A stretch of 64,000 nucleotides of DNA, from the IMG/VR virus record IMGVR_UViG_2061766007_000502. One strand, 5' to 3'. The position numbers were made by a program, and so were the translations under genes. Below, piece by piece: positions 1-64,000 of this stretch; within the stretch, counting starts at the first letter, position 1, and every line of letters starts with the position of its first letter. This stretch comes from an uncultured virus (IMG/VR IMGVR_UViG_2061766007_000502) (lineage: Duplodnaviria; Heunggongvirae; Uroviricota; Caudoviricetes). The notes under the pieces are model-generated. The model saw nothing but the letters and a program-made list of their open reading frames with translations. It was not told where the DNA came from and did not search any database.

Positions 1-73
1 AGAGTTTAATTCTGCCGCGAAAAAAATTCAATGAAACCGTTAAGGAAAGATCTATTATTCCAAACAAAAACAC

Positions 74-628
74 TTGACTGATATGGAAAAAGAAAACTGT
101 GATTTGGAAAGAGAAAACTATGATGATTTAATTGGTACTGAGATTGAAGTCATCGACAATAAATCAAAGAAACATAAAAAAGTAACTATCAAGTCATACA
201 TATACACTGATGATACAACAGTATTCCTTACTACTGACAATGAAATGTATACTGAAAGTGATTTGAATATCACATACATTTTATCTGAAAGTACAGTATT
301 GAGAATATGGTTGGAAGAACATGCATATGCTATATTGGGAATAATTGCCGGTGATGTGAAAGCAAATGGCTTATGCATGAGTTTTATTGAATCTATGATA
401 TTATATCGACTTATCATAAAGAATGATAAAAAACCATTACCAAAACGAATTAACAAAATCGGTGATTCGCTGATAGAAGAATGGATTAATGAGAATAAAG
501 ATGTCATCCGTGATGAGCTTATGAATATCTTAGCAGATCATAACTATTTTTCTGATAATTATAATCAACTTTTTGAATCATTAAAAGAGAAGATTGAGAA
601 CATATTAATCAAAAAACAATCATCTTAA
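74..628 (+). CDS. Hypothetical protein
   Basis: 184-aa ORF ending TAA; no recognisable motif; start uncertain. Confidence 0.6.
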   Translation: MTDMEKENCDLERENYDDLIGTEIEVIDNKSKKHKKVTIKSYIYTDDTTVFLTTDNEMYTESDLNITYILSESTVLRIWLEEHAYAILGIIAGDVKANGLCMSFIESMILYRLIIKNDKKPLPKRINKIGDSLIEEWINENKDVIRDELMNILADHNYFSDNYNQLFESLKEKIENILIKKQSS

Positions 629-629
629 T

Positions 630-1106
630 ATGAATTAGATAAATAAAAAAATTACCAATCATCCCTGGTGTACTGCAATTAAGCGGACAAATATATCAGT
701 TCCAACAAAGTTTCTGCTGAAACATAATCTGGTTACAGGCAGGATTCTCGATTACGGTTGTGGTCTTGGATATGACACAGATGAATTATAGAAATAGGGA
801 TATGATATAACTGGCTATGATATTTACTACAGACCGGAATATCCCACCGGCAAGTTTGATACAGTGATCTGCAATTATGTCTTGAATGTGCTTGAAGAAG
901 ACAAACAGGCGGAAGTCATTGAAGATATAAAGAACTTGTTATCATCAAGCGGTAATGCTTATATAGCAGTCAGAAGGGATATTATCAAGGAAGGCTATAG
1001 ACTTCATGCTATTCACAGGCAATACACATATCAATGTAATGTAATCTTATAGTATGAGAGTCTTATTTGCAATAAACAATATGAAATTTACCAAATTAAA
1101 AAATGA
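630..1106 (+). CDS. Class I SAM-dependent methyltransferase domain protein (TAG readthrough)
   Basis: ATG at 630 to TGA at 1104 is open if four in-frame TAGs read through; motif ILDYGCGLG...GYD...FDTVICNYVLNVL. Confidence 0.8.
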
Positions 1107-1110
1107 TTAA

Positions 1111-1461
1111 CTTTATGGAATTAAATTCTATTTTGGTGGACAACCACCTTTTGATTTAAATGCTCGTAAGTACTATGTATAGGGCACTGAAGATGCTGAG
1201 TTAGTTCAAGAAATCAAGCAGTTCCTGAAAGATGAAGTTGGTTTGAAACCAGAAACTGTAGATAATGAGACTTTTGATGATACTGAAATGCTGTATTATG
1301 TACCAAGTCTCGGAATCAATAATTATATTCACAAACTCAAGAAAAACAATCTGTTGTCTTTGATTATTTAGAAGCAATACAAGTGCGTCAATGAGATTAT
1401 TGCCAATAAGAAATCAGAGATTCAAGAAACTAATGATGAACAGAGTGAGCCTAATCAATAA
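1111..1461 (+). CDS. Hypothetical protein, paralogue of the N-terminal domain of the next gene (start unclear)
   Basis: With TAG=Q reads KYYVQGTEDAELVQEIKQFLKDEVG...LYYV, similar to YYAEGTKNATLAKEIQKFFIDKLD...YYYV of 1506..2201; no clean ATG in the 5' part. Confidence 0.5.
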
Positions 1462-1505
1462 TCATTAATCTGAAGGTTGTTCTTTTTGTTAAAAATATTA
1501 CATTT

Positions 1506-2201
1506 ATGCAATTTACTACAACAATCAATATTAACATCAAATATTCTTATTATGCAGAAGGCACGAAGAATGCTACACTTGCTAAGGAGATTCAGAAATT
1601 CTTTATAGATAAACTTGATGTTAAGTCATGTTCTTCAATAGTACAATATAGATTTAATAATCCAGATCTTTATTACTATGTATCCGAAGATGGTGAAATG
1701 CATTCGACAAAGATAACAAAACTGCTTAGACAAGTTTTTGAAAGAAACTTCATAAAGATAAATGACATCGTCATACACAACTCACTGACTATTTCATTCA
1801 ATGATAATAGTTCTGATGTTGTAACTGAACATAATGAACAACAGAAAACAGTTAATGATGACATCATTGAGTTTTGTGACAATGATAACTCAACTGATTT
1901 GGCCAATCAAGAAGGACATGCATTTAATTATGCATTAATGGGGTTGAATAGCGGTCATCTTGTCACAAGAAAAGAGTGGTATAAAAAAGGTATATTCATC
2001 TTCAAGATGCCGAATAGAGTCATAGAGATCAGTCAATTTGACAATCCGTATCTTGAAAGTATATTCAGAACATATGACAAGCATCACATCACAGTTGAAC
2101 CGCTTATTGCTAAGAAAACTGAATTTGATACAATAGATTTGGGATATACCATATCTGAGAAAGATATACTTGCTAATGACTGGATAATTATCAGCAGATA
2201 A
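1506..2201 (+). CDS. Protein with C-terminal DUF2829/Tad2-like (Thoeris anti-defence 2-like) domain
   Basis: C-terminal ~95 aa FNYALMGLNSGHLVTRKEWYKKGIFIF...GYTISEKDILANDWIII follows the DUF2829 pattern (F..A...L..G..V.R..W...G.F....S..D.LA.DW.I). Confidence 0.7.
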   Translation: MQFTTTININIKYSYYAEGTKNATLAKEIQKFFIDKLDVKSCSSIVQYRFNNPDLYYYVSEDGEMHSTKITKLLRQVFERNFIKINDIVIHNSLTISFNDNSSDVVTEHNEQQKTVNDDIIEFCDNDNSTDLANQEGHAFNYALMGLNSGHLVTRKEWYKKGIFIFKMPNRVIEISQFDNPYLESIFRTYDKHHITVEPLIAKKTEFDTIDLGYTISEKDILANDWIIISR

Positions 2202-2205
2202 TAAG

Positions 2206-2249
2206 AACAGGATTTCCAATTATTATGTTGGAAATCCTGTTTTTTTTTT
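2206..2249 (+). terminator. Intrinsic terminator
   Basis: aacaggatttccaa / ttggaaatcctgtt inverted repeat followed by a T run. Confidence 0.8.
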
Positions 2250-2329
2250 GTAAAGTGATTTATGAAATAAACTGCATTATATTATAAGTTATGGCTGTTT
2301 TTTGTACTTAACCTATCATATAATGTGGT

Positions 2330-2851
2330 TTAAAACATCCATTTCAATTTCATATGATAGAATCGTTTGATGATTTCATTATGTCCGAATGCCCATTTGT
2401 AATCATCTATTTCTGAAACTGGTATCCATTTTATCTCTCCGACTTCATCTTTCTCATTATTCTTCTTTGAGAATTCATATTTGTCTATTGTGTCCGAAAG
2501 AATAACAAGGAATCGGTGAGAGATGTTCTGTCTTTTATCTGAACCGGGTTCATCAATCCATTCCATATCAATGAACTCACAATCTGATATATCAATACCA
2601 GTTTCTTCATATGTTTCTCTTATTGCAGCCATCTTTGTTGATTCATTGAAATCAAGATAACCACAACAACAATTCCAACATCCTACAAATTCAGGATCAG
2701 GTGTTCCCGGTCCACGTTGTGATGCAAGAACATATCTTTCATTATCTTTGTCTATGCCAAATGTCACAGCAAGGACTGCTACTGACCGGGACCACCAACC
2801 GAGGAAATTCCCGTCTTTGTCATAACATGGCTGATTCTTCAATTCTTTCAT
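2330..2851 (-). CDS. Nudix hydrolase (possible ADP-ribose pyrophosphatase)
   Basis: Nudix box GYLDFNESTKMAAIRETYEETGI; last gene of the NAD cluster. Confidence 0.85.
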   Translation of the reverse strand: MKELKNQPCYDKDGNFLGWWSRSVAVLAVTFGIDKDNERYVLASQRGPGTPDPEFVGCWNCCCGYLDFNESTKMAAIRETYEETGIDISDCEFIDMEWIDEPGSDKRQNISHRFLVILSDTIDKYEFSKKNNEKDEVGEIKWIPVSEIDDYKWAFGHNEIIKRFYHMKLKWMF

Positions 2852-2852
2852 A

Positions 2853-3620
2853 TTATATACAAGTTACACGTAATGCACAGTTGCTGTATGTTGCCATCGG
2901 CATTCTCTTGAATGATGAATTGTAGTACATGTCTTTCATCTTCTCAAGAGATTCAGGTTTAATATCATGTTCGCCTTCTCTGATCCACTTATCAAGTTCT
3001 GCATATGTGAATCCGATTTTCTCTTCATCCGGACTGCTATTCGGCAATCCGTCATCAGGTATCTTGTCAACCCATTTATCAGGCAGTTCAAGATATTTGC
3101 CGATTTGCTTGACTTCAGAGACTGTCAGGTTTCCAAGTGGAGACATATCCCCGGCAGCATCACCGAAGATAGTTTCATAGCCTATGATGTTCTCAGAGAG
3201 GTTGCAAGTATTTATTACACGACCGTTCATAGACTGTGATATAGCATAAAGCATGGTCATTCTCACTCTTGGCGGGATATTCTGCTCTGCTTGCCTTGAA
3301 ATACTGCTCAGTGCTGTATGAATGGATGCAGTAATAATTTCTATGGGAGCATAGATAGTATGTATTCCGAGATAGTCACAAATCTCATCTGCTTCATTAT
3401 AAGACTGGTTTACATCCGGCATTATGACACCGATAACTCTGTCCGGTCCCAATGCTTTAGTAAGTAATGCTGCACATATCGTGCTGTCCTTACCGCCAGA
3501 CATACCGAGAACTGCATTACAATCTTTGCCATTGCCTTCAAACCAGTTAGTTATCCACTTAATAAGTTCTTCTGTGACAAACTTAGTATTGAATCTGTAA
3601 TGAATAGGTTTGCTTAACAT
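2853..3620 (-). CDS. nadE: NH3-dependent NAD+ synthetase
   Basis: GMSGGKDS PP-loop, NIPPRVRMTMLY, GYETIFGD, DEEKIGFTY; no glutaminase domain. Confidence 0.92.
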   Translation of the reverse strand: MLSKPIHYRFNTKFVTEELIKWITNWFEGNGKDCNAVLGMSGGKDSTICAALLTKALGPDRVIGVIMPDVNQSYNEADEICDYLGIHTIYAPIEIITASIHTALSSISRQAEQNIPPRVRMTMLYAISQSMNGRVINTCNLSENIIGYETIFGDAAGDMSPLGNLTVSEVKQIGKYLELPDKWVDKIPDDGLPNSSPDEEKIGFTYAELDKWIREGEHDIKPESLEKMKDMYYNSSFKRMPMATYSNCALRVTCI

Positions 3621-3645
3621 ATAACTTCATTTTTGATTATTTGAG

Positions 3646-3736
3646 AAAAATGATAGTGACTCTTCATCCGGTTAGTCGAAATCCGAGTCACTATCAGCAT
3701 TACTTCACACTATGGCTTCTTTGTATTCAGTAATGC
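3646..3736 (-). terminator. Terminator-like hairpin plus upstream hairpin inside the NAD operon (pncB-nadE spacer)
   Basis: 12-bp stem tgatagtgactc/gagtcactatca with U-tract on the minus strand; second stem gcattact/agtaatgc. Confidence 0.55.
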
Positions 3737-3768
3737 ATTTTTATAGAGACACTTTACCGTAGTGGTTC

Positions 3769-4965
3769 TTATGCAATATGCAACTGATGTTCTGCGATTT
3801 CAAACTCTTTCTCATCACCCATATGTTTGCCAGCATCATCAGACATCTTTATCATATTCTCCCATGGATCCTTTGAAGACAGTCTGCATATCTCCGGTTT
3901 CATTACGACATTGGGCGCCTTGAAGTCCGGTATTCCAGGATCACATGTTATATCAGTTCCTATACCGAAGCCTCTCTTTGTCTTGTTATCGAAGAAATCC
4001 ATTATCTTATGTGCCTTATAGACATTAAGAGAATTTGAGAAAACTATGAGCTTTGTCTTCGGATCAATACCGAACTCTTTGAGTCTTTTTATAATCTTCT
4101 GACCGACTTCATATTCATTGCCTGAGTCTTGTCTGAAACCTGACAGAAGCAGTGCCTGCTGACGTGTCAGAGTCCTGAGAAATGAATCTGTTGTGTATGT
4201 ATCTATGAGTGCTGTTCCCAGATTGCCCTGATAAACTTTAATCCAGTCTTCAAGTGCAAGGTAATTCGCACGTTTGTAACCGAAGCATGCACCATGAAAC
4301 ATTATCCACTCATGAGCCATTGTTCCGGTCGGAATCATATCATATTTCATTGCAAAATACACATTAGAAGTGCTCTTGCATGTTTGAGACTCAATCTTTA
4401 TAAGACTTATACACTGCTCATGTGCTTCCGCACTGTATCTGCGGCGTGTGCCGAAATCAGAGAAAGGAACATTGAAAGAATTAGCATAGTGAATCTTCTT
4501 ATGGAGAATGTTCAGCATCTCCTCAGAATCATACTTATACTCATTGAATTGGTTGAGTATGAAGTTTCTTATCTCAGAGTATATTGCAAGTACAGGGATC
4601 TCATACAGTGTTGCTTTATAGAAAGTATCTTCAACTGTACATTGGAACACTCCGTCTTCATCAAACCAGAATTTTATCTTAGCCGGATTATATCTGAATG
4701 TACTGAGCCATTCCCAATACGGAGCAGGAATGTATGGTATGTTTTCAATACACCATTGCATTTCTTCTTCAGAAAGGAATAGTTCATGCAATTCATTGAT
4801 ATGCTTGTTGAACAGTTCAACAAGCATTTCTTTCTTTTCACCGGACCAACATTCTCTGTTACGGTCTGTAAACTTAAATCTGACTTCAGCAAGAGGATAG
4901 AGGCTGAAGTATGCATACGACATTGAGAACTTGTATAAGTCTGTGTCAAGTATTGATAGCATCAT
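3769..4965 (-). CDS. pncB: Nicotinate phosphoribosyltransferase
   Basis: SILDTDLYKFSM, DFGTRRR, GTMAHEW, DTY, RQDSG, GFGIGT motifs. Confidence 0.93.
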   Translation of the reverse strand: MMLSILDTDLYKFSMSYAYFSLYPLAEVRFKFTDRNRECWSGEKKEMLVELFNKHINELHELFLSEEEMQWCIENIPYIPAPYWEWLSTFRYNPAKIKFWFDEDGVFQCTVEDTFYKATLYEIPVLAIYSEIRNFILNQFNEYKYDSEEMLNILHKKIHYANSFNVPFSDFGTRRRYSAEAHEQCISLIKIESQTCKSTSNVYFAMKYDMIPTGTMAHEWIMFHGACFGYKRANYLALEDWIKVYQGNLGTALIDTYTTDSFLRTLTRQQALLLSGFRQDSGNEYEVGQKIIKRLKEFGIDPKTKLIVFSNSLNVYKAHKIMDFFDNKTKRGFGIGTDITCDPGIPDFKAPNVVMKPEICRLSSKDPWENMIKMSDDAGKHMGDEKEFEIAEHQLHIA

Positions 4966-5470
4966 ATATATTATTTTTTAAGATGAACTTATTCACAGAA
5001 GGAGTCAGGAACGGCATTGCAGTCTCATTGTTCTTGAGTTTCTCTCTTATTTCTGTAGATGAAATATCTATCTTTGAACGATCCACTTTGAATGTCTTGC
5101 AAGTGTCAAGTATGTATTCGGATTCATCCCATTCGCTGATTTCATTCATGATATCTGTTCCGCCGATTATCGTGTATTGGACATCTGACATCACATATTC
5201 ATAGAGATACTTAATCAACTGGTATGTGTATTTCGGCTGAATCATATATTCCATATCAAGGGATATTATACGTTTGTCACCGAGGTCCTGTACCATAAGT
5301 TCCACCATATTGTGCCTGAACAGATACGGTGAACTCTTTTTCTTCCATGGATTCTGCCATGCTGTAATAAACCAGACTGCATCTACTTGCTCAAGTGCCT
5401 TTATGGCTGCATATGCATGTCCGATGTGTGGCGGGTCGAATGAACCCAACATTAAACCGATTTCAGTCAT
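4946..5470 (-). CDS. nadD: Nicotinate-nucleotide adenylyltransferase
   Basis: GSFDPPHIGH, NPWK, IIGGTD, ISSTEIR; ATG at 5470 preferred over TTG at 5506. Confidence 0.9.
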   Translation of the reverse strand: MTEIGLMLGSFDPPHIGHAYAAIKALEQVDAVWFITAWQNPWKKKSSPYLFRHNMVELMVQDLGDKRIISLDMEYMIQPKYTYQLIKYLYEYVMSDVQYTIIGGTDIMNEISEWDESEYILDTCKTFKVDRSKIDISSTEIREKLKNNETAMPFLTPSVNKFILKNNIYDAINT

Positions 5471-6068
5471 TAGTGTTTTCTGTATTGTATTTTTCTTTAA
5501 AGTCAAATTTTTCTCCTATGAAAGACATACCATCATAGAATGGCTCGACATTGAAGCCGTGATTACGGAGATTCTTGTATGTCTGATAAACACAGTAGTC
5601 ACCAGCCAGTCCACATATGACATAATCATCTGTCAAAAATGCATCTATACAATCATCTTCTAAATAATTATATAATTCAACAAAGCCTTTTTCATTCGTA
5701 TATTCTTTCTTTTTCTCGAATGCACCATACTCTTCATGGTCTGAGCATGTACCTTTTTTAAAAATAAAATATCCAATATCGTTCTTAATGAGCGTATTCA
5801 TTATTTCATTGTTTATTGATGCTCCGTCAGAATCCATAAGACAATGTACAGGCCACTGACCGCCATTCTTTGCAAATGACTTGTCTTCTGGTGTATGCCA
5901 GTCCACAGTAAATATACATTCCTTTATTTCATTGTGATTATTCTCAATGTAACTGAGGATATTCTTTAGCGCATCCTCTGCTCCGGGAACATACAATGAA
6001 CCTTCAGTTTTATGGTAGAAATCCTTTTGGAAATCTACTATAATAAGTACTTTGTTTTTGTCTTCCAT
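5463..6068 (-). CDS. pncA: Nicotinamidase (isochorismatase family)
   Basis: IIVDFQKDF, GSLYVPGA, DWH, WPVHC, KG, GLAGDYCV catalytic motifs. Confidence 0.9.
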   Translation of the reverse strand: MEDKNKVLIIVDFQKDFYHKTEGSLYVPGAEDALKNILSYIENNHNEIKECIFTVDWHTPEDKSFAKNGGQWPVHCLMDSDGASINNEIMNTLIKNDIGYFIFKKGTCSDHEEYGAFEKKKEYTNEKGFVELYNYLEDDCIDAFLTDDYVICGLAGDYCVYQTYKNLRNHGFNVEPFYDGMSFIGEKFDFKEKYNTENTND

Positions 6069-6546
6069 TATTATAACTTCTTATTATTATNNNNNNNNNN
6101 NNNNNNNNNNNNNNNNNNNNNNNNNNNNNNNNNNCAAAATTTTTTGACTTTTTTTAAAAATAAAAACCAAAATACCTTATATTTGCAAAATTTTATGATT
6201 GTAAATTTTACAGCCATAATTTTTCAAATGAATTTATCATTTATGAAAAATTCATTTCAGAAAACTTTTTCGCACATTTAGAAATGTAAAATCTATNNNN
6301 NNNNNNNNNNNNNNNNNNNNNNNNNCATTTGTAAATGTTAATAAAAGCTTTATTTAGAACTATTATGCATAAAATATGCACATAAAAGTTGAATTTACAA
6401 CTATTAATTGCAAATTAATGTAACAAAATAACAGATAATGTTTATACACATTATTAATAAATAGCATCAAAAAGACTATATATTTACATTTCTAAATTAT
6501 CAAATACACTTTTTTCTTAATAAAGATTAATTTTTCCGCGTTTTAT

Positions 6547-6577
6547 TTTGCTGTTTCAAAAATTATCACTACCTTTG
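6547..6577 (+). promoter_or_regulatory. Bacteroidota primary-sigma promoter
   Basis: TTTG-N19-TACCTTTG. Confidence 0.75.
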
Positions 6578-6584
6578 CATCAAG

Positions 6585-7285
6585 TTATTAAATGAGATGA
6601 TGAATGCCGGTGATTATATTCAGAGTAGCACCGGTTGAATGCTAAGAATAACAGAAGATATCTTCAAATGGCATTGGATTGATGATGGCAATTGAATAAG
6701 ACATTTTAATCAGGTTGAGACTATCAGCATACATACTGATATTGACTCCCTCTTAGAAGTCAGTTCTTATTATGTGTTTCCCTATGTGAATAGGTTTGAG
6801 TCACATCATCCATTGCCACATTTGGACACGCAAAAAATGATAAGTTTATATATGCGATTAGCTTTAACAGGACAAGAATAATTCCCCAATTAGTTCTTCT
6901 GTTCGTGAGAATCGAAGAACTTGTTTTTAATATTATTTTCAGTCCTGAATGAACAGAGTAAAAGCAATGTTGTTGCTTATGCAGCATTTAAAATGATTGC
7001 TTTGTTACTCTTATGAGAATATGATGCTGTCAGATAACTGGCAGTTATTAATGAAAAGAATATAAAACATCCGTGAAGATAACCGACATAGTTTGGAGAA
7101 AATAACGGATAATCATTTAATAGAATAAACTAAATTTGATGGCAAATATCAAAAAATTGTAAAATTCCATTGCTGCGGTCCTGTCTGTGAAGATCGGACC
7201 GTTGTTCTGAACAAGAAAACCAAATCTATTTATTTATAGTTCATTCATCACCAGTTTTGTCTGAGAAGATAGAGCTGGTTTTACA
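6585..7285 (+). ncRNA. Candidate large structured non-coding RNA / long leader
   Basis: No long plus-strand ORF seen; many hairpins, several with GNRA loops (cctat-GTGA-atagg; ttc-GTGA-gaa; ct-GTGA-ag; ct-GAGA-ag); lies downstream of a consensus promoter. Confidence 0.5.
7069..7111 (+). repeat. Conserved RNA-like element, copy 1
   Basis: atccgtgaagataacc-N-atagtttggRgaaaataacggata, near-identical to 9557-9601. Confidence 0.85.
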
Positions 7286-7317
7286 AAATAAATAATAAAA
7301 ATGAAAAACATTCAGTT

Positions 7318-7569
7318 ATGAAACATCCAATTACAGAATCAGAAGCAAAACGTATTGCCAGAAATATCTTAGAAGAATGGCAGTCTGAAAATACCGATGC
7401 TATACTTGAAGACAAGATTGCTCAACAACTTGAAACTGCACATATGGCATTGAACAGATTATTCAGAATACTCCATACAAACAGGAGCAAGTCTAAACTG
7501 GCACAGAATATGCTCCCTTATATTAAGGATGCTGATAACAGCATAATCTTTGCACGTGACATGCTTTAA
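7318..7569 (+). CDS. Hypothetical protein
   Basis: 83-aa ORF ending TAA, followed by a hairpin. Confidence 0.6.
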   Translation: MKHPITESEAKRIARNILEEWQSENTDAILEDKIAQQLETAHMALNRLFRILHTNRSKSKLAQNMLPYIKDADNSIIFARDML

Positions 7570-7577
7570 AAAAACAA

Positions 7578-8165
7578 GTTATCCGGATGCTTCACAGCTT
7601 CCGGATAACACAATAACAAGAAGTTTTCTGTTGTAATCAGAGTAATTTTTGTGTGAATGCTATTTAAAAAATAACTTAATTTATATAATTTATTATATGA
7701 GAGTTGACTGAGTTAATCTATTCCCGGANNNNNNNNNNNNNNNNNNNNNNCATAATGCTTCGGAAACATTACAATCATAATATATGATTTGGAGTTATGC
7801 TCATCCGAAGCAATCACTGCTCCTAAAGATGATTCTGTGTCCGGTTGGAGTTATCCGGCTACCGGACACAGATACTGAAGATATAATGATTATTTCCTTT
7901 CATATGGATTCACCGTACAGCTGAATAGAGAGATCAAATTGTACTATGGGTGATACATCCCCAGTTCTTGTTGCTTTTTAATTTTCTTGTTTATTATAAT
8001 ATCATAAATAGTTTGTTTGTTGACACTTTGTTAATAATGAGAAGTGTTTAGACTTTCCTGAAATACATTCAGATTTGTTTTTGTTGAATTTCCTTTAAAT
8101 TCCTTTATATTAATAGTCTTTACACTTTACTATATACACATTAAACGCATTTTTAAGAACTGATT
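7578..8165 (-). ncRNA. Candidate minus-strand structured RNA
   Basis: Reverse promoter at 8173-8203; two stems each carrying ATAACTCCAA; ends at a GUGA-capped hairpin (7578-7609). Confidence 0.4.
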
Positions 8166-8172
8166 TCAATTG

Positions 8173-8203
8173 CAAATGTAGTCATTTTATTTGAAATAAC
8201 AAA
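8173..8203 (-). promoter_or_regulatory. Bacteroidota primary-sigma promoter
   Basis: Minus strand TTTG-N19-TACATTTG. Confidence 0.7.
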
Positions 8204-9342
8204 GTTTTTCATATCTTATTTTGTTTTATTCTTTTCATTTTTAACTTTTTTTNNNNNNNNNNNNNNNNNNNNNNNNNNNNNNNNNNNNNNNNNNNNNNNN
8301 NNNNNNNNNNNNNNNNNNNNNNNNNNNNNNNNNNNNNNNNNNNNNNNNNNNNNNNNNNNNNNNNNNNNNNNNNNNNNNNNNNNNNNNNNNNNNNNNNNNN
8401 NNNNNNNNNNNNNNNNNNNNNNNNNNNNNNNNNNNNNNNNNNNNNNNNNNNNNNNNNNNNNNNNNNNNNNNNNNNNNNNNNNNNNNNNNNNNNNNNNNNN
8501 NNNNNNNNNCAGATGATGATATAATCGATGCTGATAAAGAGACAAATACAGTAAGTGAACTTTATAAACAATTAAAGATTCAATACAAACAATCAATAGT
8601 AATTTGTTTTGACGGTTCTGCTGGTCAATATATCAAGAACAGAAAATATATATTGAATCTGCTTTCAAAAACCTTAAATTATATATTTGATGTGTATAAC
8701 ATAAAACATTCTGATATGTTTGTTGTACACAATGATGTATTACATAAGGGAGCAACACAGTTAGAAGAATTGTAGTTGTTTGATTGCGACAATTACAAAT
8801 TAATTGCCCCAAACAATATTTAGAAAATAAAAAATATAACTAATATAAACAATTCAGCAACATTCAAACATTATCGTTATCTCACATATTATGTCAAATA
8901 CCCTGATGATATGAAATACAAAACAGCATTGTCTTTCATATTGAATTTCTTAAACAATGTTTGGGATTACAAACGCTTCAAGAATATGTNNNNNNNNNNN
9001 NNNNNNNNCCAATCCTATAATGGAACCAATAGATTTCTGGTTTTCCGGACCGGAACTGGAAAGATTTACATTTTATAAGCAATCAGAAAATAAACTTGTT
9101 TTTGACAATATAACAGATTGGGTTTATTTTGGTAATATCATATATTGGTTTTATGGAAGTGAAATAGCAAATAAAATGAGAAAGAGAATTCAAAAGAATC
9201 AAAATCCATTTGATGTGAAATGATTTTCTCTTCTCTATAAGCAGAATTGAAATTATTGATGTTATTTCTCGATTGAACATACTATGAGTATAGTTTCATT
9301 TTTTGAAAATGTCTTTTTTATATGTTAAAATGTATAAATAAT

Positions 9343-9374
9343 TTTGCAAATTTCATAATGTTTTTGTATCTTTG
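9343..9374 (+). promoter_or_regulatory. Bacteroidota primary-sigma promoter
   Basis: TTTG-N20-TATCTTTG. Confidence 0.7.
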
Positions 9375-9556
9375 CAATTGCAATAATTAAAATGATATGA
9401 TTATCCGCAATAGTTCCAACAGATACAGGTAGTGGATTAGTCTTAGTCTTGATCAGATTGGACTACATTAGGAACGTCATAGTCACTTTACTTTTCTTAT
9501 GGGAGTGAAGTGCTATTATGTAACTGACAGTAATCATTTTCAAAGAAAAATAAAAT

Positions 9557-9601
9557 ATCCGTGAAGATAACCACAATATAGTTTGGGGAAAATAACGGAT
9601 A
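9557..9601 (+). repeat. Conserved RNA-like element, copy 2
   Basis: Matches 7069-7111; similarity extends ~65 nt upstream. Confidence 0.85.
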
Positions 9602-9637
9602 AACATCATAACAATAACAAGAAAAAAAAATTAGGGT

Positions 9638-9871
9638 ATGAAACACTTGATGCATAATTTTCTGATAATTATGTACACAGCACTTACTGTTGTAATACTA
9701 TTTAATTTCTTCCTTGTAGTAAAAAGGGAGAATCAGATAATCAAACAACAACAGACATTGATTCAGAGAATAGACACTCTTCAGAAAGAAGTAACATTGA
9801 TGAATCAGTATTTGTACAATTAGTCTGATACATATAGCAATGAAACGATTAATAGACAATTCAAGAAATAA
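9638..9871 (+). CDS. Small membrane protein (TM helix + coiled coil)
   Basis: Hydrophobic N-terminus; TAG at 9821 reads through to TAA at 9869. Confidence 0.55.
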
Positions 9872-9883
9872 TTCATTTGTTCT

Positions 9884-10576
9884 ATGATAGCGAATGGTAA
9901 ACTATATGGTGTTCTGAATGGCAGTTTAACTGAACAGCAGAAACTGAACTCAGCAGAACTGCACAGACTGTCTGACAATCTGAAGCAATTCAGTGATGAT
10001 TGTCAGAAGAATCATATGTTCAAAGCATTCGATATGACTGATGATTATTCCGTCCGTATTATAACAGAACGTCCGGAAGATACATTGACTATTGCAGTTA
10101 TGTACAGGATGTGGATAAGAAAACAGACACCTGAAGATAATGCATATATGTATGATATGAAGTTCTCTATCGGCATCGGAGAAGCCAATGCCAATTATAG
10201 TGACATAATGATGATGTCTGGCTGTGCATTCATATTCTCTAAATGGGAATATGACAATATGAAATTCGGTGAGAAAATCAGAATTGGAACATGTTTTTCA
10301 GATTCTGATAACCATTATCTTGATCTTTTCGCTAAATGTATGTCTGGGATAGTCAGCACTATGTCAAAAAGACAGTCAAGCATCTGTTATGAAATGCTTG
10401 CTGTTGATAATGTCAAGACAGATAATGTTATAGAAAGAGTGTATGCAAAAAACAATAGAATGACACGCTATATGAAATCAATTCCCATAAAACTTATACG
10501 GAAGACATTACAGCACTATGCTGACAAAATTTTAAATTTGACGTCTTCAATAGATATAAATAGAGAGTTGGTATAA
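9884..10576 (+). CDS. Hypothetical protein, possibly SatD-like
   Basis: DMKFSIGIGE...SGCAF segment resembles the SatD family. Confidence 0.45.
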   Translation: MIANGKLYGVLNGSLTEQQKLNSAELHRLSDNLKQFSDDCQKNHMFKAFDMTDDYSVRIITERPEDTLTIAVMYRMWIRKQTPEDNAYMYDMKFSIGIGEANANYSDIMMMSGCAFIFSKWEYDNMKFGEKIRIGTCFSDSDNHYLDLFAKCMSGIVSTMSKRQSSICYEMLAVDNVKTDNVIERVYAKNNRMTRYMKSIPIKLIRKTLQHYADKILNLTSSIDINRELV

Positions 10577-10745
10577 TAACATAAACATAAAAATGCCATT
10601 AGAACTGTATAAATCAAAATACAAATCTAATGGCANNNNNNNNNNNNNNNNNNNNNNNNNNNNNNNNNNNNNNNNNNNNNNNNNNNNNNNNNNNNNNNNN
10701 NNNNNNNNNNNNNNNNNNNNNNNNNNNNNNNNNNNNNNNNNNNNN

Positions 10746-11011
10746 TTGAGTTTATCTTTATATGGATAATAATCAACAGCAGAAAGCCTTACAATACGTT
10801 TCAGAATAGGTCTTTCATTCTGATGCTGACAATCCGTATTCCATGAATAATCTAATCTGTTTCCAGAACAGTATAGATTGTGCTTCTTACAATACACCTA
10901 CTTCATTTTCTACCGGATTGCTTTATTAGTAATATGATTATCCTTATCTATTCTATTTTGAATCATGCCTTTGTTATCTTTACAAACATACTTGTGTATA
11001 AAAACAGTCAT
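10746..11011 (-). CDS. Hypothetical protein downstream of the mini-array (3' end in N gap)
   Basis: Open from ATG 11011 (or 10966) with two in-frame TAGs into MYCKKHNLYC...; runs into Ns. Confidence 0.4.
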
Positions 11012-11023
11012 GAAACTTGATAC

Positions 11024-11115
11024 ATCTACTAAATGTAGAAAATGTTAGTTATAACAAAATCAGCACAGCTTTTAGTCGATTATCTACTAAAAATAGAAAT
11101 TGATGATTTACAGAC
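11024..11115 (-). CRISPR. Degenerate type V-A mini-array: 2 repeats, one ~26-nt spacer plus a possible trailing guide
   Basis: Repeat 1 GTCTGTAAATCATCAATTTCTATTTTTAGTAGAT (11082-11115); repeat 2 GTTATAACTAACATTTTCTACATTTAGTAGAT (11024-11055). Both end in the Cas12a handle (A/T)TTTCTAY-loop-GTAGAT. Spacer AATCGACTAAAAGCTGTGCTGATTTT. Confidence 0.8.
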
Positions 11116-11159
11116 AGTTGCCTGTGCAATATGTGATTATACCACACAAGCAACTGTCT
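11112..11159 (-). other. 15-bp hairpin between the cas12a stop and repeat 1
   Basis: agacagttgcctgtg / cacaagcaactgtct (one G-U on the minus strand). Confidence 0.7.
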
Positions 11160-11167
11160 TTATATCA

Positions 11168-14100
11168 TTACTTAGAATAAGGCTTGCTCTGCACAAACTT
11201 GAACCAGTCCTCATCCTTGATGTATTCAAGATAACCCTTATCATTGACAGGGAAGTCATTGTGGAGCCAGTACAGACCCTTAATCGCGATGTTGTATGCA
11301 TCATTAGCATCAGCATCCATAATACCCATACTGTTGTTAGTTCCTGTAATGAATGGATTCTCAGAAGCAACTGGAGAAATGTCAAAGCCGACATTATCAC
11401 CATTATAGTTCCTCATCTTCAGCATACACTTGAAGATGTTCCACAGCTCAACCAGTTTGCTTTCATCAAGCTCAGAAACTGTCTTTACAGACACGTCAGT
11501 GTATTGAATACCAACCTTATCGAAGAAGTTGCAGAACAGACCAGTCAGAACCTCAAGACGTTTATTCTTGCCGTAATTTCTCATTCCATGTGAAGACAGA
11601 GTCCACACATTAGTGTAGTCATTGCGGATTGTCTTGAAGTTGCGGTAGTCAAACGTGAAGTAGAACATACTATTTTTGTATGTAATTTCATTGAATGAGC
11701 CGAAGAACTTCTGCAGACTCTCAGCAGGCTTCTTCATATTGAACAGGTTCACGAAGCCGGTTGAAGGATCCATCATTGATGTATATGCAGCAGGAACATA
11801 GAATATCCAACCGTTCTGCTTGCCAAGTTCGTTGAAATTAGCCGGAGCAGTCAACTGCAATCCATCACGGACAGTTCCGCAAGTTTCGTTTGCGTTTCTC
11901 TTGAACACCAGGTAGTTCAGTTTGTCCATTAGCATTTTCTCGAAGTTCTGGTACACCTGACGCTCAATCTTATAGCGTCCACGCTTGAACTCGCTGTCGA
12001 GATTCTCCATAATCACAATCGCATTGTAGCGGAATATGAGAGATGAAATCTCGTGGACTACCTGAGAAAGATAACCGTTCTTCAGGTCTTTAATCTTCTC
12101 AATCGTAGTCCAGTTCTTCCTTGCCTCGTCACGGTTCTTCTCGACTTGCTTCATCTTCTCCATATAGTTATAGTTCCCGATCAGGTTATAACTACGCGGA
12201 GTAATGATGTTCTTACCGTGCTGATCGATTACAGATACATAGATGAGGTTGTTCTCACCACGGTCAATACCGATGATGTTGATGTCTCTCTTGTTAGCGC
12301 GGAAATTGTCAAGAACACTTTTGTTGAACTGATATAGTGACGGTGTTTCAGCTGCTACATTGTAGTTGATGACAATAGGTACATGGAAGAAGAACTTGTT
12401 CTCATAGTATCGTCTGTTCTTGACGATTTCATGTTTAGCCTTCCTTGTCTTGAGTTTAGGAAGAAGTTCTTTTTCTTTGTCAGTCAGTTGAATGTCTGCA
12501 CCATTGAGGAACAACATCAATCTCTTGTAGAGAGTACCTTCAATCGGAGTGCCGTCAGCAAATGTCTTGTTGACAAGAGTAGAACCCTTTCTGTGCTTGT
12601 AAGGTTTCTCTTCGGTTATAGCTTCCCTGAAGAAGAACTTGACACCCTGACTTGAGAGTTTATATACCGGATTCTTCATATTCTCTTCTGAGAACAGTTC
12701 TTTCCAGTATAGTGTATGAAGGTTCGGAGTTCCGTACGAACCGCTGTTGAAATCCTTGTTAGTGATGTTGAATAACAACATCTTGTTTTCATTTTGTAGG
12801 GTATATAGATACTCGAACGAAATTGGTCTCAACGACACAGCATAGCAGATAGTCTGGGTGTGGTCGCAGAATTCCTTGATTGACTTGTACTCGGAACTAT
12901 CCTTCCACAAAGACCTGAAATTCTCACTGAACATAGAGAAAGAACTGTGCTTTGACAGACCGACCTTCAAGTAGTCAATCATCTTTCTTGTGAAATCCGG
13001 ATATTTCTTGTTGAACTCCTTGAGTTTAGCGGCACCGCTGATGCCTCTCTTCTCATTGTACATATCACTGATAGTCTCGATAGGCAGATTGTACTCAGTC
13101 ACAGCAGGAGCAAGCTTAGTGCCTTTGGAGTAGAAGAACAAACGAGACAAGTTCTTGAAATCAGTCTTCTGTTGCTTAGACTCCACAAGACTCGCTGTGT
13201 TGCCGGCATACAGTCTTTCTGTATCTACATTGCTAATCTTGTCGATGTACATAGCAAGATAGTACTTACCATCTTTGATGATAATGCTACAGTCATTCCA
13301 GCCGTTGGCACGGGTTGGAGAGTCAAACTTCAGCTCAATCTTACCACCGTTAGACAACTTACGTGTCAGGTAATTACGGACCTTGTTATATAGAGGGATT
13401 ATCTGTGTGATGGTGAGCTCATCTTCAGACTCAAAAAGAGCATTATATGCAACATAGAAATCGTCTTTGTCAAGAGAATCCATCTTCTTGTTGAGACGCA
13501 ACAGATTGACAACGTTAAACAACTCAATATAATTGTCAAGGACTGTCTTTATGATCTCTTTGGCACTATCATCCTTGATAGACACATTGCCTGACTTATA
13601 CCCATTCATCAGTTCTTTGAACTGAATAATACGGGCATTATTACATATGTCAATGTATGATTTGTCAGACCATGTCTTAGTCTCAGAATCACATTTGTGA
13701 GCGACAAGACGACCTAACACATCCAACAGAGTCACAGAAGACTGAATCTCCTTTGATATTTCATATGATGCTTTTTGAGTTTGAGCCACAGAGAAGCACT
13801 TCTTGGCAAGCCAAGAATCTATTTTCTCGTCAATTTCAGCCTGACCCTTCTTAGTCTTGCTGTTCACTGTCATAGCACGGAGTTTCTCACCAAGTGCATT
13901 CCAGTTTGAACCACCGTACATCATAGCAGATAACTTGGTCAAGTTAGTGCCTTGAATGTAAACCTTTTCGAGATTGACAGTACCGTCAAGAAGACTGCCC
14001 ATAGTCTCTTTAATGCGCGTCATCAGTTTGGATGACTCAACTTCATCAAGAAATGATGATATGCTCTGCATCAATTCATCATCAGACCCAAACTGTTCCG

Positions 14101-15076
14101 GAATGAAAGACAAACGAACTCTGTCACTCAGGATCTGTTTGAATAGTTGAGTCATCTTCAGGTTACGAAGTTTGTAATTTGTATCTGGATGACTCTGAAT
14201 GTACTCATTGCCGATACTGTTGATACCTATGACGTTCTCATTAGGATTGCCGCCGATAATCCAGTTATACACTTCAATGCCCTGCTGAGAGATACAATTG
14301 TTGTAATACTCCGGCTTGAATACATCATCAAGAGTCTTACCATTTAGTTGTGCCTGAAGAGAATTCTCAGCAATTTTCAGTTCATCCGGACAGATCTCCT
14401 TGAGTTTCTCATACACCTTGATGTTATCTAAGAACTTTGGGAAGTTCTCGTTCACTACTCTGTTGGCAATAGATGTTGTCTTATCCTCATGAGAATACAT
14501 ATTCATCCTGTTGTCTTTGTAAATATCAAAGAATGCAGAGAAATTAGCAAATGAATCAATTGCTTCCAACATGTCTTCTCTGGTGGCATTCATCTTCGGA
14601 TTACTATTCTGGACAGTCTCAATGAAGTTGTTTTCATTGTTCTCCACCATATACCTTATCTGCTCTGAGATAAGATTCTTGAACTCAGCTGACATATACT
14701 TCCACCAAACATGAGACTCAAATGACTTACGGATAGACTTTCGCATTTCTTCCTGAAGAGTCTTGTAGTCGTCTGATTTGTTGATGTATGCTTCAGCAAT
14801 CTGCTGCCAAGTGACAACAGTTTCGCTAAATTGAGAAAGCACTCGACTGATGAATATCTTATGCCACTGATCAAGCATTGCCTTCATCAGAGGGTATTTC
14901 TCATGTCTGCCGTCGTCAGACATATACAGTTTATGAAGTCTATCATCTTCATTGCCGTTAATATAACGGTTCCAGAAATCTTCTGTCGTCTCACCGGACT
15001 TCAGCATCGGTTTGAGCTCAAACCTCAAGGTCTTAGAAATTTGATAAAGACCTGTAAAATTTTCTACATTACGCAT
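11168..15076 (-). CDS. cas12a: Type V-A CRISPR effector Cas12a (Cpf1), 1302 aa
   Basis: SKTLRFELKP, ENFPKFLDN, LFKQILSDR, LYNKVRNYLT, PNLHTLYW; RuvC-I IIGIDRGE, RuvC-II IMENL, RuvC-III DADAN; Nuc LKMRN. Confidence 0.95.
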   Translation of the reverse strand: MRNVENFTGLYQISKTLRFELKPMLKSGETTEDFWNRYINGNEDDRLHKLYMSDDGRHEKYPLMKAMLDQWHKIFISRVLSQFSETVVTWQQIAEAYINKSDDYKTLQEEMRKSIRKSFESHVWWKYMSAEFKNLISEQIRYMVENNENNFIETVQNSNPKMNATREDMLEAIDSFANFSAFFDIYKDNRMNMYSHEDKTTSIANRVVNENFPKFLDNIKVYEKLKEICPDELKIAENSLQAQLNGKTLDDVFKPEYYNNCISQQGIEVYNWIIGGNPNENVIGINSIGNEYIQSHPDTNYKLRNLKMTQLFKQILSDRVRLSFIPEQFGSDDELMQSISSFLDEVESSKLMTRIKETMGSLLDGTVNLEKVYIQGTNLTKLSAMMYGGSNWNALGEKLRAMTVNSKTKKGQAEIDEKIDSWLAKKCFSVAQTQKASYEISKEIQSSVTLLDVLGRLVAHKCDSETKTWSDKSYIDICNNARIIQFKELMNGYKSGNVSIKDDSAKEIIKTVLDNYIELFNVVNLLRLNKKMDSLDKDDFYVAYNALFESEDELTITQIIPLYNKVRNYLTRKLSNGGKIELKFDSPTRANGWNDCSIIIKDGKYYLAMYIDKISNVDTERLYAGNTASLVESKQQKTDFKNLSRLFFYSKGTKLAPAVTEYNLPIETISDMYNEKRGISGAAKLKEFNKKYPDFTRKMIDYLKVGLSKHSSFSMFSENFRSLWKDSSEYKSIKEFCDHTQTICYAVSLRPISFEYLYTLQNENKMLLFNITNKDFNSGSYGTPNLHTLYWKELFSEENMKNPVYKLSSQGVKFFFREAITEEKPYKHRKGSTLVNKTFADGTPIEGTLYKRLMLFLNGADIQLTDKEKELLPKLKTRKAKHEIVKNRRYYENKFFFHVPIVINYNVAAETPSLYQFNKSVLDNFRANKRDINIIGIDRGENNLIYVSVIDQHGKNIITPRSYNLIGNYNYMEKMKQVEKNRDEARKNWTTIEKIKDLKNGYLSQVVHEISSLIFRYNAIVIMENLDSEFKRGRYKIERQVYQNFEKMLMDKLNYLVFKRNANETCGTVRDGLQLTAPANFNELGKQNGWIFYVPAAYTSMMDPSTGFVNLFNMKKPAESLQKFFGSFNEITYKNSMFYFTFDYRNFKTIRNDYTNVWTLSSHGMRNYGKNKRLEVLTGLFCNFFDKVGIQYTDVSVKTVSELDESKLVELWNIFKCMLKMRNYNGDNVGFDISPVASENPFITGTNNSMGIMDADANDAYNIAIKGLYWLHNDFPVNDKGYLEYIKDEDWFKFVQSKPYSK

Positions 15077-15252
15077 ACTGTTTAACTGTTTTTAATTGTT
15101 TATATAATAAATTATTTTAAGTATTTCTTTATAGGTGGAANNNNNNNNNNNNNNNNNNNNNNNNNNNNNNNNNNNNNNNNNNNNNNNNNNNNNNNNNNNN
15201 NNNNNNNNNNNNNNNNNNNNNNNNNNNNNNAATAAAAATTAAGGTTATAACT

Positions 15253-18200
15253 ATGGGTTTAATTTATACTAATCCACAAAAATTCAATTCAGGTATTCAT
15301 TTAAATGGTGCTACACCTTTGGATGACAGACTCCAGATAAATGACATTTCAGATATTTACATCAGCAATACTACAACCGGAACTGCCGGTTGTGCTATTT
15401 ACGGTATGGCTTATGATGGTATGGTTATATCTGTGGTTGATCCGAATCACGATCACTCTAAAGATGTAATTCTCATACAGTTGAAAGATGCGACTCCGTA
15501 CAAATACGGTTCTCCTGGTGAAGTTAATGAAAATAACTACACTGAGTACTGGACTGTATCTATTAGCGGTGATGTGTCATTCGACACAAGCGTGATTGAT
15601 GCAAGCATCCATAATATTCAGACTGAAATTGCTTAGATTAAACAAAAGAACATCAGTCAGGATTCAAGTCTGAATACATTTGACTCAAGTATTCGTGACT
15701 TATATAACAAACCAGAAATACAAGCATCCCCTGTATATTAGAAAGATGGACAGAGTGGCTATGTTCTCGGTGATATAAATGATGCTCCGGGGGAAAATGC
15801 TTTTGCAGAAGGTTATGGAACAAATGCATCCGGTTTTTATTCTCATGCTGAGGGAGAAGATACAACTGCATCCGGTGACTATTCTCATGCTGAAGGTTAT
15901 AGTACAAATACATCTGGTAATTACGGTTCTCATGCAGAAGGTTAGAGTACAATTGCATCCGGCAACAGTGCTCATGCTGAAGGTCATAATACAATTGCAT
16001 CCGGCAACAGTGCTCATGCTGAAGGTGGTTCGGAATAGACAATGATTTTAGTTAAAAAAAATTACATTGCTGGTGATAATGAGATTTTTGTAGAAAGTGA
16101 TGTTCCAAAAAAAGCATTATTAACATATAATAATGAATATGCTGTTGTAGAATATAGTGGATATGATTCAGAACAACAAGCATATCTATTAGATTTACAA
16201 ACATCATTTTCATTTGATATTAATGCTAATATGCGAATAGCAATGTATAAAACTGCAAGTGGTTAGTATTCTCATATAGAAGGTTATAATACACATGCAT
16301 CCGGTGATTAGTCTCATGCTGAAGGTGACGGTACAACTGCATCTGGTGAATCATCTCATGCAGAAGGTTAGAGTACAATTGCATCTGGTGAGTCATCTCA
16401 TACAGAAGGTTAGAGTACAATTGCATCTGGTAACTGTTCTCATACAGAAGGTATTGATACTATTGCATATGGTATAGCATCTCATGTTGAAGGAGAAATG
16501 ATAGCAGCAGCTGGTAGGGGTTCTCATGCTGAAGGGGGTCAATCTTATTCATCTGATAGTAAATTCACTCTTACAAAAGATTATCAAGGTAGTAATAGCA
16601 TTTATGTTGAATATAATAGTATTTTTGGAGAAACTACTGAAGGTGATCTAAAATTGCTGTTAAAATATAATAATGAATATGTTCTTACAACAAGTTATTA
16701 TTATGATGAAGATGAACAATCATATGTATTAATCATGGATGGTTATTTATCTTCTGAAAATGAAATTCCTACTGGTACAGAAATTAATTATATTGAAAGT
16801 GGTGCTTTTGGTGATTATTCTCATTCAGAAGGTTATAGTAATGCATCTGGTGAATATTCTCATGCAGAAGGATATTGGACAATTGCATCTGGTGAACGAT
16901 CTCATGCTGAAGGTAGCAGTACAACTGCATCTGGTAATTACGGTTCTCATGCAGAAGGTGATCAAACAATTGCATCTGGTGAATCATCTCATGCTGAAGG
17001 TTTAAATAGTACAGCATCTGGTTAGGCAGCTCATGCAGAAGGATTTGATACAAAAGCAACTGGTGAAATGTCTCATGCTGAAGGTTTAAATAATACAGCA
17101 TCTGGTTAGGCAACTCATGCAGAAGGCTATGGTTCTATTGCAGTTGGTGACTATTCTCATACAGAAGGTAAAGCATTAGCAGTTGGTGAATATTCTCATG
17201 CAGAAGGAATATGTGACTCACATGATGAATTGATTTTAACACAAGCATATAGACAAGGTGCTACAACTTTATATGTTGATAGAAATGATGTTTCTATTGG
17301 TACACCTATTAATTATGATAATGAATATCGAGTAGTTGAAGAGTCTGGTGAAGGTTATATAGAATTAAATGAAGGTTTTTCTTTTGATATACAAATCAGA
17401 GGAAAAGTTTATATATATGGTGGTGCAGGTGGCAAGTATTCACATTCTGAGGGAGAAAATTGTACTGCTGCCGGTGATTATTCTCATGCTGAAGGAACCA
17501 GTGTGACTGCTTTAGGATATGCTGCTCATGCAGAGGGTGGTGCTACAACTGCATTTGGTGATTAGTCTCATGCAGAAGGTGAAAGCACAACTGCATCTGG
17601 CACCAGTGCTCATGCAGAAGGTGGCAATACAACTGCATCTGGAGAATCATCTCATGCAGAAGGTGGCAGTACAACTGCATCTGGAGAATCATCTCATGCT
17701 GAAGGTGAAAGTACAACTGCATCTGGTGAAGCATCTCATGCAGAAGGTTATGATACATCTGCAATGAGTAATTATTCTCATGCTGAAGGATATAGCACAC
17801 AAACTACTAATGAAGCAGAACATGCATCTGGTAAGTACAACAAATCAACATCAGGAAAGACTCGGTTCTCAGTTGGCATCGGCACAGCAACCAACAAGAG
17901 AAAGAATGCATTTGAGATTACTATTGATGGTAGTGTATATATTAATGATATCGGCGGATATAACGGAACAAATGTCACATCAGCAAAGAATATTCAAAAT
18001 GTAGTAAAGACTATCAACTCTTCTGTCAATACACTTGATGCAAGTGTAAGAGATTTGTATATCAACGGCAGTAGTAGTGGCGGTTCCGGTAANNNNNNNN
18101 NNNNNNTAGAGTGGTTATGTTCTTGGTGATTCAAATGATGCTCCGGGAGAAAATGCTTTTGCATATGGTTATTATACAAATGCAGACGGTGACTATTCTC

Positions 18201-20749
18201 ACGCTGAAGGTTAGTATACAACAGCATCTGGTGAAAATTCTCATGCAGAAGGCTATGAAACTCGTACAGGTGGTGACTATTCTCATGCAGATGGTTATTA
18301 TACATATACTAGCAATGTTGGAGAACACGCATGTGGTAAATGTAATTATTCAACAAGCGGAAAAACTCAATTTTCTGTTGGTATCGGCACAGATCAATTT
18401 TATGACCGCAAAAATGCATTGGAGATTACTGATGATGGTAAAGTGTTCATCTATGATATTGGTAATTATAACGGAAGAAATATCGATGATGCATCTTCTT
18501 TACAAGATATTATTTCCGGTGGCGGTAGTAGTTCCGGTGGCGACGGTTATATATCATACACAGAGTATAAAGGATATATTCTCGGTGATAGTGGTAACAC
18601 AGCAGAAGGATAGGATTCTTTTGCTGAAGGAAATCAAACATCAGCAGGAGGTGACTATTCTCATGCAGAAGGATAGTCTACAATAGCATCCAGTTACTAT
18701 TCTCATGCAGAAGGATATTCCACAATTGCTAATAGTACCAGCGCTCATGCCGAAGGATATTCTACAATAGCAGGAGGTGACTATTCTCATGCCGAAGGTA
18801 TTAACTCATCAACAAGTGCTGATAGTGCTCATGCAGAGGGATATTATACATCTGCGTTTGGCAACTATTCTCACACAGAAGGATATTATACAACTGCATC
18901 TGATGAAGCAGCTCATGCAGAAGGTGATTATACAACAGCATCTGGTTATGCATCTCATGCAGAGGGTTAGTATACAAATGCAACTGGCGAGTCATCTCAT
19001 TCTGAAGGTTTGAATACAAATGCATCAGGTGCATATTCTCATGCAGAAGGTGAATATACTCAAACAACTAATGAAGCAGAACATGCATCAGGAATGTATA
19101 ATAATTCAACAGAAGACTTGACACAATTCTCAGTTGGTATCGGTACTGATGACGATGACCGCAAAAATGCATTTGAGATTACCAATGATGGTAAAGTATT
19201 CATCTATGATATTGGTAATTATGACGGTACTAATGTCGATGATGCATCTTCTTTACAAGATATTATTTCCGGCAGTGGCAGTGGCAGTGGTGATGGTGGT
19301 TATATAATATATAATGAAGATGAAGGATATGCTATTGGTGGTAATACTGCAACAGGAGAAGATTCATTTGCAGTAGGTTATAATACAACAGCATCCGGTC
19401 GAAATTCTCATGCTGAGGGTGCTATAACAACAGCATCTGGTGTTTATTCTCATGCTGAGGGTTATTAGACAACAGCATCTGGTGAATAGTCTCATGCTGA
19501 GGGTTCGGTAACAAATGCAACTGGTCAATCATCTCATACTGAAGGCACCAATACAACTGCATCAAAATGGTGTGCTCATGCTGAGGGTTATTAGACAACA
19601 GCATCTGGTGAATATTCTCATGCTGAAGGATAGAATACAATTACAACAGGTTATGTTACTCATGCAGAAGGTATAGATACATCAGCATTAGGACAATATT
19701 CTCATGCTGAAGGCAAGAGCACAATAGCAAATTTAAATAGTCATGCAGAAGGTTATCAGACTCAAGCAATGAATTATTCTCATGCAGAAGGTTATTAGAC
19801 ATTTGCATTCACAAAATCACATTCTGAAGGACAAAATACTTTTGCTATAAAAACATCACATGCAGAAGGAAATGGTACTGTTGCTTTATATAATCAATCA
19901 CATGCAGAGGGATATGGTAAGTTTTCAGGAACAAATGTAATTGAAATTACAAATGTTTCCGGAGAATATGAAGAACAAAAAACCATTACAACTGACACTG
20001 CTCTTAAAGTAGGAGATTTGATAATACAATATATAGATCCTCAAAATCAAGAATATAATTATAATCATTCAATACAATAGTATGATTTTGATGAAGGATG
20101 TTATGAAGTTGAAGAATTGCTAAATCAATCTGGTACAATTGTAAAACTTTCGGGTTTGTCAAAATATACTTCGATAAAAATAGGAAAATGTTATAAATTT
20201 ACACCTTCAGATGGCGGTGCTTTTGCAAATAATGCACATTCAGAAGGTTACCAAACTGTTGCAAATGGTTATGCATCTCATTCTGAAGGTGAGTATTCAA
20301 CTGCATCCGGTCAAAATTCTCATGCAGAAGGACATACTACAACTGCATCTGGAAGTTATGCTCATTCCGAAGGTGAGGTTACAACTGCATCTGGTAATTA
20401 CAGTTCTCATGCAGAAGGTCATCGGACAACTGCAGATGGTGAGTATGGTGCTCATGCAGAAGGATATTATACAACTGCATCTGGTGAATCTTCACATGCA
20501 GAAGGTAAAAATACTCAAACAACTAATGAAGCAGAACATGCATGTGGTAAATACAATTTATCTACTTTAAATCAAACATTATTTTCAATAGGTAACGGTA
20601 CATCTCCAACAACACGAAAGAATACTATTGAGGTTGATAAGAACGGAAATGTATATATTCAAGGTATAGGTGGTTATAATGGTAAAAATGCAACAGACAG
20701 TAGTAGTCTATAGGAAATAATTGACTTTTTAATGAGTCAGCATAGCTAA
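15253..20749 (+). CDS. Long SHAEG-repeat fibre/adhesin (YadA-head/Hep_Hag-like beta-roll), many in-frame TAGs
   Basis: Dozens of 14-aa (T)TASGxxSHAEG repeats in blocks capped by FSVGIG...RKNAFEIT..G.V.I modules. Continuous with TAG=Q except for a one-base frame offset across the N run at 18093-18106. Confidence 0.8.
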
Positions 20750-20761
20750 TCATTAATCAAA

Positions 20762-20802
20762 ACAGGAGAATCCGTTCATCAAAGTTCGGATTCTTTTGTT
20801 TT
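20762..20802 (+). terminator. Intrinsic terminator
   Basis: aacaggagaatccg / cggattcttttgtt stem. Confidence 0.6.
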
Positions 20803-20962
20803 GATAAATATTATAATATAACTACATTCGGATAACCCCGCCCAAATAACCACCTCTTCCTTGCGAGTATATTCCGGATGTAGTTTTTGTTTTCTTAAAA
20901 ATAGTTAATATATTTTCCAATTACAGAAATTATCATTATTTTTGCACTCGTAATCAGAAAAA

Positions 20963-21613
20963 GTGAAAAATATGAGAACATTAACAAGAATAAGATATAC
21001 ATTTACGTTCAACATGCCAAATGAAGAACGTATGAAGATATCAGAAAGAATTTCCAAAATCATATTGAGGAAATCTGATTTATTCTGTAAAAGACAACAG
21101 AGAATAATAGAGCAATACAAGACAAAACTACGCCGTTCAAAAGATCTCGTGCTTGTCAATGAGGTGAGTACCGACGGGTATGGTCAATGGTATATGGTTT
21201 GTATAATCTCATTTGATGACAGCAGCAACATGTCTGTGACGACAATATGTTTTCAGAAATTCATGACTATTCAGGCAAAAAACCAAATCGACAACGGTAT
21301 GGGTTTTTACGGAATTATCTGTAATGACCGTTCCAGACTTTACAATGAGTTCTCTCCGCATTTTGTCAGGAAAATCAATTCTGGTAACTATGCTGATGAA
21401 ACAGATACAATATCAATAGTTAAGAAACTTGCTGATTTCTTAAAGAACAGTCATATAGAATATGATAGACTACGTACACCAGAGATGACAATGAAATTCA
21501 TCGAGACATATGAAACTGGCAAGGGATATGGTTATAAAGAACATTCAGGCTGTCATTTCTATACAACATTCATTCTCAATGAAGAAATAGAGAAGACATC
21601 TGCCGTTGTTTAA
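20963..21613 (+). CDS. Hypothetical protein behind a host-type promoter
   Basis: 216-aa ORF with no TAG; TATTTTTG -7 box at 20937-20944; terminator-like hairpin at ~21643-21683. Confidence 0.65.
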   Translation: MKNMRTLTRIRYTFTFNMPNEERMKISERISKIILRKSDLFCKRQQRIIEQYKTKLRRSKDLVLVNEVSTDGYGQWYMVCIISFDDSSNMSVTTICFQKFMTIQAKNQIDNGMGFYGIICNDRSRLYNEFSPHFVRKINSGNYADETDTISIVKKLADFLKNSHIEYDRLRTPEMTMKFIETYETGKGYGYKEHSGCHFYTTFILNEEIEKTSAVV

Positions 21614-22016
21614 TTAATTGTAATTTTCCATTATATATGTTTACTCCGAGATTGCAGATTAAAAACTGCATCCCGGAGTTTTTCATTCATCAAAGTCTTC
21701 AAAATCAACGTCTCCTACTTCTTTGGCACCGTTTCCCGGNNNNNNNNNNNNNNNNNNNNNNNNNNNNNNNNNNNNNNNNNNNNNNNNNNNNNNNNNNGAT
21801 TGACTGAACTTTGTGTGCTCTGAATAATGGTTTAATATAAGTTTTCATATCATTTATTTGTTAATTTTTTTGATTTTAATCAAGATTACAATACACTCTA
21901 TAATACAAACAGCATGGTATATATCATCAAATAGACATATCCATGCAGTTATCTTTTAGTATTTATCTTCAAAATAAAATAAATACATTAAAAAAGAAGA
22001 AAACCACATTTAGTTT

Positions 22017-22283
22017 ATGAAAGTAGAATTGAAGCCGATTATAGATTAGCTATCTGAAGTAATCGAATTACCGGATGATTATAAAGTATCTGCTGTTTTT
22101 GATGATAACGGCAATAAACTTGTTGCATGGACTATTGTAAAAGTAGAAGAAGACGGAACGCTCAATCCGTGTTCTGGTACATATCCGACAATCAAGGAAC
22201 TTCTTGCCGAAAAACATTTCAAATTTATTCAGAAGAAAACAGAAACATATGATTTCGATGAATATATAATGAACAATCAATAA
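22017..22283 (+). CDS. Hypothetical protein (one in-frame TAG)
   Basis: MKVELKPIIDQLSEVIELPDD...; 88 aa to TAA; absent from the code-11 track. Confidence 0.6.
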
Positions 22284-22326
22284 CAAAATGTATTATTCAT
22301 TGTATAATTTATAAAGGCAATTTATT

Positions 22327-23382
22327 ATGATAACACATCATTATATACATACTGGCAACTCAATGGATATGGATCATATTCAGAGCAACTCTGTTTAGTT
22401 GGTTGTGACATCTCCGCCCTATCCTATGGTTCAGATGTGGGATGACATTTTTGCATCTCAAAATCCACTGATAGCAGATTTCCTGAGTGATGGAGAATCA
22501 GCAATCATATTCCAGATGATGCATCAGATGCTCGATGATGTGTGGAGAGAATGTTTTCGCGTTCTACAACCGGGCGGGTTTCTGTGCATCAACATAGGGG
22601 ATGCAACAAGAACAGTGAACGGAAAGTTCTCATTATTCACTAACCACACCAGAATCACGGCTGCCTGTATAAAGATGGGGTTCACATGTCTTCCTGAGAT
22701 ATTATGGAGAAAGCAGACAAATGCACCGAACAAGTTTATGGGAAGCGGTATGCTTCCTTGCGGCGCATACATCACTCTTGAACACGAACACATACTTATA
22801 TTCAGAAAGGGAGATAAGCGTGAATACAAAACCGATGACGAAAAACTGATTAGAGCAAAGAGTGCATACTTTTGGGAAAAAAGAAATATCTGGTTTTCCG
22901 ACCTTTGGGATGTCAAGGGGACAAAGTAGGATATAAGCACAGACACAAGAGACAGGAATGCAGCATATCCAGTTGAGATACCATATCGACTGATTCAGAT
23001 GTTCTCTCAGAAAGAGGATACAATATTAGACCCATTCTTGGGGACAGGCAGTACAACAGTTGCCGCTGTGATGACGGGCAGAAATTCCCACGGATATGAC
23101 ATTGATTCGGAATTCTGCAAACTCGCACATAACAGAGTTATGGAACTCGACTGTGATATTTGCAGACAAGTAGTCAATAAGCATCTGAACGACCACATCA
23201 ATTTCATCGAAGAAAGGGAAAAGTCGGGAAAAAAAGTAAAATACTATAACAAGAATCTTGATTGCAAGGTTATGACTAAACAGGAAACTGAGATTGAGTT
23301 AGATTATCCTGTATCAATAAAAACAATCAATGATGTAATAGAAGTTGAGCTTCATTTGTTAAAAAATACTAATTTATTCTGA
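22327..23382 (+). CDS. Beta-class N4-cytosine/N6-adenine DNA methyltransferase
   Basis: VTSPPY catalytic motif, then [12 protein letters not shown] motif; the two track ORFs join in frame via TAGs at 22396 and 22927. Confidence 0.88.
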
Positions 23383-23397
23383 TAAATTCAGAAAAAT

Positions 23398-23428
23398 TTT
23401 GCTATTTCAAAAGTAAATTGTAATTTTG
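23398..23428 (+). promoter_or_regulatory. Bacteroidota promoter for the leader/tRNA operon
   Basis: TTTG-N19-TAATTTTG. Confidence 0.75.
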
Positions 23429-23470
23429 CAGAAAAGTTTTAAGATAAATAAATCAAATATAGAATAAAAT

Positions 23471-23566
23471 ATGAGAATGTTCACACAACATCAGCATCAA
23501 CATCAGCATGTGGGCCAGCAGTTCACAGGCACAAGTTGTTGTGTAACATTCTTACAAGCGATATAA
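23471..23566 (+). CDS. Gln/His/Thr-rich leader peptide MRMFTQHQHQHQHVGQQFTGTSCCVTFLQAI
   Basis: 31-codon ORF after an A-rich initiation region; ACA CAA CAT CAG CAT CAA CAT CAG CAT run. Confidence 0.75.
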   Translation: MRMFTQHQHQHQHVGQQFTGTSCCVTFLQAI

Positions 23567-23670
23567 GCCTAAAAACTCATAATGAAGTTTTAATTGGTTT
23601 AAAGTTTAATTGTTTAATTAACTCGGCTGCAAGGATGTTCACAAAAAACGTGAAATCCTTGCAGTTTTTT
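23474..23670 (+). promoter_or_regulatory. Transcription attenuator (1:2, 2:3 antiterminator, 3:4 terminator)
   Basis: Segment 1 (23474-23490) pairs with segment 2 (23535-23559); segment 2 is also complementary to segment 3 (23626-23649); the 3:4 stem ends in TTTTTT 4 nt before the first tRNA. Confidence 0.75.
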
Positions 23671-23674
23671 ATTT

Positions 23675-23746
23675 TGGAGATTGGTATAATGGTTATTACA
23701 TCAGATTTTGGTCCTGATAATAGCAGTTCGAATCTGCTATCTCCAA
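23675..23746 (+). tRNA. tRNA-Gln(UUG)
   Basis: Cloverleaf; anticodon loop TT-TTG-GT; T-loop TTCGAAT. Confidence 0.9.
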
Positions 23747-23753
23747 CTAAAAT

Positions 23754-23828
23754 GGTGGTTGTAGTTCAGTTGGTTAGAATACCAGATTGTGGCTCTGGTG
23801 GTCATGGGTTCGAATCCCATCAATCACC
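23754..23828 (+). tRNA. tRNA-His(GUG)
   Basis: Cloverleaf with G-1 and C73; CCAGA-TTGTGGC-TCTGG. Confidence 0.93.
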
Positions 23829-23836
23829 CTAAAAAT

Positions 23837-23908
23837 GCTTCAGTAGCACAGTGGTAGTGCAGCTCACTTGTAATGAGCAGGTCGTTGGTTCGAATCCTAC
23901 CTGAAGCT
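23837..23908 (+). tRNA. tRNA-Thr(UGU)
   Basis: Cloverleaf; GCTCA-CTTGTAA-TGAGC. Confidence 0.93.
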
Positions 23909-23915
23909 CATATAT

Positions 23916-23986
23916 TGGAGCATCGGATAATGGCAGTCCGTGAGATTCTGGTCCTCATAGTTTGGGTTCGATTCCCAATGCTCCTA
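23916..23986 (+). tRNA. tRNA-Gln(CUG)
   Basis: Cloverleaf; loop TT-CTG-GT; 1:72 mismatch. Confidence 0.85.
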
Positions 23987-23994
23987 CAATATTC

Positions 23995-24066
23995 TGGAGA
24001 TTCGTATAGCGGTTATTACATATGACTCTGGATCATAGAAGGGCGGTTCGAATCCGTCATCTCCAA
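23995..24066 (+). tRNA. tRNA-Gln(CUG)
   Basis: Cloverleaf; TATGA-CTCTGGA-TCATA. Confidence 0.9.
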
Positions 24067-24074
24067 CATATTAC

Positions 24075-24266
24075 AAATCTCACTGAAACTATATAGCACA
24101 ATGCTAATACAGTTTCAGTGAGATTCTTGATTATACAGAGATAGCACTGGACATATCACACAGTTCCTATCATAGCAGACGAAAGATAGAGTTAAAGAAG
24201 ATAGTATATTACTCCGTTTGATAGTGCTTTATTGTAACTGCCCAGTGCTATGACGCAATGAAATTA
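24075..24266 (-). ncRNA. Candidate rod-shaped small RNA convergent on the tRNA operon
   Basis: Reverse promoter at 24273-24303 (TTTG-N19-TATTTTTG); 12-bp closing stem 24142-24153/24239-24250 with inner helices; no ORF. Confidence 0.5.
24077..24125. terminator. Long hairpin closing the tRNA operon (possibly bidirectional)
   Basis: aatctcactgaaact / agtttcagtgagatt. Confidence 0.65.
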
Positions 24267-24481
24267 CATTTGCAAAAATACAAAATATTCATGAACTATC
24301 AAAACAAAATCATTCTTATTTTTTAGTTTTAACAATTTTTATACATTAAACCAAAAAGTTAGTTTGAAGAAATCAAATATAATTGTGTCTTTGATTTTGT
24401 AATATCCAACTGATGAACAATGCTTCAGCCACCCGATGCCGAAAAATCTATTATTATAATACCAAATATACTCTTTCATAA

Positions 24482-24811
24482 TTAACTCAGTAATTGTTGT
24501 ACTTTTTCTTGTTTGGGATCATTCCCACGAATGACTGAGTCAGCAAATTCGAGACCTTCAAGTTCAGCAAGAATCAGTTTAGCAGACGTATATACACCGA
24601 ATGTCCGCTGTATTTCACTGCATAATTCTTCAAGCAGATCATTACTATATATATTATATTGCTCGACTTCTCTATTCTCATAGCGCTCAATCAGACATCT
24701 GATAATAGTGTCCTTTTCATTACCTATATAAAGTAAATCAAATTTTATAGATTTGATACCAACGGCATCAATTATGTTATTGCCGATTTTGATATATTTC
24801 TTTTCCATCAA
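24482..24811 (-). CDS. Hypothetical protein
   Basis: 109-aa ORF. Confidence 0.55.
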   Translation of the reverse strand: MMEKKYIKIGNNIIDAVGIKSIKFDLLYIGNEKDTIIRCLIERYENREVEQYNIYSNDLLEELCSEIQRTFGVYTSAKLILAELEGLEFADSVIRGNDPKQEKVQQLLS

Positions 24812-24967
24812 TTAATACTATTGAGATTTTCTTCCATTTCTGTTATGATGTACCTGGTTGCATCAACCTTTCCTTCATAGTATTTCTTCTCAGGTAAGTT
24901 GTTGTACTCAATAACAAGTTCACGATATGCCTTTTCTGTTTTCTTCAGAAAGTCAATAAATTCTTGC

Positions 24968-25318
24968 TTATTCATCTTTGCTCCTCCATGAAAATTTTAC
25001 ATTTACCGTATTGTTTATACGTTCTACATCTCGGTGCAACCAATTCCAATTGAACTCAGTATCAATATCCAATGAACGATAATACTGCCTTATATATTTT
25101 TCAAACTTAACTGGTTCAAAATCGACAAATAGTTTGACAGTCGTCTCAGTATAACCAATTTCAGCAGCTTTGAACAAATGATTACAAATCTCATCAAACA
25201 TTGAAGTATGCTTTTCTACAAAATTCTTATAATCTTGATTACGAAATTTCTGCACAAGAGACCTGAGAATATCTCCATTAATTTCATCTGGTTTAGTTGT
25301 TTCAGACATAAAAATCAA
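24968..25318 (-). CDS. Hypothetical protein
   Basis: 116-aa ORF (ATG at 25309 likely). Confidence 0.55.
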   Translation of the reverse strand: MIFMSETTKPDEINGDILRSLVQKFRNQDYKNFVEKHTSMFDEICNHLFKAAEIGYTETTVKLFVDFEPVKFEKYIRQYYRSLDIDTEFNWNWLHRDVERINNTVNVKFSWRSKDE

Positions 25319-25412
25319 ATAATACTCTTATAGATTATACTCAATAAGTTCATTTTAGTTTAGTTATAATTGATGAAATCAAGTTAATTATAAATAAAAA
25401 TTGTGATTTTGC

Positions 25413-25576
25413 TTTGTTATTTCAGATGTAATGTTTATCTTTGCATTGATATATTTCTTAGTTATGTGAAAATGTTGATAATGTTTTGAGGTTCAATAGT
25501 CAACTTGTGAAAGTCATGAACTATTTTTCCATAAGCTTTTGGTCCGAGTCGCTTGAGATGAGCGGTTCGGATTTTT
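25413..25576 (+). ncRNA. Promoter + sRNA unit A
   Basis: TTTG-N19-TATCTTTG; actt-GTGA-aagt hairpin; terminator tccgagtcgctt-gagat-gagcggttcgga + T run. Confidence 0.65.
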
Positions 25577-25655
25577 ATTATCATAATCCAACATTAAGTG
25601 TAATTTTCACAAAAATTAAAAGTTCTTAAAAAATTTAAGATTTTTGAATTTTTAT

Positions 25656-25882
25656 TTTGAAAGTAAAAAATATTATTGTATCTTTGCATTATGAAAATTA
25701 TACTCTAAAATGTTTTAGTAAGATTATATCAGCTTTTTGTTCAAATAATTTCATTGAAAGTGGTGTTAATAGTTCAACATGAACAACTTGTGATAAGTTT
25801 TTTTGAACTATTGTTTCTCCATAAAATGTTAAACATTAAGGTTTGCACATCCGGGTTGCTTGAGAAAGTCACTCGGATTTTT
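25656..25882 (+). ncRNA. Promoter + sRNA unit B
   Basis: TTTG-N19-TATCTTTG; aatagttca...tgaactatt hairpin; terminator tccgggttgctt-GAGA-aagtcactcgga + T run. Confidence 0.65.
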
Positions 25883-25961
25883 ATGTTAATGAATATCAAA
25901 CAGCCAATGTTATCAGAAGCTTTAAAAATAATTAATATGTTTAAGATTTTCTTATATTTCT

Positions 25962-26139
25962 TTTGTTGTTTGAAAGAAATAATATATCTTTGCACTAAGT
26001 TCATATATCATGCTAATAATTGTATTTTTCAATTAATGTTATGATTGCTTGTGAAAGTAGAAATAACATATACATTTTTTGACATATTAATTTAATTTAT
26101 CAGATAAACCGGTCAGCTTGTGATAAGCCAGCCGGTTTT
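25962..26139 (+). ncRNA. Promoter + sRNA unit C
   Basis: TTTG-N19-TATCTTTG; gctt-GTGA-aagt; terminator accggtcagctt-gtgat-aagccagccggt + T run. Confidence 0.65.
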
Positions 26140-26181
26140 ATTTAAAAAAACTTAAAACATTTGATATTTTCATGAATATAT

Positions 26182-26321
26182 TTTGTATAATCAAGAATAA
26201 TGACTATATTTGCATCGCAATAATTTACGACCTCTTATAAGTTTTTTTCATCTAAATCGTCATATATAAGAAAACAACATGTAATTATTCCGGATTGCTT
26301 GAGAAAGTCATCCGGTTTTTT
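26182..26321 (+). ncRNA. Promoter + sRNA unit D
   Basis: TTTG-N19-TATATTTG; terminator ccggattgctt-GAGA-aagtcatccgg + T run. Confidence 0.65.
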
Positions 26322-26379
26322 ATTTGTAAATACTATTTCTTAAAAATCATTAACAACTATAAGAATATTGCTGTATTAT

Positions 26380-26572
26380 TTTGCAGTTTCGAGTTTTGTT
26401 ATTATTTTTGCATTTAATTAAAGAAGATGATTCTTCGTTCAATATCTAAACAAGAAAATTCTATCATCAAAATTTGCTAAGTTCTATATTGTCGGGTAAT
26501 CAAAACCCGTTGTGCAACATTATTTTAAGTGTTTAATTGTGACCGGATTGCTTGAGAAAGTAATCCGGTTTT
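26380..26572 (+). ncRNA. Promoter + sRNA unit E
   Basis: TTTG-N19-TATTTTTG; terminator accggattgctt-GAGA-aagtaatccggt + T run. Confidence 0.65.
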
Positions 26573-26689
26573 ATTGTATTGGAATTATCCTATACAACTA
26601 TAGGGTTTTTCCCCTTCAGATATATGGAATTTCTGTCCGAAAAATACTGTCATTCGCGTCTAAATATTAAAACAATTAATTTAATAATT

Positions 26690-27154
26690 ATGAAACACAA
26701 AATAACAACTATCATCATTCTCTTAGCAACTATGTTGCTTACTTCATGTGCATCTTATGCACAAGTTTCTGTCAGTGCTGCAATTGACACCGGATTCGGA
26801 CTGATAACCTATCAGAACACATACATGAATTATCCGGTAGTCTATATGCAGGGTGTGCCATACTGCAGATATTACTATGATAATACTTGGCAGTACAGAA
26901 TCATCCCGGTTGAACACAGACATCACATAGTTCATCTTGACAGACCAATGGAGTTCAGGAGAATACCGGTTGCCCGTCATCCACATCATTTGCCACGCCC
27001 ACATCATATGCATGCAGTACCTCCACCACCAGTACATCACGGGCGTCCTGCACATATGCACGGTCATTCATCAACCAGACATTTTGCAGACAAGCATCAT
27101 CACGGCAGTAATGCCCCAAAACACGGCGGCAAGGGTCATGACAGACGCAGATGA
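26690..27154 (+). CDS. Predicted lipoprotein with His/Pro-rich C-terminal tail
   Basis: Signal peptide MKHKITTIIILLATMLLTSC (lipobox); tail RHPHHLPRPHHMHAVPPPPVHH. Confidence 0.7.
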   Translation: MKHKITTIIILLATMLLTSCASYAQVSVSAAIDTGFGLITYQNTYMNYPVVYMQGVPYCRYYYDNTWQYRIIPVEHRHHIVHLDRPMEFRRIPVARHPHHLPRPHHMHAVPPPPVHHGRPAHMHGHSSTRHFADKHHHGSNAPKHGGKGHDRRR

Positions 27155-27229
27155 TTTATCGGAAGTATGGTAAACCAGAAAGCACCAGAGATATTGTTTC
27201 TCCGGTGCTTTTCTTTTATCTGGTTATTG

Positions 27230-27739
27230 TCAGAATTTGATGAAATCATATGTTATTGCTACTCCGACACCCCAACCAAATCTCTTGTTATTGATGTCAT
27301 ATCCGGCTCCGACATAAGGTCCTATACCAAATCTTCTGTTATCACGTTTTATCAAAGTCTCAGTGACTGTCATTTTTCTGAAGTAAATGCGGATGCTGTC
27401 AAGGTTCACATCAAAACCGCTTACCCAAGCCTTATAAACCGAATCCCTTCCATACATCTTCTGCTCAAACGGAACATCAACATATTCTTTCTTCGGTGTG
27501 GTATCATTGTTCGCTATGAGTTCTTCAATCACCACGACAGTGTCATACTTTATTTTAGTTAATGTTTTTGTAATGGTTTGTAGTACAGGAACAGTGTCAT
27601 GAATTGAGTCTATCTTCTCAATACAAACAACAGATTTCTTTACTATTTCATGATTCTTGTGGAGAAACAGAAAGTAAGCATTCAATCCTAACGAGAGGGT
27701 AAGAAATGCTACAAATGCAATTTTAAGTGTGTTTTTCAT
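27230..27739 (-). CDS. Membrane-anchored protein typical of Bacteroidota phages (possible spanin-like)
   Basis: N-terminal TM helix, YKAWVSGFDVNLDSI, C-terminal beta-hairpin ending YDFIKF. Confidence 0.55.
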   Translation of the reverse strand: MKNTLKIAFVAFLTLSLGLNAYFLFLHKNHEIVKKSVVCIEKIDSIHDTVPVLQTITKTLTKIKYDTVVVIEELIANNDTTPKKEYVDVPFEQKMYGRDSVYKAWVSGFDVNLDSIRIYFRKMTVTETLIKRDNRRFGIGPYVGAGYDINNKRFGWGVGVAITYDFIKF

Positions 27740-28575
27740 AATGCAAATCTCCCATATTATGCTTTTTGTTAGACTCTCTACTCTATTTATCATATGGACA
27801 ATTATTACTGAATAGTGATTTATTATGAACAAAAATGATATATAGAAATATAGAANNNNNNNNNNNNNNNNNNNNNNNNNNNNNNNNNNNNNNNNNNNNN
27901 NNNNNNNNNNNNNNNNNNNNNNNNNNNNNNNNNNNNNNNNNNNNNNNNNNNNNNNNNNNNNNNNNNNNNNNNNNNNNNNNNNNNNNNNNNNNNNNNNNNN
28001 GTATAATAAATAGATAGGATATTAAGATTATCAGGTTTAAATTGATTTTCTTAAAAGGAAAAATTCGATTTAGTTCTATAGAGGGAAAGATTGAGAAAGA
28101 GAAATGTCAAAGNNNNNNNNNNNNNNNNNNNNNNNNNNNNNNNNNNNNNNNNNNNNNNNNNNNNNNNNNNNNNNNNNNNNNNNNNNNNNNNNNNNNNNNN
28201 NNNNNNNNNNNNNNNNNNNNNNNNNNNNNNNNNNNNNNNNNNNNNNNNNNNNNNNNNNNNNNNNNNNNNNNNNNNNNNNNNNNNNNNNNNNNNNNNNNNN
28301 NNNNNNNNNNNNNNNNNNNNNNNNNNNNNNNNNNNNNNNNNNNNNNNNNNNNNNNNNNNNNNNNNNNNNNNNNNNNNNNNNNNNNNNNNNNNNNNNNNNN
28401 NNNNNNNNNNNNNNNNNNNNNNNNNNNNNNNNNNNNNNNNNNNNNNNNNNNNNNNNNNNNNNNNNNNNNNNNNNNATCAGGAATTTTTGTTAAACTTGCA
28501 CTCAGAAACCCATTTCATGTACTTTTGCATAGAACAAAGTGTGTTGTGGGTAATTATTTTTCAAATCATATAATT

Positions 28576-28950
28576 ATGATTATAGGAATAACAACTTTTA
28601 ATGGTGTAAACGGCATCACTAATGAGCAGAGAGAGAAAATCAAGTCATTTCTGCAAGGTGCTGTCTATTGCTGGTGCAAGTACCACAAAGATGAGTGGTT
28701 TGCCGTACGTGACTTTCTTGGCGGTGATAACGGCTATTGGGAAGGTACTCCTTTAATGGATTTGTATCTGTATTATCTTGACGGAAGAGAAGATAATCAG
28801 GAGTATGCTTTCATTGAAGCAGGTAAAGCTGCCGGAAGATTGCTTAAAGAAGTTCTCTGTAAAGACAAGAGAGTCTTTGAGACACAAAAGTACTTTGCCC
28901 GTGAATATCGCTGGACTGGTACTGAAAATGAAGTAAGAGAAGCAATTTGA
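28576..28950 (+). CDS. Hypothetical protein
   Basis: 124-aa ORF FLQGAVYCWCK...WFAVRDFLGG; no TAG. Confidence 0.65.
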   Translation: MIIGITTFNGVNGITNEQREKIKSFLQGAVYCWCKYHKDEWFAVRDFLGGDNGYWEGTPLMDLYLYYLDGREDNQEYAFIEAGKAAGRLLKEVLCKDKRVFETQKYFAREYRWTGTENEVREAI

Positions 28951-29113
28951 TTGTTCTCCGGTTAGCCAATAATGACTGTTATTTGAGCATACAAGTGTTC
29001 TTATGACGGCAATACGGCATTCTGACTGATTGTTGGAGTGCCGTATTTTTATAAACTTTTTGAAAATACGAGAGTATAATTTTTAGGTAATCGTATATTA
29101 AATTTTTGTGATA

Positions 29114-29416
29114 ATGGAGAAGAATACAAGAGACGATATAAAGTATGGTGTTTACAGAATCATTGCGGATATAATGAAACTGCCGGACAACTGGTACACG
29201 TTTAAGTCTAATGATTCCGAAGACGTGATGCTGTTCCGTGAATTGAATGCTGATTCGCTCGATGCTCTTCACATAGTTATGGAAATTGAATATGAACTGC
29301 CGATTGTATTGAAGGATTCTCTATTTACGTCTGATGTTACCTTGGGACAAATAATTGATNNNNNNNNNNNNNNNACAAATAGTGAATTGACATCACATCA
29401 GTTAAGTTAGTAGTGA
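29114..29416 (+). CDS. Acyl carrier protein-like
   Basis: ELNADSLDALHIVMEIEYEL...TLGQII matches the ACP phosphopantetheine site; 3' end interrupted by Ns. Confidence 0.7.
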
Positions 29417-29452
29417 ATGATATTGTTTAGTAAGAACAATGTTTATAACTGC

Positions 29453-29492
29453 AATGAAGGCTGAGTGTCATTTCTACTCAGCCTTCATTTTT
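29453..29492. terminator. Terminator between convergent genes
   Basis: aatgaaggctgagt / actcagccttcatt + T run. Confidence 0.75.
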
Positions 29493-29523
29493 GTGTTATT
29501 GAGATTGGAATTTATAAGGATTT

Positions 29524-30492
29524 TTATCTTCCTGTTGTGAGCCATGTGTAGTTGTTTATCCATCCGTAATTCTTTGCTGTCACATATGCTCTGTAATAGT
29601 TGATTCTTAATTCACTCATTGTCTTACATGTTTTCGCTACATCAAGACATTTGTCTTCAGTCCATTGCTTCCGTTTCTTATCCAGCCAAGTGTATTGATC
29701 AATCCAATTGTAGTATTTGGCTATTGTGTATGCACGGTTGTATTTCTTTCTGAACTCTTCAGCAGTCTTGCATTTTTTGGCTATATCATAGCAAATCTCC
29801 TGAGACCATTTGTTTTCTGTTTTTATGAACCATGTGTAATTTTTTAGCCAGTCGTTGTTTTTGGATGCGACATATGCTCCGGGATATTTCTTTTCAAATG
29901 ATGTTGCTGTCTTACATTTCTTGGCTGCTTCATAGCAGTTTTCCTGAGTCCACTTGATTCTTTGTTCTGCTGCTATCTTACGACCGTTTTTAAACCATGT
30001 ATAGTCTTTGAGCCAACCGTTCTTTCTTGCTGTCGAGTATGCACCTTGATATTTCTTGCTGAATTCTGTCGCTGTCGTGCATTCTTTAGCGACTTTTCTG
30101 CATGATCTACGGGTCCATTTGATTCTGTTAGGGATAAACCATGTGTAATCCTCAAGCCATTTATTTTTTCGTGCAGCAACATATGCTCCGGGATATTTCT
30201 TCCAAAACTCAGAAGTTGACTCACATTCTCTTGCAGCATTGAGACAGTTCTCTTGTGTCCATTTCGCTCTTGTCTTTCCGGCTTTGATGCGACCATTGAT
30301 GAACCATTTGTAGTCTTTACACCACCCGTTCTTTTTTGCCGACTTATATGCTACTTGGTATTTTTCCAAAAATTCCGACAAAGAACTGCATTGCTTAGCT
30401 GCATTGTAGCAGTTATCATAGTCTTGCCAGAACCCGCGTTTTACATAGGTGCGTGGTTTCTCTACTGTTTTTATATTTTCTATATTAATCAT
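29524..30492 (-). CDS. Tandem-repeat protein (six ~50-aa KWT..C...AK.C....F.KKY..AY..A.KN.WL..YTW units)
   Basis: Repeats visible in translation; very basic; no nuclease motif seen; host-type -7 box at 30525-30532. Confidence 0.75.
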   Translation of the reverse strand: MINIENIKTVEKPRTYVKRGFWQDYDNCYNAAKQCSSLSEFLEKYQVAYKSAKKNGWCKDYKWFINGRIKAGKTRAKWTQENCLNAARECESTSEFWKKYPGAYVAARKNKWLEDYTWFIPNRIKWTRRSCRKVAKECTTATEFSKKYQGAYSTARKNGWLKDYTWFKNGRKIAAEQRIKWTQENCYEAAKKCKTATSFEKKYPGAYVASKNNDWLKNYTWFIKTENKWSQEICYDIAKKCKTAEEFRKKYNRAYTIAKYYNWIDQYTWLDKKRKQWTEDKCLDVAKTCKTMSELRINYYRAYVTAKNYGWINNYTWLTTGR

Positions 30493-30821
30493 AATGTTAT
30501 CTGTTTAAAATGAATATTCCATTGCAAAGATAATTATTTTTTTATAAAACACACAAATAAAATACTTATTTTATATTAAATGTGTTTATCTTTTAAGTAT
30601 TTTTAACATANNNNNNNNNNTTGATGTTTCGTATAAATGTATTAATTTTGCATTCCGAAACATAAATAATCCGAATTGTTATCCTGAATATAATCCCAAT
30701 ATAAAACCTGAAGACCGGCTCTATAGTGATATANNNNNNNNNNTAAAAATTTTCTTTCTTTATTTTGATAATCCAGTTTTTTGAAAATAAATAAATTAAA
30801 TTAATTTTTTGTTTTTTCCAG

Positions 30822-31145
30822 ATGAAAAATAAGTTGATTGATGTTTCGATAGTGACTATGATTGGCAATCTGCCTACCATACTCAACAGGAACAATAAAT
30901 ATGTCAGTGAAGAATTTGATACTATCCGTACAGAAGATAATAAGATGGTTCTTGATGTCAGCACAGCTAGTGTGACTGCCGGTACGGGAATCTTCAACAA
31001 TGTGAACGTCACTAACGTGAATGCAACACAGGGAAAGTTTACTGACATCAAAGTCGGTGATGTACCCGTCGGTAATAAAATACAGGAGCTGGAGAGAAGA
31101 ATCAGTGCTCTTGAAAGTGCGTTACGCACATTGTCTTCAAATTAA
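30822..31145 (+). CDS. Hypothetical protein (structural module)
   Basis: 107-aa ORF with C-terminal coiled coil. Confidence 0.6.
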   Translation: MKNKLIDVSIVTMIGNLPTILNRNNKYVSEEFDTIRTEDNKMVLDVSTASVTAGTGIFNNVNVTNVNATQGKFTDIKVGDVPVGNKIQELERRISALESALRTLSSN

Positions 31146-31158
31146 ATCTTTATAAGAA

Positions 31159-33417
31159 ATGGCAACAGGAAGTAATAAGACACCGCTGATTCGTCCGTTG
31201 AGAAAGAACGGAGCAACTTTATATGTCTTTCCATCTGCATCAGAGGATATAGGACTAAACATAAACAGCAATTCAAACGGAGTTGCTCTCTCACATTATG
31301 CATTGCTGAATTTCACTAAGAAGAATTTCAAGTTTTCCGATGTCAAGGCACTTGCAAAAGACTTACAGAACTATGCAATGAACTTTGAGACTGCTCTTAT
31401 CAATGAACCTACATATAATTATCAGGAAACGAGAACTGTTACGGAAGGTGTGTTCTGGCACTGGATTATGAAGAACCAGTATAACACGGCAGATAAATTC
31501 TCGATGAATGAAATATCTGGAATTGACAATGTATATAGAGAGAGTAAGTTCAGACCGACAGACCAGAACAGGCTTGTGCAGTGTTTCGGTGCGATTGATG
31601 CAGGAAATTCACTATCTACTGAGTTCGGTATGTTCAATGAGACTTATGTGAATATCCCGACAAGTTACGGTAACGGTCCTGTATTCTTCAGGAGAATCGG
31701 TGACAATCAGAACTTGAGAGCAGGTGTTTCATATCCGACGACTCAATCAAGCGACTCATTTATTCAGAACAGAAATAATACGGACAAGGGTTATCTCGGA
31801 AGCATAAATGCCGTTTATGATGATAATTCTCTAAAGTGTTATAAATCAGATGATGGATATTATGAGATTGTAAAAGACATCCCTACTATCAAGAATGCTA
31901 TTGACACAGTCGGCGGTGCCGGTTACGATGTCAATATAACTTCATTCGACTCAATCAATATAGATCATGACAGACAGTTTGCCGGCACAGTGTACGACTT
32001 TACTGCAAATAACCTGAAATGTGAGTTCAACTTCAATGCAATCCTGCTGTATTATTCTATCTATGATATGAATGATATGTATAAGCAGCCGATTGCTACT
32101 AATATGTTCGGTATCGTATTCCTTGACGGCGGAGGCGAGGCAGTCGCAGTCGATAACTACATAATGAATCCGTATAAGAAAAAGAAGTCATACAGTTCTG
32201 AGAGTACCAATGACAATTCTTATTTCGGAAACAGTTTCTCATTCAGGATTAATATCAAGACACTTTCTGTATATGATAATACAGATGCTAAGATAGATGA
32301 TAATACCACAATGACAAGTGCATATGCACAGGATTTCAATGATGTTGTTGCTAATCTCAACAGAGCAATAGACGTCATGAACACTAATGTGCATACCACC
32401 ATGGCTATACAGGATAAGTACATTGAAATACGTCAGTACTATATAGAGCAGAAAGAGAAATATGAATTGCTGAAGAAAGAGATTGAATAGTATAATAAGG
32501 AGTTATTTGACAATTCATACAAAGAACTTGAACAGAGTATTGATGAGAAGTTTATTAGCATCCAGCAATATATTGACGAAAAACTGAATATTCCTACGAC
32601 TGATGACGGAACATACAGTTCAGACGGAAATGAATACCTCGGCGCTTCAAACAGAACTATTTCAAGAGTTCCATATGGCATAGAGCAGTCATATGATGCT
32701 AATACGGAGCCGAATAGCAGTGTTATTATGGGTGCATTACACGGAACTGCTGATGAATATAATGATTCATCGGATTCTCTGATAGGAATGAGAGTTACAT
32801 TGAGTTCCGGCACTTCTGTGGATATTAATGCTAATAATGACATTAACATCAACGGCAGTAACGTGAAGTTCAATCTCAGAGATGAAGACAGTACGGTTTC
32901 CACTGTCAGTGTTATTGAGATTATCGAGAAAATGGTTTCTCTTCAGAATGAGATTGATGCACTGAAAAGCGGTACTCAGCCGGCTATGAGAAGCATGTCG
33001 AAATCAGGATTACAGGTTGAAGACACAGGTCTTACTTTCTCAGATGACGAGTATGACGAGTCTAAGTTTACTGTTTCCGACAATACAGCAGAGACACAAG
33101 ACAATACTCCAGATGAGCCTAAGAATGATATAAATTCAGATTATATTCAGAACTTGTTTGTTTCTGTCGGTATAATCCTTATAAAAGGCATTCTTGCTCC
33201 AAGGGCGAAGAAACCGGAAGAAGCAGGATATTACCTGAAGCAGAATACAGCAGGCAATATACAGAACTATGTATTCTTCAATGGCAATGATTATACAGAT
33301 ACAATGAAGTGTGAATCAGGAAAGATGTATTCAGTGAACGGACTGATATATGCTTTCAATGGTGAGACATGTGAACTATTAGGTTCCCAAAAATTAACAT
33401 AGAGCAGTAATGAGTAA
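31159..33417 (+). CDS. Putative virion structural protein (TAG readthrough)
   Basis: 31159..32490 and 32728..33402 are in frame and separated only by TAG; true stop TAA at 33415. Confidence 0.7.
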
Positions 33418-36400
33418 CAATATTAACAGCTTTTCTCAGAATATGAACAAGACAGTGGCATCACAGGCAAATACGCTTGCGATGCTTACTGCTATGCAGA
33501 AGTCAATGACAAGCAACGACACGTTTGTTGCATATGACTATGAGGACAGTGAAGGCAATATCATCAAATATCAGCTTCCAAGTTATGATTCAATCGTGAA
33601 CAGGCTTAGAGCTTTGGAAGAGTCAGTTAATTCTCTTAACAACGGTAAGGGAACCATAAATCTTGATGATGGTTCAAGACGTACTATCAGTCTGTCTTCT
33701 ATTCCCCATACTCCGGCTCAGATTGTAGGTATCGACAATCCTTCGACATTCACGGTTGATTCCAATTGGTTCTTTGAAGACTTGATGTTCCCTGGTGCCA
33801 CTGTGAATATCAACCTGACCGGACAGATTGAAGACACGGCAGACAGAGTCAGGGTTTCAAGAATAATTCTTAATTCTGAGAATGACGATGCACGTACATT
33901 ATGGAATGATGATTTGTCAATCAACAACTATGACTATGTATCATTGAAAGCAGTACTTGATGCTAACGGAGTTGCATATTATGAAGATGAAGAGACCATA
34001 GACATGCCTTTGGTTTCTAACAGAGTCAGCGGTACGTTTCAGGTGACAGAAGATCCTGCTTTGATTGATGATAATATCTGGTACACTCTTGATAACATCA
34101 CTTATTCTACTATTTCGGAGAACGGTGTCGATCAGGGACAGAATAACATTCTCTCTATCGGTGATTAGTTGTCATATCAGGATTCAATATTCGAGATTAT
34201 CGCTATAAACCAGAATGACTTCAAGATTCGTCTCAAACGAGTAAGCGGTGTTCAGGAAATAGGTGTATATTCAATGTTAAACTATTATGAGGATCCGTTC
34301 AGAAGCAAGGTTGTCCGTGTACGTTTCGGTGCTAATGAATATAATATAATCTACATTAAGGCTGTTGCAGAAGCATATAATCTGTTGGGAGATCAGTGGT
34401 CAACGCCGATTAAGTTCTTCTCAAACGACTTGATTCTTGCCGGTTCTGAAGGTCTTCAGGAAATGAACTATTTCAAGTTTTACAATCAGTATGTGAAAGA
34501 CTTCGGACGTGAGTTCATCAATCAGATTTACGAGAACAACAAGAGTGCATGGACAGGTCAGATACCTAATGCTCCAACACTCAACGGTGATGATTTCCGT
34601 GTAGTTCAGATTAATACTCAGATTAATGCCGCTATCGATACTACTGATGTAAAGAATACTGCTGCTGAGATAGAGAGTGTGAAATCACAGATTTCATCAC
34701 TCAAGAGCACCATTGCCGCTCAGAAGACAGATTTGCAGTCTGCCGCAAACTTATATACATATAATTCAATACAGCAGCAGATCACAACTAATACTACAGA
34801 TCTTAATAATCTTCAGACTACTTATTCTACACTTGTAGAGAGTTTCCAGACTATTGTTCGTGAGAACAGTGCTATAACTACTGCTCCTAAGTATCACATT
34901 CGCGGATTCTTCCCTATTCCTGAGTATAAGTACAGAGACGAAGAAGGTCTTGTCGAAGAATAGATTATCGGTTTTGAAATCGGTTACAGGTATATCAGAG
35001 AAGATGAGACTGCGACACAGCTCAATACGTTCACATATACTGACAATGATGGTGTTACAGAAATCACCGGTACCTTTACAGACTGGATTATAGAACGCGG
35101 TCCGATGAAAACTAAAGTCAGAAATGAAGACTACGGCTATGTATGGCGCAGTGAGAATGTAGCAGATGGCACAGAGACTAACATCAACCAGATTGACATT
35201 CCTATCAACAAGGGTGAGAAAGTTGAAATCAAAGTCCGTTCTATCAGTGAAGCCGGCTATCCGGGAAATCCACTTATGTCTGAGTGGTCTAATTCAGTCA
35301 TCATAGAGTTCCCAAGCACTCTTGCCACGGGTAATGAGATTGCAGACTTGATTACTATGGTCAATGATGATGCATTGAACATCACAATCAACAATACATT
35401 ACAGTCTCTTGGTGTTGTTACTCACTTAGATGATACTACTCCTAATACTAATTCTGTTAACGGAATGTACTTCAAGCATATGGCAGAGAATATTGCATTT
35501 GAAGAGAACGGAGTTACAGATGAAGGTATATCAGTTGTTAATTCAATAAGTCTTCAGAAAAAACTTGAAGATATGAACAACTCAGTCAACAGTCATGAAA
35601 GTGAGATTACCCGCAATACTAACGAGATTGCTTCTATTCAGACTGAGATGAAAGAAAAGCACAGTCAGTATGAAGTTAGTATTAATGATTTGAATACTGG
35701 ATAGAATGTTGCTAATACAAGTATTCATCAGATTAGCAATAAATTCAATACTTTCTTTGATTCTGATAAAGGTGAGTTGTTCACTACAAAGTTGAGATTG
35801 AGAAACCAGAACGGCACTAATGCAATATCATTGACGTCTTTGAATCAGGATGAGTTGTTTGTAGTGAATGGTCGCAGCGGTCTTGACTCGTCTTTGAGTA
35901 CTGTACATGTCTATGATGTGTATATACATCCTAACTCAATGACTACTTCAGAACAGGTTTCACTTATGGGAACTATAAATGAACTGAAGGCTAAGGATGC
36001 TAATATTGACAACGACATAAATGATTTGGCGTCAAATGTCAGTCAGAGAGCATTGAGTATTGATTTGAATGATGTCAGTTCACGTCTTTATAATGCAAGT
36101 ACTGCATTTGATGAGGATAGCAACCTGTTACATAGAATTTCAGGTACTGATGGTAATGCTACGTATGTAGAAGCCGGAGATTTGTATGTCGGTAACGGAC
36201 GTGCTACTACATTGAGTTCTGCCGCTAATGGTGAGTTGCAGGTAAAGAGCAGTAATTCACAGTATGGTACTGTTCATGCAAAAGACTTTATGCTCTATAC
36301 CGCAGGAACTACCGGAAGCACTTCTAAATCACTGTCTGTTATAAATAATGATCTGGTTGAAGCACAGAATGATATAAACCGTCTTGAGACTAATTTCAAT

Positions 36401-37408
36401 ACACTCAACGGAGAAGTACATGCAGTGATTGCAGGTAATGATATCAATTGTGTTAATTTGTACGGAACTGATGGTGAGTTTAATACCATGACAGCAGACA
36501 AGTATAAGACAAAGGGTACTGTATTTGCTCCTGAACTTGCTAACGGCGGCGGTTATTGTGAAGCAGTGTTTGATACACTGACGCTTAACCTTCAAACACG
36601 CGGTAAGACAGATATCGGTATTCTGATTGAAAGCCAGTATGAGGAGTTGGTAGAGGAGATAAGAGAAATTGATTCCAAGTTCGATTCAAAACTCTCAGAC
36701 GATGCGTATCTTACTGTCGGAGTGCTTGGCGTTAACGAGATGAGGTCTCCGAAGATTGTAATCGGCACTAATAAATATTCTGCTACTGAGTATGTGGGTG
36801 CACATGCAGAGTTGGCATTCTCTAATATTGGTAATGTACAAGCACTTACCTGTAATAATACTCCAATATTTGCTGAAGATTTCATGGTATAGGATGAGGA
36901 TTCAGGTCAGTTATATAGTATGAAGAGTAATATCTTAGATATAAACAATACTCTCGGCTTCATACATAAAGAAGAAGTAGCAACTCATAAGTATAACTAT
37001 ATTATCGGTGAAGTATTAGATGAACATGGTGAATATATTACTTCAGACAACAATAAGGTAGTAATCAAGAATGCATCAATAATTGATAGTGATGCTACAT
37101 TTAATACAATCAAGATACCGGAAGGAACTTCAGGATTGTCATTTATCAATGATGCTGGTGTACCAACGGCTAGTATCAGTAAAGGTCGTACCGGTAAGTT
37201 GACAATTGAAGGTGACGTTAATATCATCAATGGTAAGTTGTTTATTGATAGTAGCACTATGCATATTGACAATTTCTCTTCAAATAGGATTAAGATATCC
37301 AGTTATAATCTAATGGATATGCTACAAAACATTCAAAGTAAAATTAATCAAATAATAGCTGCCGGTAAAAGCGGAAGCANNNNNNNNNNNNNNNNNNNNA
37401 TATATTAA
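33410..37408 (+). CDS. Large putative structural protein (~1330 aa, TAG readthrough)
   Basis: Five same-frame track ORFs, the first four ending in TAG; coiled-coil segments; short N run near the 3' end. Confidence 0.7.
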
Positions 37409-37532
37409 TATGAACATGATAAAAAGAGGGATAGAGATATCTCTCTTTTTATTTTTTCTTTCCGGAACGTGCATTTTTTTAATTTTAAAAATAAATACAT
37501 TAAAGTATTATTTTGGTAATTACAACTATCAG

Positions 37533-40500
37533 ATGAGTCAGTATATATGCACAATAACTCCGGAGCACAGCACAGTAGTCCTTGACTTGAAGAAATTATT
37601 TGGTATAACAGAAGAAACAACTGTGAGTGTTACTGGAAACAATGAATCAGATTATTCAGAACCGTTCAATGAATTTCTGGAGAACAACCTCTTTGTGAAT
37701 AGTGTGAACTATGCCAAATTGGGTTCTTCAATCAAATTGAGTGTCAGTCCGTACATTATGACACTCCGTATCAATCCGGAAAGCAAGTTCATTGATGGCA
37801 GTTTTATCGTGTCTGTCGGTGATGACAAGATTATCGCATATGTTTCCAAGGGTGATGCATAGAAAATACAGACTGCTGATTTTGAAGCAAATCCGATATG
37901 TTCAAAACTGAACACATGTATGCTTGTGCGTACTAACCCCAAGTTGTCCGGAAACATAAAGATTGTCATCGACTCATCATATCATCTTTATCTGGATACA
38001 TTCAAAGTGTCTAACAGACTCAATGAGCGTGTGTTCAGAAAGTATCCAATATCATCAGACGGAAACTATCCGAGAGACGTGATGACTGTTTTCGGCAAGT
38101 TGCCGAAGAGTGAGTTGTTCAAATTGCCGGCTGATTCTCTTAATTCACATAAGTATCATTCTGACTACAACAATCAGTACATAACCAAGTATGAGTATGG
38201 TGCAGAGACTAATATGGATAATCTGTATCCTGAGAATATGAAGATTCTCGCACCTATTCATATCGGCAAGTCTATACCTGAGTTCTTTTGTATATTCAGG
38301 TACAATGGAGTGTATAATGAGGAATCGTACAAAGCACAGACTTTTGATGATATGGCTAAGTTCACTGATATGCTCAAGTCATCTGAAGTGGTCAAGATTT
38401 TCGATCTCAGGACATATACATCAATAGGCAATTATCTCAACAACTACAAAGATTTGATATATGACTATCTTTATGGTTCTGTATATCTTCAGTTCATTGA
38501 ACAGGATAATGAGAAGTATGATTCTAATTACAGACAGGGTAACAACTCATGGAGAGGCATTGATGTCGGCAAGGGCATAATAACCAATAAGGTGGAGACA
38601 TCTTATTTCGGTGCAAATATTCTCGATTCCGGTTCTGATAATGTTCAGGAAGCATATAACAATTATATCATCAACGGATATGAGAGAAACAATGTGCTTT
38701 ATCCGTATATACTGAATCTTGAGTTTATGTTCAATGACGAATCATCTACTGCAGAAAACTTTTCAATGCACAGGTATTTCGGCTTGTATCTATCAGCAAA
38801 CGAGTTCATTAAGTATAAATGTATTATAGAGGATGAAACAGGTAAAGCAGTTAAACTTGATGAGAATGACAATGTAGTAAATGACGATGATATTCTGAAA
38901 AATATATTCAAGTCTCAGTTTAGTGACAGGATTTTCTTCATGACTACCAACAATGATGCAATGAGAGTCCATAAGAACGACGATGTCCATAATTTCATTA
39001 CAACATATGTCAAGAACAACCCTGATATAAATCTATGTAATGTAGACTGTTCTGAGGTGGTATGGAATGAAAAGACTTATTCTGAGGGTTTGTATGTCAG
39101 TAACAAGAACAAAGATGTTACTGTCGATGTAGTCAAGAATTCGTTTTTGTCATTCTATACAGAAAGACCTATACATTACGGAGAGCATTTGAGATTCGTA
39201 AAACTCAATGTCACTAACAAGGATACTGATGCTCTTGAGCATATTTGTCTTGAACTCGTTGCATCCAATGACGACAGGCTTGCCGCTATGGATGATTTCA
39301 TATCTCCGTACATATCAACGAATGTAATAAAGAGTACCAATGGCGACACTAATATTTACAGGATGAGTTTTTATACTCAGAGCATAGATGATAATACTCA
39401 GTTTGCCACTATTGAAGAACAGTTCAAGAGAATCAATGCTTGTCTGTACAGGATGAACTCGTTCATTATCCCTGAATCATTCAACGCAAATGCGATATCA
39501 TTTACAAGCATCTATGCCAATGATGTGTATTTCCAGCATATCGCGTCAGTGAATGAATATGACGAGCCTGAGTATCTTGAGATGTTTATGAAGACAGAGT
39601 CAGATAAAACAACTATATATTATACTGATTCAGTTAAATATGATGAACTTGGTGATTCATACATAAAAGACATACAAGAGAAGATAGAAAATGTCCGTAA
39701 TGACTTCAAGGGTCCTAAGATAACCCTTGAGAGAATCCAGAAGACAGAAGATGATATTCTGCATACATATAAACTCGGTCAGATTGATAACAATACAGTC
39801 ACTACTTATGTTGACTATAAGAATCCCGTGAATCATAGAGTTGACAATTTCCTTTATTTCAACAGAGAGCATAAGACGAATATGTACCCTTTGAATCCGG
39901 ATATTTACACGGCAGACGACAAGTATGTTGCATTCGGACTGTTCGGATATGAGTCGCTCGGCTGGAGATTCAATGCTATTGTCCCGTTCAAGAAGATGTC
40001 TGATTTCAGTTTTCCTTATGTTGTATATAATAATATGGATGACATTCTCAGAACAGTTAAGCATCCTCTTGTAAGACAACAGAACGGACACTATGAGACT
40101 GTAAAGAAGATTAACATACAGACAGGCTTTGTTACGGATAATATCATAAACGCAATAGGCATTGATGTGCCGAATGACATAAAGACTGTTGTGATGAATG
40201 ATAATGGTTACAATACTATCATACATCCATACAATGTAAACGGCTATCTGGTTGATTTCAGGGAGAGACCGGCTATGAGCAATCATCAGATGAGTTTGTA
40301 TGTACCTGAGTCTGCTGCTATCAGCATTATGGGAATATACGGAATCAAGGACTTGGATGTCAGTGTTGATAATGATGTTGCTAAGAAGATTGAGTCTGTG
40401 AATACAATCACTATTCCTGCCGGTGATATAATCAACATAGGAATGCTTGGTGAGAATAGAATACAGGAAGGCACGTTATACAGAGTGGAAAACGGTTCAT

Positions 40501-42755
40501 TCAACGAACTTAATCTTTGGACTTTCTGTCTTATGGGGAAGACATTGTATTACAAAGATAACAAAAATGCTTCTTCTACCACTTCGGTGAATGATTTCGG
40601 CGGAACTTTGACTGCTACTACCGATGTCGTACTGTGTGCTTTAGACAGTAACGTGTCACAGGAATATTCATTTGATGATGAAAGTGCAGTATAGCATATA
40701 GAACATTTCTTTAAGGTTGCCGACAAGCAGGGTGCTGTGAATGATATGTATATACCTGCTGTGCCTCTGTTGAACTGTGCATGGATTTCCAATGGAATAT
40801 ATTTTGACTGGAACAGTGATCTCAATGTGGATAATGTGAATTCAGGCAAGTATGTGACAAAGGGTTATCTGACTGAGCATCAGAATACTCCGGTCTCATC
40901 ATTCTCACCGAACAGATTCAACAAGAACAGTATTTCATCATATGCTTTGTATGATAATACAGTCAGCAAGTTCAAGGATATTATCACAGACAGAAGTATC
41001 AGCAACCCTATCAGGAAGATGTTGATACAGAATTTCAATATTGATACTGCGATAGGATATTATAATTCATATGTACAGACCATTGAGTTCATATACTACG
41101 GAATCAAGTTCATTATGAAGTTCAATGCAGAGTATTACTCACAGACTATTCATATGAATGAGTTCAATAACTTCGAGGTTTATATCATCAATGAGTATGA
41201 TCCGCTTTCAATGAATGAGATGTATATTTCATCTGATGAGCAGATTATCTTATTGGTAAACCATAAATATGACATATCCGGGGGAATGAAAAAGGTATCG
41301 GGTGTCCTAAACGCTGATAGTGAATTCGGCAATAACGTCGGTTACAGTGTATATCCTGCACCTTATAGCATTTATCCGGACAGCATAACAAGTGCCGGTT
41401 CAGCAAATCCTGGTGTAGTTCTCTGCCAAAAGACTACAAAAGATAAGATAGAGTATGATAGTTCAGATGCAGTATATTTTGTTCAGGATAGTAATCCGAA
41501 GAAGAATTATGTACAGTCAATGACACAACCGGAATGTATATATTTTGAGTACTATAATAAGGATAATGAAGAACATAAGGCGATAGTCCATGAAAACGGA
41601 ACTATGCTATTTGAAGATGTTCCTGAGAAATTTGCCGTATTGAGTGGTTCACAGGATAATTTTGAAATGGGTTCATTTAGGCTGGATACAGAGAATGCAT
41701 TTGAATATACTGCATCATTGTACAGGAAGCAGAATCCGTTTATTGTCAGGGAATATACATCGGAAGGCAGTACTGAGAGTGCCGTGAAGATAACATCTTT
41801 GAGTGAATACATAAAATCATTTAGTAATGATTTTATCTGTAACATCATTTCCAATGGTGCAACGCAAACAATAATCAATACAGGAACATATACTCCGATT
41901 ACAATGACTTTGAGTGTACCTAACAAGATTAAGTATAATGCCGGATATTTCATTCCGAAAATGTATGATATTATGGAATTCAGCACTAATGACTTTGAAG
42001 TCGGTAATACAATAGGAATGTCCATGCTTCTCGCTAACACGTCAGTCAAGAAGATAAACAAGTTGAAGTCATATACAGGAAACAAGATATTTTCTCAGAA
42101 TAAGACTGTTGAAAGAAATTTCTTCCACATTTCAGAACGTTCACTATTCTCTTCTAATTGGGATAAGAACTATTACAGGCATTATAAAGGTGATGGTGAA
42201 TATGACTATGAGTATATCAACGGTTATCTGCCCGGTATTGAAGACAAGTCGTTCTTCGGTTCAAAGTGCTTTGTATTCAAAGATGATTTCATTATGCTTG
42301 ATGATTTCACCAACACTGTGTCAAGCAACGGTTCCAAGATTGTAGACAGCAAGTTCAATGTGTACCACAAGAACCGCAAGCAGTGTCAGCTCACTATAAA
42401 CGTGACTCAGGGTATCAAGACTCTGCTACAGAATGATGAGACATTCAAGAAAAACTGGAACGGCCTTGAGACATTCGATATCATTACGTCTATGGATAAC
42501 TATATATACAACATAGTTATGAACATCTTCAATACACAGAGAGATGCTGAAGTTCATCTATATACACAGAAGTCAGATACTGTCGGTGAAATCGTATTCA
42601 GTTCAGTCAGTGAGGAAGACCTTAGCCAATGGGAAGAAATGGATGATTTCAAGACACAGTTTGCTATACAGAATAATGATATGATACTTACTATAACATT
42701 CAATATGGATGAGTCAGTGAATATTCATCCGACAGTCAAAATTTTCAGGTCATAA
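37533..42755 (+). CDS. Large putative structural protein (~1740 aa, TAG readthrough)
   Basis: Three same-frame ORFs joined at TAG 37860 and 40692; ends TAA. Confidence 0.7.
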
Positions 42756-42757
42756 AA

Positions 42758-43789
42758 ATGTCACAGAATATTTCTATCAAATACAACAACTATGACTATG
42801 CTCCGGGCATAGCGACATACGGAATAGACGGAAAAGCAGGACGTTCCGGTCAAAACGGCACATCTGTGTTTGTCTGTCAGGAAGATATAACCACGGCTGA
42901 AGGATTGCAGAAGTTCGGTCAGAATATCAGACAGAATGTTAATATGTCATCCAATGACAACAGCGTGATTTCACGTCCGTACATAAACGGCGACTGTTTC
43001 CTGTTTCCTAACTGTGACATATATAAGATTACAGATATTGATGGTCTGAAGACTGCATCTATACAGAATCAGTTGGGTGCAGAAGGTAGTTACACCGACA
43101 GATATATGGAGAAAGTCGGAGCAGTGAACATCAGCCAGACTACTACTGGTTTCAGCAGTTCACAGAACAGATTGGTGCTTGATACTGCTAATTATGATGG
43201 TTTCATAATCAACTCAGCCGGAATGTCAGATGATGACTTGAGCGGCATAAACTCCCCGTTCACTATTATTTCCAATGACGTTGATAGTGATGGTCAGATT
43301 CACTTTATCAATATCAAGAGCATATATTCCGGAATCGATAATTCAGAGATGAACATATACTATGACTCTGATAATGATGCATATCATATTGATTCCAATA
43401 AGTCTATAGTCATTAATGCTGATTTGAAAGTATCTGAGAATCAGTCTGAAGACTTTGATGAGTTTTCATCAGTACTGATAAAAGATAACGGCATTACGAA
43501 CTGGCACGGTATATGTGACAATATCACATGGTATACTAATATCACGGGAAATAACATTGATTTCATGTTTATTAATGACAATAATGAATCATTTGCGAAT
43601 GCTATGCTTCATATAGTCGGGATTCTGAACAATGAAGTGAAGATTGAGAGATATGTGCAGTTGTCGGAAGATATCATATTGAGTGAGGATAATCCGATAA
43701 CAGTGACAGCCGACGTCGAGCATCCGGAAGATATTGTATGGAAATTGTCAATAATCGGTCCGGTTGAAGTATATCTTACAAACTATTAA
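42758..43789 (+). CDS. Putative structural protein
   Basis: 343 aa; short collagen-like GIDGKAGRSGQNG near the N-terminus. Confidence 0.65.
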   Translation: MSQNISIKYNNYDYAPGIATYGIDGKAGRSGQNGTSVFVCQEDITTAEGLQKFGQNIRQNVNMSSNDNSVISRPYINGDCFLFPNCDIYKITDIDGLKTASIQNQLGAEGSYTDRYMEKVGAVNISQTTTGFSSSQNRLVLDTANYDGFIINSAGMSDDDLSGINSPFTIISNDVDSDGQIHFINIKSIYSGIDNSEMNIYYDSDNDAYHIDSNKSIVINADLKVSENQSEDFDEFSSVLIKDNGITNWHGICDNITWYTNITGNNIDFMFINDNNESFANAMLHIVGILNNEVKIERYVQLSEDIILSEDNPITVTADVEHPEDIVWKLSIIGPVEVYLTNY

Positions 43790-43805
43790 TTTATTTTTTT
43801 GCATT

Positions 43806-46800
43806 ATGCGAGAGAAACTATATTAGAAACTGCATGGTCTTCCTGGAGTTCCACAGGCAAAGGGAAATGATGGTGGAGATGGCACATAGGGAAATAATAT
43901 ATATTTCGGTAATATCAGCGATTTCTTCGAGAGTGTGGAAATGGACGTTGATAGTTTCGTGAGATATGCACAGAAGACTAATAAGATAGGACCATATTAT
44001 ACTGGTGTGTTCACCGATAATGGTTCGGATCAGGTGGATATTTCACCTAATGATTATATTAATGGTTCAATTGACGGTGTTGATTGTTCCACTCTTGATG
44101 TTAATCCAGATGCTAACAAGTTTCAGTATATCTATAATATTGAAAACTATAAAGGTATATACAATTATACCCAAGAGAGTAATCCCGATTCTGAGTATGA
44201 AGGCATGAACATGTCATATATGAAGATTGATGTCAGAAACAATGCTCCATTAGATAAGAATACTCCCATTCCGTGGATGAGAGTCGATAAGCATTTTATT
44301 GATGCTACTAATGGCGTAACAATTCCTGATGCTTCAATCGAAGATATTTATAGGGAAAGAACACAGCCGTATCCGTATCAGAATTATAAAGACATTTCAA
44401 CAGGCTATGACTTTATGCCGGGAAATAATAATGTCGGTAAGATAAACGGTTTTGAGTTGTTCAAGATTTCCGACAATGATAATGATTATACATATTCAAC
44501 GGATAATGAACGTTATGAAAGCACTCAATACGGTACATTTGATGAGTATGGCAGGAATTATAATCAATTATACAAGTTCTCGAATATAGATGATGTGAAT
44601 CTTTCACTTGCATAGTTAATCCAATTATTCAAAGAAGGCAGCAATTATGACAGGAGTCCTGTCAATTATGTCAAATACTATCCTAAAGTCATACAGAAAG
44701 TCTCTTTCACTGATAAGTTGAAGAGTAATATCAAGGCTGGTGACGTGATATATTTCTATACTGATCCGAACTCATTCGAGTATGATCCTGTTGTATAGTA
44801 TATGGTTGTCATCACAAAAGAACTTGAGCAGTGTGAACTTCAGGATTTGATAGATCATGCCACTATTACGGAGCCTTTCACTTTCAAGTATATTGATGAA
44901 TCTAATATCAAGAACCAGAACTATGTCACTACTACCAATAAAGTGACTGCAGTGTATTATGCCGGTACTGATGAACAGCCAAAGTACGGAAAGAATTTCT
45001 CCAATTTTATAACATACGGAAGTGACAGTATCTTAAATCTCGGTTCATTCAATGCAGTTTCATCTCAGAGCCATAGCAATATGATTCTGAGAACCGACAA
45101 CAATGAATTCATTATCGGTTATAGTGATTCATAGAACCAATTTACTCTAAGAGATATAGATTCTAATGCACTTTCTACTAACTATCTTCCTTTGAAAATA
45201 AGGAATCTGAAGGTAAAAAGACATAATGTCGGTAACATTGAGACTGCCGGCTGTTTCATTCCGAAGCATGTTAAGTTGTTCAGCGACTATTGCTATACAT
45301 TGACAGCAGAGAACTTCAATTCCAACAAGAATATGTTCTATTTGTCACCTGATGATATTGTGGATGATACTTCTTTTACAGACTATACCATTAATGTCAC
45401 TCATATCATTTATGATAAGTCGAAAGCAACTGACGGAACTTTCTATAACGAATCCGGCTATTCTATTATAAAGAAGTATGTATTCGTTCCAGATACTGAC
45501 TATTGGTATATAAATCTGACAGAAGAATATGGTGATGATACAGTACATATGATAATGCTTTCCGTATCAGAAAGTAATGATATGGCTCATTTCAGCAAGC
45601 ATACGATAGCGACATACGATGCAGAGACGAAGAATTATGACATAACTGTCCTTGAAGATGAAAATGAAATGGAGATTCCGGATGAAGACTATGATACAAA
45701 TATACTGTTTACACCACATGGTATATCATCTGATAAGATTGATAACAGTCATATAGACATTCTCATTCCGTATAATGTACTGAATGAAGAAGAAATTCTG
45801 CCGACAAATATACACATATATTTCAATTCAACAGAAATTTCTTCAACTACATCATATTAGAACTCATGGTTCGGAACAGATGGATTTACAACAGAAGATA
45901 ATAGAGTAGTACAGAACAATAAGCATTATTGGAAGATTGGTGTGAAATTCAATATGTCTGACAATATTCCTCAGATTCTATCAGGAACTAATATTTCAAC
46001 TGCAAATGACTATATGAAGAACGGCGGTGTTGATTCTGAATCAGATGGCTGTGAGTTGTTCAATGCTATTCTGGAAGGCAAATCAACTGTTACTAAGCAG
46101 AGAAGTGTTCTTGTTACGGTTAAGTACAACATAGGCACAAAAGAACATAAGGGTTATTACAAACTCGTTCAGCCGGGCTTTGCTGAAAGCAGAAAGATTC
46201 CGGTAGTCAATATGTCTATTGACAAGCAGTTGAATCAGCTTGAGAAAGCAAACAACATTGAAAACGGTGTTCTGTGTAATCAGGTTCAGTTCTTTGTCAA
46301 TGTCGATATATCAGACTTTGATGAGAATGTATGGGGTTCTATTGCATCTGATAATGATGTCACACTGAACTTTGATATTAAGAACTGTAAGACAGACTAT
46401 GACTTCATTGAGAAATACTCTATCGAGTCTGCTACTGAGACATATACATTGCATAGTTATAATGATATAGAAAATGATGATTTTGAAGATAAATCTACTC
46501 ATGAACCAATAAACTATTGCTCGATAAAGACTTATCTTGTTGATAATGACATTACCGATCCGTATAATATGAGTCAGAATGAACTTGATGAATCACATAT
46601 CAGCCTTATAAGAAATACTTTTGAGACAGATACAGATCATTCAGACACCGAAGATAATTGTGTATTGTCTAATGATGAACCGAATCCGCCTGCTACAAGC
46701 ATTGAAAGTGAAGATGGTCTTGTATTAAAAAAGGAATATATGACTTAGCTTTAGGGAATGTTTGATACACCATATACAAGAGATAGCGGTCTGAGAGATA

Positions 46801-48191
46801 ATATTACAATCAAGTTCCGTAATATAACATTTGAGAAAGCAAAGAAAGGCAGATTCAGGTTCCGTGTTGTTACTGAGATTGCTAATCCTGTTCTCAGCAG
46901 ACTATTCTTCAGATTTTATGTGTCAAATATGTGGATTTCTTATGGTGAACAGAAATTACATGTCGGTACAAGCAATCTCGCGTCAATCAAGCAGACCGGT
47001 CGTTTGACTACATATGAATATATGTATGCTACTGAAACTCTGAATATGTTCTTGTGTCCGGTTTCCATGACTGTTATTCCTGTAGATTATCAACCGGAAG
47101 AAAAACGGTCTGGTAGCGGTGAAGTTAAGATAACTGGTTCTGATGAACAGATTATGATAAAACTTGACAAGTATGTTCCTGAGATTGAGCATATAGATGA
47201 GTCTGAGAAAATGCAGAGATATGCTTCCAATATAATCCCATGGAATGAGTTTTCACTAAAGAAGAGATATTTTCAGGATAATGTCAAGAATATATCAGTT
47301 CAGCCTGTTCATATATATGAGTTGAAAGATAAAATCTCAAGACTTGATTGTCTGTTCCATGGAGAAACGAAATTGAGTAAGTTTGATTCTGTTGTAACAG
47401 ATAAGTCATATATGACAGTACTGTTCAATGCTCTGTACTATAATTGCAGAATGAGAGATGATGTTGCTTCTTTCTATTATAATGATGAGTTGTATAATGC
47501 AAATCAGTATGATCAATATGCAAAAAACAAACCGCTGTTTATAGGATAGTCATTTGATGTCAATGTCAGGGATACTATGCTCATTAAGTCTATTGATACA
47601 TGGAATCATTTATACAAGGCATCCGGACTGACAAACAAGTTCCTTGTTCTCGGCAATACAAGTATGTACGGAAACGGCTATGAGTATTTGCCGGACTCAT
47701 ATGACAAGGGACAGTTTACGGAAAAGGAAGCATACAGTCTTGCAAAGACACAGGAATTGAATGATGAGATGATGTTTGATAAGCCTGTTGTAGAATATGC
47801 ATATCAATTGGAAAACAGCTCTGATAATAATCCGGAGTTTGGAAAATATTTCAGAAAACTGCTTTATCAGATTGGCTGGAAATACCCAAGACACTATAAA
47901 GATGATAATTCAAAAGAGTTTATTGAAGCATTTGATATTGTAAACCCTATTGATTATATAAACAATAGCAGTTCAGAAAAGAAATATCCACACAATCTTG
48001 CATATTCAATAACTCCAAGATGTGCATATAACGATGAGGATGATACTGCAATAGTATTCATGTTGAGAACACCTTCAGTTAAAACAGAAAAGACATATAA
48101 GATGTCAGCAGAAGATTTTTATTTTGATACTAATGGAGATTATCAGAGCACATTGAAAAACAGTGATACTGTAGAGCCGATTACTGACTGA
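43806..48191 (+). CDS. Large putative structural protein (~1460 aa, TAG readthrough)
   Basis: Six same-frame ORFs joined by TAGs from ATG 43806; short collagen-like GNDGGDGTQG N-terminus; ends TGA. Confidence 0.7.
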
Positions 48192-48398
48192 TTTTGATTT
48201 TTGTTCTATGAAAATGAAAACTTGTCCAATCTATTTCTGTATAATTTACAGAAGAAGACAAGTTTTCATTTTTTTTATTATAAAACACAAGAGTGTAAGA
48301 TATTGAAATTTATTATTTTATAAAATTCTNNNNNNNNNNNNNNNNNNNNNNNNNNNNNNNNNNNNNNNNNNNNNNNNNNNNNNNTTTAAGATGTTTAT

Positions 48399-49007
48399 AT
48401 GAAATATTGTAAGTTATCAGATTATGCCAAGAAATTTGGTGTTACATATCGTACTGCATTTAACAGATATCGCGCAGGGACTATTGAAGGAGCAATCCGT
48501 GATTCTAACGGACACATATGCGTACCGATAGAATATATAGACGGACCTATTAGTAACACTGTGACTATATATGCATCTGTCAGTACAGGCAGCGATGAAG
48601 ATATGAAGAAACTTGATGAACAGGTTAAGACTCTGACAAGATATTGCAATTCTCGCGGTTATCATATAGAGAAGATTGTACGTGAAATCTCTCCGAGTAT
48701 TCACGGCGAGCGACCTAAGTTCATAGAGATTTTGAAGGATCGTAATATAAAGCATATAGTAGTAGAAAGACGAAGCAATATCATACGTTACGGATTTGAT
48801 TATTTAGAGACGGTACTGAAGACGGATCAGAGAGAGATTGAGGCTATGATTGACACAGAAGATCAAGAATTGCTTCTTAATGATTCTATCAAGTATATAT
48901 ATCTTATATGTAAAACTCTCGGCGGAAACCGCATACCAAAGAAATCAATCCGCGCTCTTCTTGATAAGTTGATTATCAATGCTAATACTAACTTGATTGA
49001 AGAGTAA
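48399..49007 (+). CDS. IS607-family TnpA-like protein (HTH + serine resolvase fold), degenerate active site
   Basis: KLSDYAKKFGVTYRTA HTH; TIYASVST, L..QV..L..YC, VVERRSNIIRYGF; no adjacent tnpB. Confidence 0.75.
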   Translation: MKYCKLSDYAKKFGVTYRTAFNRYRAGTIEGAIRDSNGHICVPIEYIDGPISNTVTIYASVSTGSDEDMKKLDEQVKTLTRYCNSRGYHIEKIVREISPSIHGERPKFIEILKDRNIKHIVVERRSNIIRYGFDYLETVLKTDQREIEAMIDTEDQELLLNDSIKYIYLICKTLGGNRIPKKSIRALLDKLIINANTNLIEE

Positions 49008-49187
49008 GTTAAATGTCATCAAATCAAGAAAGAAGAAAAGATTTACAATAAGTGCAATTCATATGTATATAATATTTTCTCTACATATGTTATTGCACTT
49101 TTATTTTAAGGAAAGTAACGTTTTCGAAGATAAATAATAAAATGAAGTTTATGGACTGTCATATTCTTCTTTATATTTTAATAATCA

Positions 49188-51014
49188 ATGGCTAAGAAAT
49201 ATATATTGAGAAATTTTAAGCCGGGTAAGAAAGAGCATAACAAAGTCAATACTCTTATAAATCTCTCTGCTCTCGGTCTTAACTCACAGTAGAGTATCCT
49301 GAAAAATTCTATTGCATTAGGTGCATCTGAAATGAGTCAATATGGTAGCAATTCTGCTCAGATGATGTATCCTTATGAGAATGATATGCAGGATCTTGAC
49401 TTCATTAAATACAAGGATATAACCAAGAACTCGTCTGAGTCATATGCATACTATGATTTGTCATATACACAGAGAGTTGAGTATCTGCGTATGTTCTCTC
49501 AACAGCAGACTATCAGTTTTGTACTTGATACGATTGCTGATGAAACGATAGTTCTTGATGAGAATAACTATTTTGCACATCTTGATATTGATAAACTCAA
49601 GATGAATATCAGTGCGGATAATGAGATGAGTGACAAACTCATTGAAATATGTGATAAAGCATTCAAGCGTGTGTATTCTATGTATGGTTGGGACAAATCG
49701 AACGGTGCATGGAATATGTTCAAGAAGTTCCTTATTGAAGGCTATCTTGCTTTTGAAATAATATATGACAATCTTGAAAATCCAAAATTGATAATAGGTT
49801 TCCGTTATCTTGATCCTGCTACACTTGAACCCGGTATTCAACTCGATTCTGATAATCGTGAAATAAAAGTGTGGTATCAGAACAAGGGTGATGCAGACGA
49901 GAGATGTATTCCTGATGTCAATGTCATATATATTTCATGGGAAGGCGGAATTCTCGGAGAGAGTTATTCACGTGTGTCTTATCTTGATGGTCTGACACGT
50001 TCATACAATATGCTGTCACAGCTTGAGAACTCACGTCTTATATGGAATATTCAGAATGCACAGAAGAGACTTAAAGTTCTTGTGCCTGTTGGTGATTTGC
50101 CTCCTGCTAAGGCAACTGCTCTGTTGAATCAGATAAAGGCAGATTGGAATGAAGAAACACATATTGATGATTTGTCCGGACAGCTTGTAGTAAACGGAAC
50201 ACCGCAATTTTCATTTACCAAGACTTATTTCTTTCCTCAGAGGACATCAGGTACAATGACTCTTGAAGAGATAGGTACAGAAGGATATGATATGTCATCA
50301 ATTGAGCCTTTGAAGTATTTCTGGAGAAGATTCATTCTTGAGAGTAAGGTTCCTGCTAACAGATTCATGCTTGATCCAAATGGAGATACTGCTCATCCAA
50401 TTGGCGGCGATGATGCAAGTATTACACGTGAAGAATATGCATTCAGCAGATTCATTAACAGAATACGTGCTATCTACAGAGAGATACTATTGAAGCCGAT
50501 ATGGATTCAGATTTGTCTGTATCTTCCTAATCTTGCCAAGTCTGAATACTTAAAACAGGCAATAGGCATTGTATTTAATGAGGAAAATGCATTTGTCAAA
50601 GCTAAAGAAAGGACTGCCACTAAACAGGGTATAGAAATGGTTAATTCGCTATATGCTTTGCGTGATGCACAGGATAAGCCTATATTCTCAATCAAGTTCC
50701 TTGTAGAGAAGTATCTTGAATTCACTGAAGATGATATCGCACTCAATGAGAAATATATGCAGCAAGAGATTCTTAATAAACTTGATGATGCTAAGAAAGC
50801 CAAAGAACACGCAGAGTATAATGCTAAGAACAATAATCAGACCGCTGCTCCGGGTGGTGGTGACGAAATGAGTGATTTCGGCGGTGCTCCTGGTATGGCT
50901 GACTTTGGCGGANNNNNNNNNNNNNNNNNNNNNNNNNNNNNNNNNNNNNNNNNNNNNNNNNNNNNNNNNNNNNNNNNNNNNNNNNNNNNNNNNNNNNNNN
51001 NNNTAATTTTATAA
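49188..51014 (+). CDS. Portal protein (T4 gp20-like)
   Basis: VPVGDLPPAKA, YFFPQR, LKYFWRRFILESKVPANRF, ITREEYAFSRFINRIR; 5' extension through one TAG; 3' end in Ns. Confidence 0.85.
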
Positions 51015-51084
51015 ACTTTCATAGTATCTGATATTAGAATCTAATTAACTGAATTGAACATTTTCAAATACATTATAAACCTTT

Positions 51085-51720
51085 ATGAAAAACTCTAAAA
51101 CTATGAAATATGGCACCGGTTGTACGCCTTCTGTCATGAATGGCACTGAGCATGTTGTTAATATAGACAGCAAGGTTGCACTTCCGGAATCATTCGATTG
51201 GATTGGCGCTATGCCTCCAGTCAGAAATCAGGGAATGACACAGACTTGTGTATGTCAGTCATTGACCGGTGTGCTTGACTTCCTTCATAATAGTGAACTC
51301 GGTGTTTCTGGTATATGCAATAATTACAGCATAGATGAGTTGTATAATTGCCGTTCAAACAAACCCGGAGATGGAATGTCTTTCAAAGAAGCACTTCATT
51401 ATCTGAGACATAATGGTCTCAGCGGACAGAAGATTAACGAATATGCAAAGATTACTGATGACAATGTTGCAAAGTACTCTATAGTAATGTTCGGTCCTAT
51501 TGTATGCGGATTGCCTGTATATAGCGGTAGTGACAGATGTTTCTGGATTAAAAATGGAAGATTTGAAGGTGGTCATGCAGTAACACTTGTCGGTTACAAC
51601 AAATATGGATTCATTATCCGTAATTCATGGGGTACTGGTTGGGCAGACAAAGGACATATCGTTATCCCTTATGATGAGTTCTCTAATTCATGCTTTGAAG
51701 CATGGACTATAACACTTTAA
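51085..51720 (+). CDS. Papain-like (C1) cysteine peptidase
   Basis: VRNQG...C, GGHAVTLVGY, IIRNSWG catalytic motifs. Confidence 0.85.
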   Translation: MKNSKTMKYGTGCTPSVMNGTEHVVNIDSKVALPESFDWIGAMPPVRNQGMTQTCVCQSLTGVLDFLHNSELGVSGICNNYSIDELYNCRSNKPGDGMSFKEALHYLRHNGLSGQKINEYAKITDDNVAKYSIVMFGPIVCGLPVYSGSDRCFWIKNGRFEGGHAVTLVGYNKYGFIIRNSWGTGWADKGHIVIPYDEFSNSCFEAWTITL

Positions 51721-51753
51721 ATTTGATAAATTAAAAAATATATTCTAAAAAGT

Positions 51754-54480
51754 ATGTCAACAAAAACGTATGATTATCTTGATGATTGGTCTGATGTCAA
51801 GAAAAAAGCATCGGAGATTGCTGAAGCTGTACAGAAAGATGCAGACAATAAATCTGTAACCAAAGATTTTGTAAATGAGAAGATTTCTGAGTACGAAGTG
51901 AAAGACAAGGAAGAGTCTGAAGCAGCATATGATGAAATCAATGACAGAATCACTCAAATCGTTGCAGGTGATGGTGAGTATTACACCAAGCAAGAGTCTG
52001 ATGCTAAGTATGCCGATGTGAATAATGTTTATACTAAAGCATAGGCTGACGAGAAGTTCCAGTTGAAAGGTGAAGGTGGTGGCGGTGACGCACCGGACCT
52101 TAGTGAGTATGCTAAGATTGCTGATGTTTCGGCAAACTTCCAGCCAAAGGGTGACTATCTCACAGATAGTGATATTGCTGGTAAGGCTAATGTAGATGAT
52201 GTTTACACAAAGACTGTCGCTGATGATAAATTTTTAACAAAGGATTATACACCGGACCTTAGTGAGTATGCTAAGATTGATGATGTTTCTGCTAATTATC
52301 AGAAGAAAGGTGACTACCTGACTTCAAATGATGTTTCTACTAAGGCAGATGCAGATGCAGTTTATACTAAGGATGAAGCAAATGCAAACTTCCAACCAAA
52401 GGGTGACTATCTTGTAGAGAGTGACATTGCAGACAAGGCAGATGCTTCCACTGTATATACAAAGAGTGAAGCAGATGCAAAGTATCTTACATCAAATGAT
52501 GTCTCTACAAAGGTAGAGAATGAAGACTTTAATGCATTGAAGAACAATATCTGGATTGGTGATTTGTCAACAGGTCTTTTCAAGACTGTATATGAGTCTG
52601 AGAATCACAGTGAGTCTATGATTTGGAATGAGACAACCGGCGGTGGTATTATGTATACAAACAAAGAGACTAATGTAAAGAGTTTTACTGGTGTAAATGA
52701 TGCTAATGACCCTAATCATGTATCTGTTCAGTTGTATGCAATTGACACAACTAATAATGTAAACAGAGGTCCTCGTATCAGTCTGACTAAGGATGGTGCA
52801 TACTATTCTACAGATATGACAAGAGTCACAGAAGAATACGAGATTGTTACTAAGATTGGTTTGAGTGACTATGCTAAGACTTCAGAAGTTGCTGATACAT
52901 ACCAGCCAAAGGGTGATTATCTGACAGAGCATCAGTCTCTTGAAGAGTATGCTAAGACAACGGATGTTTCTTCTGCACTTGACGAGAAAGCAGACGCAAA
53001 CGAGACTATTAATGCTCTTGAGTCAAAGGCAAATAACTCTGATTTGCTCATTGCTAAGTCTGAATGTGACATGTTGAAAGCAAGGATAGAGTACCTTGAA
53101 GAACTTATTGCTGAATATCTTCCAAGTGCTAAGTCCGAGATGATTAACGACGGCAAGATTGACGATTTGGATTCAAACAACACAGCAGTTGAAATCTTAG
53201 AGCCTATGAAGAGTGTACATATTCCTGAGGCAACTGTTGCATATACAGTCAATGTTCCTCTTGACGATGATTCTACTGTTGAGTTCACAAGTAACAAGTT
53301 GGCTTATATCAACAACACAAGTGAAGAACCGGTAAGTGTAACATTCACTCGTGATGTTCCCGAGTCTGAAAGTGCATCATCATCTAATGCTACTGTTTTT
53401 ACAACCGGTCAGTTTGATACAATTACATTGGAGAACCTTTCTGTTTCACAGAAGGATACAGAAACCAATACGGTCAAGAATGTTGTCATTACAGAGAATA
53501 ACCAGAAGACAGTTTCATTGACATTGAGTTTTGCAGACGGTGCTAAAATCACTAACGATTCTTCTTGTCCTGTGACTATTACGAATAAGACTGCTGTACC
53601 TGAGGATGCAGAGCCAATTAGTTCAACTATCGTTGCTCCATACAGCACAGTGACAGTTTCTGGTGGTCAGTTCAATGTTCTTGAGTCAACTGTAAGTGAT
53701 GATACACTTGTCATCAACAAGGCTGTACATATCAAGAAACTTGTAGTGAACAAGGGTAATGTAGTTGTCAAAGACTATACATTGGATGGTCATATTGATG
53801 AAATCGAATATGCTGATGCAGAAGCAGCATCAACTTATAGTGTTGAACCTTATACTGTCGATGTTTATACTAAGTCTGACTGGTCTAAGGCATCAAGCAC
53901 ACCGGGTGTCTATAATGTTAAGAATGATATTGTAACTACTAATAGAATTGCTCCAGGTCTCTTTGGAAGTTCAGCAAGAATCAAGCTCAACGGTAATACG
54001 GTTTCTTGTTCTGACTCAAACGGTGCATTCTTGCTCCGCGGTGATAGCCATTATATAATCGAGGATGGTACAATTGATGCAAGTGCTTACGGTATATGGC
54101 TCTCTGGTCCTGGTATAGTAGAACTCAAGAATGTGACAATTATCGCAAGTGCTCATGCTCTTTACATTGAAAAGCCAAACGGTCAGATCACAACTACCGG
54201 TAACTGCTACTTCAAGGTTTATGATGACGATAAGCGCTTTGTTGCTAACTATCTTGATGCTACATATACTGGAGGTTGGACGAACGGATTCCACTTCGGT
54301 GTCGGAACCAAGTTCGAGGACTTCGACCCTATGAATTCTATAGGTGAGCCTGGTGGTCCGGTTAATCTGCTTGACCCAGGTTACAAGACAGTTAAGACTA
54401 TCGAGGAAATCGACGGTGAGACACATGACATCTACACAGTTGTCCTTGATGAGACTATCGACCCAAACGAAGGTGAATGA
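51754..54480 (+). CDS. Fibre-like structural protein with DLSEYAK / YTKxEAD / QPKGDYL repeats
   Basis: Two ORFs joined by TAG at 52042; repeat-rich N-half, beta-rich C-half. Confidence 0.7.
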
Positions 54481-54568
54481 TAATCTATATTCTATGGTAA
54501 TGATATACTATTCTACAAAACGGATATGTATATCATTACCTGTTTAAAAAACAGAAAGATTAAAGAAA

Positions 54569-55276
54569 ATGAAACAAGCAGATATTTCACAGCAACTCGG
54601 TTCTTTAATAAACCAGACAAGCGGAATATACAATACCGTAGCAGCAGATGAAGAAATTCCATCTGAGCTTCAAGAACCAGATCCGCTGTTTGTTGTCAAA
54701 CATGACGATATAATGTCTTCATCAAGATCCGAAGCACTCGCAAGCATATAGTACATAGCAAAGTCGATAATACCGGTAGAATATATCAATGATGATATGA
54801 TTCAGAACAAGATGAAAATCGATGCAGTTTAGTTGGGCAATCTATACTATCAGCAGAAAATGACCAATATTATGTTACAGGCGGCGATGGATTAGGTAGC
54901 AAAGGGTGACACACAGCCGAGAATGTATGAAGTGGTGGATAAGTATCTGAAACGTGCTTAGGATATGTCTCAGCAAATCACTGATTTGCAGAATCAGTTC
55001 CGCAAATACTACATAGACTCTTATCTTGATATTGAATCAAAGAGAAATATGGATATGGAAGATACCAAACTTCTCGGCAGTAATGTTGTGCATAAACAAC
55101 AGGGACAACTCATGCAACAGGAACAAGTCATTGAAAATAAGAATACAATGTTGGTTACTGATGACGGTTCTGTCAGAGTAGCCAGCAGCAAGCAGTCTGT
55201 ACAGGAACTGAATAAACTGAAGATACAGAAAGCAAAGAAGATAAAAGAAGCAGAGTTTAAAGAAGTTGTGGAATAA
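54569..55276 (+). CDS. Hypothetical protein (two in-frame TAGs)
   Basis: 54569..54751 and 54965..55276 are in frame. Confidence 0.65.
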
Positions 55277-55299
55277 ATATAAAAAATATTTTTACAAAA

Positions 55300-56335
55300 A
55301 TGGCATTTAATATTGAATTACCTGAAAATCGAATAAAGAACGTTATATGTAGTGCAAATATTTCTGCTATGTATAAAGCGCTTGAGCCATATCTTACTGA
55401 TACATTCAGTGACAAAACTGGTAAATTGTCTGATTATGATATGTTTATGAAACATAATATAGATCGTAACCAAGTATATTTGCCAAAAAATATAGCAAAT
55501 GACGGTGGTTGTGTTGCCGCACCTTATCTGGTATCATATGGTTCGTTACAAGAAATCAAATTGACTGGCACAGGGCAGAGCGGCGTGACTGACATCCGTC
55601 TTGGCTCTCTCNNNNNNNNNNNNNNNNNNNNNNNNNNNNNNNNNNNNNNNNNNNNNNNNNNNNNNNNNNNNNNNNNNNNNNNNNNNNNNNNNNNNNNNNN
55701 NNNNNNNNNNNNNNNNNNNNNNNNNNNNNNNNNNNNNNNNNNNNNNNNNNNNNNNNNNNNNNNNNNNNNNNNNNNNNNNNNNNNNNNNNNNNNNNNNNNN
55801 NNNNNNNNNNNNNNNNNNNNNNNNNNNNNNNNNNNNNNNNNNNNNNNNNNNNNNNNNNNNNNNNNNNNNNNNNNNNNNNNNNNNNNNNNNNNNNNNNNNN
55901 NNNNNNNNNNNNNNNNNNNNNNNNNNNNNNNNNNNNNNNNNNNNNNNNNNNNNNNNNNNNNNNNNNNNNNNNNNNNNNNNNNNNNNNNNNNNNNNNNNNN
56001 NNNNNNNNNNNNNNNNNNNNNNNNNNNNNNNNNNNNNNNNNNNNNNNNNNNNNNNNNNNNNNNNNNNNNNNNNNNNNNNNNNNNNNNNNNNNNNNNNNNN
56101 NNNNNNNNNNNNNNNNNNNNNNNNNNNNNNNNNNNNNNNNNNNNNNNNNNNNNNNNNNNNNNNNNNNNNNNNNNNNNNNNNNNNNNNNNNNNNNNNNNNN
56201 NNNNNNNNNNNNNNNNNNNNNNNNNNNNNNNNNNNNNNNNNNNNNGTTAAGAATGGAATTTGCTCAGTAGTTACATATTATATTAATACTAATAGCGGTG
56301 ATGATGGCGGTGATGAGGAAGGCGGTGGTTTATAA
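55300..56335 (+). CDS. Hypothetical protein, mostly hidden by Ns
   Basis: N-terminal ~104 aa visible; probable C-terminus ...GGDEEGGGL-TAA. Confidence 0.4.
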
Positions 56336-56350
56336 TCAATCACAAATACA

Positions 56351-56387
56351 AAAAGAGAGAAGATTTTTAACTCTTCTCTCTTTTTTT
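56351..56387. terminator. Bidirectional terminator
   Basis: aaaagagagaaga / tcttctctcttttt between convergent genes. Confidence 0.75.
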
Positions 56388-56388
56388 A

Positions 56389-59300
56389 TCATTCAGTTAT
56401 AAAAATGTTTCCGCCTCCAGTATTCTTTATCACATTGCCGTACTTATCCATACAATACAGTTCTATTGATTGAGAACCAAGTGTATTAGGTCTTACTGTT
56501 AGAATCTTATTCTTAGACTCGAACAGAAGCAATTTCTCATAATTGCTTTGTCTTTCTTTCCAGTTAGTATTATCTTCTATCCCGTAAGTTTTCCATTTCC
56601 ACAGAGTCTTATATACATTATCTTCTATGAGAGTCTTCCCTGTATCTTTATCATAACCGTCCGGATAAGGAATATTAGGCACTACAATCACACATCTGTT
56701 CTATCCTATCGTAACCGGATAGTCTGTGTACTTCCAAAGAGAAGCATCAATAGATTGTATATCTTCCCAAATATCTTTCAGAGAAACCGGATCAAACTTG
56801 GCAATAGTTGCAGAATAAGTATCATCGAAATATGAATTGAACATGAGTTGTCTCTGGTTGTAATTGACAGTAGTGTTCATTGTATAGTATTCATAATTTC
56901 CATAGATGAATATATTCTCTGCTGCATCGCTGTTCACTCTTAGTGTGTATTTGACAGGATCAGTATGTACTGGTGTTATGTACATACTCAAATCAGGATG
57001 AACGTACATACTTGAGTCTTGTGCATCAGAATCGGCATATTTATATACATTGATATTATGAAGTGACTTTATGTATTCTGTGTCTATATTGCCATCAAGT
57101 TCATAATAGCATACAAACTGATTGTTATCATTAGTTGTATTCACATAGTCAAGAACTCTGTATGCAGTCTCATTGTGGAATATTCTCTTATCACCATTAT
57201 TACCTTCAATGCAAAACTTAATCATACTGTCAGACGGGAACAACTGATAGTCATTACCCGAACCACCAGTCTTTGATTGCGGATTCAGATATACATAACA
57301 TCTTCTTTGTACATTGCCGGATGAATTGATAGATATATCATTTACAATAGTTGTACTGCTGTCTATCACTTCTCTTGAAGCATTGATAACATACAGCGTG
57401 ACATTATTTGTAACATCATTTATGATATTCTTATAAGGTCTCAGTGCAGTCAATGGTGAATCAAGTACTATCTTATGATTGGTTCTGTTATATGACTTTA
57501 TTTTTATAGGCTCTTCAGTCTCATATAGTATAGACTGCAGATTATCATCATATAGACATAGACTGACCTATCCGAAATTGACATATATTTCCTGCTTGTT
57601 CGGATTATTCACATTCATAGTCAACGTAGTCGTTGTATCAAAAGAAATAGTCTCTACTGCTTCTGTCATATTCGTCAATATCATATAGTCATTTGCCTTA
57701 GGTGTGTCTATGGCATAACTTATGTTATTGTATGTGATTGTATTGTCGTCTATGATATGTTCTGCATTGTATATCTTGTAATTCTAAGGGAATAATGCAC
57801 TGCTGTCAGTCATAGACAGTATTTCATCAATCTCATCAGTACTCATATCATTAATGCTATGATGATCAACATTACCGATGAAGAAATCATCACTGTTTCT
57901 TGAATGATCCTGATTCAATATAATGTCTATTGACACTCTTTTGGTCTTTACAGGACAGACATCGTCACTCTTGTTAGTGAATATATTATTCCATGCATCA
58001 TAGGCATTGACTGTGACTGTATAGTTTCCGAGTCTATTGACCGGAATGTCAATCTTATCATTTATCGTCACATTAGCATTGACTGCATCAAAGAGTTCCG
58101 TAAAATCTCTCTTAGTACCGCTTACTGGAGTATATGTGTATATTCTCGTTCTCTCTGACTTATATTTGTAATTGACTGAGATTTCCTGTTCACCGTAATC
58201 TTCTCTGTTCGGATCATTGAACTCGATTTCTGCTCCTATACAGTATTTCGGCTGTGAGTTCTGCTCACGGTTCCTGAATTTTATAGTTCCAGATAGTATC
58301 TCAAGGACATATTCATCCATAGTATTGAATGATGCTGTATCTTCATCAGAATTGAGATTAGTCGGCTTGTAACCCTTTATAATGAACAACGGGAGATTCC
58401 ACTTGTTATTCTGAGAGTATATGAACTGCGGAACAGAATTTATATAGTCAGGTGAAAGTGTTATATAACTCTTTGCTTTTATCACTTTCTTCTCACCCAT
58501 GGCATTATCGGGGAAATAGGTGAACTGTACATAACTGTTACCTTCATACATCTGCTCTTCAAGAGATGTCTGCATAACCGTAATAGGCTTAACAGACCAG
58601 ACTATGTTTCCGACAGGATTGTTATCAGAACTCCATTCACCGTTTATTCGTCTCAGATTTCCCTTCTTGATTTGTATTATAGGAAGTTCGCCGGAGTCTA
58701 TCTCTGATATTCTGAAAGAGTCGTCCCAGAAGATGATTTCACCATCATTTACTACTATCGGATTAATACTTGAATCGACAGAGGCAAACTCATACAGAGA
58801 GCCTGTGCTTGCATTATTCAAATCAAGAGTGAACTGATACTCATCAGCAACTGTCAGAGCACCGAGCGGAGCAGACTCATAGACAGTGACAGACTCTCCT
58901 GATACATTTACATTATGCGAAGAGTCATATCTGATGAACTGCTCTATTGACATATCTTTATAATCTTCGAATGTCACTGAACAATATTTCTTCAACTGTC
59001 TTGGATCAGATTCATCCATTCTGTCGATTTCACTCTGCGGATATACAGTATGTGCAAATTCATTAAGAGAACATTGAAGAATGGCAGACGAATCCATAAA
59101 CGGAGTCACCTGCTTGACATTGGGAGTAAACACACCAGTATTCTGAATATCACGGAACTCGTGTGCAGTTGTATATCCTACTGTCTTTATTCTCTCAAGT
59201 ACAATACCTTCACCGTTTATGTCTGATATATAGCAATTGACACCGAGAATGTATCTCTCAAGCCACTGCTTTACTGAATACAGTTTTGCAATCACCTCGT

Positions 59301-61386
59301 CAGTACGGTAATCATATACATTATGAACAGAAGGAATGTCATTGGCATCATAGTAACCGCTGCTGCTGTTATTGCTCTATGTCACTTCTCTGCCGTTGTT
59401 TTCATATACAAAAGGTAGTTGTTCTTCACTTTCTTCACTTATTCTCTGCATATGATATATCATAGACAGTCTGTTCAGTTTCCTGTATCTTTCATACTGC
59501 TCATAATCAATACCGTAGTTCTTCAGTGTATTCTTTATAGGATTACCGGTAGATGTCTCATAGTTCTGTATCGCTACATACTTGGTATTGTCATTAGTAT
59601 CTTTGATGCTATACCACTCCTTGAAAATCAAGTCTTGATAGCCGAGATAACGTATCGCATTGAAGAGTGCCTTGTATGTACCGACATATGGAAATATCTC
59701 ATCATAGTACAGGAACAGTTCTTTGGATTTCTTGTTGACGATTCTCCAGTCTATACCCTGTTCGTGAGGATCCTGTGATTTGAATATATTAGGGAATTTA
59801 ATAGGATCAGGTATTCCGTAATTGCCCAGGACGGTTCTGAATCTCTCATCTTCTCCCTCTGCTTCGACAAAGAACTGTATAGCACCTATGATGAATTCTT
59901 CATCTGTCTCTATGTTCCTGATGAATATACCCATTATATTCTCATAGCATCCTTCTTCCTTTGCTTCAAAGCCGATAGTGAAGAACATCGGAGAACCGTC
60001 ACCATAATCTTCCATCTCATCAGCAGTCATTGTATAAATACTGCTTTTCTTAGATATGTTGAGTTTATCTTCAGTAGTAATGAACTGCATTTCAGAATTA
60101 TCCTGAAAATGAAAATGCATTCTGAACGTCTCTTGATTATCAGAATCTTGAATATTAGGATATCCATATACAGTCTGACCGGTTTCAGAGTCAGTATTCT
60201 CAGAAACAACTATAATGGTCTGTGAAGCAATGAAATCGACAGACACTTTGTCCATATAGTAACTGCCGACATATTTGACATAAGGGAACTGCTCTGCTGG
60301 AATATTATATTTCATAAGATACAATGGAGCTGTCTGTATGCGAGCAAATGCATCATCTTCTATTATATCATCAAATGAAGTCTCAGTCACTAATGTCTAT
60401 GAGAATATATCTGATGTAATACCGTATTGACTGTTGTTGTTTATATAGTCTTGCTCACTGAGTTCATCAAGGAAGTCTTCCGGCACATTGAACGTATTCT
60501 GCTATACAAGACCTTCAAAAGCACTTCTGTCAATAGACTGGTTCATCCTGAACAAATCTATGATATCATAGTCCTGTGATACAGTCTCGTAACCGTCAAA
60601 TACAGTGATGAGCACTTTGTTACTGCTGTAATCAACAGTCTCACCCTGATAGTTATCTGCATCTTTCGTGTATTTGTATGAGAAGAATATAATATCATAT
60701 ACATCATCAAGCCTGTAATAATCACTACCTTCTATCTCTGTATAGACATCATCATTCTCGCCGGTCTTAGTCAAGTCATACAGATAATGATGATCAGCAT
60801 CCTTCAGATATATCTCATGGAAATATTCATTACTATCATTATTGAGATGAATCTGTCCGGGTTCATCGACTACGATGTTCAGTTCATTGGAGATTTCCTT
60901 GATTATGCATTTACTATCATTTACATCGGCTGTGACAGTAAAGTATGTACAATTAAGGTTATTAGCAAATGAATATGTGAACTCGACAGTATAGTAACCG
61001 CCGGTATTGTATTCTACTTTATATCCGTTTGCTTCTGAAGACTAATCATAGTTATGTATGGTAATTTCGGATGTGGCACCGGCTGTGCGGTAGAATTTGA
61101 TAGTCTGTTCATTAAGGTTGCTGACACGTACGGAATATATCTTTCCTGTCTGTATCTAAATTCTTGATGTAGTTTTCTTACTACCGCTGGAAGTACCATC
61201 ATCGAACTTCTCATTAAGGTTATTATCCGGAAACAACTCAAAATGACCTCTCGGATTCCGTATGAATGCAGAATACACCTGATCGGCGGGAATGATTTCC
61301 CACGTCACAGAATACTGCTTCTTCATCAGAATCTCTTTTCCATCTCCGGTAAAGAATCTAAGCGAATCAATTCCTAAACTTCTCAT
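56389..61386 (-). CDS. Large baseplate/tail-associated protein (~1665 aa, TAG readthrough)
   Basis: Six same-frame track ORFs separated by TAG; VGTYKALFNAIRYLGY segment; downstream of gp6/gp25-like genes. Confidence 0.7.
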
Positions 61387-61389
61387 CAA

Positions 61390-61644
61390 TCAATTAATAA
61401 GTTTTGAGTTTTTAGGGAAGACTATAGCATATGTCAGTTTTATCTGTCTGACAGCATTAATGAGATATTCTATGAGTCTTTCAATCTGTCTGAAACTTGT
61501 GTCTGTCCTTGAATTGGCAAACATCTCAGGAGAGACTACATTTTGTAAAATATGTCTCTCATAGTCATAGCCTTTACTCTTATAGTCATCATAAAGGTGA
61601 TCAGTTACTTCAGTCAATGAAGTCTTATTCAATATTCTCGGCAT
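61390..61644 (-). CDS. Hypothetical protein in the baseplate operon
   Basis: 84-aa ORF tightly packed between neighbours. Confidence 0.65.
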   Translation of the reverse strand: MPRILNKTSLTEVTDHLYDDYKSKGYDYERHILQNVVSPEMFANSRTDTSFRQIERLIEYLINAVRQIKLTYAIVFPKNSKLIN

Positions 61645-61669
61645 AGTTGTTTCCGTTTCTTCAAAAATT

Positions 61670-62044
61670 TTACTCTTGGTTAACTAAGATACCAAGACAT
61701 TTCTTCTGGTTTATAACAATGTCAATGACAGCATACTCATATGCAGCACTGACATCATGACCGAATGAAATATCCGCATACACAGTCCATTTGTCTGTGT
61801 TGAACTTGACATACCTTGCAAGTGCAGTATTGACTGTATATAACATCTGCTGTTCGGAATACCTTAACTGAAACAGATATTTCTAAAGGTCTATTCCGAA
61901 ATCATATGATCCAAGCACATTACCCTGTCTTGTTCCGAGAACCATTTTTATTTGCTGAAGAATTTGCTCTGCTTCGTCTTCAGTTTCCATCTTGTCCTGA
62001 TAATTAATATCAGAAGGCAATTTGCAGTAAATTTCCTTAATCAT
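61670..62044 (-). CDS. Baseplate gp25-like protein (one in-frame TAG)
   Basis: ILQQIKMVLGTRQGNVLGSYDFGIDLQKYLF pattern; TGATG coupling to the upstream gene; missing from the track. Confidence 0.7.
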
Positions 62045-63954
62045 CAGTCAATCGGATTGTCAAGTGATAATTTTGTATTCTGTGTGTATGATGTCACGTT
62101 CATATTGAATGCTGAGTTGTACTCAGATGACTGTATTTCAGAGTACTCGACACCGTCTGGTGATGTGAATCCGCCTCTTATCAAAGGCAGTATGTCACGC
62201 ACTTTCTTAGTGACACCGCTTGATGACTTGTAGTTTCTTGTCAGGATAATGTCACCGTACTCATCTATTCCATAGAACCCATTCTGTCCGTATATAGTCT
62301 GGTTTTCTACATCAGCATCAAACCATGCCTTTACCGAATCCACTCCCTCGACTGATTCGAACAGTGCAGTGATATCAGACAAAGGAATCATATCCTTTCT
62401 TGTCTGCTCTATGAAGTAAGTCGATAGTTTATGAAGACAATCTGTATATACAGACTGCTTGTTATAACCTTCCCATAGTTTCATATTGACATTCACTGAG
62501 AAACGTGCAATCTTAGGTGAGAGTAAACGGTTCTCCATAGTGATTATCTTCTGACCTGAGTTCTCTATCATATCAAGTATATTGAACTGCTCTTCCTCAG
62601 AAAGAGTGAACAGTTTCTCGTCACAGTTGAAATAATTGTCTCCGGATGATATTCTCTTTGCAATGTCCGGAATAAGAAGTATATATACCGTATTGTCAGA
62701 AAGATCAGTCTCATCTACATTGTTTTTCGCAGTATTCATATTGTCAATTGCATTGACTACTTTCTGGTACATTTCCTGAGACTCTTGTGCAGACTCGCCG
62801 AGTTCGGCAACGAGTTCGGTCCATTTCTGATACACATCATTATATACATTCTGAGCACGGTCGTACAACACTCTTGCTGCAACATTCGCATCCTTTGTTG
62901 AATAACCCTTTACAATCTCTATTGTAGAGAACATATTCATTCTCTTGAAGAAATACTTGTAGTTCATCTCATTCGCAAGCACTGATGCTCTTGAAACATG
63001 CGGAGCTATCATCTGTGTCAACGTAACATCTTCAGATGGAGCACCGAATATCAGAGACGTGTTCATTTCTATATAGAAATTCTCATTAAGACTAACCGGT
63101 TCTCCGTCTGCAAGATAGCCGGTTCCGGTAATTTCCCATGCATCATCAGTGCTGTTCACGAACGACTTTCCGAGATTGCCTGCAAGTCCGTCTGTTATCA
63201 CATACTCACAGAGAATAGTCGAACCCTCCGGCGGAACATCACCCATGTCATAGTTACCGAAGAAAATATCGATACCGCCGGTAAGACCAGTCTTGACAAC
63301 TACGCCTTTCTGACAATATCCGAGATCAAGCAACGACTTGACAATATCCCATCTCTCACCATTCACATACACATTAATGAAGTATTCCTCTATCTCAGAA
63401 TAGTTTCTCTCGCTGAAGTTGTATGACTGGAGAACCTCACCGGTTCCAGTAGCACGCTGGTACTTCATCACACCCTGAATGACATTTGCATCAATATAGT
63501 TGCCGGCATTCATTGTGACTTTAGCCGTATCAGCATTGAATAGGATGATATATGATGCTCCGTTTATCTTTGAGACAATCTTCACTTTGTTGGGAATATA
63601 ACAAACCTTGCCATCATAATCCTGATTTCCCTGATTCTTGAATTTGAGTCTGATAGCGGCACGGGCAGATATAGGTCTTCCTGACTCGTGACCTGTCATC
63701 TGTGCAAGTCCCTTGATCTGATCAGGGCGATATGCTGTCTTTATATTGAGTCCTGTTATGGAATCTTCTATATAATAGAATATCATTCTGCCCATATGAA
63801 GCACTACGGACAATATCTGTGCAAACGGAGAAGCCATAGTAAACTGCTCTTTGGTCTGATTGTAACTCTAACGGACCCAGTTCAGTGCATCGTCCCATAG
63901 TTCCTCATACTTGATTCTATTCAACTTGAATATTTTTAAGTCATACATCGACAT
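62044..63954 (-). CDS. Baseplate wedge protein (T4 gp6-like)
   Basis: SPFAQILSV, IKGLAQMTGH, IDIFFGN...G.VP, EYVITDG..GN; extends 5' of the track ORF through one TAG. Confidence 0.75.
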
Positions 63955-64000
63955 AACGTGAAAAATGATAAATCCCGATTTTTTATTATTTATTTTCAGA

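Follow-up and report, generated by a model that had tools for sequence, protein, structure and literature searches.

What would a phage do with a CRISPR effector that has no spacer-acquisition genes beside it and only two repeats from which to draw guides? The question is raised by a 64,000-nt stretch of viral DNA (the window, in which 1,986 bases read N, in 18 runs), where a cas12a gene is followed by a degenerate mini-array (Table 1). Judged from its sequence, the locus is real and probably works as a fixed-guide phage type V-A module, a rare example of adaptation-less phage CRISPR-Cas. The carrier, which comes from bovine gut or rumen samples, encodes a T4-like portal (Portal_T4, 2e-64 with TAG read as Q), a baseplate wedge PHROG and YadA-head fibre genes. 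Structural-type genes had 53 in-frame TAG over 11,290 codons, whereas cas12a, with 1302 codons, had none (Poisson P = 0.002). Together, portal, wedge protein and TAG recoding mark the carrier as a TAG-recoded large phage and bear out the first-pass annotation, which had assigned the element to a phage. IMG/VR contigs carrying relatives of the portal had terminal repeats and reached 673,114 bp, the relative at 673 kb having 70% portal identity, and the phage genome is probably much larger than the visible 64 kb. Genes of counter-defence type (Tad2-like, NAD salvage) are clustered about 5 kb away from cas12a.

Table 1 Features of the phage Cas12a locus (positions in the window)
Feature	Position	Strand	Remark
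Variable non-coding stretch 3' of array	10777-10950		Edge of conserved module
Guide-like trailing stretch after R2, ~24 nt	11000-11023	-	T5 run at end
Repeat 2 (R2), 36 nt	11024-11059	-	Exact TCTAY-N5-GTAGAT match
R2 handle	11024-11043	-	ATTTTCTACATTTAGTAGAT
Spacer 1, 22 nt	11060-11081	-	Up to 26 nt (to 11056) with shorter reading of R2
Repeat 1 (R1), 36 nt	11082-11117	-	Exact TCTAY-N5-GTAGAT match
R1 handle	11082-11101	-	AATTTCTATTTTTAGTAGAT; U-G pair, C-G in relatives
21-bp hairpin between cas12a stop and R1	11112-11159	-	3' arm overlaps first 6 nt of R1
cas12a	11168-15076	-	1302 codons; TAA stop at 11168-11170; no in-frame TAG
Intergenic region upstream of cas12a	15077-15252		176 nt; divergent from fibre-like gene at 15253

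The cas12a product matched TIGR04330 (cas_Cpf1) over residues 5-1298 of 1302 with 849.7 bits (cutoff 300), and the Pfam domains REC1, REC2, PI, RuvC and NUC (PF18501, PF21918, PF22222, PF18516 and PF18510) all scored above cutoff. Its RuvC/Nuc motifs align with solved Cas12a chains, and residues D938 (IGIDRGE), E1024 (MENL), D1254/D1256 (DADAN) and R1222 were invariant in an alignment of 43 clade members. From roles given in the Cas12a literature, we take D938, E1024 and D1254/D1256 to be the RuvC acidic triad and R1222 the Nuc arginine. Alignment to 8sfh_A placed H800, K809 and K860 of AsCas12a at H828 (KHRKG), K837 (LVNK) and K886 (IVKNRRY); these pre-crRNA RNase residues were likewise invariant across the 43 members. 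By its residues, then, the effector is intact in both its catalytic and its processing sites, and the earlier description of a full-length cas12a with pre-crRNA-processing residues is upheld. Its GC3 of 0.51 was the top value among 26 genes compared.

Exact matches to TCTAY-N5-GTAGAT occurred exactly twice in the 64-kb window (11082-11097 and 11024-11039, 58 nt apart), both just 3' of cas12a and in its orientation. Shuffled sequences gave a mean of 0.15 matches per 64 kb, and 3 of 100 shuffles gave two matches anywhere. Both repeats show the type V-A handle form AAUUUCUAC-loop-GUAGAU on the cas12a strand. R1 starts 50 nt past the cas12a stop; the 20-nt handles of R1 and R2 agree at 17 of 20 positions, with identical final 10 nt (TTTAGTAGAT), whereas the 16-nt 5' parts agree at 7 of 16 (hand count). 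This is the layout annotated before, two repeats about 50 nt downstream with only the 3' handle in common, and the spacer first given as ~26 nt measures 22-26 nt depending on R2 length. The near-identical full-length repeats by which a V-A array is recognised are absent, two diverged repeats being found instead. R1 and R2 line up with repeats from seven related clade loci at every handle position invariant there; position 2 of the R2 handle is U, against A in 7/7 related repeats. The R2 handle folded into the canonical 5-bp stem with a 5-nt loop (-4.1 kcal/mol, z = -5.28). The R1 handle alone folded weakly (-2.2 kcal/mol), and together with spacer 1 an alternative handle-spacer hairpin was slightly favoured, at -4.3 kcal/mol no better than shuffles. 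Decay of the 5' repeat parts alone would fit a system that needs the crRNA handle and no longer needs integrase-competent repeats.

Folding of 10960-11175 (minus strand) gave an MFE of -58.8 kcal/mol (z = -4.99), with 0 of 200 shuffles as good. The hairpin ahead of R1 may be a terminator, promoter or operator; its loop/arm junction is TGGTATAAT, and Rfam returned only sub-threshold miRNA-hairpin look-alikes for this hairpin region. The trailing stretch has a weak 4-bp hairpin ahead of its U5 run; scan criteria yielded no terminator for the array, and no promoter for it was found. Upstream of cas12a, where 90 of the 176 nt (15141-15230) read N, the readable 86 nt held no Bacteroidetes-type -7 motif without mismatch.

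Cas1, Cas2 and Cas4 families gave no match among 52 ORFs (PHROGs) or 34 ORFs (Pfam) of the window, and a tblastn search of all 64 kb with six Cas4, Cas1 and Cas2 proteins of related loci had 0.56 as its best E. The statement that no cas1, cas2 or cas4 lies nearby thus holds for the 64 kb. As cas4-cas1-cas2 is missing also at several bacterial loci of the same clade, its absence is not peculiar to the phage. In the Cas12a tree (a quick method, with SH-aLRT as its only support), P0001, P0002 and P0003 formed one clade with support 100 and a stem length of 0.48. This clade lay within a larger group, also of support 100, that included the Prevotellaceae MAG locus L086 along with metagenome loci L006 and L008; four IMG/VR Cas12a loci were placed elsewhere. 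The tree therefore puts the apparent origin of the phage Cas12a within a rumen Prevotellaceae Cas12a clade, whose arrays hold 8-20 repeats with or without cas4-cas1-cas2.

Among the matches listed, 20 runs from 13 studies contain part of the stretch. We compared variants of ~98% identity from three DNA runs of three other studies (X3, X4 and X6). Synonymous and non-synonymous changes in cas12a (11168-12500) numbered 13:4 in X3 and X6 and 11:3 in X4; within the phage population, purifying selection acts on cas12a. The sole change in the array core (11024-11117) was a 1-nt loop deletion in R1, spacer 1 was identical in all three, and the trailing stretch carried 11008 T>C (guide position 16) in each. 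The conserved block extends beyond the trailing stretch to 10951, and the adjoining 174 nt (10777-10950) were replaced by 27 nt in the X3, X4 and X6 contigs; a second X4 contig kept them with a 14-nt insertion. The mini-array, described at first pass as frozen, accordingly kept both repeats and spacer 1 without spacer turnover in the variants of three studies, while 10777-10950 was swapped out. This comparison with related phages spans ~2% divergence, with the 86%-identical relative P0003 outside it, and one change over 94 nt, against an estimated ~4 expected at the synonymous rate, is not significant and gives weak evidence of conservation. RNA-library contigs fell on cas12a only (11289-11470 and 11891-12052), with none on the array, and DNA carry-over may account for them.

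These data bear on the possibility that the locus is a decaying leftover, in which cas12a came with a piece of array, the two repeats are eroding, the guides are inert and the gene persists for now or in a guide-independent manner. The near-random similarity of the 5' repeat parts (7/16), the weakened R1 stem and the unusual second base of the R2 handle would suit such decay, as would the lack of any target for either guide in the collections searched. cas12a is missing altogether from the megaphage relatives G404-G408, so the phage family can do without it. However, purifying selection on cas12a, the retention of all catalytic and processing residues, a pairable stem in both handles with the same last 10 nt, and an array block kept in three other studies beside replaced DNA all speak against it, and we regard decay as unlikely.

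The guides themselves were searched for targets. Neither spacer 1 nor the trailing guide matched the viral, plasmid and genome collections, related megaphages (five records) or the visible window; the collection scans required exact 20-mers, and the genome samples comprised 401 and 151 genomes of one family. The first-pass annotation had proposed a conserved host gene, a competing element or a promoter as target, and this part found no counterpart for either guide in the collections searched. The likeliest target would be a competing mobile element or a locus of the host that those collections do not contain.

Partial matching offers another use for the guides. In bacterial V-A systems, according to the accessible text of Liu et al. 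(bioRxiv 10.1101/2024.10.29.618823), CreR, which consists of a repeat-like unit, a spacer-like stretch and a terminator, acts as a repressor of the cas12a promoter by way of a 10-nt match flanked by a PAM, and phages have copied the device. Standalone repeats, most of them 5' of cas12a, are present at roughly half of the V-A loci according to the available part of PMC10120712. The phage guides could likewise act through a ~10-nt partial match at which Cas12a binds uncut DNA, throttling its own cas12a promoter or silencing a host gene such as the host cas12a. R2, the trailing stretch and the T5 run resemble the CreR layout; solitary handles lie just 5' of cas12a in L045, L048, L049, L051-L054 and L056; and in a 14.4-kb X6 contig the inferred start of a diverged cas12a is preceded, at ~65 nt, by a 19-nt copy of the R1 handle. 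But no PAM-flanked guide seed (thresholds: prefix run of at least 7, or at least 16 matches overall) appeared, among the matches listed or by eye, in the 86 readable nt of the 176-nt region 5' of cas12a. Across 196 loci, there were 14 and 16 guide prefix matches of at least 9 nt, fewer than the means of 33.8 and 37.7 obtained with shuffled spacers; none of them was next to a TTTV PAM or at a cas12a promoter. The effector also keeps a complete nuclease site, and regulatory guides seem to us quite improbable. The resemblance to V-A CreR and viral CracrVA1, as far as the available text describes them, extends to the degenerate unit with its handle kept, the short guide, the terminator-like U-run end and carriage by a phage. 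Yet Cracr phages bring the RNA alone and hijack host Cas12a, whereas the present phage brings its own, apparently nuclease-competent Cas12a.

Guides might instead come from a conventional array elsewhere in the phage, perhaps with cas1-cas2, or from host V-A crRNAs, which would make the mini-array a side show. The visible part is 64 kb where the relative whose portal is 70% identical reaches 673 kb. The phage handle is also near the consensus of rumen Prevotellaceae repeats, so that loading of host crRNAs onto the phage Cas12a is conceivable. Against this, the window holds no further exact handle, and the one-mismatch matches at 35910 and 39031 fall inside ORFs (35777-36892 and 37920-40694). 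Furthermore, the four array-bearing IMG/VR Cas12a loci all have the array directly after the gene, as is the case here, and host crRNAs could target the phage itself. We consider an outside source of guides very unlikely.

An intact Cas12a, no spacer-acquisition genes and only two worn repeats together suggest that two fixed guide RNAs are probably made. We infer the following course of transcription, processing, expression timing and targeting. The phage lineage would have taken cas12a from a Bacteroidales (rumen Prevotellaceae-type) V-A locus and lost, or never acquired, cas4-cas1-cas2, retaining two repeats. The array would be transcribed in the cas12a direction and cleaved by the Cas12a RNase site 5' of each 20-nt handle, giving crRNA 1 (handle 1 with the 22-26-nt spacer) and crRNA 2 (handle 2 with the ~24-nt trailing stretch up to the U run). 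The 5' repeat portions, removed in maturation, would be free to decay because there is no integrase to serve, and the handles would be held by selection. As cas12a has no in-frame TAG, it would be translatable by unmodified host machinery early in infection. Loaded Cas12a would then cut a fixed DNA target, or merely bind at partial matches. Taken as a whole, this account, an adaptation-less type V-A module working with two fixed crRNAs in a large TAG-recoded rumen phage, appears to us somewhat better than evenly probable.

A bolder version makes early, standard-code Cas12a with two hard-wired guides a weapon for host takeover or counter-defence, which would cut or silence, when infection begins, a specific locus of the uncultured Prevotellaceae host, of a resident defence island or of a satellite. 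The counter-defence-type genes near cas12a would fit this, and the proposed role is similar to that of the ICP1 CRISPR against PLE, but here as a fixed two-guide 'restriction enzyme' whose repeats are bare handles. We hold this more specific role to be rather doubtful.

The favoured module can be set beside known systems. Viral one-spacer repeat-spacer-repeat units (Medvedeva et al. 2019; Faure et al. 2019) have been proposed to serve virus-virus conflicts; they are reportedly cas-less, use the host effector and have spacers that match related viruses. The present array has the same repeat-spacer-repeat form in a viral genome, but its effector is co-encoded and its guides match none of the five related megaphage records. 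With canonical V-A systems (cas12a-cas4-cas1-cas2-array; FnCas12a, AsCas12a and LbCas12a) it shares the family, the domain order, the RuvC/Nuc and RNase residues and the 3' repeat handle on the gene strand. The closest sampled relatives, L006 (60%) and L008 (53%), show this canonical layout with 15 and at least 8 repeats; the phage module differs in having no adaptation genes and two non-identical repeats, and in being carried by a phage. Integrase-less gut and rumen bacterial loci (L087, L088, L094, L029 and L021) have the array directly after cas12a, as here, and L086 is of the same integrase-less type with cas2 only. Those bacterial loci are chromosomal with 8-20 near-identical repeats, in contrast to the two diverged repeats of the phage. 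The available part of PMC12375029 terms integrase-less Cas12a loci 'subtype VIII' and describes them as having fewer spacers.

Like huge-phage CRISPR-Cas systems as described in the accessible sections of Al-Shayeb et al. 2020 (PMC7162821), the module is phage-borne, without Cas1/2/4, and has an effector with conserved catalytic residues and a compact array. Those sections report a median of six repeats, phage and host targets, and type II, V-I, V-U, V-F and CasPhi systems, with no mention of a phage Cas12a; the present array differs in its two-repeat minimum, its diverged repeats and the absence of a target in the collections searched. Phage-borne Cas12a appears rare in the literature available, one phage survey giving one Cas12a in 741,692 phage genomes (accessible part of PMC12676247).

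The locus would represent a minimal natural design, an intact nuclease with two guides each preceded by a ~20-nt handle only, and its value follows from this. It is a natural experiment on which parts of the V-A repeat selection keeps after adaptation is lost. It is also a case of a recoded phage in which an acquired gene has stayed without the recoded codon, of relevance to the expression timing of such genes. If the guides are inert, it would offer a snapshot of CRISPR decay following transfer to a virus; once a target is found in rumen data, it may become a tractable system for the use of a fixed-guide nuclease by a phage.

The locus is best accounted for, at slightly better than even confidence, as a functional, adaptation-less phage V-A module making two fixed predicted crRNAs. 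The Cas12a product matched the NCBIfam equivalog Cas12a/Cpf1 end to end (849.7 bits, cutoff 300) and contained the Pfam domains REC1, REC2, PI, RuvC and NUC. When it was aligned with 42 relatives, the RuvC motif residues D938, E1024 and D1254/D1256, plus R1222, were invariant, and likewise H828, K837 and K886. Residue-by-residue alignment to the AsCas12a chain 8sfh_A placed the latter three on As H800, K809 and K860 of the pre-crRNA processing site, so KHRKG, LVNK and IVKNRRY, named as processing motifs in the first-pass annotation, are the right ones. The same annotation had seen no cas1, cas2 or cas4 near cas12a, and this held throughout the window, where family scans and tblastn with six related proteins found no Cas1, Cas2 or Cas4. 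The window includes 18 runs of N totalling 1,986 bases (e.g. 8253-8509, 28113-28475 and 55612-56245); two of these lie on either side of the cas12a module (10636-10745 and 15141-15230), and the second takes up 90 nt of the 176-nt region upstream of cas12a.

The 64-kb window had exactly two matches to the pattern TCTAY-N5-GTAGAT, 58 nt apart and both on the cas12a strand (11082-11097 and 11024-11039), while shuffled sequence gave 0.15 matches per window. These copies mark the two repeats R1 and R2 (Table), which had been described at first reading as lying about 50 nt past cas12a with a common 3' handle. Their handles, the 3' 20 nt, read AATTTCTATTTTTAGTAGAT in R1 and ATTTTCTACATTTAGTAGAT in R2 and were identical at 17 of 20 positions, versus 7 of 16 in the 5' parts, and in an alignment both retained every column invariant in the repeats of seven related loci. 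The R2 handle folded into the canonical 5-bp stem (-4.1 kcal/mol, z = -5.28). In R1 a U-G pair stood where relatives have C-G, the fold was weak (-2.2 kcal/mol), and once spacer 1 was added to the folded sequence, a rival hairpin pairing the handle with the spacer was slightly favoured, although shuffled sequences formed equally stable ones. Spacer 1, between the repeats, is 22-26 nt long, and the trailing guide is a guide-like stretch 3' of R2 with a T5 run at its end. Guides might instead be supplied to Cas12a from elsewhere, which we consider very unlikely; the window offers this Cas12a two repeats with conserved handles and no third exact match to the pattern. In IMG/VR the R1-type handle pattern gave five single matches in AT-rich DNA with no array near, which we read as chance.

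Table. Coordinates of features in the window
Feature	Position	Strand	Remarks
Counter-defence-type gene block	1506-6068		about 5 kb from cas12a
Tad2-like protein	1506-2201		in counter-defence-type block
Nudix hydrolase, NAD synthetase, nicotinamide phosphoribosyltransferase, NMN adenylyltransferase, isochorismatase-family protein	within 1506-6068	(-)	after Tad2-like gene
R2	11024-11059	(-)	36-nt repeat reading
R1	11082-11117	(-)	36-nt repeat reading; starts 50 nt past TAA stop of cas12a
21-bp hairpin	11112-11159	(-)	between cas12a stop and R1; TGGTATAAT at loop; region z = -4.99
cas12a	11168-15076	(-)	1302-codon ORF
Two long fibre-like genes	15253-20749		divergent from cas12a; SHAEG-type YadA-head repeats
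TAG-recoded structural genes	within 15253-63954		e.g. 33410-37378, 37410-42755, 49188-50912; split ORFs joined with TAG as sense
Five tRNA genes	23675-24067		Gln-TTG, His-GTG, Thr-TGT, Gln-CTG x2
Resolvase/transposase-type gene	48399-49007		PHROG 6620, Pfam Resolvase N-terminal domain; no TAG; between TAG-containing structural genes

The hairpin between cas12a and R1 may act as terminator, promoter or operator; its only Rfam matches were miRNA-like look-alikes below threshold, and promoter and terminator scans around the array returned no convincing match. An ORF 3' of the array (10746-11011, minus strand) was rejected as a gene: it has two TAG codons and no family match, and is broken in variants on our reading of the contig joint.

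Parts of the stretch were found in 20 runs from 13 studies among the matches listed, mostly labelled bovine gut metagenome. Over 10746-12500 we compared contigs of three DNA runs, X3, X4 and X6, each from a different study, and of one RNA library. The DNA variants were about 98% identical, and their synonymous to non-synonymous changes in cas12a numbered 13:4 (X3, X6) and 11:3 (X4). Differences in the array zone comprised a 1-nt deletion in the R1 loop (11089) and two single changes, one at 11008, which is position 16 in the trailing guide, and one farther downstream at 10983; just past this zone, all three carried 27 nt in place of 10777-10950. Spacer 1, for which a comparison across related phages had been proposed, was identical in all three. 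The locus could also be the decaying remnant of a CRISPR locus, which we regard as unlikely; the diverged 5' parts and the weak R1 fold stand here beside the retained handle columns, the predominantly synonymous changes and the unchanged spacer. RNA-library contigs fell on two parts of cas12a only and none covered the array; as a sign of expression they are weak at best.

Spacer 1 and the trailing guide, as full-length guides (up to 5 mismatches) or 16-nt seeds (up to 2), matched only themselves in the window, with no PAM-flanked prefix run above 7 among the matches listed; the phage genome so searched consists of the non-N bases of the window, and the host is uncultured. The collection scans, made with exact words, found in IMG/VR no 20-mer of either guide and no copy of either guide's first 16 nt preceded by TTTV, and no spacer 1 20-mer in 185,579 species genomes. 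With up to 3 mismatches the spacer 1 22-mer was absent from four clade genomes, and in 401 genomes from the family of L086, a rumen Prevotellaceae MAG locus, it had 6 matches, all with 3 mismatches, versus 12 for the reversed control. For the trailing guide, 20 nt preceded by TTTV matched once among 151 genomes of this family, and the 3 mismatches of that match included seed positions. Blastn searches with the whole 131-nt array gave nothing at E < 0.1 in 50,697 phage records or 72,556 plasmids, and five related megaphage records contained neither guide when up to 3 mismatches were allowed. Guide seeds of at least 9 nt had 14 and 16 matches in 196 fetched loci versus shuffled means of 33.8 and 37.7. 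The guide search suggested by the first-pass annotation, across bacterial genomes, phages and the phage's own visible DNA, seeds included, thus yielded no match beyond chance level. Regulatory guides of the CreR/Cracr type are a further reading, which we think quite unlikely. In X6, a contig of 14.4 kb includes a copy of 19 nt of the R1 handle, followed 3.9 kb later on that strand by 21 nt matching the 3' end of cas12a; judged by this spacing alone, the handle copy would precede the start of a diverged cas12a by about 65 nt.

The window is DNA of a phage: it has a baseplate wedge PHROG, and with TAG taken as a sense codon its YadA-head fibre proteins, its long structural ORFs and a T4-like portal (2e-64) come out whole. 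A suppressor tRNA was not detected in the window. In-frame TAG numbered 0 in the cas12a codons versus 53 in 11,290 structural-type codons (P = 0.002), and the NAD-salvage and other small genes likewise had none. GC3 of cas12a, 0.51, was the highest among 26 genes compared. The resolvase/transposase-type gene may be a small mobile insert. Portal relatives (42-78% identity) lay on IMG/VR contigs, one of which, G404, is 673,114 bp long and has terminal repeats. The N-terminal 127 aa of the fibre-like genes had six paralogous matches at the ends of G404 (245-6629, 671309-671650). In a synteny comparison with G404 only this fibre-gene family matched; a 230-aa neighbour gene (9884-10576) had no match there. 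None of the five megaphage portal-relative records searched contained cas12a.

The protein search returned 1058 Cas12a relatives, of which two on short contigs were close (98% and 86% identity) and the next at most 60%. Best matches among the 185,579 species genomes were rumen MAGs labelled Prevotellaceae (L086, 55%; L087, 41%; L094, 39%) or Bacteroidaceae (L088, 40%), and other matches there were at most 37% identical. An IMG/VR single-protein scan and INPHARED tblastn found no relative, and an IMG/VR profile scan only relatives at 28-33% identity. One such Cas12a (L004, 28%), on a 440,868-bp IMG/VR contig, had no V-A handle match within 8 kb on either side. Eight metagenome loci (L045, L048, L049, L051-L054, L056; about 31% identity) each had one handle-like match about 215 nt upstream of cas12a and a downstream array, the layout of V-A standalone repeats and CreR as portions of PMC10120712 describe them. 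A quick maximum-likelihood tree of 40 rows placed the phage Cas12a trio on a long stem (0.48) within a support-100 group with L086 and the fetched loci L006 and L008, and four Cas12a loci from IMG/VR contigs in other clades. L006 has cas4-cas1-cas2 and 15 repeats, L008 has cas1-cas2 and at least 8 repeats, L086 has cas2 only and 20 repeats, and L087, L088, L094, L029 and L021 have no adaptation genes and an array of 8-11 repeats directly after cas12a. Loss of the adaptation module is therefore common in this clade, and Cas12a loci without it have been published, as parts of PMC12375029 indicate.

What distinguishes the phage locus from the bacterial loci of the clade is its two-repeat, diverged array. 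Phage modules of this kind are already known from sections of Al-Shayeb et al. (PMC7162821), and Cas12a is seldom seen in phages: the excerpted text of PMC12676247 gives a single one for 741,692 phage genomes. In a functional module with two fixed guides, the 5' parts of the repeats would have decayed because selection on them would have ended once integration ceased, and Cas12a would trim them off.

Follow-up and report, generated by a model that had tools for sequence, protein, structure and literature searches.

A Cas12a protein encoded by a rumen megaphage is probably a counter-defence tool. On a tentative reading, to which we give slightly less than an even chance, it is used early in infection to bind or weakly cut host defence operons. 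It is possible, though on balance doubtful, that this Cas12a is naturally muted and works as a programmable repressor. One near-consensus guide would then place it on the conserved first codons of a leader gene that many different restriction-modification, BREX, and other defence operons have in common, silencing much of the defence arsenal at an early stage of infection. If true, CRISPR interference would occur in nature as a weapon of broad reach against host defences. Phages would then use a self-supplied RNA-guided effector, beyond anti-CRISPR proteins and hijacking RNAs, and would aim it at a control gene shared by many host defence systems.

The cas12a gene, its mini-array and the carrier phage

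Phage proteins encoded in the window, the whole 64,000-nt stretch of DNA that was analyzed, include a portal with 62% identity to the one in Prevotella phage Lak, a baseplate wedge protein, a DNA methyltransferase, and a Tad2-like protein. Late genes contain 1-12 in-frame TAG codons, and cas12a and the NAD-salvage and Tad2-like genes contain zero; cas12a has TAG-free neighbours, and a counter-defence-type gene cluster lies ~5 kb from it. Judged from its sequence, the carrier is a Lak-like, TAG-recoded Prevotella megaphage from the rumen. The gene and its array comprise the following features:

11168..15076, minus strand: cas12a, 1302 aa, without in-frame TAG
12416..12595, minus strand: pre-crRNA RNase residues H828, K837, and K886, kept; the adjoining D887 is replaced by N
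11082-11117, minus strand: repeat-like element 1, 3' handle AAUUUCUAUUUUUAGUAGAU with a 5-bp stem (one G-U pair) and a 5-nt loop
11060..11081, minus strand: guide 1, 22 nt, in frame NRLKAVL, close to the consensus for the 5' end of the coding sequence of XRE HTH leader genes
11024-11059, minus strand: repeat-like element 2, handle AUUUUCUACAUUUAGUAGAU
11000..11023, minus strand: guide-like sequence 2 at the trailing end, not followed by a repeat

The stop-free translation of the open reading frame is a complete Cas12a, and the protein has the domain architecture of this type V-A effector. All 5 Pfam Cas12a models (REC1, REC2, PI, RuvC, and Nuc) scored above their cut-offs, PDB Cas12a chains aligned at E values of 1e-177 to 1e-116, and the AlphaFold model of residues 560-1302 (mean pLDDT 80.6) retrieved Cas12a chains as all of the PDB matches among those listed (ranks 1-50). 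Domain order, the RuvC D/E/D residues, the Nuc Arg, and the RNase H/K/K residues are as in FnCas12a, AsCas12a, and LbCas12a. The pre-crRNA processing site (Fn H843, K852, and K869) is conserved, so the phage Cas12a should make its own guides.

The array that follows cas12a has two repeats only. Both repeat-like elements fold like the repeat of the bacterial locus L082 and carry a UCUAC-loop-GUAGAU handle with the 5-bp stem of canonical Cas12a; the loop of element 1 is 1 nt shorter in other strains. No cas1, cas2, or cas4 was found in the readable DNA of the window, where masked N runs could conceal short elements; masking covers the promoter of cas12a (15141-15230) as well as 110 nt on the downstream side of the array. 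The locus thus differs from a complete type V-A locus, with its cas4-cas1-cas2 genes and multi-spacer array, and from the relative L004, which has cas4-cas1-cas2 beside cas12a. Being phage-borne and without cas4, cas1, and cas2 also sets it apart from canonical Cas12a. We propose that cas12a and the mini-array form a stripped-down type V-A unit, with no adaptation genes in readable DNA.

Location in a phage genome, absence of acquisition genes, and a short array are traits of compact huge-phage CRISPR-Cas systems, described in PMC7162821 as phage-encoded, usually without Cas1, Cas2, and Cas4, and with compact arrays; the word Cas12a is absent from that text. An IMG/VR search with the single protein returned no close relatives, and one with an alignment query returned one at 33% identity. 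Searching 50,697 GenBank phage records by tblastn gave no Cas12a, and no published description of a phage-encoded, nuclease-deficient, or Lak-phage Cas12a was found in literature searches. The ICP1 phage, by the account of Seed et al. 2013, reportedly has a type I-F system aimed at a host anti-phage element; it is said to be a cutting system with adaptation genes, unlike the phage Cas12a unit.

The WED/PI module and the PAM

Two segments bear on PAM recognition:

13277-13318, minus strand: WED-II segment PTRANGWNDCSIII, without the Lys-bearing loop (Fn K613/As K548 position)
13142-13156, minus strand: PI motif KNLSR, with K641 corresponding to Fn K667 and R645 to Fn K671 (As K607)

A preliminary description of this DNA had reported the loss of the WED loop, including the K548 equivalent, and the KNLSR motif, and both were borne out when the motifs were re-read from the DNA. 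HMMER alignment to the solved FnCas12a and ReChb chains left 6-7 residues absent directly after GW, and by our own count on the 5ng6/5mga alignment the Fn K613 position falls within the absent stretch. The position of the PAM-reading Fn K671 is occupied by R645, a conservative change. The phage protein is thus unlike canonical Cas12a in having no Lys-bearing WED loop and an Arg at the PI lysine position.

These features are not private to the phage. The same WED gap was present in 30 clade members and in P0041 and P0066 among 121 aligned sequences, and the deleted-loop WED with the R-type PI motif was common to 30 relatives; among them are bacterial loci that have cas4-cas1-cas2 and arrays of 7-34 repeats. 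Together, the deletion and the PI motif are an alternative WED-II/PI module that has been exchanged by recombination; P0011 and P0039, for example, differ in this module only.

The same description had inferred an altered or relaxed PAM, which was not supported, since a relative with the same module has two TTTG-flanked protospacers. This is L082 (WED sequence GWNDCSIVI), in which full-length protospacers were found for 2 of the 3 spacers tried, with a 5'-TTTG flank at 2/2; overall, 5 spacers from three loci were tried, and informative protospacers were found neither among the 161 loci nor in GenBank phages. The candidate targets of phage guide 1 are likewise mostly flanked by TTTG or TTTA. 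The T-rich 5' PAM, a canonical trait, is an observation on L082 (2/2 protospacers) and not on the phage protein itself. The WED-loop deletion would be a separate, older trait, part of an exchangeable PAM-reading module that is still paired with a TTTV PAM. Through such exchange, rumen Cas12a enzymes that are otherwise nearly identical trade their PAM-reading parts, and module swapping of this kind is relevant for PAM engineering and for phage arms races. The changes in WED/PI and those in RuvC/Nuc have different histories.

Substitutions in the RuvC/Nuc pocket

The pocket segments are as follows:

12251-12268, minus strand: RuvC-I motif IDRGEN; catalytic D938 kept; N942 for Fn R921 (As R912)
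11972..12010, minus strand: RuvC-II motif MENLDSEFKRGRY; catalytic E1024 kept; lid hinge altered
11765-11785, minus strand: YTSMMDP; M1101 for Fn K1084 (As K1072, Lb K1003) and M1102 for Ile
11369-11416, minus strand: Nuc segment MRNYNGDNVGFDISPV; R1222 kept; Y1224 for Fn S1220 and G1230 for Fn D1227
11294-11317, minus strand: RuvC-III motif DADANDAY; catalytic D1256 kept; D1259 for the invariant Gly (Fn G1258)

The alignment agreed with the earlier statement that the catalytic D/E/D and the Nuc Arg are kept, as D938, E1024, D1256, and R1222 occupy the positions of Fn D917, E1006, D1255, and R1218. The loss of RuvC catalytic residues that marks nuclease-dead type V effectors is absent. The changes described in DRGEN, TSMMD, the GFDISPV segment, and ANDAY also held, each quoted motif having been re-read from the DNA. 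To these we add D887N, L975M, I1050M, and a lid hinge in which LEDLNFGF has become MENLDSEF (Fn D1007N, N1009D, F1010S, G1011E, and F1017Y), with the lid core FKRGR kept. Unlike canonical Cas12a, the phage protein has lost its counterparts of Fn R921, K1084, and D1227, has Asp in place of the invariant Gly that follows the third catalytic Asp, and has a changed lid hinge.

The residue at N942 is rare. The column held 114 R and 4 K in 118 other homologues and 154 R and 2 K in 156 ORFs from loci; in 150 cluster representatives (50% identity), it held 136 R, 10 K, 1 N, 1 T, and 1 H, with 1 sequence lacking the motif. PMC13691569 gives Asn at the R921 position in 2 of 91 Cas12a sequences.

Only three phage-type sequences carry the RuvC/Nuc changes. 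They form a long branch that is still under purifying selection and whose stem measures 0.65 changes per site vs 0.07-0.14 for sister lineages. All 9 deviations at family-conserved columns (138 of 147 kept) are identical in P0001, P0002, and P0003, the last only 87% identical. Five conserved Lys/Arg are lost (K906, R942, K1012, K1082, and K1101); the only gains at conserved pocket columns are E955K and N1036K, and Fn already has Lys at the latter position. Conserved-column changes were modestly enriched in RuvC-I/II (20/105 vs 28/302, Fisher p 0.013). A RuvC-specific acceleration was considered and rejected, since per-domain identity ratios match those of comparator pairs, and the whole protein is accelerated.

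In P0190, only 40% identical and of an unrelated lineage, the same four positions are changed (DRGEN, YTEQID, D1227N, and G1258S) with the triad kept, and P0257 pairs H at the Arg position with D in place of the Gly. Coupled changes that recur in this way may represent a compensated alternative active site. Four coupled positions that changed jointly in at least 2 lineages are a natural experiment on the Cas12a pocket, and the variant bears on efforts toward cis-only, nickase, or binding-only Cas12a.

Published mutants cover two of these positions. FnCas12a R921A has no cis or trans cleavage and neither nicks nor linearises DNA, R921K has lost trans cleavage, and a positive charge at R921 is reported to be indispensable (PMC13691569). 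R921A carries alanine and belongs to a different orthologue; the effect of Asn may not be the same. In K1084A, trans cleavage was near undetectable and cis cleavage was down 1.3-1.8 fold (PMC12784958). R912 and K1072 of AsCas12a lie within a network holding the non-target strand (bioRxiv 10.1101/2023.03.13.532460), and D1227 is among the listed active-site-proximal mutants (PMC8136826). The phage protein resembles the engineered R921A/R921K and K1084A enzymes in having the same two positions uncharged (PMC13691569; PMC12784958); unlike them, it is natural, has Asn rather than Ala, bears about eight further changes, and is fixed under selection. With both equivalents lost, the mutant data predict a loss of activity, and weakened activity that fits RNA-guided binding or repression, as the preliminary description had suggested, is plausible. 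The private changes would have removed two basic residues that hold DNA phosphates and a conserved Nuc aspartate, so that collateral and probably target cleavage would be strongly reduced.

A fully competent nuclease directed at the same targets is a possible alternative, held tentatively and at clearly less than an even chance. Coupled replacement of Arg by Asn, of Gly by Asp, and of Asp by Gly, the last accompanied by a new Asp two positions further along, would rebuild the phosphate-holding site, for example around an extra metal ion, and the phage would cut host defence loci or rival mobile elements with the same leader gene. The kept triad and the convergent second lineage (P0190, and in part P0257) may leave room for such a compensated active nuclease, as do the kept Nuc Arg and FKRGR core. 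Purifying selection points the same way (15 synonymous vs 5 non-synonymous SNPs among those listed in codons 1096-1279). So do the wild-type activity of LbCas12a lacking G930 (corresponding to query E1029; PMC13635745) and the catalytic residues mostly kept in huge-phage effectors (PMC7162821). The inactivity of R921A and the need for positive charge there (PMC13691569) argue against it, as do the loss of five conserved Lys/Arg, the lack of new Lys/Arg at conserved pocket columns beyond E955K and N1036K, and a short guide (22 nt) that matches known relatives imperfectly.

Population data address a further explanation, a decaying passenger gene from a Prevotellaceae host that drifts to loss with the mini-array as a leftover. 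The long stem branch, the reduction of the array to two degenerate repeats, and the absence of adaptation genes would fit it. It is hardly credible, given the intact 1302-codon frame, the 25 synonymous vs 13 non-synonymous SNPs among the 38 listed from other runs, the deviations shared by P0001, P0002, and P0003, the conserved columns kept, and the presence of the stretch in bovine gut runs from 13 studies (two of the rows may represent the source sample). When P0001 is compared with P0003, the most conserved domain is RuvC (93% identity). By these substitution patterns, the cas12a gene is functional, with its RuvC under purifying selection. Two RNA-library runs had contigs over 23 of 30 bins, a coverage that is no proof of transcription.

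Guide targets and the proposed role

Guide 1 corresponds to the sense strand of codons 5-11 in a family of small XRE HTH genes. In the family taken as the host's, these genes lie directly upstream of restriction-modification, BREX, Mrr, STAND-NTPase, and WYL operons, and they were present in 62 of 101 genomes. The gene next after the HTH leader had a Pfam match in 24 of 27 loci, nearly all to restriction, methylase, BREX, or other defence functions.

Searching for PAM plus 20 nt of guide 1 with ≤3 mismatches gave 14 matches in 12 of 401 genomes of this family, and the reversed control gave 0. Ten of the 14 fell at the HTH N-terminus, 7 of these 10 with a TTTV PAM; outside the HTH family lay the match in G179 and three others. 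The top match was 18/20, and no perfect target was found in these genomes. Other searches were sparse or empty. Within the window, the guides matched only themselves (≤3 mismatches, seeds of 12-18 nt), the exact 22-mer of guide 1 had no match in IMG/VR, and GenBank phages gave chance-level partial matches for guide 1 and zero for guide 2. The guide 1 24-mer without PAM (≤3 mismatches) matched 0 of 401 genomes, and PAM plus a 13-nt seed matched just 2 of 301; for guide 2, PAM plus 13 nt matched 0 of 301, with 1 match for the reversed control. No guide seed with PAM matched any region of 161 Cas12a loci. Guide 2 ten-mers at one homologous site in distant cas12a genes were PAM-less and judged to be chance.

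According to a review, dCas12a represses most strongly when it targets the template strand close to where transcription starts (PMC8053165). The sense-strand, operon-start position of guide 1 matches this geometry and fits the repression reading. On that reading, the phage would deploy the Cas12a complex against defence operons of the host soon after infection begins. Its main effect would be that of an RNA-guided roadblock, set on the template strand where the operon starts, and several operons might be blocked simultaneously through imperfect guide matches.

The protein could instead serve as a decoy that takes up host crRNAs and, without cutting, either sits on protospacers of the phage itself or titrates guides, an anti-CRISPR function against type V-A that we regard as improbable. 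Host-family Cas12a proteins are 49-60% identical and have the handle AAUUUCUACUAUUCGUAGAU, near the phage handles; poor cleavage is predicted from the pocket changes, and phage RNAs competing for Cas12a are known (bioRxiv 10.1101/2024.10.29.618823). Against this, the unit has its own guides, the target family of guide 1 is coherent and non-CRISPR, and 0 of 1446 spacers from 110 arrays convincingly match the window, the single match (19/20) not being significant.

Naturally non-cutting type V effectors include Cas12k, Cas12c, and Cas12m, which block transcription by RNA-guided DNA binding. The same mode of action is proposed for the phage Cas12a. All three are of other subtypes, and Cas12k lacks catalytic residues, unlike the phage protein with its intact triad.

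As described in bioRxiv 10.1101/2024.10.29.618823, Cracr and other crRNA-like RNAs share with our unit a phage-borne degenerate repeat and short guide, the guide having partial complementarity to a regulatory or 5' region of the host beside a TTTV PAM. Cracr achieves anti-defence binding without cutting, the outcome proposed here. Those RNAs use the host Cas12a and target the cas12a promoter. The phage unit departs from a match to a cas or toxin promoter served by a host Cas protein, because guide 1 matches the beginning of the coding sequence in genes that lead restriction and other defence operons, and the phage supplies its own effector.

The phage unit and its surroundings

The features discussed are as follows.

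11168-15076, minus strand: cas12a, a single open frame of 1302 codons
Ending at 11082 and 11024, same strand as cas12a: two repeat-like elements, directly past the stop codon
11060-11081, minus strand: guide 1, 22 nt, enclosed by the repeat-like elements
11000-11023, minus strand: guide 2, a second guide-like stretch trailing them
1506-6068: cluster encoding a Tad2-like domain protein, NUDIX, NAD synthase, nicotinate phosphoribosyltransferase (NAPRTase), a cytidylyltransferase-like nucleotidyltransferase, and an isochorismatase-type protein

All 5 Pfam Cas12a domain models matched the 11168-15076 product, which aligned with solved Cas12a chains at E values of 1e-177 to 1e-116 (HMMER), and an AlphaFold model of residues 560-1302 had a mean pLDDT of 80.6, its best PDB matches among those listed all being Cas12a. 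The 3' handles of both repeat-like elements can form the Cas12a 5-bp stem and 5-nt loop, as in the repeats of relatives. No third repeat was found elsewhere in the window, and searches of its readable DNA gave no cas1, cas2, or cas4; 18 masked runs of N (10-634 nt) lie across 6091-56245, among them 15141-15230 upstream of cas12a and 110 nt past the array (10636-10745), which cover part of the cas12a and array flanks, including the likely promoter.

Besides a portal protein with 62% identity to that of a Prevotella Lak megaphage, the window, which is phage DNA, encodes a baseplate wedge protein, a DNA methyltransferase, and long fibre-like proteins rich in repeats. Its large late or structural genes (15253-20749, 31159-48191, and 56389-63954) each contain 1-12 in-frame TAG codons and stay open only if these are translated as an amino acid; in-frame TAG is absent from cas12a and from the cluster at 1506-6068. 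This pattern agrees with a Lak-type recoded megaphage whose early genes keep the standard code. That cluster, about 5 kb from cas12a, looks like a counter-defence-type, NAD-replenishing set. From the TAG-free cas12a and its TAG-free neighbourhood, we infer that the unit would act early in infection.

The cas12a stretch was present in bovine gut metagenome runs from 13 studies, 2 rows of which may be the source sample, and no Cas12a relative was found in 50,697 GenBank phage records (tblastn). In 2 other runs, 174 nt past the array (window 10776-10951) are exchanged for 27 different letters, which leaves the ORF at 10547-11011 unconserved, and the loop of repeat 1 (window 11089) is one T shorter in the same 2 runs. 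Diverging from cas12a over a masked intergenic stretch, the genes at 15253-18129 and 18077-20749 encode two very long proteins built from a recurring SHAEG-type unit of 42 nt (14 aa); they resemble the YadA head weakly, match a PHROG of unknown function, and are probably fibres. The DNA methyltransferase gene (22327-23382) contains 2 in-frame TAG codons. A spacer from the Cas12a locus L019 matched window 22313-22332 at 19/20, which is not significant given the 1446 spacers tried.

Genomic matches of the guides

We searched for guide 1 in 401 genomes of one bacterial family, that of the Prevotellaceae MAG carrying the Cas12a locus L082. With a TTTV PAM and at most 3 mismatches, 14 matches were identified in 12 of the 401 genomes, and the reversed control gave none. 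Ten of the 14 fall at codons 5-11 of a 67-75-aa XRE HTH gene of the form M..(L/I)NR(L/I)K(V/A)VL, 7 of these with a TTTG or TTTA PAM; guide 1 in frame reads NRLKAVL, and the closest match (18/20) has both mismatches at third codon positions. Of 101 genomes sampled, 62 carried the XRE HTH family, at up to 7 matches per genome, and no member is encoded in the window.

Directly after the HTH gene (gap -26 to +172 nt), 29 of 30 loci had a predicted gene; the Pfam scan covered 26 of these (three ORFs of 107-119 aa were left out) plus the one in locus L173, with a match in 24 of the 27. The matches were 3 HsdM, 3 HsdR, 2 Eco57I/MmeI-like proteins, 4 other DNA methylases, BrxA, Mrr, 3 SNF2/ResIII proteins (two with nSTAND3), NACHT, an AAA_11 helicase, Schlafen/AlbA_2, a YhcG nuclease, and 3 WYL proteins. 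In the G163 example, the genes after the HTH gene encode an ATPase of 1548 aa with a zinc ribbon, an AAA protein, and a WYL-WCX protein. The XRE HTH gene, with its conserved N-terminus, was thus observed at the head of very different defence operons, namely types I and II restriction-modification, BREX, Mrr, STAND, and WYL (L172 9136-16944; L176-L205). In this bacterial family it may serve defence cassettes as a shared controller or leader.

The hit statistics show the predicted target of guide 1 to be the leader gene of host defence operons, and we propose that this phage-borne V-A unit without adaptation genes would be aimed at a leader gene that these operons share. The protospacer lies on the sense strand, and the crRNA would therefore pair with the template strand near the operon start, the arrangement reported as best for dCas12a repression in a review (PMC8053165). 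No target of guide 2 was found among GenBank phages, Cas12a loci, or 301 family genomes.

The WED-II/PI module and the PAM

Every motif quoted in the preliminary description was re-read in the DNA as stated. Residue numbers were transferred through HMMER alignments to FnCas12a chains and checked on D917, E1006, R1218, and D1255. The loss of the WED loop, including the AsCas12a K548 equivalent, was borne out by a gap after GW that spans the Fn K613 position; in the PI motif KNLSR, K641 corresponds to Fn K667, and R645 replaces the PAM-reading Fn K671.

Among 121 aligned homologues, the WED gap with an N-x-(P/S)-R-L-F PI motif was common to 30 clade members, the most distant at about 50% identity, and the homologues P0041 and P0066 have the WED gap too. 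In bacterial loci with the gap module (L002, L004, L027, and L082), the RuvC motifs are canonical and the arrays count 8-34 repeats; L004 additionally has cas4-cas1-cas2. Every deleted-loop protein was paired in the tree with a loop-bearing partner. In ten such pairs (P0004-P0046; loci L002-L008, L027, and L082), identity in REC, RuvC, and Nuc is for the most part about 85-100% (78-93% for P0020/P0046), whereas inside the module it is just 35-58% in WED-II and 22-28% in PI. The pair types, from rumen Prevotellaceae, are a loop-deleted WED with an Arg-type PI versus a loop-bearing WED with a D-I-P-N-L PI without the PI lysine. Since identity is high outside and low inside WED-II/PI, the deletion is part of an alternative PAM-reading cassette moving by recombination, and the WED/PI difference in the ten pairs is recombinational swapping of that module.

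When 5 spacers from 3 gap-module loci were compared with IMG/VR, two L082 spacers had full-length protospacers (30/30 and 29/29), both preceded by TTTG. The altered or relaxed PAM proposed earlier is thus unsupported, the relative L082 with the same module having TTTG at 2 of 2 protospacers, a small sample.

The RuvC/Nuc pocket: binding or cutting

In the pocket, N942 corresponds to Fn R921 (As R912), M1101 to Fn K1084, Y1224 to Fn S1220, G1230 to Fn D1227, and D1259 to Fn G1258; the RNase residues H828, K837, and K886 are retained. Within the 121-sequence alignment, the RuvC/Nuc changes are confined to three phage-type sequences (P0001, P0002, and P0003; mutually 87-99% identical), which deviate identically at 9 of the 147 columns whose conservation among the remaining 118 sequences is 93% or more, the others having a median of 1 deviation and a maximum of 11. 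The Fn R921 column holds R or K in 118/118 other homologues and in 156/156 ORFs from the loci; across 150 representatives at 50% identity it holds 136 R, 10 K, 1 N, 1 T, and 1 H, with 1 lacking the motif, and 29% Lys and 2/91 Asn were reported across 91 Cas12a (PMC13691569).

In FnCas12a, R921 is reported to position the phosphate adjoining the scissile bond; R921A gave no nicking, linearisation, or trans activity, and R921K retained cis cleavage and lost trans (PMC13691569). For K1084A, trans cleavage was described as near undetectable and cis as down 1.3-1.8 fold (PMC12784958). AsCas12a R912 and K1072 are described as members of a network gripping the non-target strand (bioRxiv 10.1101/2023.03.13.532460), and D1227 appears in a list of mutants in or close to the active site (PMC8136826). 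The lid core is unchanged in the window Cas12a and the changes sit at the lid hinge, where deletion of LbCas12a G930 was reported as harmless, yet many lid changes yield nickases (PMC13635745).

The stem branch of the P0001-P0003 lineage carries 0.65 changes per site versus 0.07-0.14 in its sisters, a rate increase that spans the whole protein in a per-domain identity comparison; conserved-column changes are modestly enriched in RuvC-I/II (20/105 versus 28/302, p 0.013), and within the lineage RuvC is conserved best of all domains. Selection on cas12a is purifying, 25 of 38 SNPs in four other runs being synonymous among the differences listed. P0190, from an unrelated Cas12a lineage (40% identity), has the same four positions changed (DRGEN, YTEQID, D1227N, and G1258S) with the triad kept, and a fragment, P0257, has His and Asp at two of them. 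The four positions appear to co-vary, and their repeated change in concert suggests an alternative pocket under selection, which could still be catalytic. A compensated nuclease, that is, a complex that cuts, would agree with the kept catalytic triad, the purifying selection, and the convergent P0190 lineage, and we regard it as possible though rather doubtful; however, the mutant data at equivalent residues, the short and imperfectly matching guide, and the strand geometry point to binding, and for these reasons we tentatively favour a complex that mainly binds, with nearly even confidence.

In the literature we searched, neither a Cas12a encoded by a phage and altered in its pocket nor a guide directed at leader genes of defence operons was described. 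Huge phages are reported to encode CRISPR-Cas units devoid of acquisition genes (PMC7162821), which resemble the window unit in this respect, but Cas12a is not mentioned in the text of that article. Phage crRNA-like RNAs are reported to cause host Cas12a to bind without cutting (bioRxiv 10.1101/2024.10.29.618823); there, the host enzyme is used and its promoter is targeted, whereas the window phage encodes its own Cas12a, with defence-operon leader genes as the predicted target.

Follow-up and report, generated by a model that had tools for sequence, protein, structure and literature searches.

A candidate leader-peptide attenuator ahead of a five-tRNA operon in a Lak-like, TAG-recoded megaphage

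In a 64,000-nucleotide stretch of uncultured phage DNA (hereafter the window), a cluster of five tRNA genes is preceded by what is probably a ribosome-mediated (leader-peptide) transcription attenuator which, to judge from the sequence and from folding models, would gate the tRNA operon of a Lak-like, TAG-recoded megaphage. An attenuator controlling these tRNAs had been proposed in a sequence-only reading of the window; its anatomy holds in every computational test, although the equilibrium fold and two of the leader codons (26 and 29) support it more weakly than was stated.

The source phage is a giant phage of the cattle gut and a relative of the Lak megaphages, as the window itself indicates by portal similarity and by the use of TAG as a sense codon. 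Its portal protein is 61% identical to the portals of the Prevotella phages Lak-A, Lak-B and Lak-C, and reading TAG as Gln joins many of the window ORFs, which makes TAG a sense codon: 11 in-frame TAGs are found in 15253–18129, 12 in 18077–20749 and 2 in the neighbouring methyltransferase. Prevotella-type hosts form part of the attenuator reading, which as a whole we regard as probable. The elements on which this reading is built are listed below, with positions counted from the first nucleotide of the window.

23398–23428, plus strand: promoter of the Bacteroidetes type, with a -33 box TTTG (23398–23401), 19 nt and a -7 box TAATTTTG (23421–23428)
23471–23566, plus strand: leader ORF, 31 codons and a stop codon, translation MRMFTQHQHQHQHVGQQFTGTSCCVTFLQAI
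23472–23490, plus strand: segment 1, the anti-antiterminator partner, overlapping codons 1–7 and pairing with 23537–23554 in minimum-energy folds
23483–23509, plus strand: regulatory run of nine cognate codons in a row (Thr followed by four Gln-His pairs)
23507–23527, plus strand: small inner hairpin (23507–23513 with 23521–23527), holding the second GTTCACA copy
23537–23554, plus strand: segment 2, the shared partner, for which segment 1 and the terminator 5' arm compete
23625–23642, plus strand: segment 3, the terminator 5' arm (direct repeat D2, inverted repeat I3)
23650–23675, plus strand: segment 4, the terminator 3' arm (23650–23666) and the U-tract TTTTTTATTTT (23665–23675)
23675–24067, plus strand: five-tRNA array (ARAGORN, Rfam RF00005), with spacers of 6–7 nt
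23675–23747, plus strand: tRNA Gln-UUG (ARAGORN)
23755–23829, plus strand: tRNA His-GUG (ARAGORN)
23837–23909, plus strand: tRNA Thr-UGU (ARAGORN)
23916–23987, plus strand: first tRNA Gln-CUG (ARAGORN)
23995–24067, plus strand: second tRNA Gln-CUG (ARAGORN)
24076–24125, no strand assigned: perfect hairpin of 15 bp directly after the last tRNA (from the sequence and the promoter scan)

The consensus promoter that had been read ahead of the ORF is present, but it is not of the sigma-70 kind: a site scan found no sigma-70-like site at this position on the plus strand, and the match is to the Bacteroidetes-type consensus. Transcription would start near 23434. The pattern TTTG-N17-21-TAnnTTTG has 12 matches in the window as against 2.16 expected, a number reached by none of 100 shuffles, and an extended -33 box (TTTGyTrTTTCAAA) and a CA after the -7 box are common to the 23398–23428 promoter and the other sites. 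The pattern scan found no match between the terminator and the first tRNA, suggesting that the tRNA array depends on read-through. The hairpin directly after the last tRNA is likely the end of the operon, and it may work bidirectionally, since a promoter-like site on the minus strand (24303–24273) points at it. Note that two strain variants, 24079 C>T, which gives a G-U pair, and 24126 C>T, which adds an A-U pair, keep or extend its stem.

The promoter family is shared by five tandem neighbour units (25413–26575), which end in near-identical hairpin and T-run terminators and have neither a long ORF nor a tRNA behind these terminators, indicating that short promoter-to-terminator units are common in the phage. 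The element could be one more such independent unit, i.e. the gene of a small RNA of about 235 nt or of a micro-protein with its own terminator, in which case the tRNAs would be transcribed through constitutive leak past the terminator or from an unrecognised phage-specific promoter and the codon match described below would be a by-product of a 12-nt duplication. We consider this explanation unlikely: the stretch between the terminator and the array has no promoter-pattern match, a 31-codon ORF is seen only in the unit next to the tRNAs, and the codons of this ORF correspond to the anticodon set of the array.

All elements lie where they were first placed, and the counts first given for this ORF (31 residues, with 7 Gln, 4 His and 4 Thr codons, the latter all ACA, matching the array) are borne out. 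It is preceded by an A-rich region, has a second in-frame ATG at 23477, and contains 3 CAA, 4 CAG, 4 CAT and 4 ACA codons; 15 of its 31 codons are decoded by the downstream tRNAs (Gln-UUG, His-GUG, Thr-UGU and the two Gln-CUG), whose Rfam tRNA scores range from 46.8 to 70.7 bits. This fraction of cognate codons, 0.48, ranks first among the 464 ATG-started ORFs of 20–60 aa in the window, and first again among the 722 ORFs of that size starting with ATG, GTG or TTG (mean 0.10, sd 0.07). In 16 long ORFs, 8.0% of 13,777 codons are cognate, and at this long-gene rate (0.080) the binomial probability of finding at least 15 cognate codons in 31 is 3e-9. All four Thr codons are ACA, which pairs directly with UGU, for a share of ACA among Thr codons of 44% (P = 0.037). 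The run at 23483 is the only one of at least six cognate codons in the six frames of the 64 kb. Since 23486–23509 consists of a 12-nt unit perfectly duplicated in tandem (direct-repeat family D4), eight of its nine codons stem from one duplication and are not independent events, a point in favour of an independent short unit; the run accounts for nine of the 15 cognate codons, the other six being elsewhere in the ORF. The element thus displays, as a leader attenuator does, a promoter followed by a short ORF with a start and a stop codon, and regulatory codons that are enriched, clustered and matched to the pathway.

Folding recovers both pairings previously proposed, namely that of segment 1 with segment 2 and the near-complementarity of segment 2 to the terminator 5' arm. 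The minimum-energy fold of 23435–23680 (-64.9 kcal/mol, z = -5.72, matched by none of 200 shuffles) joins 23472–23490 with 23537–23554 and contains the terminator hairpin 23625–23666. Three mutually exclusive pairings are predicted: (i) the 1:2 duplex (-22.3 kcal/mol), reached by 8 of 2000 dinucleotide shuffles, i.e. beating 99.6% of them; (ii) the 2:3 duplex between 23534–23557 and 23627–23650 (-17.2 kcal/mol), reached by 24 of 2000 dinucleotide shuffles, i.e. beating 98.8%; and (iii) the terminator 3:4. Segment 2 takes part in both duplexes, and segment 3 is a near-repeat of segment 1, with 13 of 15 positions identical. The antiterminator and anti-antiterminator pairings of a leader attenuator are therefore found in silico, and an intrinsic terminator lies between the ORF and the genes to be controlled. 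That a single segment should be complementary to both the ORF start and the terminator 5' arm also argues against an independent short unit. The terminator hairpin (-22.8 kcal/mol) is U-tailed and abuts the first tRNA; it is bulged, its inner stem is weak, and a simple terminator scan of the region did not list it. It had been placed 4 nt before the first tRNA, which must be corrected: the U-tract (23665–23675) enters the tRNA, its last T being base 1 of the latter.

It appears very unlikely that an open frame, a hairpin and a terminator merely happen to coincide in AT-rich intergenic DNA and regulate nothing. An open frame of 31 codons is not rare (about 0.13, as estimated from base composition) and a single sequence lineage is available; against this stand the joint statistics (codon rank, run, duplexes and the control blocks described below), the z-score of the fold and the position of the unit behind a promoter whose family is significantly enriched. 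It is highly improbable that the choice between 2:3 and 3:4 is made independently of translation, by a protein or an RNA that binds, for instance, the three GUUCACA copies, the ORF being incidental: the pairings do exist with or without leader translation and a 165-nt stretch contains three GTTCACA copies on the same strand (23479, 23521 and 23637), as against 14 on both strands of the whole window, but the pairings themselves account for these copies, such a switch would not explain the codon match, and no Rfam family, T-box included, matches the leader at E ≤1.

How a ribosome on the leader would bear on these pairings was modelled by masking, with pairing probabilities computed in nascent RNA up to 23650 for each A-site codon. 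In this model, a stall with codons 1–12 in the A site gives a 2:3 probability of 0.72–0.84 and a 1:2 probability of about 0, whereas a ribosome on codons 23–32 or at the stop codon lowers the 2:3 probability to 0.00–0.02. With codons 13–19, the 1:2 duplex is predicted to close around the ribosome, which we consider sterically doubtful, and the 2:3 probability is 0.19–0.24. A stall at the cognate codons 26 and 29 would favour termination. Nascent RNA of the same length without a ribosome prefers 2:3 (0.70) over 1:2 (0.17), implying that the off state needs either kinetics or a ribosome over segment 2. The competitiveness of 2:3, whose lack had been named among the findings that would refute the proposal, is seen in nascent RNA but not in full-length RNA, which at equilibrium forms the terminator whatever is masked, so that control would have to be kinetic. 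With this qualification, the modelled geometry fits ribosome-mediated attenuation.

What the analysis shows is the set of sequence elements, the match between codons and array, and the alternative pairings with their statistics; from these we infer translation of the leader, a kinetic order of folding, control of read-through and a physiological trigger, which would combine as follows. Host RNA polymerase would start at the Bacteroidetes-type promoter and a ribosome would load on the 31-codon leader. With fast decoding of Thr-ACA, Gln-CAA/CAG and His-CAU, the ribosome would move over segment 2 and on to the stop codon; segment 2, being covered, would be unavailable to the terminator 5' arm, so that the terminator would form and transcription would stop at the U-tract before the first tRNA. 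A stall in the Thr-(Gln-His)x4 run would instead keep the ribosome over segment 1 and leave segment 2 free to pair with the emerging terminator 5' arm, thereby preventing the terminator from forming and allowing the polymerase to read into the tRNAs. The new tRNAs would then relieve the stall, closing a negative feedback loop. The triggers first proposed, namely starvation, anticodon nucleases or the Gln demand created by TAG recoding, are speculative, and under amino-acid starvation extra tRNA would not help, which counts against the attenuator reading. Tentatively, the element may be a closed-loop tRNA homeostat, the test peptide gauging Gln, His and Thr decoding so that replacement tRNAs are made only upon slowing (e.g. 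upon cleavage or depletion of host tRNAs), and may represent one case of a broader class of codon-matched attenuators, as yet unpublished, that gate phage tRNA genes.

Two RNA runs cover parts of the region. A contig of run X18, a library that may contain DNA, spans 23454–23656 with one difference; this shows presence, not regulation. No phage-like contig of X18 was found over 23300–23453 or past 23656, and the contig of run X19 (132 nt, 23880–24011) does not include the leader, contig gaps proving nothing in either run. The X18 contig counts for the attenuator reading, and its restriction to 23454–23656 also for an independent short unit. As X18 and X19 are assemblies and not reads, transcript ends, strand and level cannot be told from them. 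The strains represented in the sequencing runs barely vary over the leader, G23625A and G23626A being the only differences.

Relatives of the leader were sought in several collections. With 23380–24110 as the query, blastn against 50,697 phage records matched only the tRNA parts and found no leader homologue, another point in favour of an independent short unit; the best match, MT837178.1, has a different array of nine tRNAs behind a plain promoter, without a leader, as does the IMG/VR contig of L027. There was no match for the degenerate leader pattern and the tRNA-Gln 31-mer in IMG/VR, for the leader pattern in genome contigs or for the leader DNA in ten related IMG/VR records, and the leader peptide was absent from the protein collection. 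The (CAR CAY)x4 pattern, with about 2800 stretches in IMG/VR, is too common to serve as a search handle, and none of the 122 such loci fetched from IMG/VR has a tRNA within 700 nt. The neighbouring methyltransferase has no relative in IMG/VR and three distant ones in metagenome contigs (36–53% identical, without the cassette); methyltransferases that are 79–80% identical exist (P0002, P0121, P0123 and P0124), those of the P0002 cluster being carried on contigs of 3.4–6.8 kb.

Codon-matched leader ORFs, which the attenuator proposal suggested looking for in related phages, were not found in a control set of 108 tRNA blocks from six phages (the IMG/VR relatives G001, G003 and G005, Lak-B4, Lak-A2 and crAss001). 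In the 450 nt ahead of each of these blocks, the longest run measures 0–4 cognate codons as against 9 here, and the best ORFs of at least 20 aa have a cognate fraction of at most 0.35 as against 0.48. No sibling attenuator was found in the six phages, and such a leader is thus not a family trait. An Rfam cmscan of 22800–24800 at E ≤1 returned tRNA and three weak unrelated matches only, and none to the His_leader, Thr_leader, Leu_leader, Trp_leader, Bacteroid-trp or T-box models.

The enterobacterial his, thr and ilv operons are controlled by multivalent leader-peptide transcription attenuators. The element shares with them a promoter, a short ORF with a regulatory run, exclusive 1:2, 2:3 and 3:4 pairings and an intrinsic terminator, and, like the multivalent ones, it would sense more than one amino acid (here Gln, His and Thr). 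It differs in three respects: (i) it would control not biosynthetic enzymes but the tRNAs that decode its regulatory codons, so that the loop would close on decoding capacity itself; (ii) its stop codon comes 9 nt downstream of segment 2 and not ahead of it; and (iii) it has no sequence or Rfam-model similarity to the enterobacterial leaders, its setting being a phage of a Bacteroidota host. In pheST, thrS-type control and pheM leader attenuation, which act on aminoacyl-tRNA synthetase genes, tRNA charging is sensed. The present element would likewise sense tRNA charging and control a component of the translation apparatus, but its output is tRNA genes instead of a synthetase protein. The possibility that the E. 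coli tRNA-Phe genes are under leader control was considered and set aside: neither pheV nor pheU has an annotated leader, and both follow the preceding genes at a distance of about 105 nt.

Within the Bacteroidales, the Bacteroid-trp RNA (RF01692), which we take to be a Trp-codon leader upstream of tryptophan genes, was detected in the Bacteroides thetaiotaomicron control genome, making leader-type control plausible in the host phylum. Like the present element, Bacteroid-trp is a candidate leader-type attenuator; it is of another sequence and structure family, has no match in the region of the window and, unlike our element, is not followed by tRNAs. T-box riboswitches, finally, are also cis leaders that read the state of a specific tRNA and switch between terminator and antiterminator, but they carry conserved motifs and bind uncharged tRNA directly, without translation, whereas the signal here would be a translated codon run, and no T-box model matches.

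Why phages carry tRNAs is debated, the two views being codon supply and escape from tRNA-targeting defences, and the regulation of phage tRNA genes is, to our knowledge, largely unknown. Our literature search met no published account of such a codon-matched leader before tRNA genes. Phage-borne tRNAs are thought to replace depleted or cleaved host tRNAs (PMC10264068, PMC11555353, PMC11464382); these papers deal with which tRNAs phages carry and not with demand-sensing control of transcription, and in PMC10264068 the words attenuat-, leader, terminator and promoter are absent. If the attenuator reading is true, the phage would monitor decoding capacity and respond on demand, putting a textbook switch to new use, and the element would provide direct genetic evidence that these tRNAs repair shortages. 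It would also be a compact building block for making genes respond to tRNA in Bacteroidota, and its signature, an anticodon-matched codon run combined with a switchable terminator, could be used to find sensors in other viruses.

The DNA between 23398 and 24067 agrees with its description in the sequence-only reading; a 31-codon ORF, hereafter the leader, precedes an array of five tRNA genes, which score 46.8–70.7 bits with the Rfam tRNA model.

23471–23566, + strand: leader ORF, 31 codons, upstream of the tRNA array
23675–23747, + strand: tRNA Gln-UUG (ARAGORN)
23755–23829, + strand: tRNA His-GUG (ARAGORN)
23837–23909, + strand: tRNA Thr-UGU (ARAGORN)
23916–23987, + strand: tRNA Gln-CUG (ARAGORN)
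23995–24067, + strand: tRNA Gln-CUG (ARAGORN)

As claimed, the leader contains 3 CAA, 4 CAG, 4 CAT and 4 ACA codons, so that 15 of its 31 codons belong to the cognate set (CAA, CAG, CAT, CAC and ACA). This fraction ranks first among the 464 ORFs of 20–60 aa with ATG starts found in the six frames of the window, and first among 722 when ATG, GTG and TTG starts are considered (mean for ORFs of this size, 0.10; sd, 0.07). Relative to the 8.0% cognate rate of long ORFs (16 ORFs, 13,777 codons, TAG read as Gln), the binomial probability is 3e-9. All four leader Thr codons are ACA, versus an ACA share of 44% (P = 0.037). Nine consecutive cognate codons (23483–23509) form the only run of at least six anywhere in the window, but eight of them are not independent, because 23486–23509 consists of two exact copies of a 12-nt unit. 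The codon-matched leader is a real observation, far from chance.

Codon-matched leaders in related phages, which the sequence-only reading had proposed to look for, did not emerge from 108 tRNA blocks of six other phages (three IMG/VR relatives, Lak-B4, Lak-A2 and crAss001): within 450 nt upstream, in any frame, cognate codons formed maximal runs of 0–4 versus nine in the leader, and the best upstream ORF of at least 20 aa had a cognate fraction of 0.35. Likewise, of the 122 IMG/VR loci bearing a (CAR CAY)x4 run, none is within 700 nt of a tRNA.

The minimum-energy fold of 23435–23680 (−64.9 kcal/mol, z = −5.72; equalled by none of 200 shuffles) pairs segment 1 (23472–23490) with segment 2 (23537–23554), and 23625–23642 with 23650–23666 in a terminator (−22.8 kcal/mol) that has a perfect 10-bp core. 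The hairpin is followed by TTTTTTATTTT, the last T of which is the first tRNA base, instead of the 4-nt gap previously proposed. The 5' arm of the terminator (segment 3) is a near-repeat of segment 1 (13/15 identical) and is therefore complementary to segment 2 too. The 2:3 (antiterminator) duplex amounts to −17.2 kcal/mol, compared to −10.6 ± 2.2 in dinucleotide shuffles (reached by 24 of 2000), and the 1:2 duplex to −22.3 kcal/mol, compared to −12.4 ± 2.9 (reached by 8 of 2000). In the minimum-energy fold of nascent RNA ending at 23650, 23534–23557 pairs with 23627–23650.

A ribosome footprint spanning −15 to +10 of the A site was then masked at each codon, the nascent RNA being folded to 23650. 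Masking codons 1–12 gave a 2:3 probability of 0.72–0.84 and no 1:2 pairing, whereas masking codons 23–32, including the stop codon, gave 0.00–0.02; at codons 13–19, 1:2 closes around the ribosome in the model, and it is doubtful that such closure is sterically possible. The geometry fits the inferred stall-switch. Three results run counter to this model. In full-length RNA the terminator forms under every mask. Folding 23495–23680, from which segment 1 is absent, leaves the terminator in place, without 2:3. Finally, ribosome-free nascent RNA at equilibrium favours 2:3 (0.70) over 1:2 (0.17). Given the persistence of the terminator in full-length RNA and the preference for 2:3 without a ribosome, control must be kinetic, which is the usual assumption for classical attenuators.

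Bacteroidetes promoters follow the consensus TTTG-N19-TAnnTTTG, which 23398–23428 fits. The pattern occurs at 12 sites in the window versus 2.16 expected (0 of 100 shuffles reach 12), and the sites of this family share an extended −33 box. The consensus promoter claimed earlier is a Bacteroidetes-type element, not a sigma-70 one; a sigma-70 scan of the + strand found no site at 23398–23428. Since the pattern (TTTG-N-TAnnTTTG) is absent from the stretch that separates the terminator from the tRNAs, transcription of the array depends on read-through. The main alternative is that the leader is merely another short promoter-to-terminator unit, as five promoters of the same family (25413–26410) head short units that end in a hairpin and a T-run.

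25413–26575, + strand: five tandem promoter units, with promoters at 25413, 25656, 25962, 26182 and 26380

Each unit has 110–200 nt that hold no long ORF, and ends in a near-identical hairpin and T-run. The motif at the hairpin tip, CTTG(A/T)GA(A/T)AGT, occurs five times, always on the + strand, versus 0.26 expected; it probably forms a stem with a GAGA or GUGA tetraloop on top. The units have no match in Rfam and might encode small RNAs or tiny ORFs. The view of the leader as another short unit, however, explains neither the codon match of the leader nor the double complementarity of segment 2.

Directly past the last tRNA lies a 15-bp perfect hairpin (24076–24125), at which a − strand promoter-like site (24303–24273) is aimed from about 150 nt; the hairpin could be a two-way terminator, with a short antisense-side transcript. 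Strain variants 24079 C>T and 24126 C>T keep or extend its stem.

No diverged copy of the leader was found in phage records, IMG/VR, related IMG/VR records, metagenome contigs or genome contigs. Three contigs, two from DNA runs and one from an RNA run, each cover part of the leader and differ from the window there only by G23625A and G23626A.

23357–23882: contig of DNA run X8
23485–23648: contig of DNA run X14
23454–23656: contig of RNA run X18

In our reading of the predicted fold, both positions face U-tract bases at the base of the terminator stem, so that pairing would survive a change to A. In a 3422-nt DNA contig from another cattle sample, similarity to the window begins only at 23357 (526 nt, 4 substitutions, 2 indels), and a Logan contig, likewise of 3422 nt, encodes a methyltransferase 80% identical to that of the window. 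If these are one contig, as may be inferred, a leader–tRNA cassette about 99% identical lies beside a gene diverged by 20%, which would suggest a recombination boundary at the methyltransferase end (~23357) rather than independent conservation. The metatranscriptome contig (203 nt over 23454–23656, one difference) places the leader stretch in an RNA library, though DNA may be present in that library; ends, strand and regulation are not readable from it.

The portal shares 61% identity with those of the Prevotella megaphages Lak-A, Lak-B and Lak-C; with IMG/VR contigs, one of them a 673-kb genome, identity reaches 77%. The DNA methyltransferase just upstream of the promoter (22327–23382, + strand; 2 in-frame TAG codons) is closest to a phage cluster (79–80% identical), followed by ~61% identical proteins labelled Bacteroidaceae, Parabacteroides and Bacteroides. 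Bovine gut metagenome is the label of the sequencing runs in which the stretch was detected (20 rows, 13 studies), 16 of the 20 rows holding half or more of its words. Many ORFs become continuous once TAG is read as Gln; two proteins of 958 and 890 aa (15253–18129 and 18077–20749, + strand), for example, have 11 and 12 in-frame TAGs. Both consist of dozens of short SHAEG-type repeats and match PHROG 25468 (E 1e-88 and 3e-95), the function of which is unknown. As expected from TAG recoding, relatives carry CUA-anticodon tRNAs, i.e. amber suppressors (L035:18490–18561 in IMG/VR relative G005; L171:959 and L178:156 and 1063 in Lak-B4 and Lak-A2). The window has none; it has two Gln-CUG genes, one base change from CUA. 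Lak-B4 (L170:4526–4597) and Lak-A2 (L174, − strand) share a 23-codon ORF (beginning MFADQMVLFLSS and MFADRMVLILSS) located 97–112 nt upstream of tRNA-Gln-UUG in both phages; this ORF is not rich in Gln, and the phages resemble each other in DNA anyway. A lipoprotein-like predicted protein (26579–27154, + strand), with a signal ending in Cys and a C-terminal half very rich in His and Pro, is encoded 2.6 kb downstream of the tRNA-His gene. The window contains 1986 N bases, hence the runs of X in some translations; none lies within 23300–24200.

Apart from tRNA, Rfam gave no match in the region at E ≤1, and the leader therefore falls in no described leader or T-box family. In the openly accessible full-text literature, neither tRNA genes controlled by leader-peptide attenuation nor this kind of attenuator output was found described; passages of PMC3082878 and PMC10264068 do not bear on it. 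The mode of working proposed for the phage leader is that of the multivalent enterobacterial attenuators. The case is so far single-lineage and in silico; on balance, we favour the view that the leader is a ribosome-mediated attenuator gating the tRNA operon, which would close a feedback loop on decoding capacity.

What the first reader, a model, noticed from the sequence alone, without database searches (positions are those of the whole stretch)
25413..26572. Five tandem promoter-sRNA-terminator cassettes
Seen: 1.2 kb holds five TTTG-N19-TAnnTTTG promoters, all with 19-nt spacing. Each is followed by a ~100-190-nt non-coding body and a paralogous terminator (ccgg..gctt-GWGA(T)-aag..ccgg-U run), and units A-C have a second similar hairpin. 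The bodies diverge while promoters and hairpins are conserved. Inference: a battery of early phage sRNAs with a shared protein-binding scaffold and variable targeting regions, or sponges for a host RNA-binding protein. Paralogous sRNA clusters are known in Bacteroides (e.g. FopS bound by RbpB); I cannot verify any relationship.
Basis: partly seen in the sequence, partly recalled or inferred. Interest (0 to 1): 0.8.

Follow-up and report, generated by a model that had tools for sequence, protein, structure and literature searches.

The report
Phage battery of translation-blocking small RNAs
A giant cattle-gut phage carries five small-RNA genes in a row, each built like the RNAs that gut Bacteroidota use to cover a start codon and stop translation, so it may silence several host or phage genes at once.

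Summary
There are five sigma-ABfr-type promoters (0.04 expected by chance), five terminators and three extra hairpins with the same CUU-GWGA(U)-RAG loop, in a TAG-recoding, Lak-related rumen megaphage. Contigs from four other studies carry the array; one fuses units A and B through the shared hairpin. Indels break three candidate mini-ORFs.

New here: the stretch 5' of the terminators reads as the reverse complement of a Bacteroidota start-codon region (five units summed p=0.002; alone only C and E). Other phage terminators with this loop show the same signal (15 of 55 against 3.7 expected; controls 3 of 52). In one Bacteroides-type phage lineage, a single such RNA is complementary to 3-6 sites in its own genome, most of them gene starts.

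Best reading: start-codon-blocking sRNAs that work like GibS/FopS, with different seeds. They are not FopS or GibS members (R1 and Rfam tests failed). No target was found in the window, host genomes could not be searched, and no RNA data were listed. New variant of a known kind.

The parts
25413..25443 (+). Promoter A (-33 TTTG, 19 nt, -7 TAnnTTTG)
   Evidence: consensus as quoted in PMC7366714
25450..25579 (+). sRNA A, about 130 nt (start inferred): hairpin 1 (loop motif at 25504), CAT at 25515 and 25530, terminator 25541-25579
   Evidence: paralogue of B
25656..25686 (+). Promoter B
25693..25884 (+). sRNA B, about 190 nt: hairpin 1 (25787), candidate anti-AUG at 25820, terminator 25850-25884
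   Evidence: A/B fusion allele in run X3
25962..25992 (+). Promoter C
25999..26140 (+). sRNA C, about 140 nt: hairpin 1 (26048), strongest anti-AUG seed at 26083, terminator 26107-26140
   Evidence: (p 0.01-0.02)
26182..26212 (+). Promoter D
26219..26322 (+). sRNA D, about 104 nt: CATs at 26249 (changed in three relatives), 26261 and 26278; terminator 26289-26322
26380..26410 (+). Promoter E
26417..26575 (+). sRNA E, about 159 nt: anti-AUG seed at 26518, terminator 26541-26575
   Evidence: (p 0.03)

Best explanation
The array is five separately transcribed, trans-acting small RNAs. The host primary sigma factor fires each promoter and each RNA ends at an intrinsic terminator (inferred from sequence). 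A U-rich stretch containing CAU, about 20-40 nt before the terminator loop, pairs over the AUG and the A-rich upstream positions that Bacteroidota ribosomes need, blocking initiation as GibS and FopS do (inferred). The constant CUU-GWGA(U)-RAG loop is a GNRA-like handle, probably for a host protein or for stability (inferred). The seeds differ, so each unit aims at different mRNAs. I put the targets at about 60% host, 40% phage genes outside the window. The unit number changes by recombination between the shared hairpins (shown as a 283-nt deletion allele in one contig).
For: Anatomy far above chance. Stem covariation. Array covered by contigs of 4 of 4 other studies laid. Anti-start score summed over five units, p=0.002. 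In other viruses 15 of 55 terminators with this loop carry a strong anti-start sequence against 3.7 expected; control terminators 3 of 52 against 2.2. In five related phages the 11-nt complement of one promoter-seed-hairpin RNA occurs at 21 further sites, control pattern 0; 16 of 18 sites examined head ORFs of 40 aa or more. Two Lak-like phages have 15-17-nt complements 16-23 nt upstream of the next two gene starts. 5 of 8 exact 20-nt matches to the complement of seed C head ORFs of at least 90 aa. GibS has the same hairpin and acts on start regions.
Against: No target was identified for any unit: 0 of 5 have an own-gene match beyond shuffles in the window. A, B and D are not significant alone (p 0.20-0.41), and a threshold test on the five gave 2 against 1.3 expected, p=0.40. 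D's best-scoring CAT is changed in 3 of 4 relatives (26250 A>G). The first version of the cross-virus test gave a summed-score p of 0.18 after dropping real opposite-strand genes. Control terminators show a weak excess at the lower threshold (12 of 52 against 7.5, p=0.04). The matrix comes from AT-rich phage genes, not the host. 26 of 55 terminators with this loop score below the lower threshold, so the loop is also an ordinary terminator loop.
Confidence: 0.6

Rival explanations
1. Protein sponges: the RNAs are made in bulk to present eight copies of the conserved loop, or U-rich single strands, and titrate a host RNA-binding protein such as an RRM protein like RbpB. The bodies are spacers.
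For: The loop is the only feature shared by all units and is doubled in A-C. RbpB binds GibS, which has this hairpin, and antagonises FopS (PMC11697453 sections 8 and 13).
Against: It does not explain the anti-start signal or the perfect gene-start complements in other phages. FopS-10 binds RbpB although its terminator lacks this loop.
Confidence: 0.17
2. Mixed or decayed array: only some units (C, E, perhaps B) are active antisense RNAs. The rest are emptied promoter-terminator cassettes or duplicates kept by recombination.
For: A, B and D are individually weak. A/B duplication and fusion allele, and many indels in the bodies. The loop is a common terminator loop in these phages.
Against: Promoters and hairpins are intact in all five units. 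None of the 6 substitutions and 11 indels displayed between 25413 and 26580 hits a promoter box or loop, though only 40 of 168 substitutions and 12 of 26 indels were displayed.
Confidence: 0.15
3. Small-peptide genes or leader peptides.
For: Short ATG-started frames exist on the + strand (for example 17 aa in E; 8 and 13 aa in C).
Against: No peptide is shared between units and D has none. Indels in relatives disrupt the frames at 25826, 26010 and 26427. The 5-aa frames in A and B could not be checked. No minus-strand promoter of this pattern lies in the array.
Confidence: 0.05
4. CRISPR-like mini-array or RNA anti-CRISPR (solitary repeat units).
For: Repeated hairpins with variable sequence between them.
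Against: Every unit has its own promoter and terminator. Spacing is irregular. No Rfam family other than tRNA reaches its cut-off in the window. Host repeats could not be compared.
Confidence: 0.03

Closest known systems
GibS (Rfam RF04182; PMC7366714)
   Same: Trans sRNA of similar size, single-stranded AU-rich seed covering start codons, internal CUUGUGA(U)AAG hairpin (Rfam consensus; probe AWO-030), intrinsic terminator.
   Different: 21.3 bits against a cut-off of 115. No R1 match. Here the seed lies just before the terminator, not at the 5' end. Five different seeds in tandem in a phage rather than one chromosomal gene.
FopS family (PMC11697453)
   Same: Sigma-ABfr promoters, single-stranded seed plus terminator, repression next to the start codon; the paper notes one copy in a phage.
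   Different: FopS paralogues share one seed (R1) and vary elsewhere. These units share the hairpin and vary in the seed. The FopS-10 terminator lacks the loop (read from oligos).
Unnamed single-copy modules in other phages found here (G010-G014; G005, G007; tRNA-cluster copies in G001-G004)
   Same: Same loop, the anti-AUG stretch, and often a sigma-ABfr promoter.
   Different: One to four copies per record, some with perfect own-gene targets. No five-unit array with separate promoters was seen.
Phage P1/P7 C4 antisense RNA (RF01695 listed in PMC2864571; mechanism recalled)
   Same: Phage-encoded trans antisense RNA that blocks translation starts.
   Different: No Rfam match. Different phylum and structure. 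A single RNA.

Membership tests
FopS | Carries the R1 seed of GibS | tested here: not met
   a natural R1-type stretch (L310) and the FopS probe against each unit, p 0.10-0.97. B resembles R1 by eye but p=0.69.
FopS | Canonical sigma-ABfr promoter | tested here: met
FopS | Single-stranded seed followed by an intrinsic terminator | tested here: inconclusive
   Terminators predicted in all five. Seeds are open or weakly paired in centroid folds, partly paired in D. A-C have an extra hairpin.
FopS | Bound by RbpB | not testable with these tools
   needs CLIP or EMSA
FopS | Represses SusC-like transporter mRNAs | not testable with these tools
   no host genome reachable
GibS (RF04182) | Rfam gathering score of 115 bits | tested here: not met
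   21.3 bits, E 3.3
GibS (RF04182) | CUUGUGA(U)AAG hairpin | tested here: met
Start-codon-blocking trans sRNA (functional class) | Seed complementary to a translation start region | tested here: inconclusive
   generic anti-start signal p=0.002; no specific target
Start-codon-blocking trans sRNA (functional class) | Expressed as a discrete non-coding RNA | not testable with these tools
   no RNA holder listed
CRISPR array / RNA anti-CRISPR | Repeat matches a CRISPR direct repeat | tested here: inconclusive
   no Rfam match; host repeats unavailable

The most novel reading that the evidence does not exclude
Bacteroidota phages use one modular RNA chassis: an exchangeable anti-AUG seed bolted to a fixed GNRA-like hairpin read by a host protein. 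Some phages aim it at their own genes. This megaphage has built an expandable five-guide battery aimed at separate host mRNAs (for example receptor, capsule or defence genes), a programmable multi-target translation knock-down from a phage.
Probability: 0.3. Interest if true: 0.85.

Novelty: new variant of a known kind. Interest (0 to 1): 0.62.

Why it matters
Lak-type phages are known mainly from metagenomes (recalled), and how they steer their Prevotella-type hosts is little known. A battery of start-codon-blocking RNAs would be a concrete, RNA-only route. The seeds predict their targets once host genomes are searched. The fixed loop is a ready bait for the protein partner of Bacteroidota sRNAs, which lack classical RNA chaperones (PMC11697453 passage). 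The single-copy example in G010-G014, with perfect matches to several of its own gene starts, is a directly testable phage regulon.

Tried and rejected
No whole genome is held.

RNA evidence: no RNA holder listed; this says nothing about expression.

Relatives through flanking proteins in IMG/VR: none for one protein, one weak partial hit for the other. blastn against GenBank phages: 38 short matches, 20 listed; only the cr107_1 hairpin was informative. Metagenome scan: 89 matches, none an array relative (one search had an offset error for this set).

Lak-A1, Lak-B1 and Lak-C1 have no array: 3, 9 and 5 loop matches against control counts of 4, 4 and 1, with one plausible lone hairpin in B1.

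Own targets in the window: none (the best, unit A at p about 0.05, is an ATG in the repetitive region at 15815). Own targets of 7 seeds in G001, G002, G004 and G009: 0 of 7. Complement of seed B in IMG/VR: 0 hits. R1 similarity was not significant. Five look-ups of earlier findings returned nothing. One search timed out and was rerun smaller.

Full report
CONTEXT. The window is 35.9% GC with N gaps. It reads with TAG as Gln: long-frame cover rises from 0.76 to 0.85, and a 351-aa DNA methylase reads through two TAGs. The protein at 31159 matches Prevotella phages Lak-A, B and C at 48-53% identity (15 of 18 hits) and IMG/VR contigs up to 448 kb. The two best DNA holders are bovine gut metagenomes. 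It is a Lak-related rumen megaphage; a Prevotella-type host is inferred. The array lies between divergent small genes, 1.3 kb from a five-tRNA cluster. No whole genome is held.

OBSERVATION. Confirmed. Five promoters of the sigma-ABfr consensus (as quoted in PMC7366714) and eight loop motifs were found, against shuffle means of 0.04 and 0.05. The terminator stems covary (4 of 12 pairs change on both sides) around a nearly fixed CUU-GWGA(U)-RAG top (six related sequences, so not a probability). Only 2 of 5 pass a strict terminator scan. The 19-nt spacing is general in this window (9 of 13 hits). The bodies of A and B are paralogous; B-D is borderline and the other 8 pairs are at chance. No Rfam family reaches its cut-off; GibS scores 21.3 of 115 bits, through the hairpin.

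CONSERVATION. Contigs from four other studies were laid on the region. One 1627-nt contig spans the whole array, and others span 746-1603 nt. One contig joins 25499 to 25783, fusing hairpin 1 of A to hairpin 1 of B: a four-unit allele. Only 40 of 168 substitutions and 12 of 26 indels were displayed. Of those in the array, none hits a promoter box or loop. Several disrupt short frames (those starting at 25826, 26010 and 26427). One removes D's best-scoring CAT (26250, 3 of 4 runs); D keeps two other CATs. The three published Lak genomes searched lack the array.

WHAT THE VARIABLE PART IS. Read backwards, the stretch before each terminator resembles an A-rich leader plus ATG. I scored it with a start-region matrix from 167 phage genes against dinucleotide shuffles. 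The five units together gave p=0.002; C gave 0.023, E 0.033 and A, B, D 0.20-0.41. A threshold version was not significant for five units (2 against 1.3). The region was chosen after looking at the sequence.

Sixty were non-redundant and 5 were dropped because the ATG starts a real opposite-strand gene. Strong anti-start scores occurred in 15 of 55 (3.7 expected), and 29 of 55 passed a lower threshold (11.5 expected). Control terminators (55, 3 dropped) gave 3 of 52 (2.2 expected) and 12 of 52 (7.5 expected, p=0.04). An earlier version that missed CATs near the stem gave 22 of 56 against 11.0, with a summed-score p of 0.18. Below the fixed top, the stems of 70 such hairpins pair at 77-99% per position with many pair types; the top was fixed by the search pattern.

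NATURAL EXAMPLES WITH TARGETS. In five related phages (G010-G014, one lineage; a Bacteroides-type host is inferred from the promoter), a promoter-seed-hairpin RNA of about 70 nt is complementary to 21 other sites, 3-6 per record, with 0 for the control pattern. Of 18 sites fetched, 16 head ORFs of 40 aa or more; 14 of these also have an upstream in-frame stop within 25 codons. Two of the remaining three were read as 60- and 83-aa ORFs. In Lak-like G005 and G007, a 3'-end copy is complementary over 15-17 nt to sites 16-23 nt upstream of the next two gene starts; the same 14-mer also occurs 1-3 times in three Lak-type records where I saw no such RNA.

In contrast, copies in about 90-kb phages, several interleaved with tRNA genes, had no own target: 0 of 7 seeds in G001, G002, G004 and G009, three of which are 95-100% complete. 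By inference these aim at the host or at nothing. The window's five seeds also have no target in the window, which is probably about an eighth of the genome. Five of 8 exact 20-nt matches to the complement of seed C in IMG/VR head ORFs of at least 90 aa. Three of them look like GDP-mannose dehydratases (recalled from the N-terminus, not tested). They are not host records, so this shows only that the sequence is start-like.

MECHANISM. Shown: the anatomy, stem covariation, persistence across studies, recombination between hairpins, the statistical anti-start signal, and perfect start-region complements in other phages. Inferred: transcription by the host sigma factor, pairing over the AUG and the upstream adenines (Bacteroidetes lack Shine-Dalgarno sequences and favour A at -3, -6 and -11 to -15), repression, a protein role for the loop, and the targets. 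Odds: antisense battery 0.60, sponge 0.17, partly decayed array 0.15, peptides 0.05, CRISPR-related 0.03.

COMPARISON. It works like GibS and FopS but is a member of neither. FopS is defined by R1, which these units do not match. GibS carries the loop; FopS-10's terminator does not (oligos). The logic is the reverse of FopS: constant scaffold, variable seed.

LITERATURE SEEN. PMC11697453: abstract, passages, sections 8, 13 and 28, and term searches of 6 supplementary files; its main supplementary PDF and source data were too large to read and may bear on motif overlap. PMC7366714, PMC2864571, PMC10690425, PMC13750123: passages only, supplements not searched. Prezza 2022: not held. PMC8040213: listing only. 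Searches listed nothing describing a tandem sRNA battery in Lak-type phages or this loop-plus-seed module. The library lacks most subscription papers, and large candidate-RNA catalogues may already contain the hairpin.

VERDICT. Real and non-coding; a new variant of a known kind; interest 0.62, held down by the lack of expression data and of any identified target for these five units.

Noticed in passing
window 23398-23566 (+): A sigma-ABfr promoter is followed by a 31-aa ORF rich in Gln and His codons (QHQHQHQH run), just upstream of the tRNA-Gln/His/Thr/Gln/Gln cluster. It looks like an attenuator-type leader matched to the tRNAs it precedes.
   Followed up: no
window 24303 promoter, RNA about 24266-24075 (-): Promoter-driven, ORF-free, strongly folded RNA of about 190 nt (-65.6 kcal/mol) converging on the tRNA cluster. 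No Rfam family at a useful score.
   Followed up: partly
window 6547 (+), 9343 (+), 8203 (-): Further sigma-ABfr promoters; what follows them was printed but not analysed.
   Followed up: no
L297, L300, L312, L279, L308 (G010-G014): A single sRNA-like unit complementary to the starts of several of the phage's own small genes; a candidate immunity or timing regulon.
   Followed up: yes
L161 about 1455-1525; L163 about 1455-1525 (G007, G005): A 3'-end seed plus hairpin complementary to short upstream-ORF sites before the next two genes, conserved in two Lak-like phages.
   Followed up: partly
L075, L100, L116, L128: Copies of the hairpin module interleaved with tRNA genes; tRNA processing could release them as sRNAs (inference).
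   Followed up: partly
L310 about 1160-1226: An R1-type (GibS/FopS) seed joined to the GUGA-loop terminator in a viral contig.
   Followed up: no
window 26690-27154 (+): His/Pro-rich protein with a lipoprotein-like N-terminus directly after the array; no Pfam family.
   Followed up: partly
window 29117-29359 (+) and 29524-30492 (-): Acyl-carrier-like protein (weak PF00550 hit) and a 322-aa repeat protein with its own promoter and no Pfam family.
   Followed up: no
L134 301-1980: A 26-copy CRISPR-like array with 66-nt period in a viral contig, caught by chance by the loop pattern.
   Followed up: no
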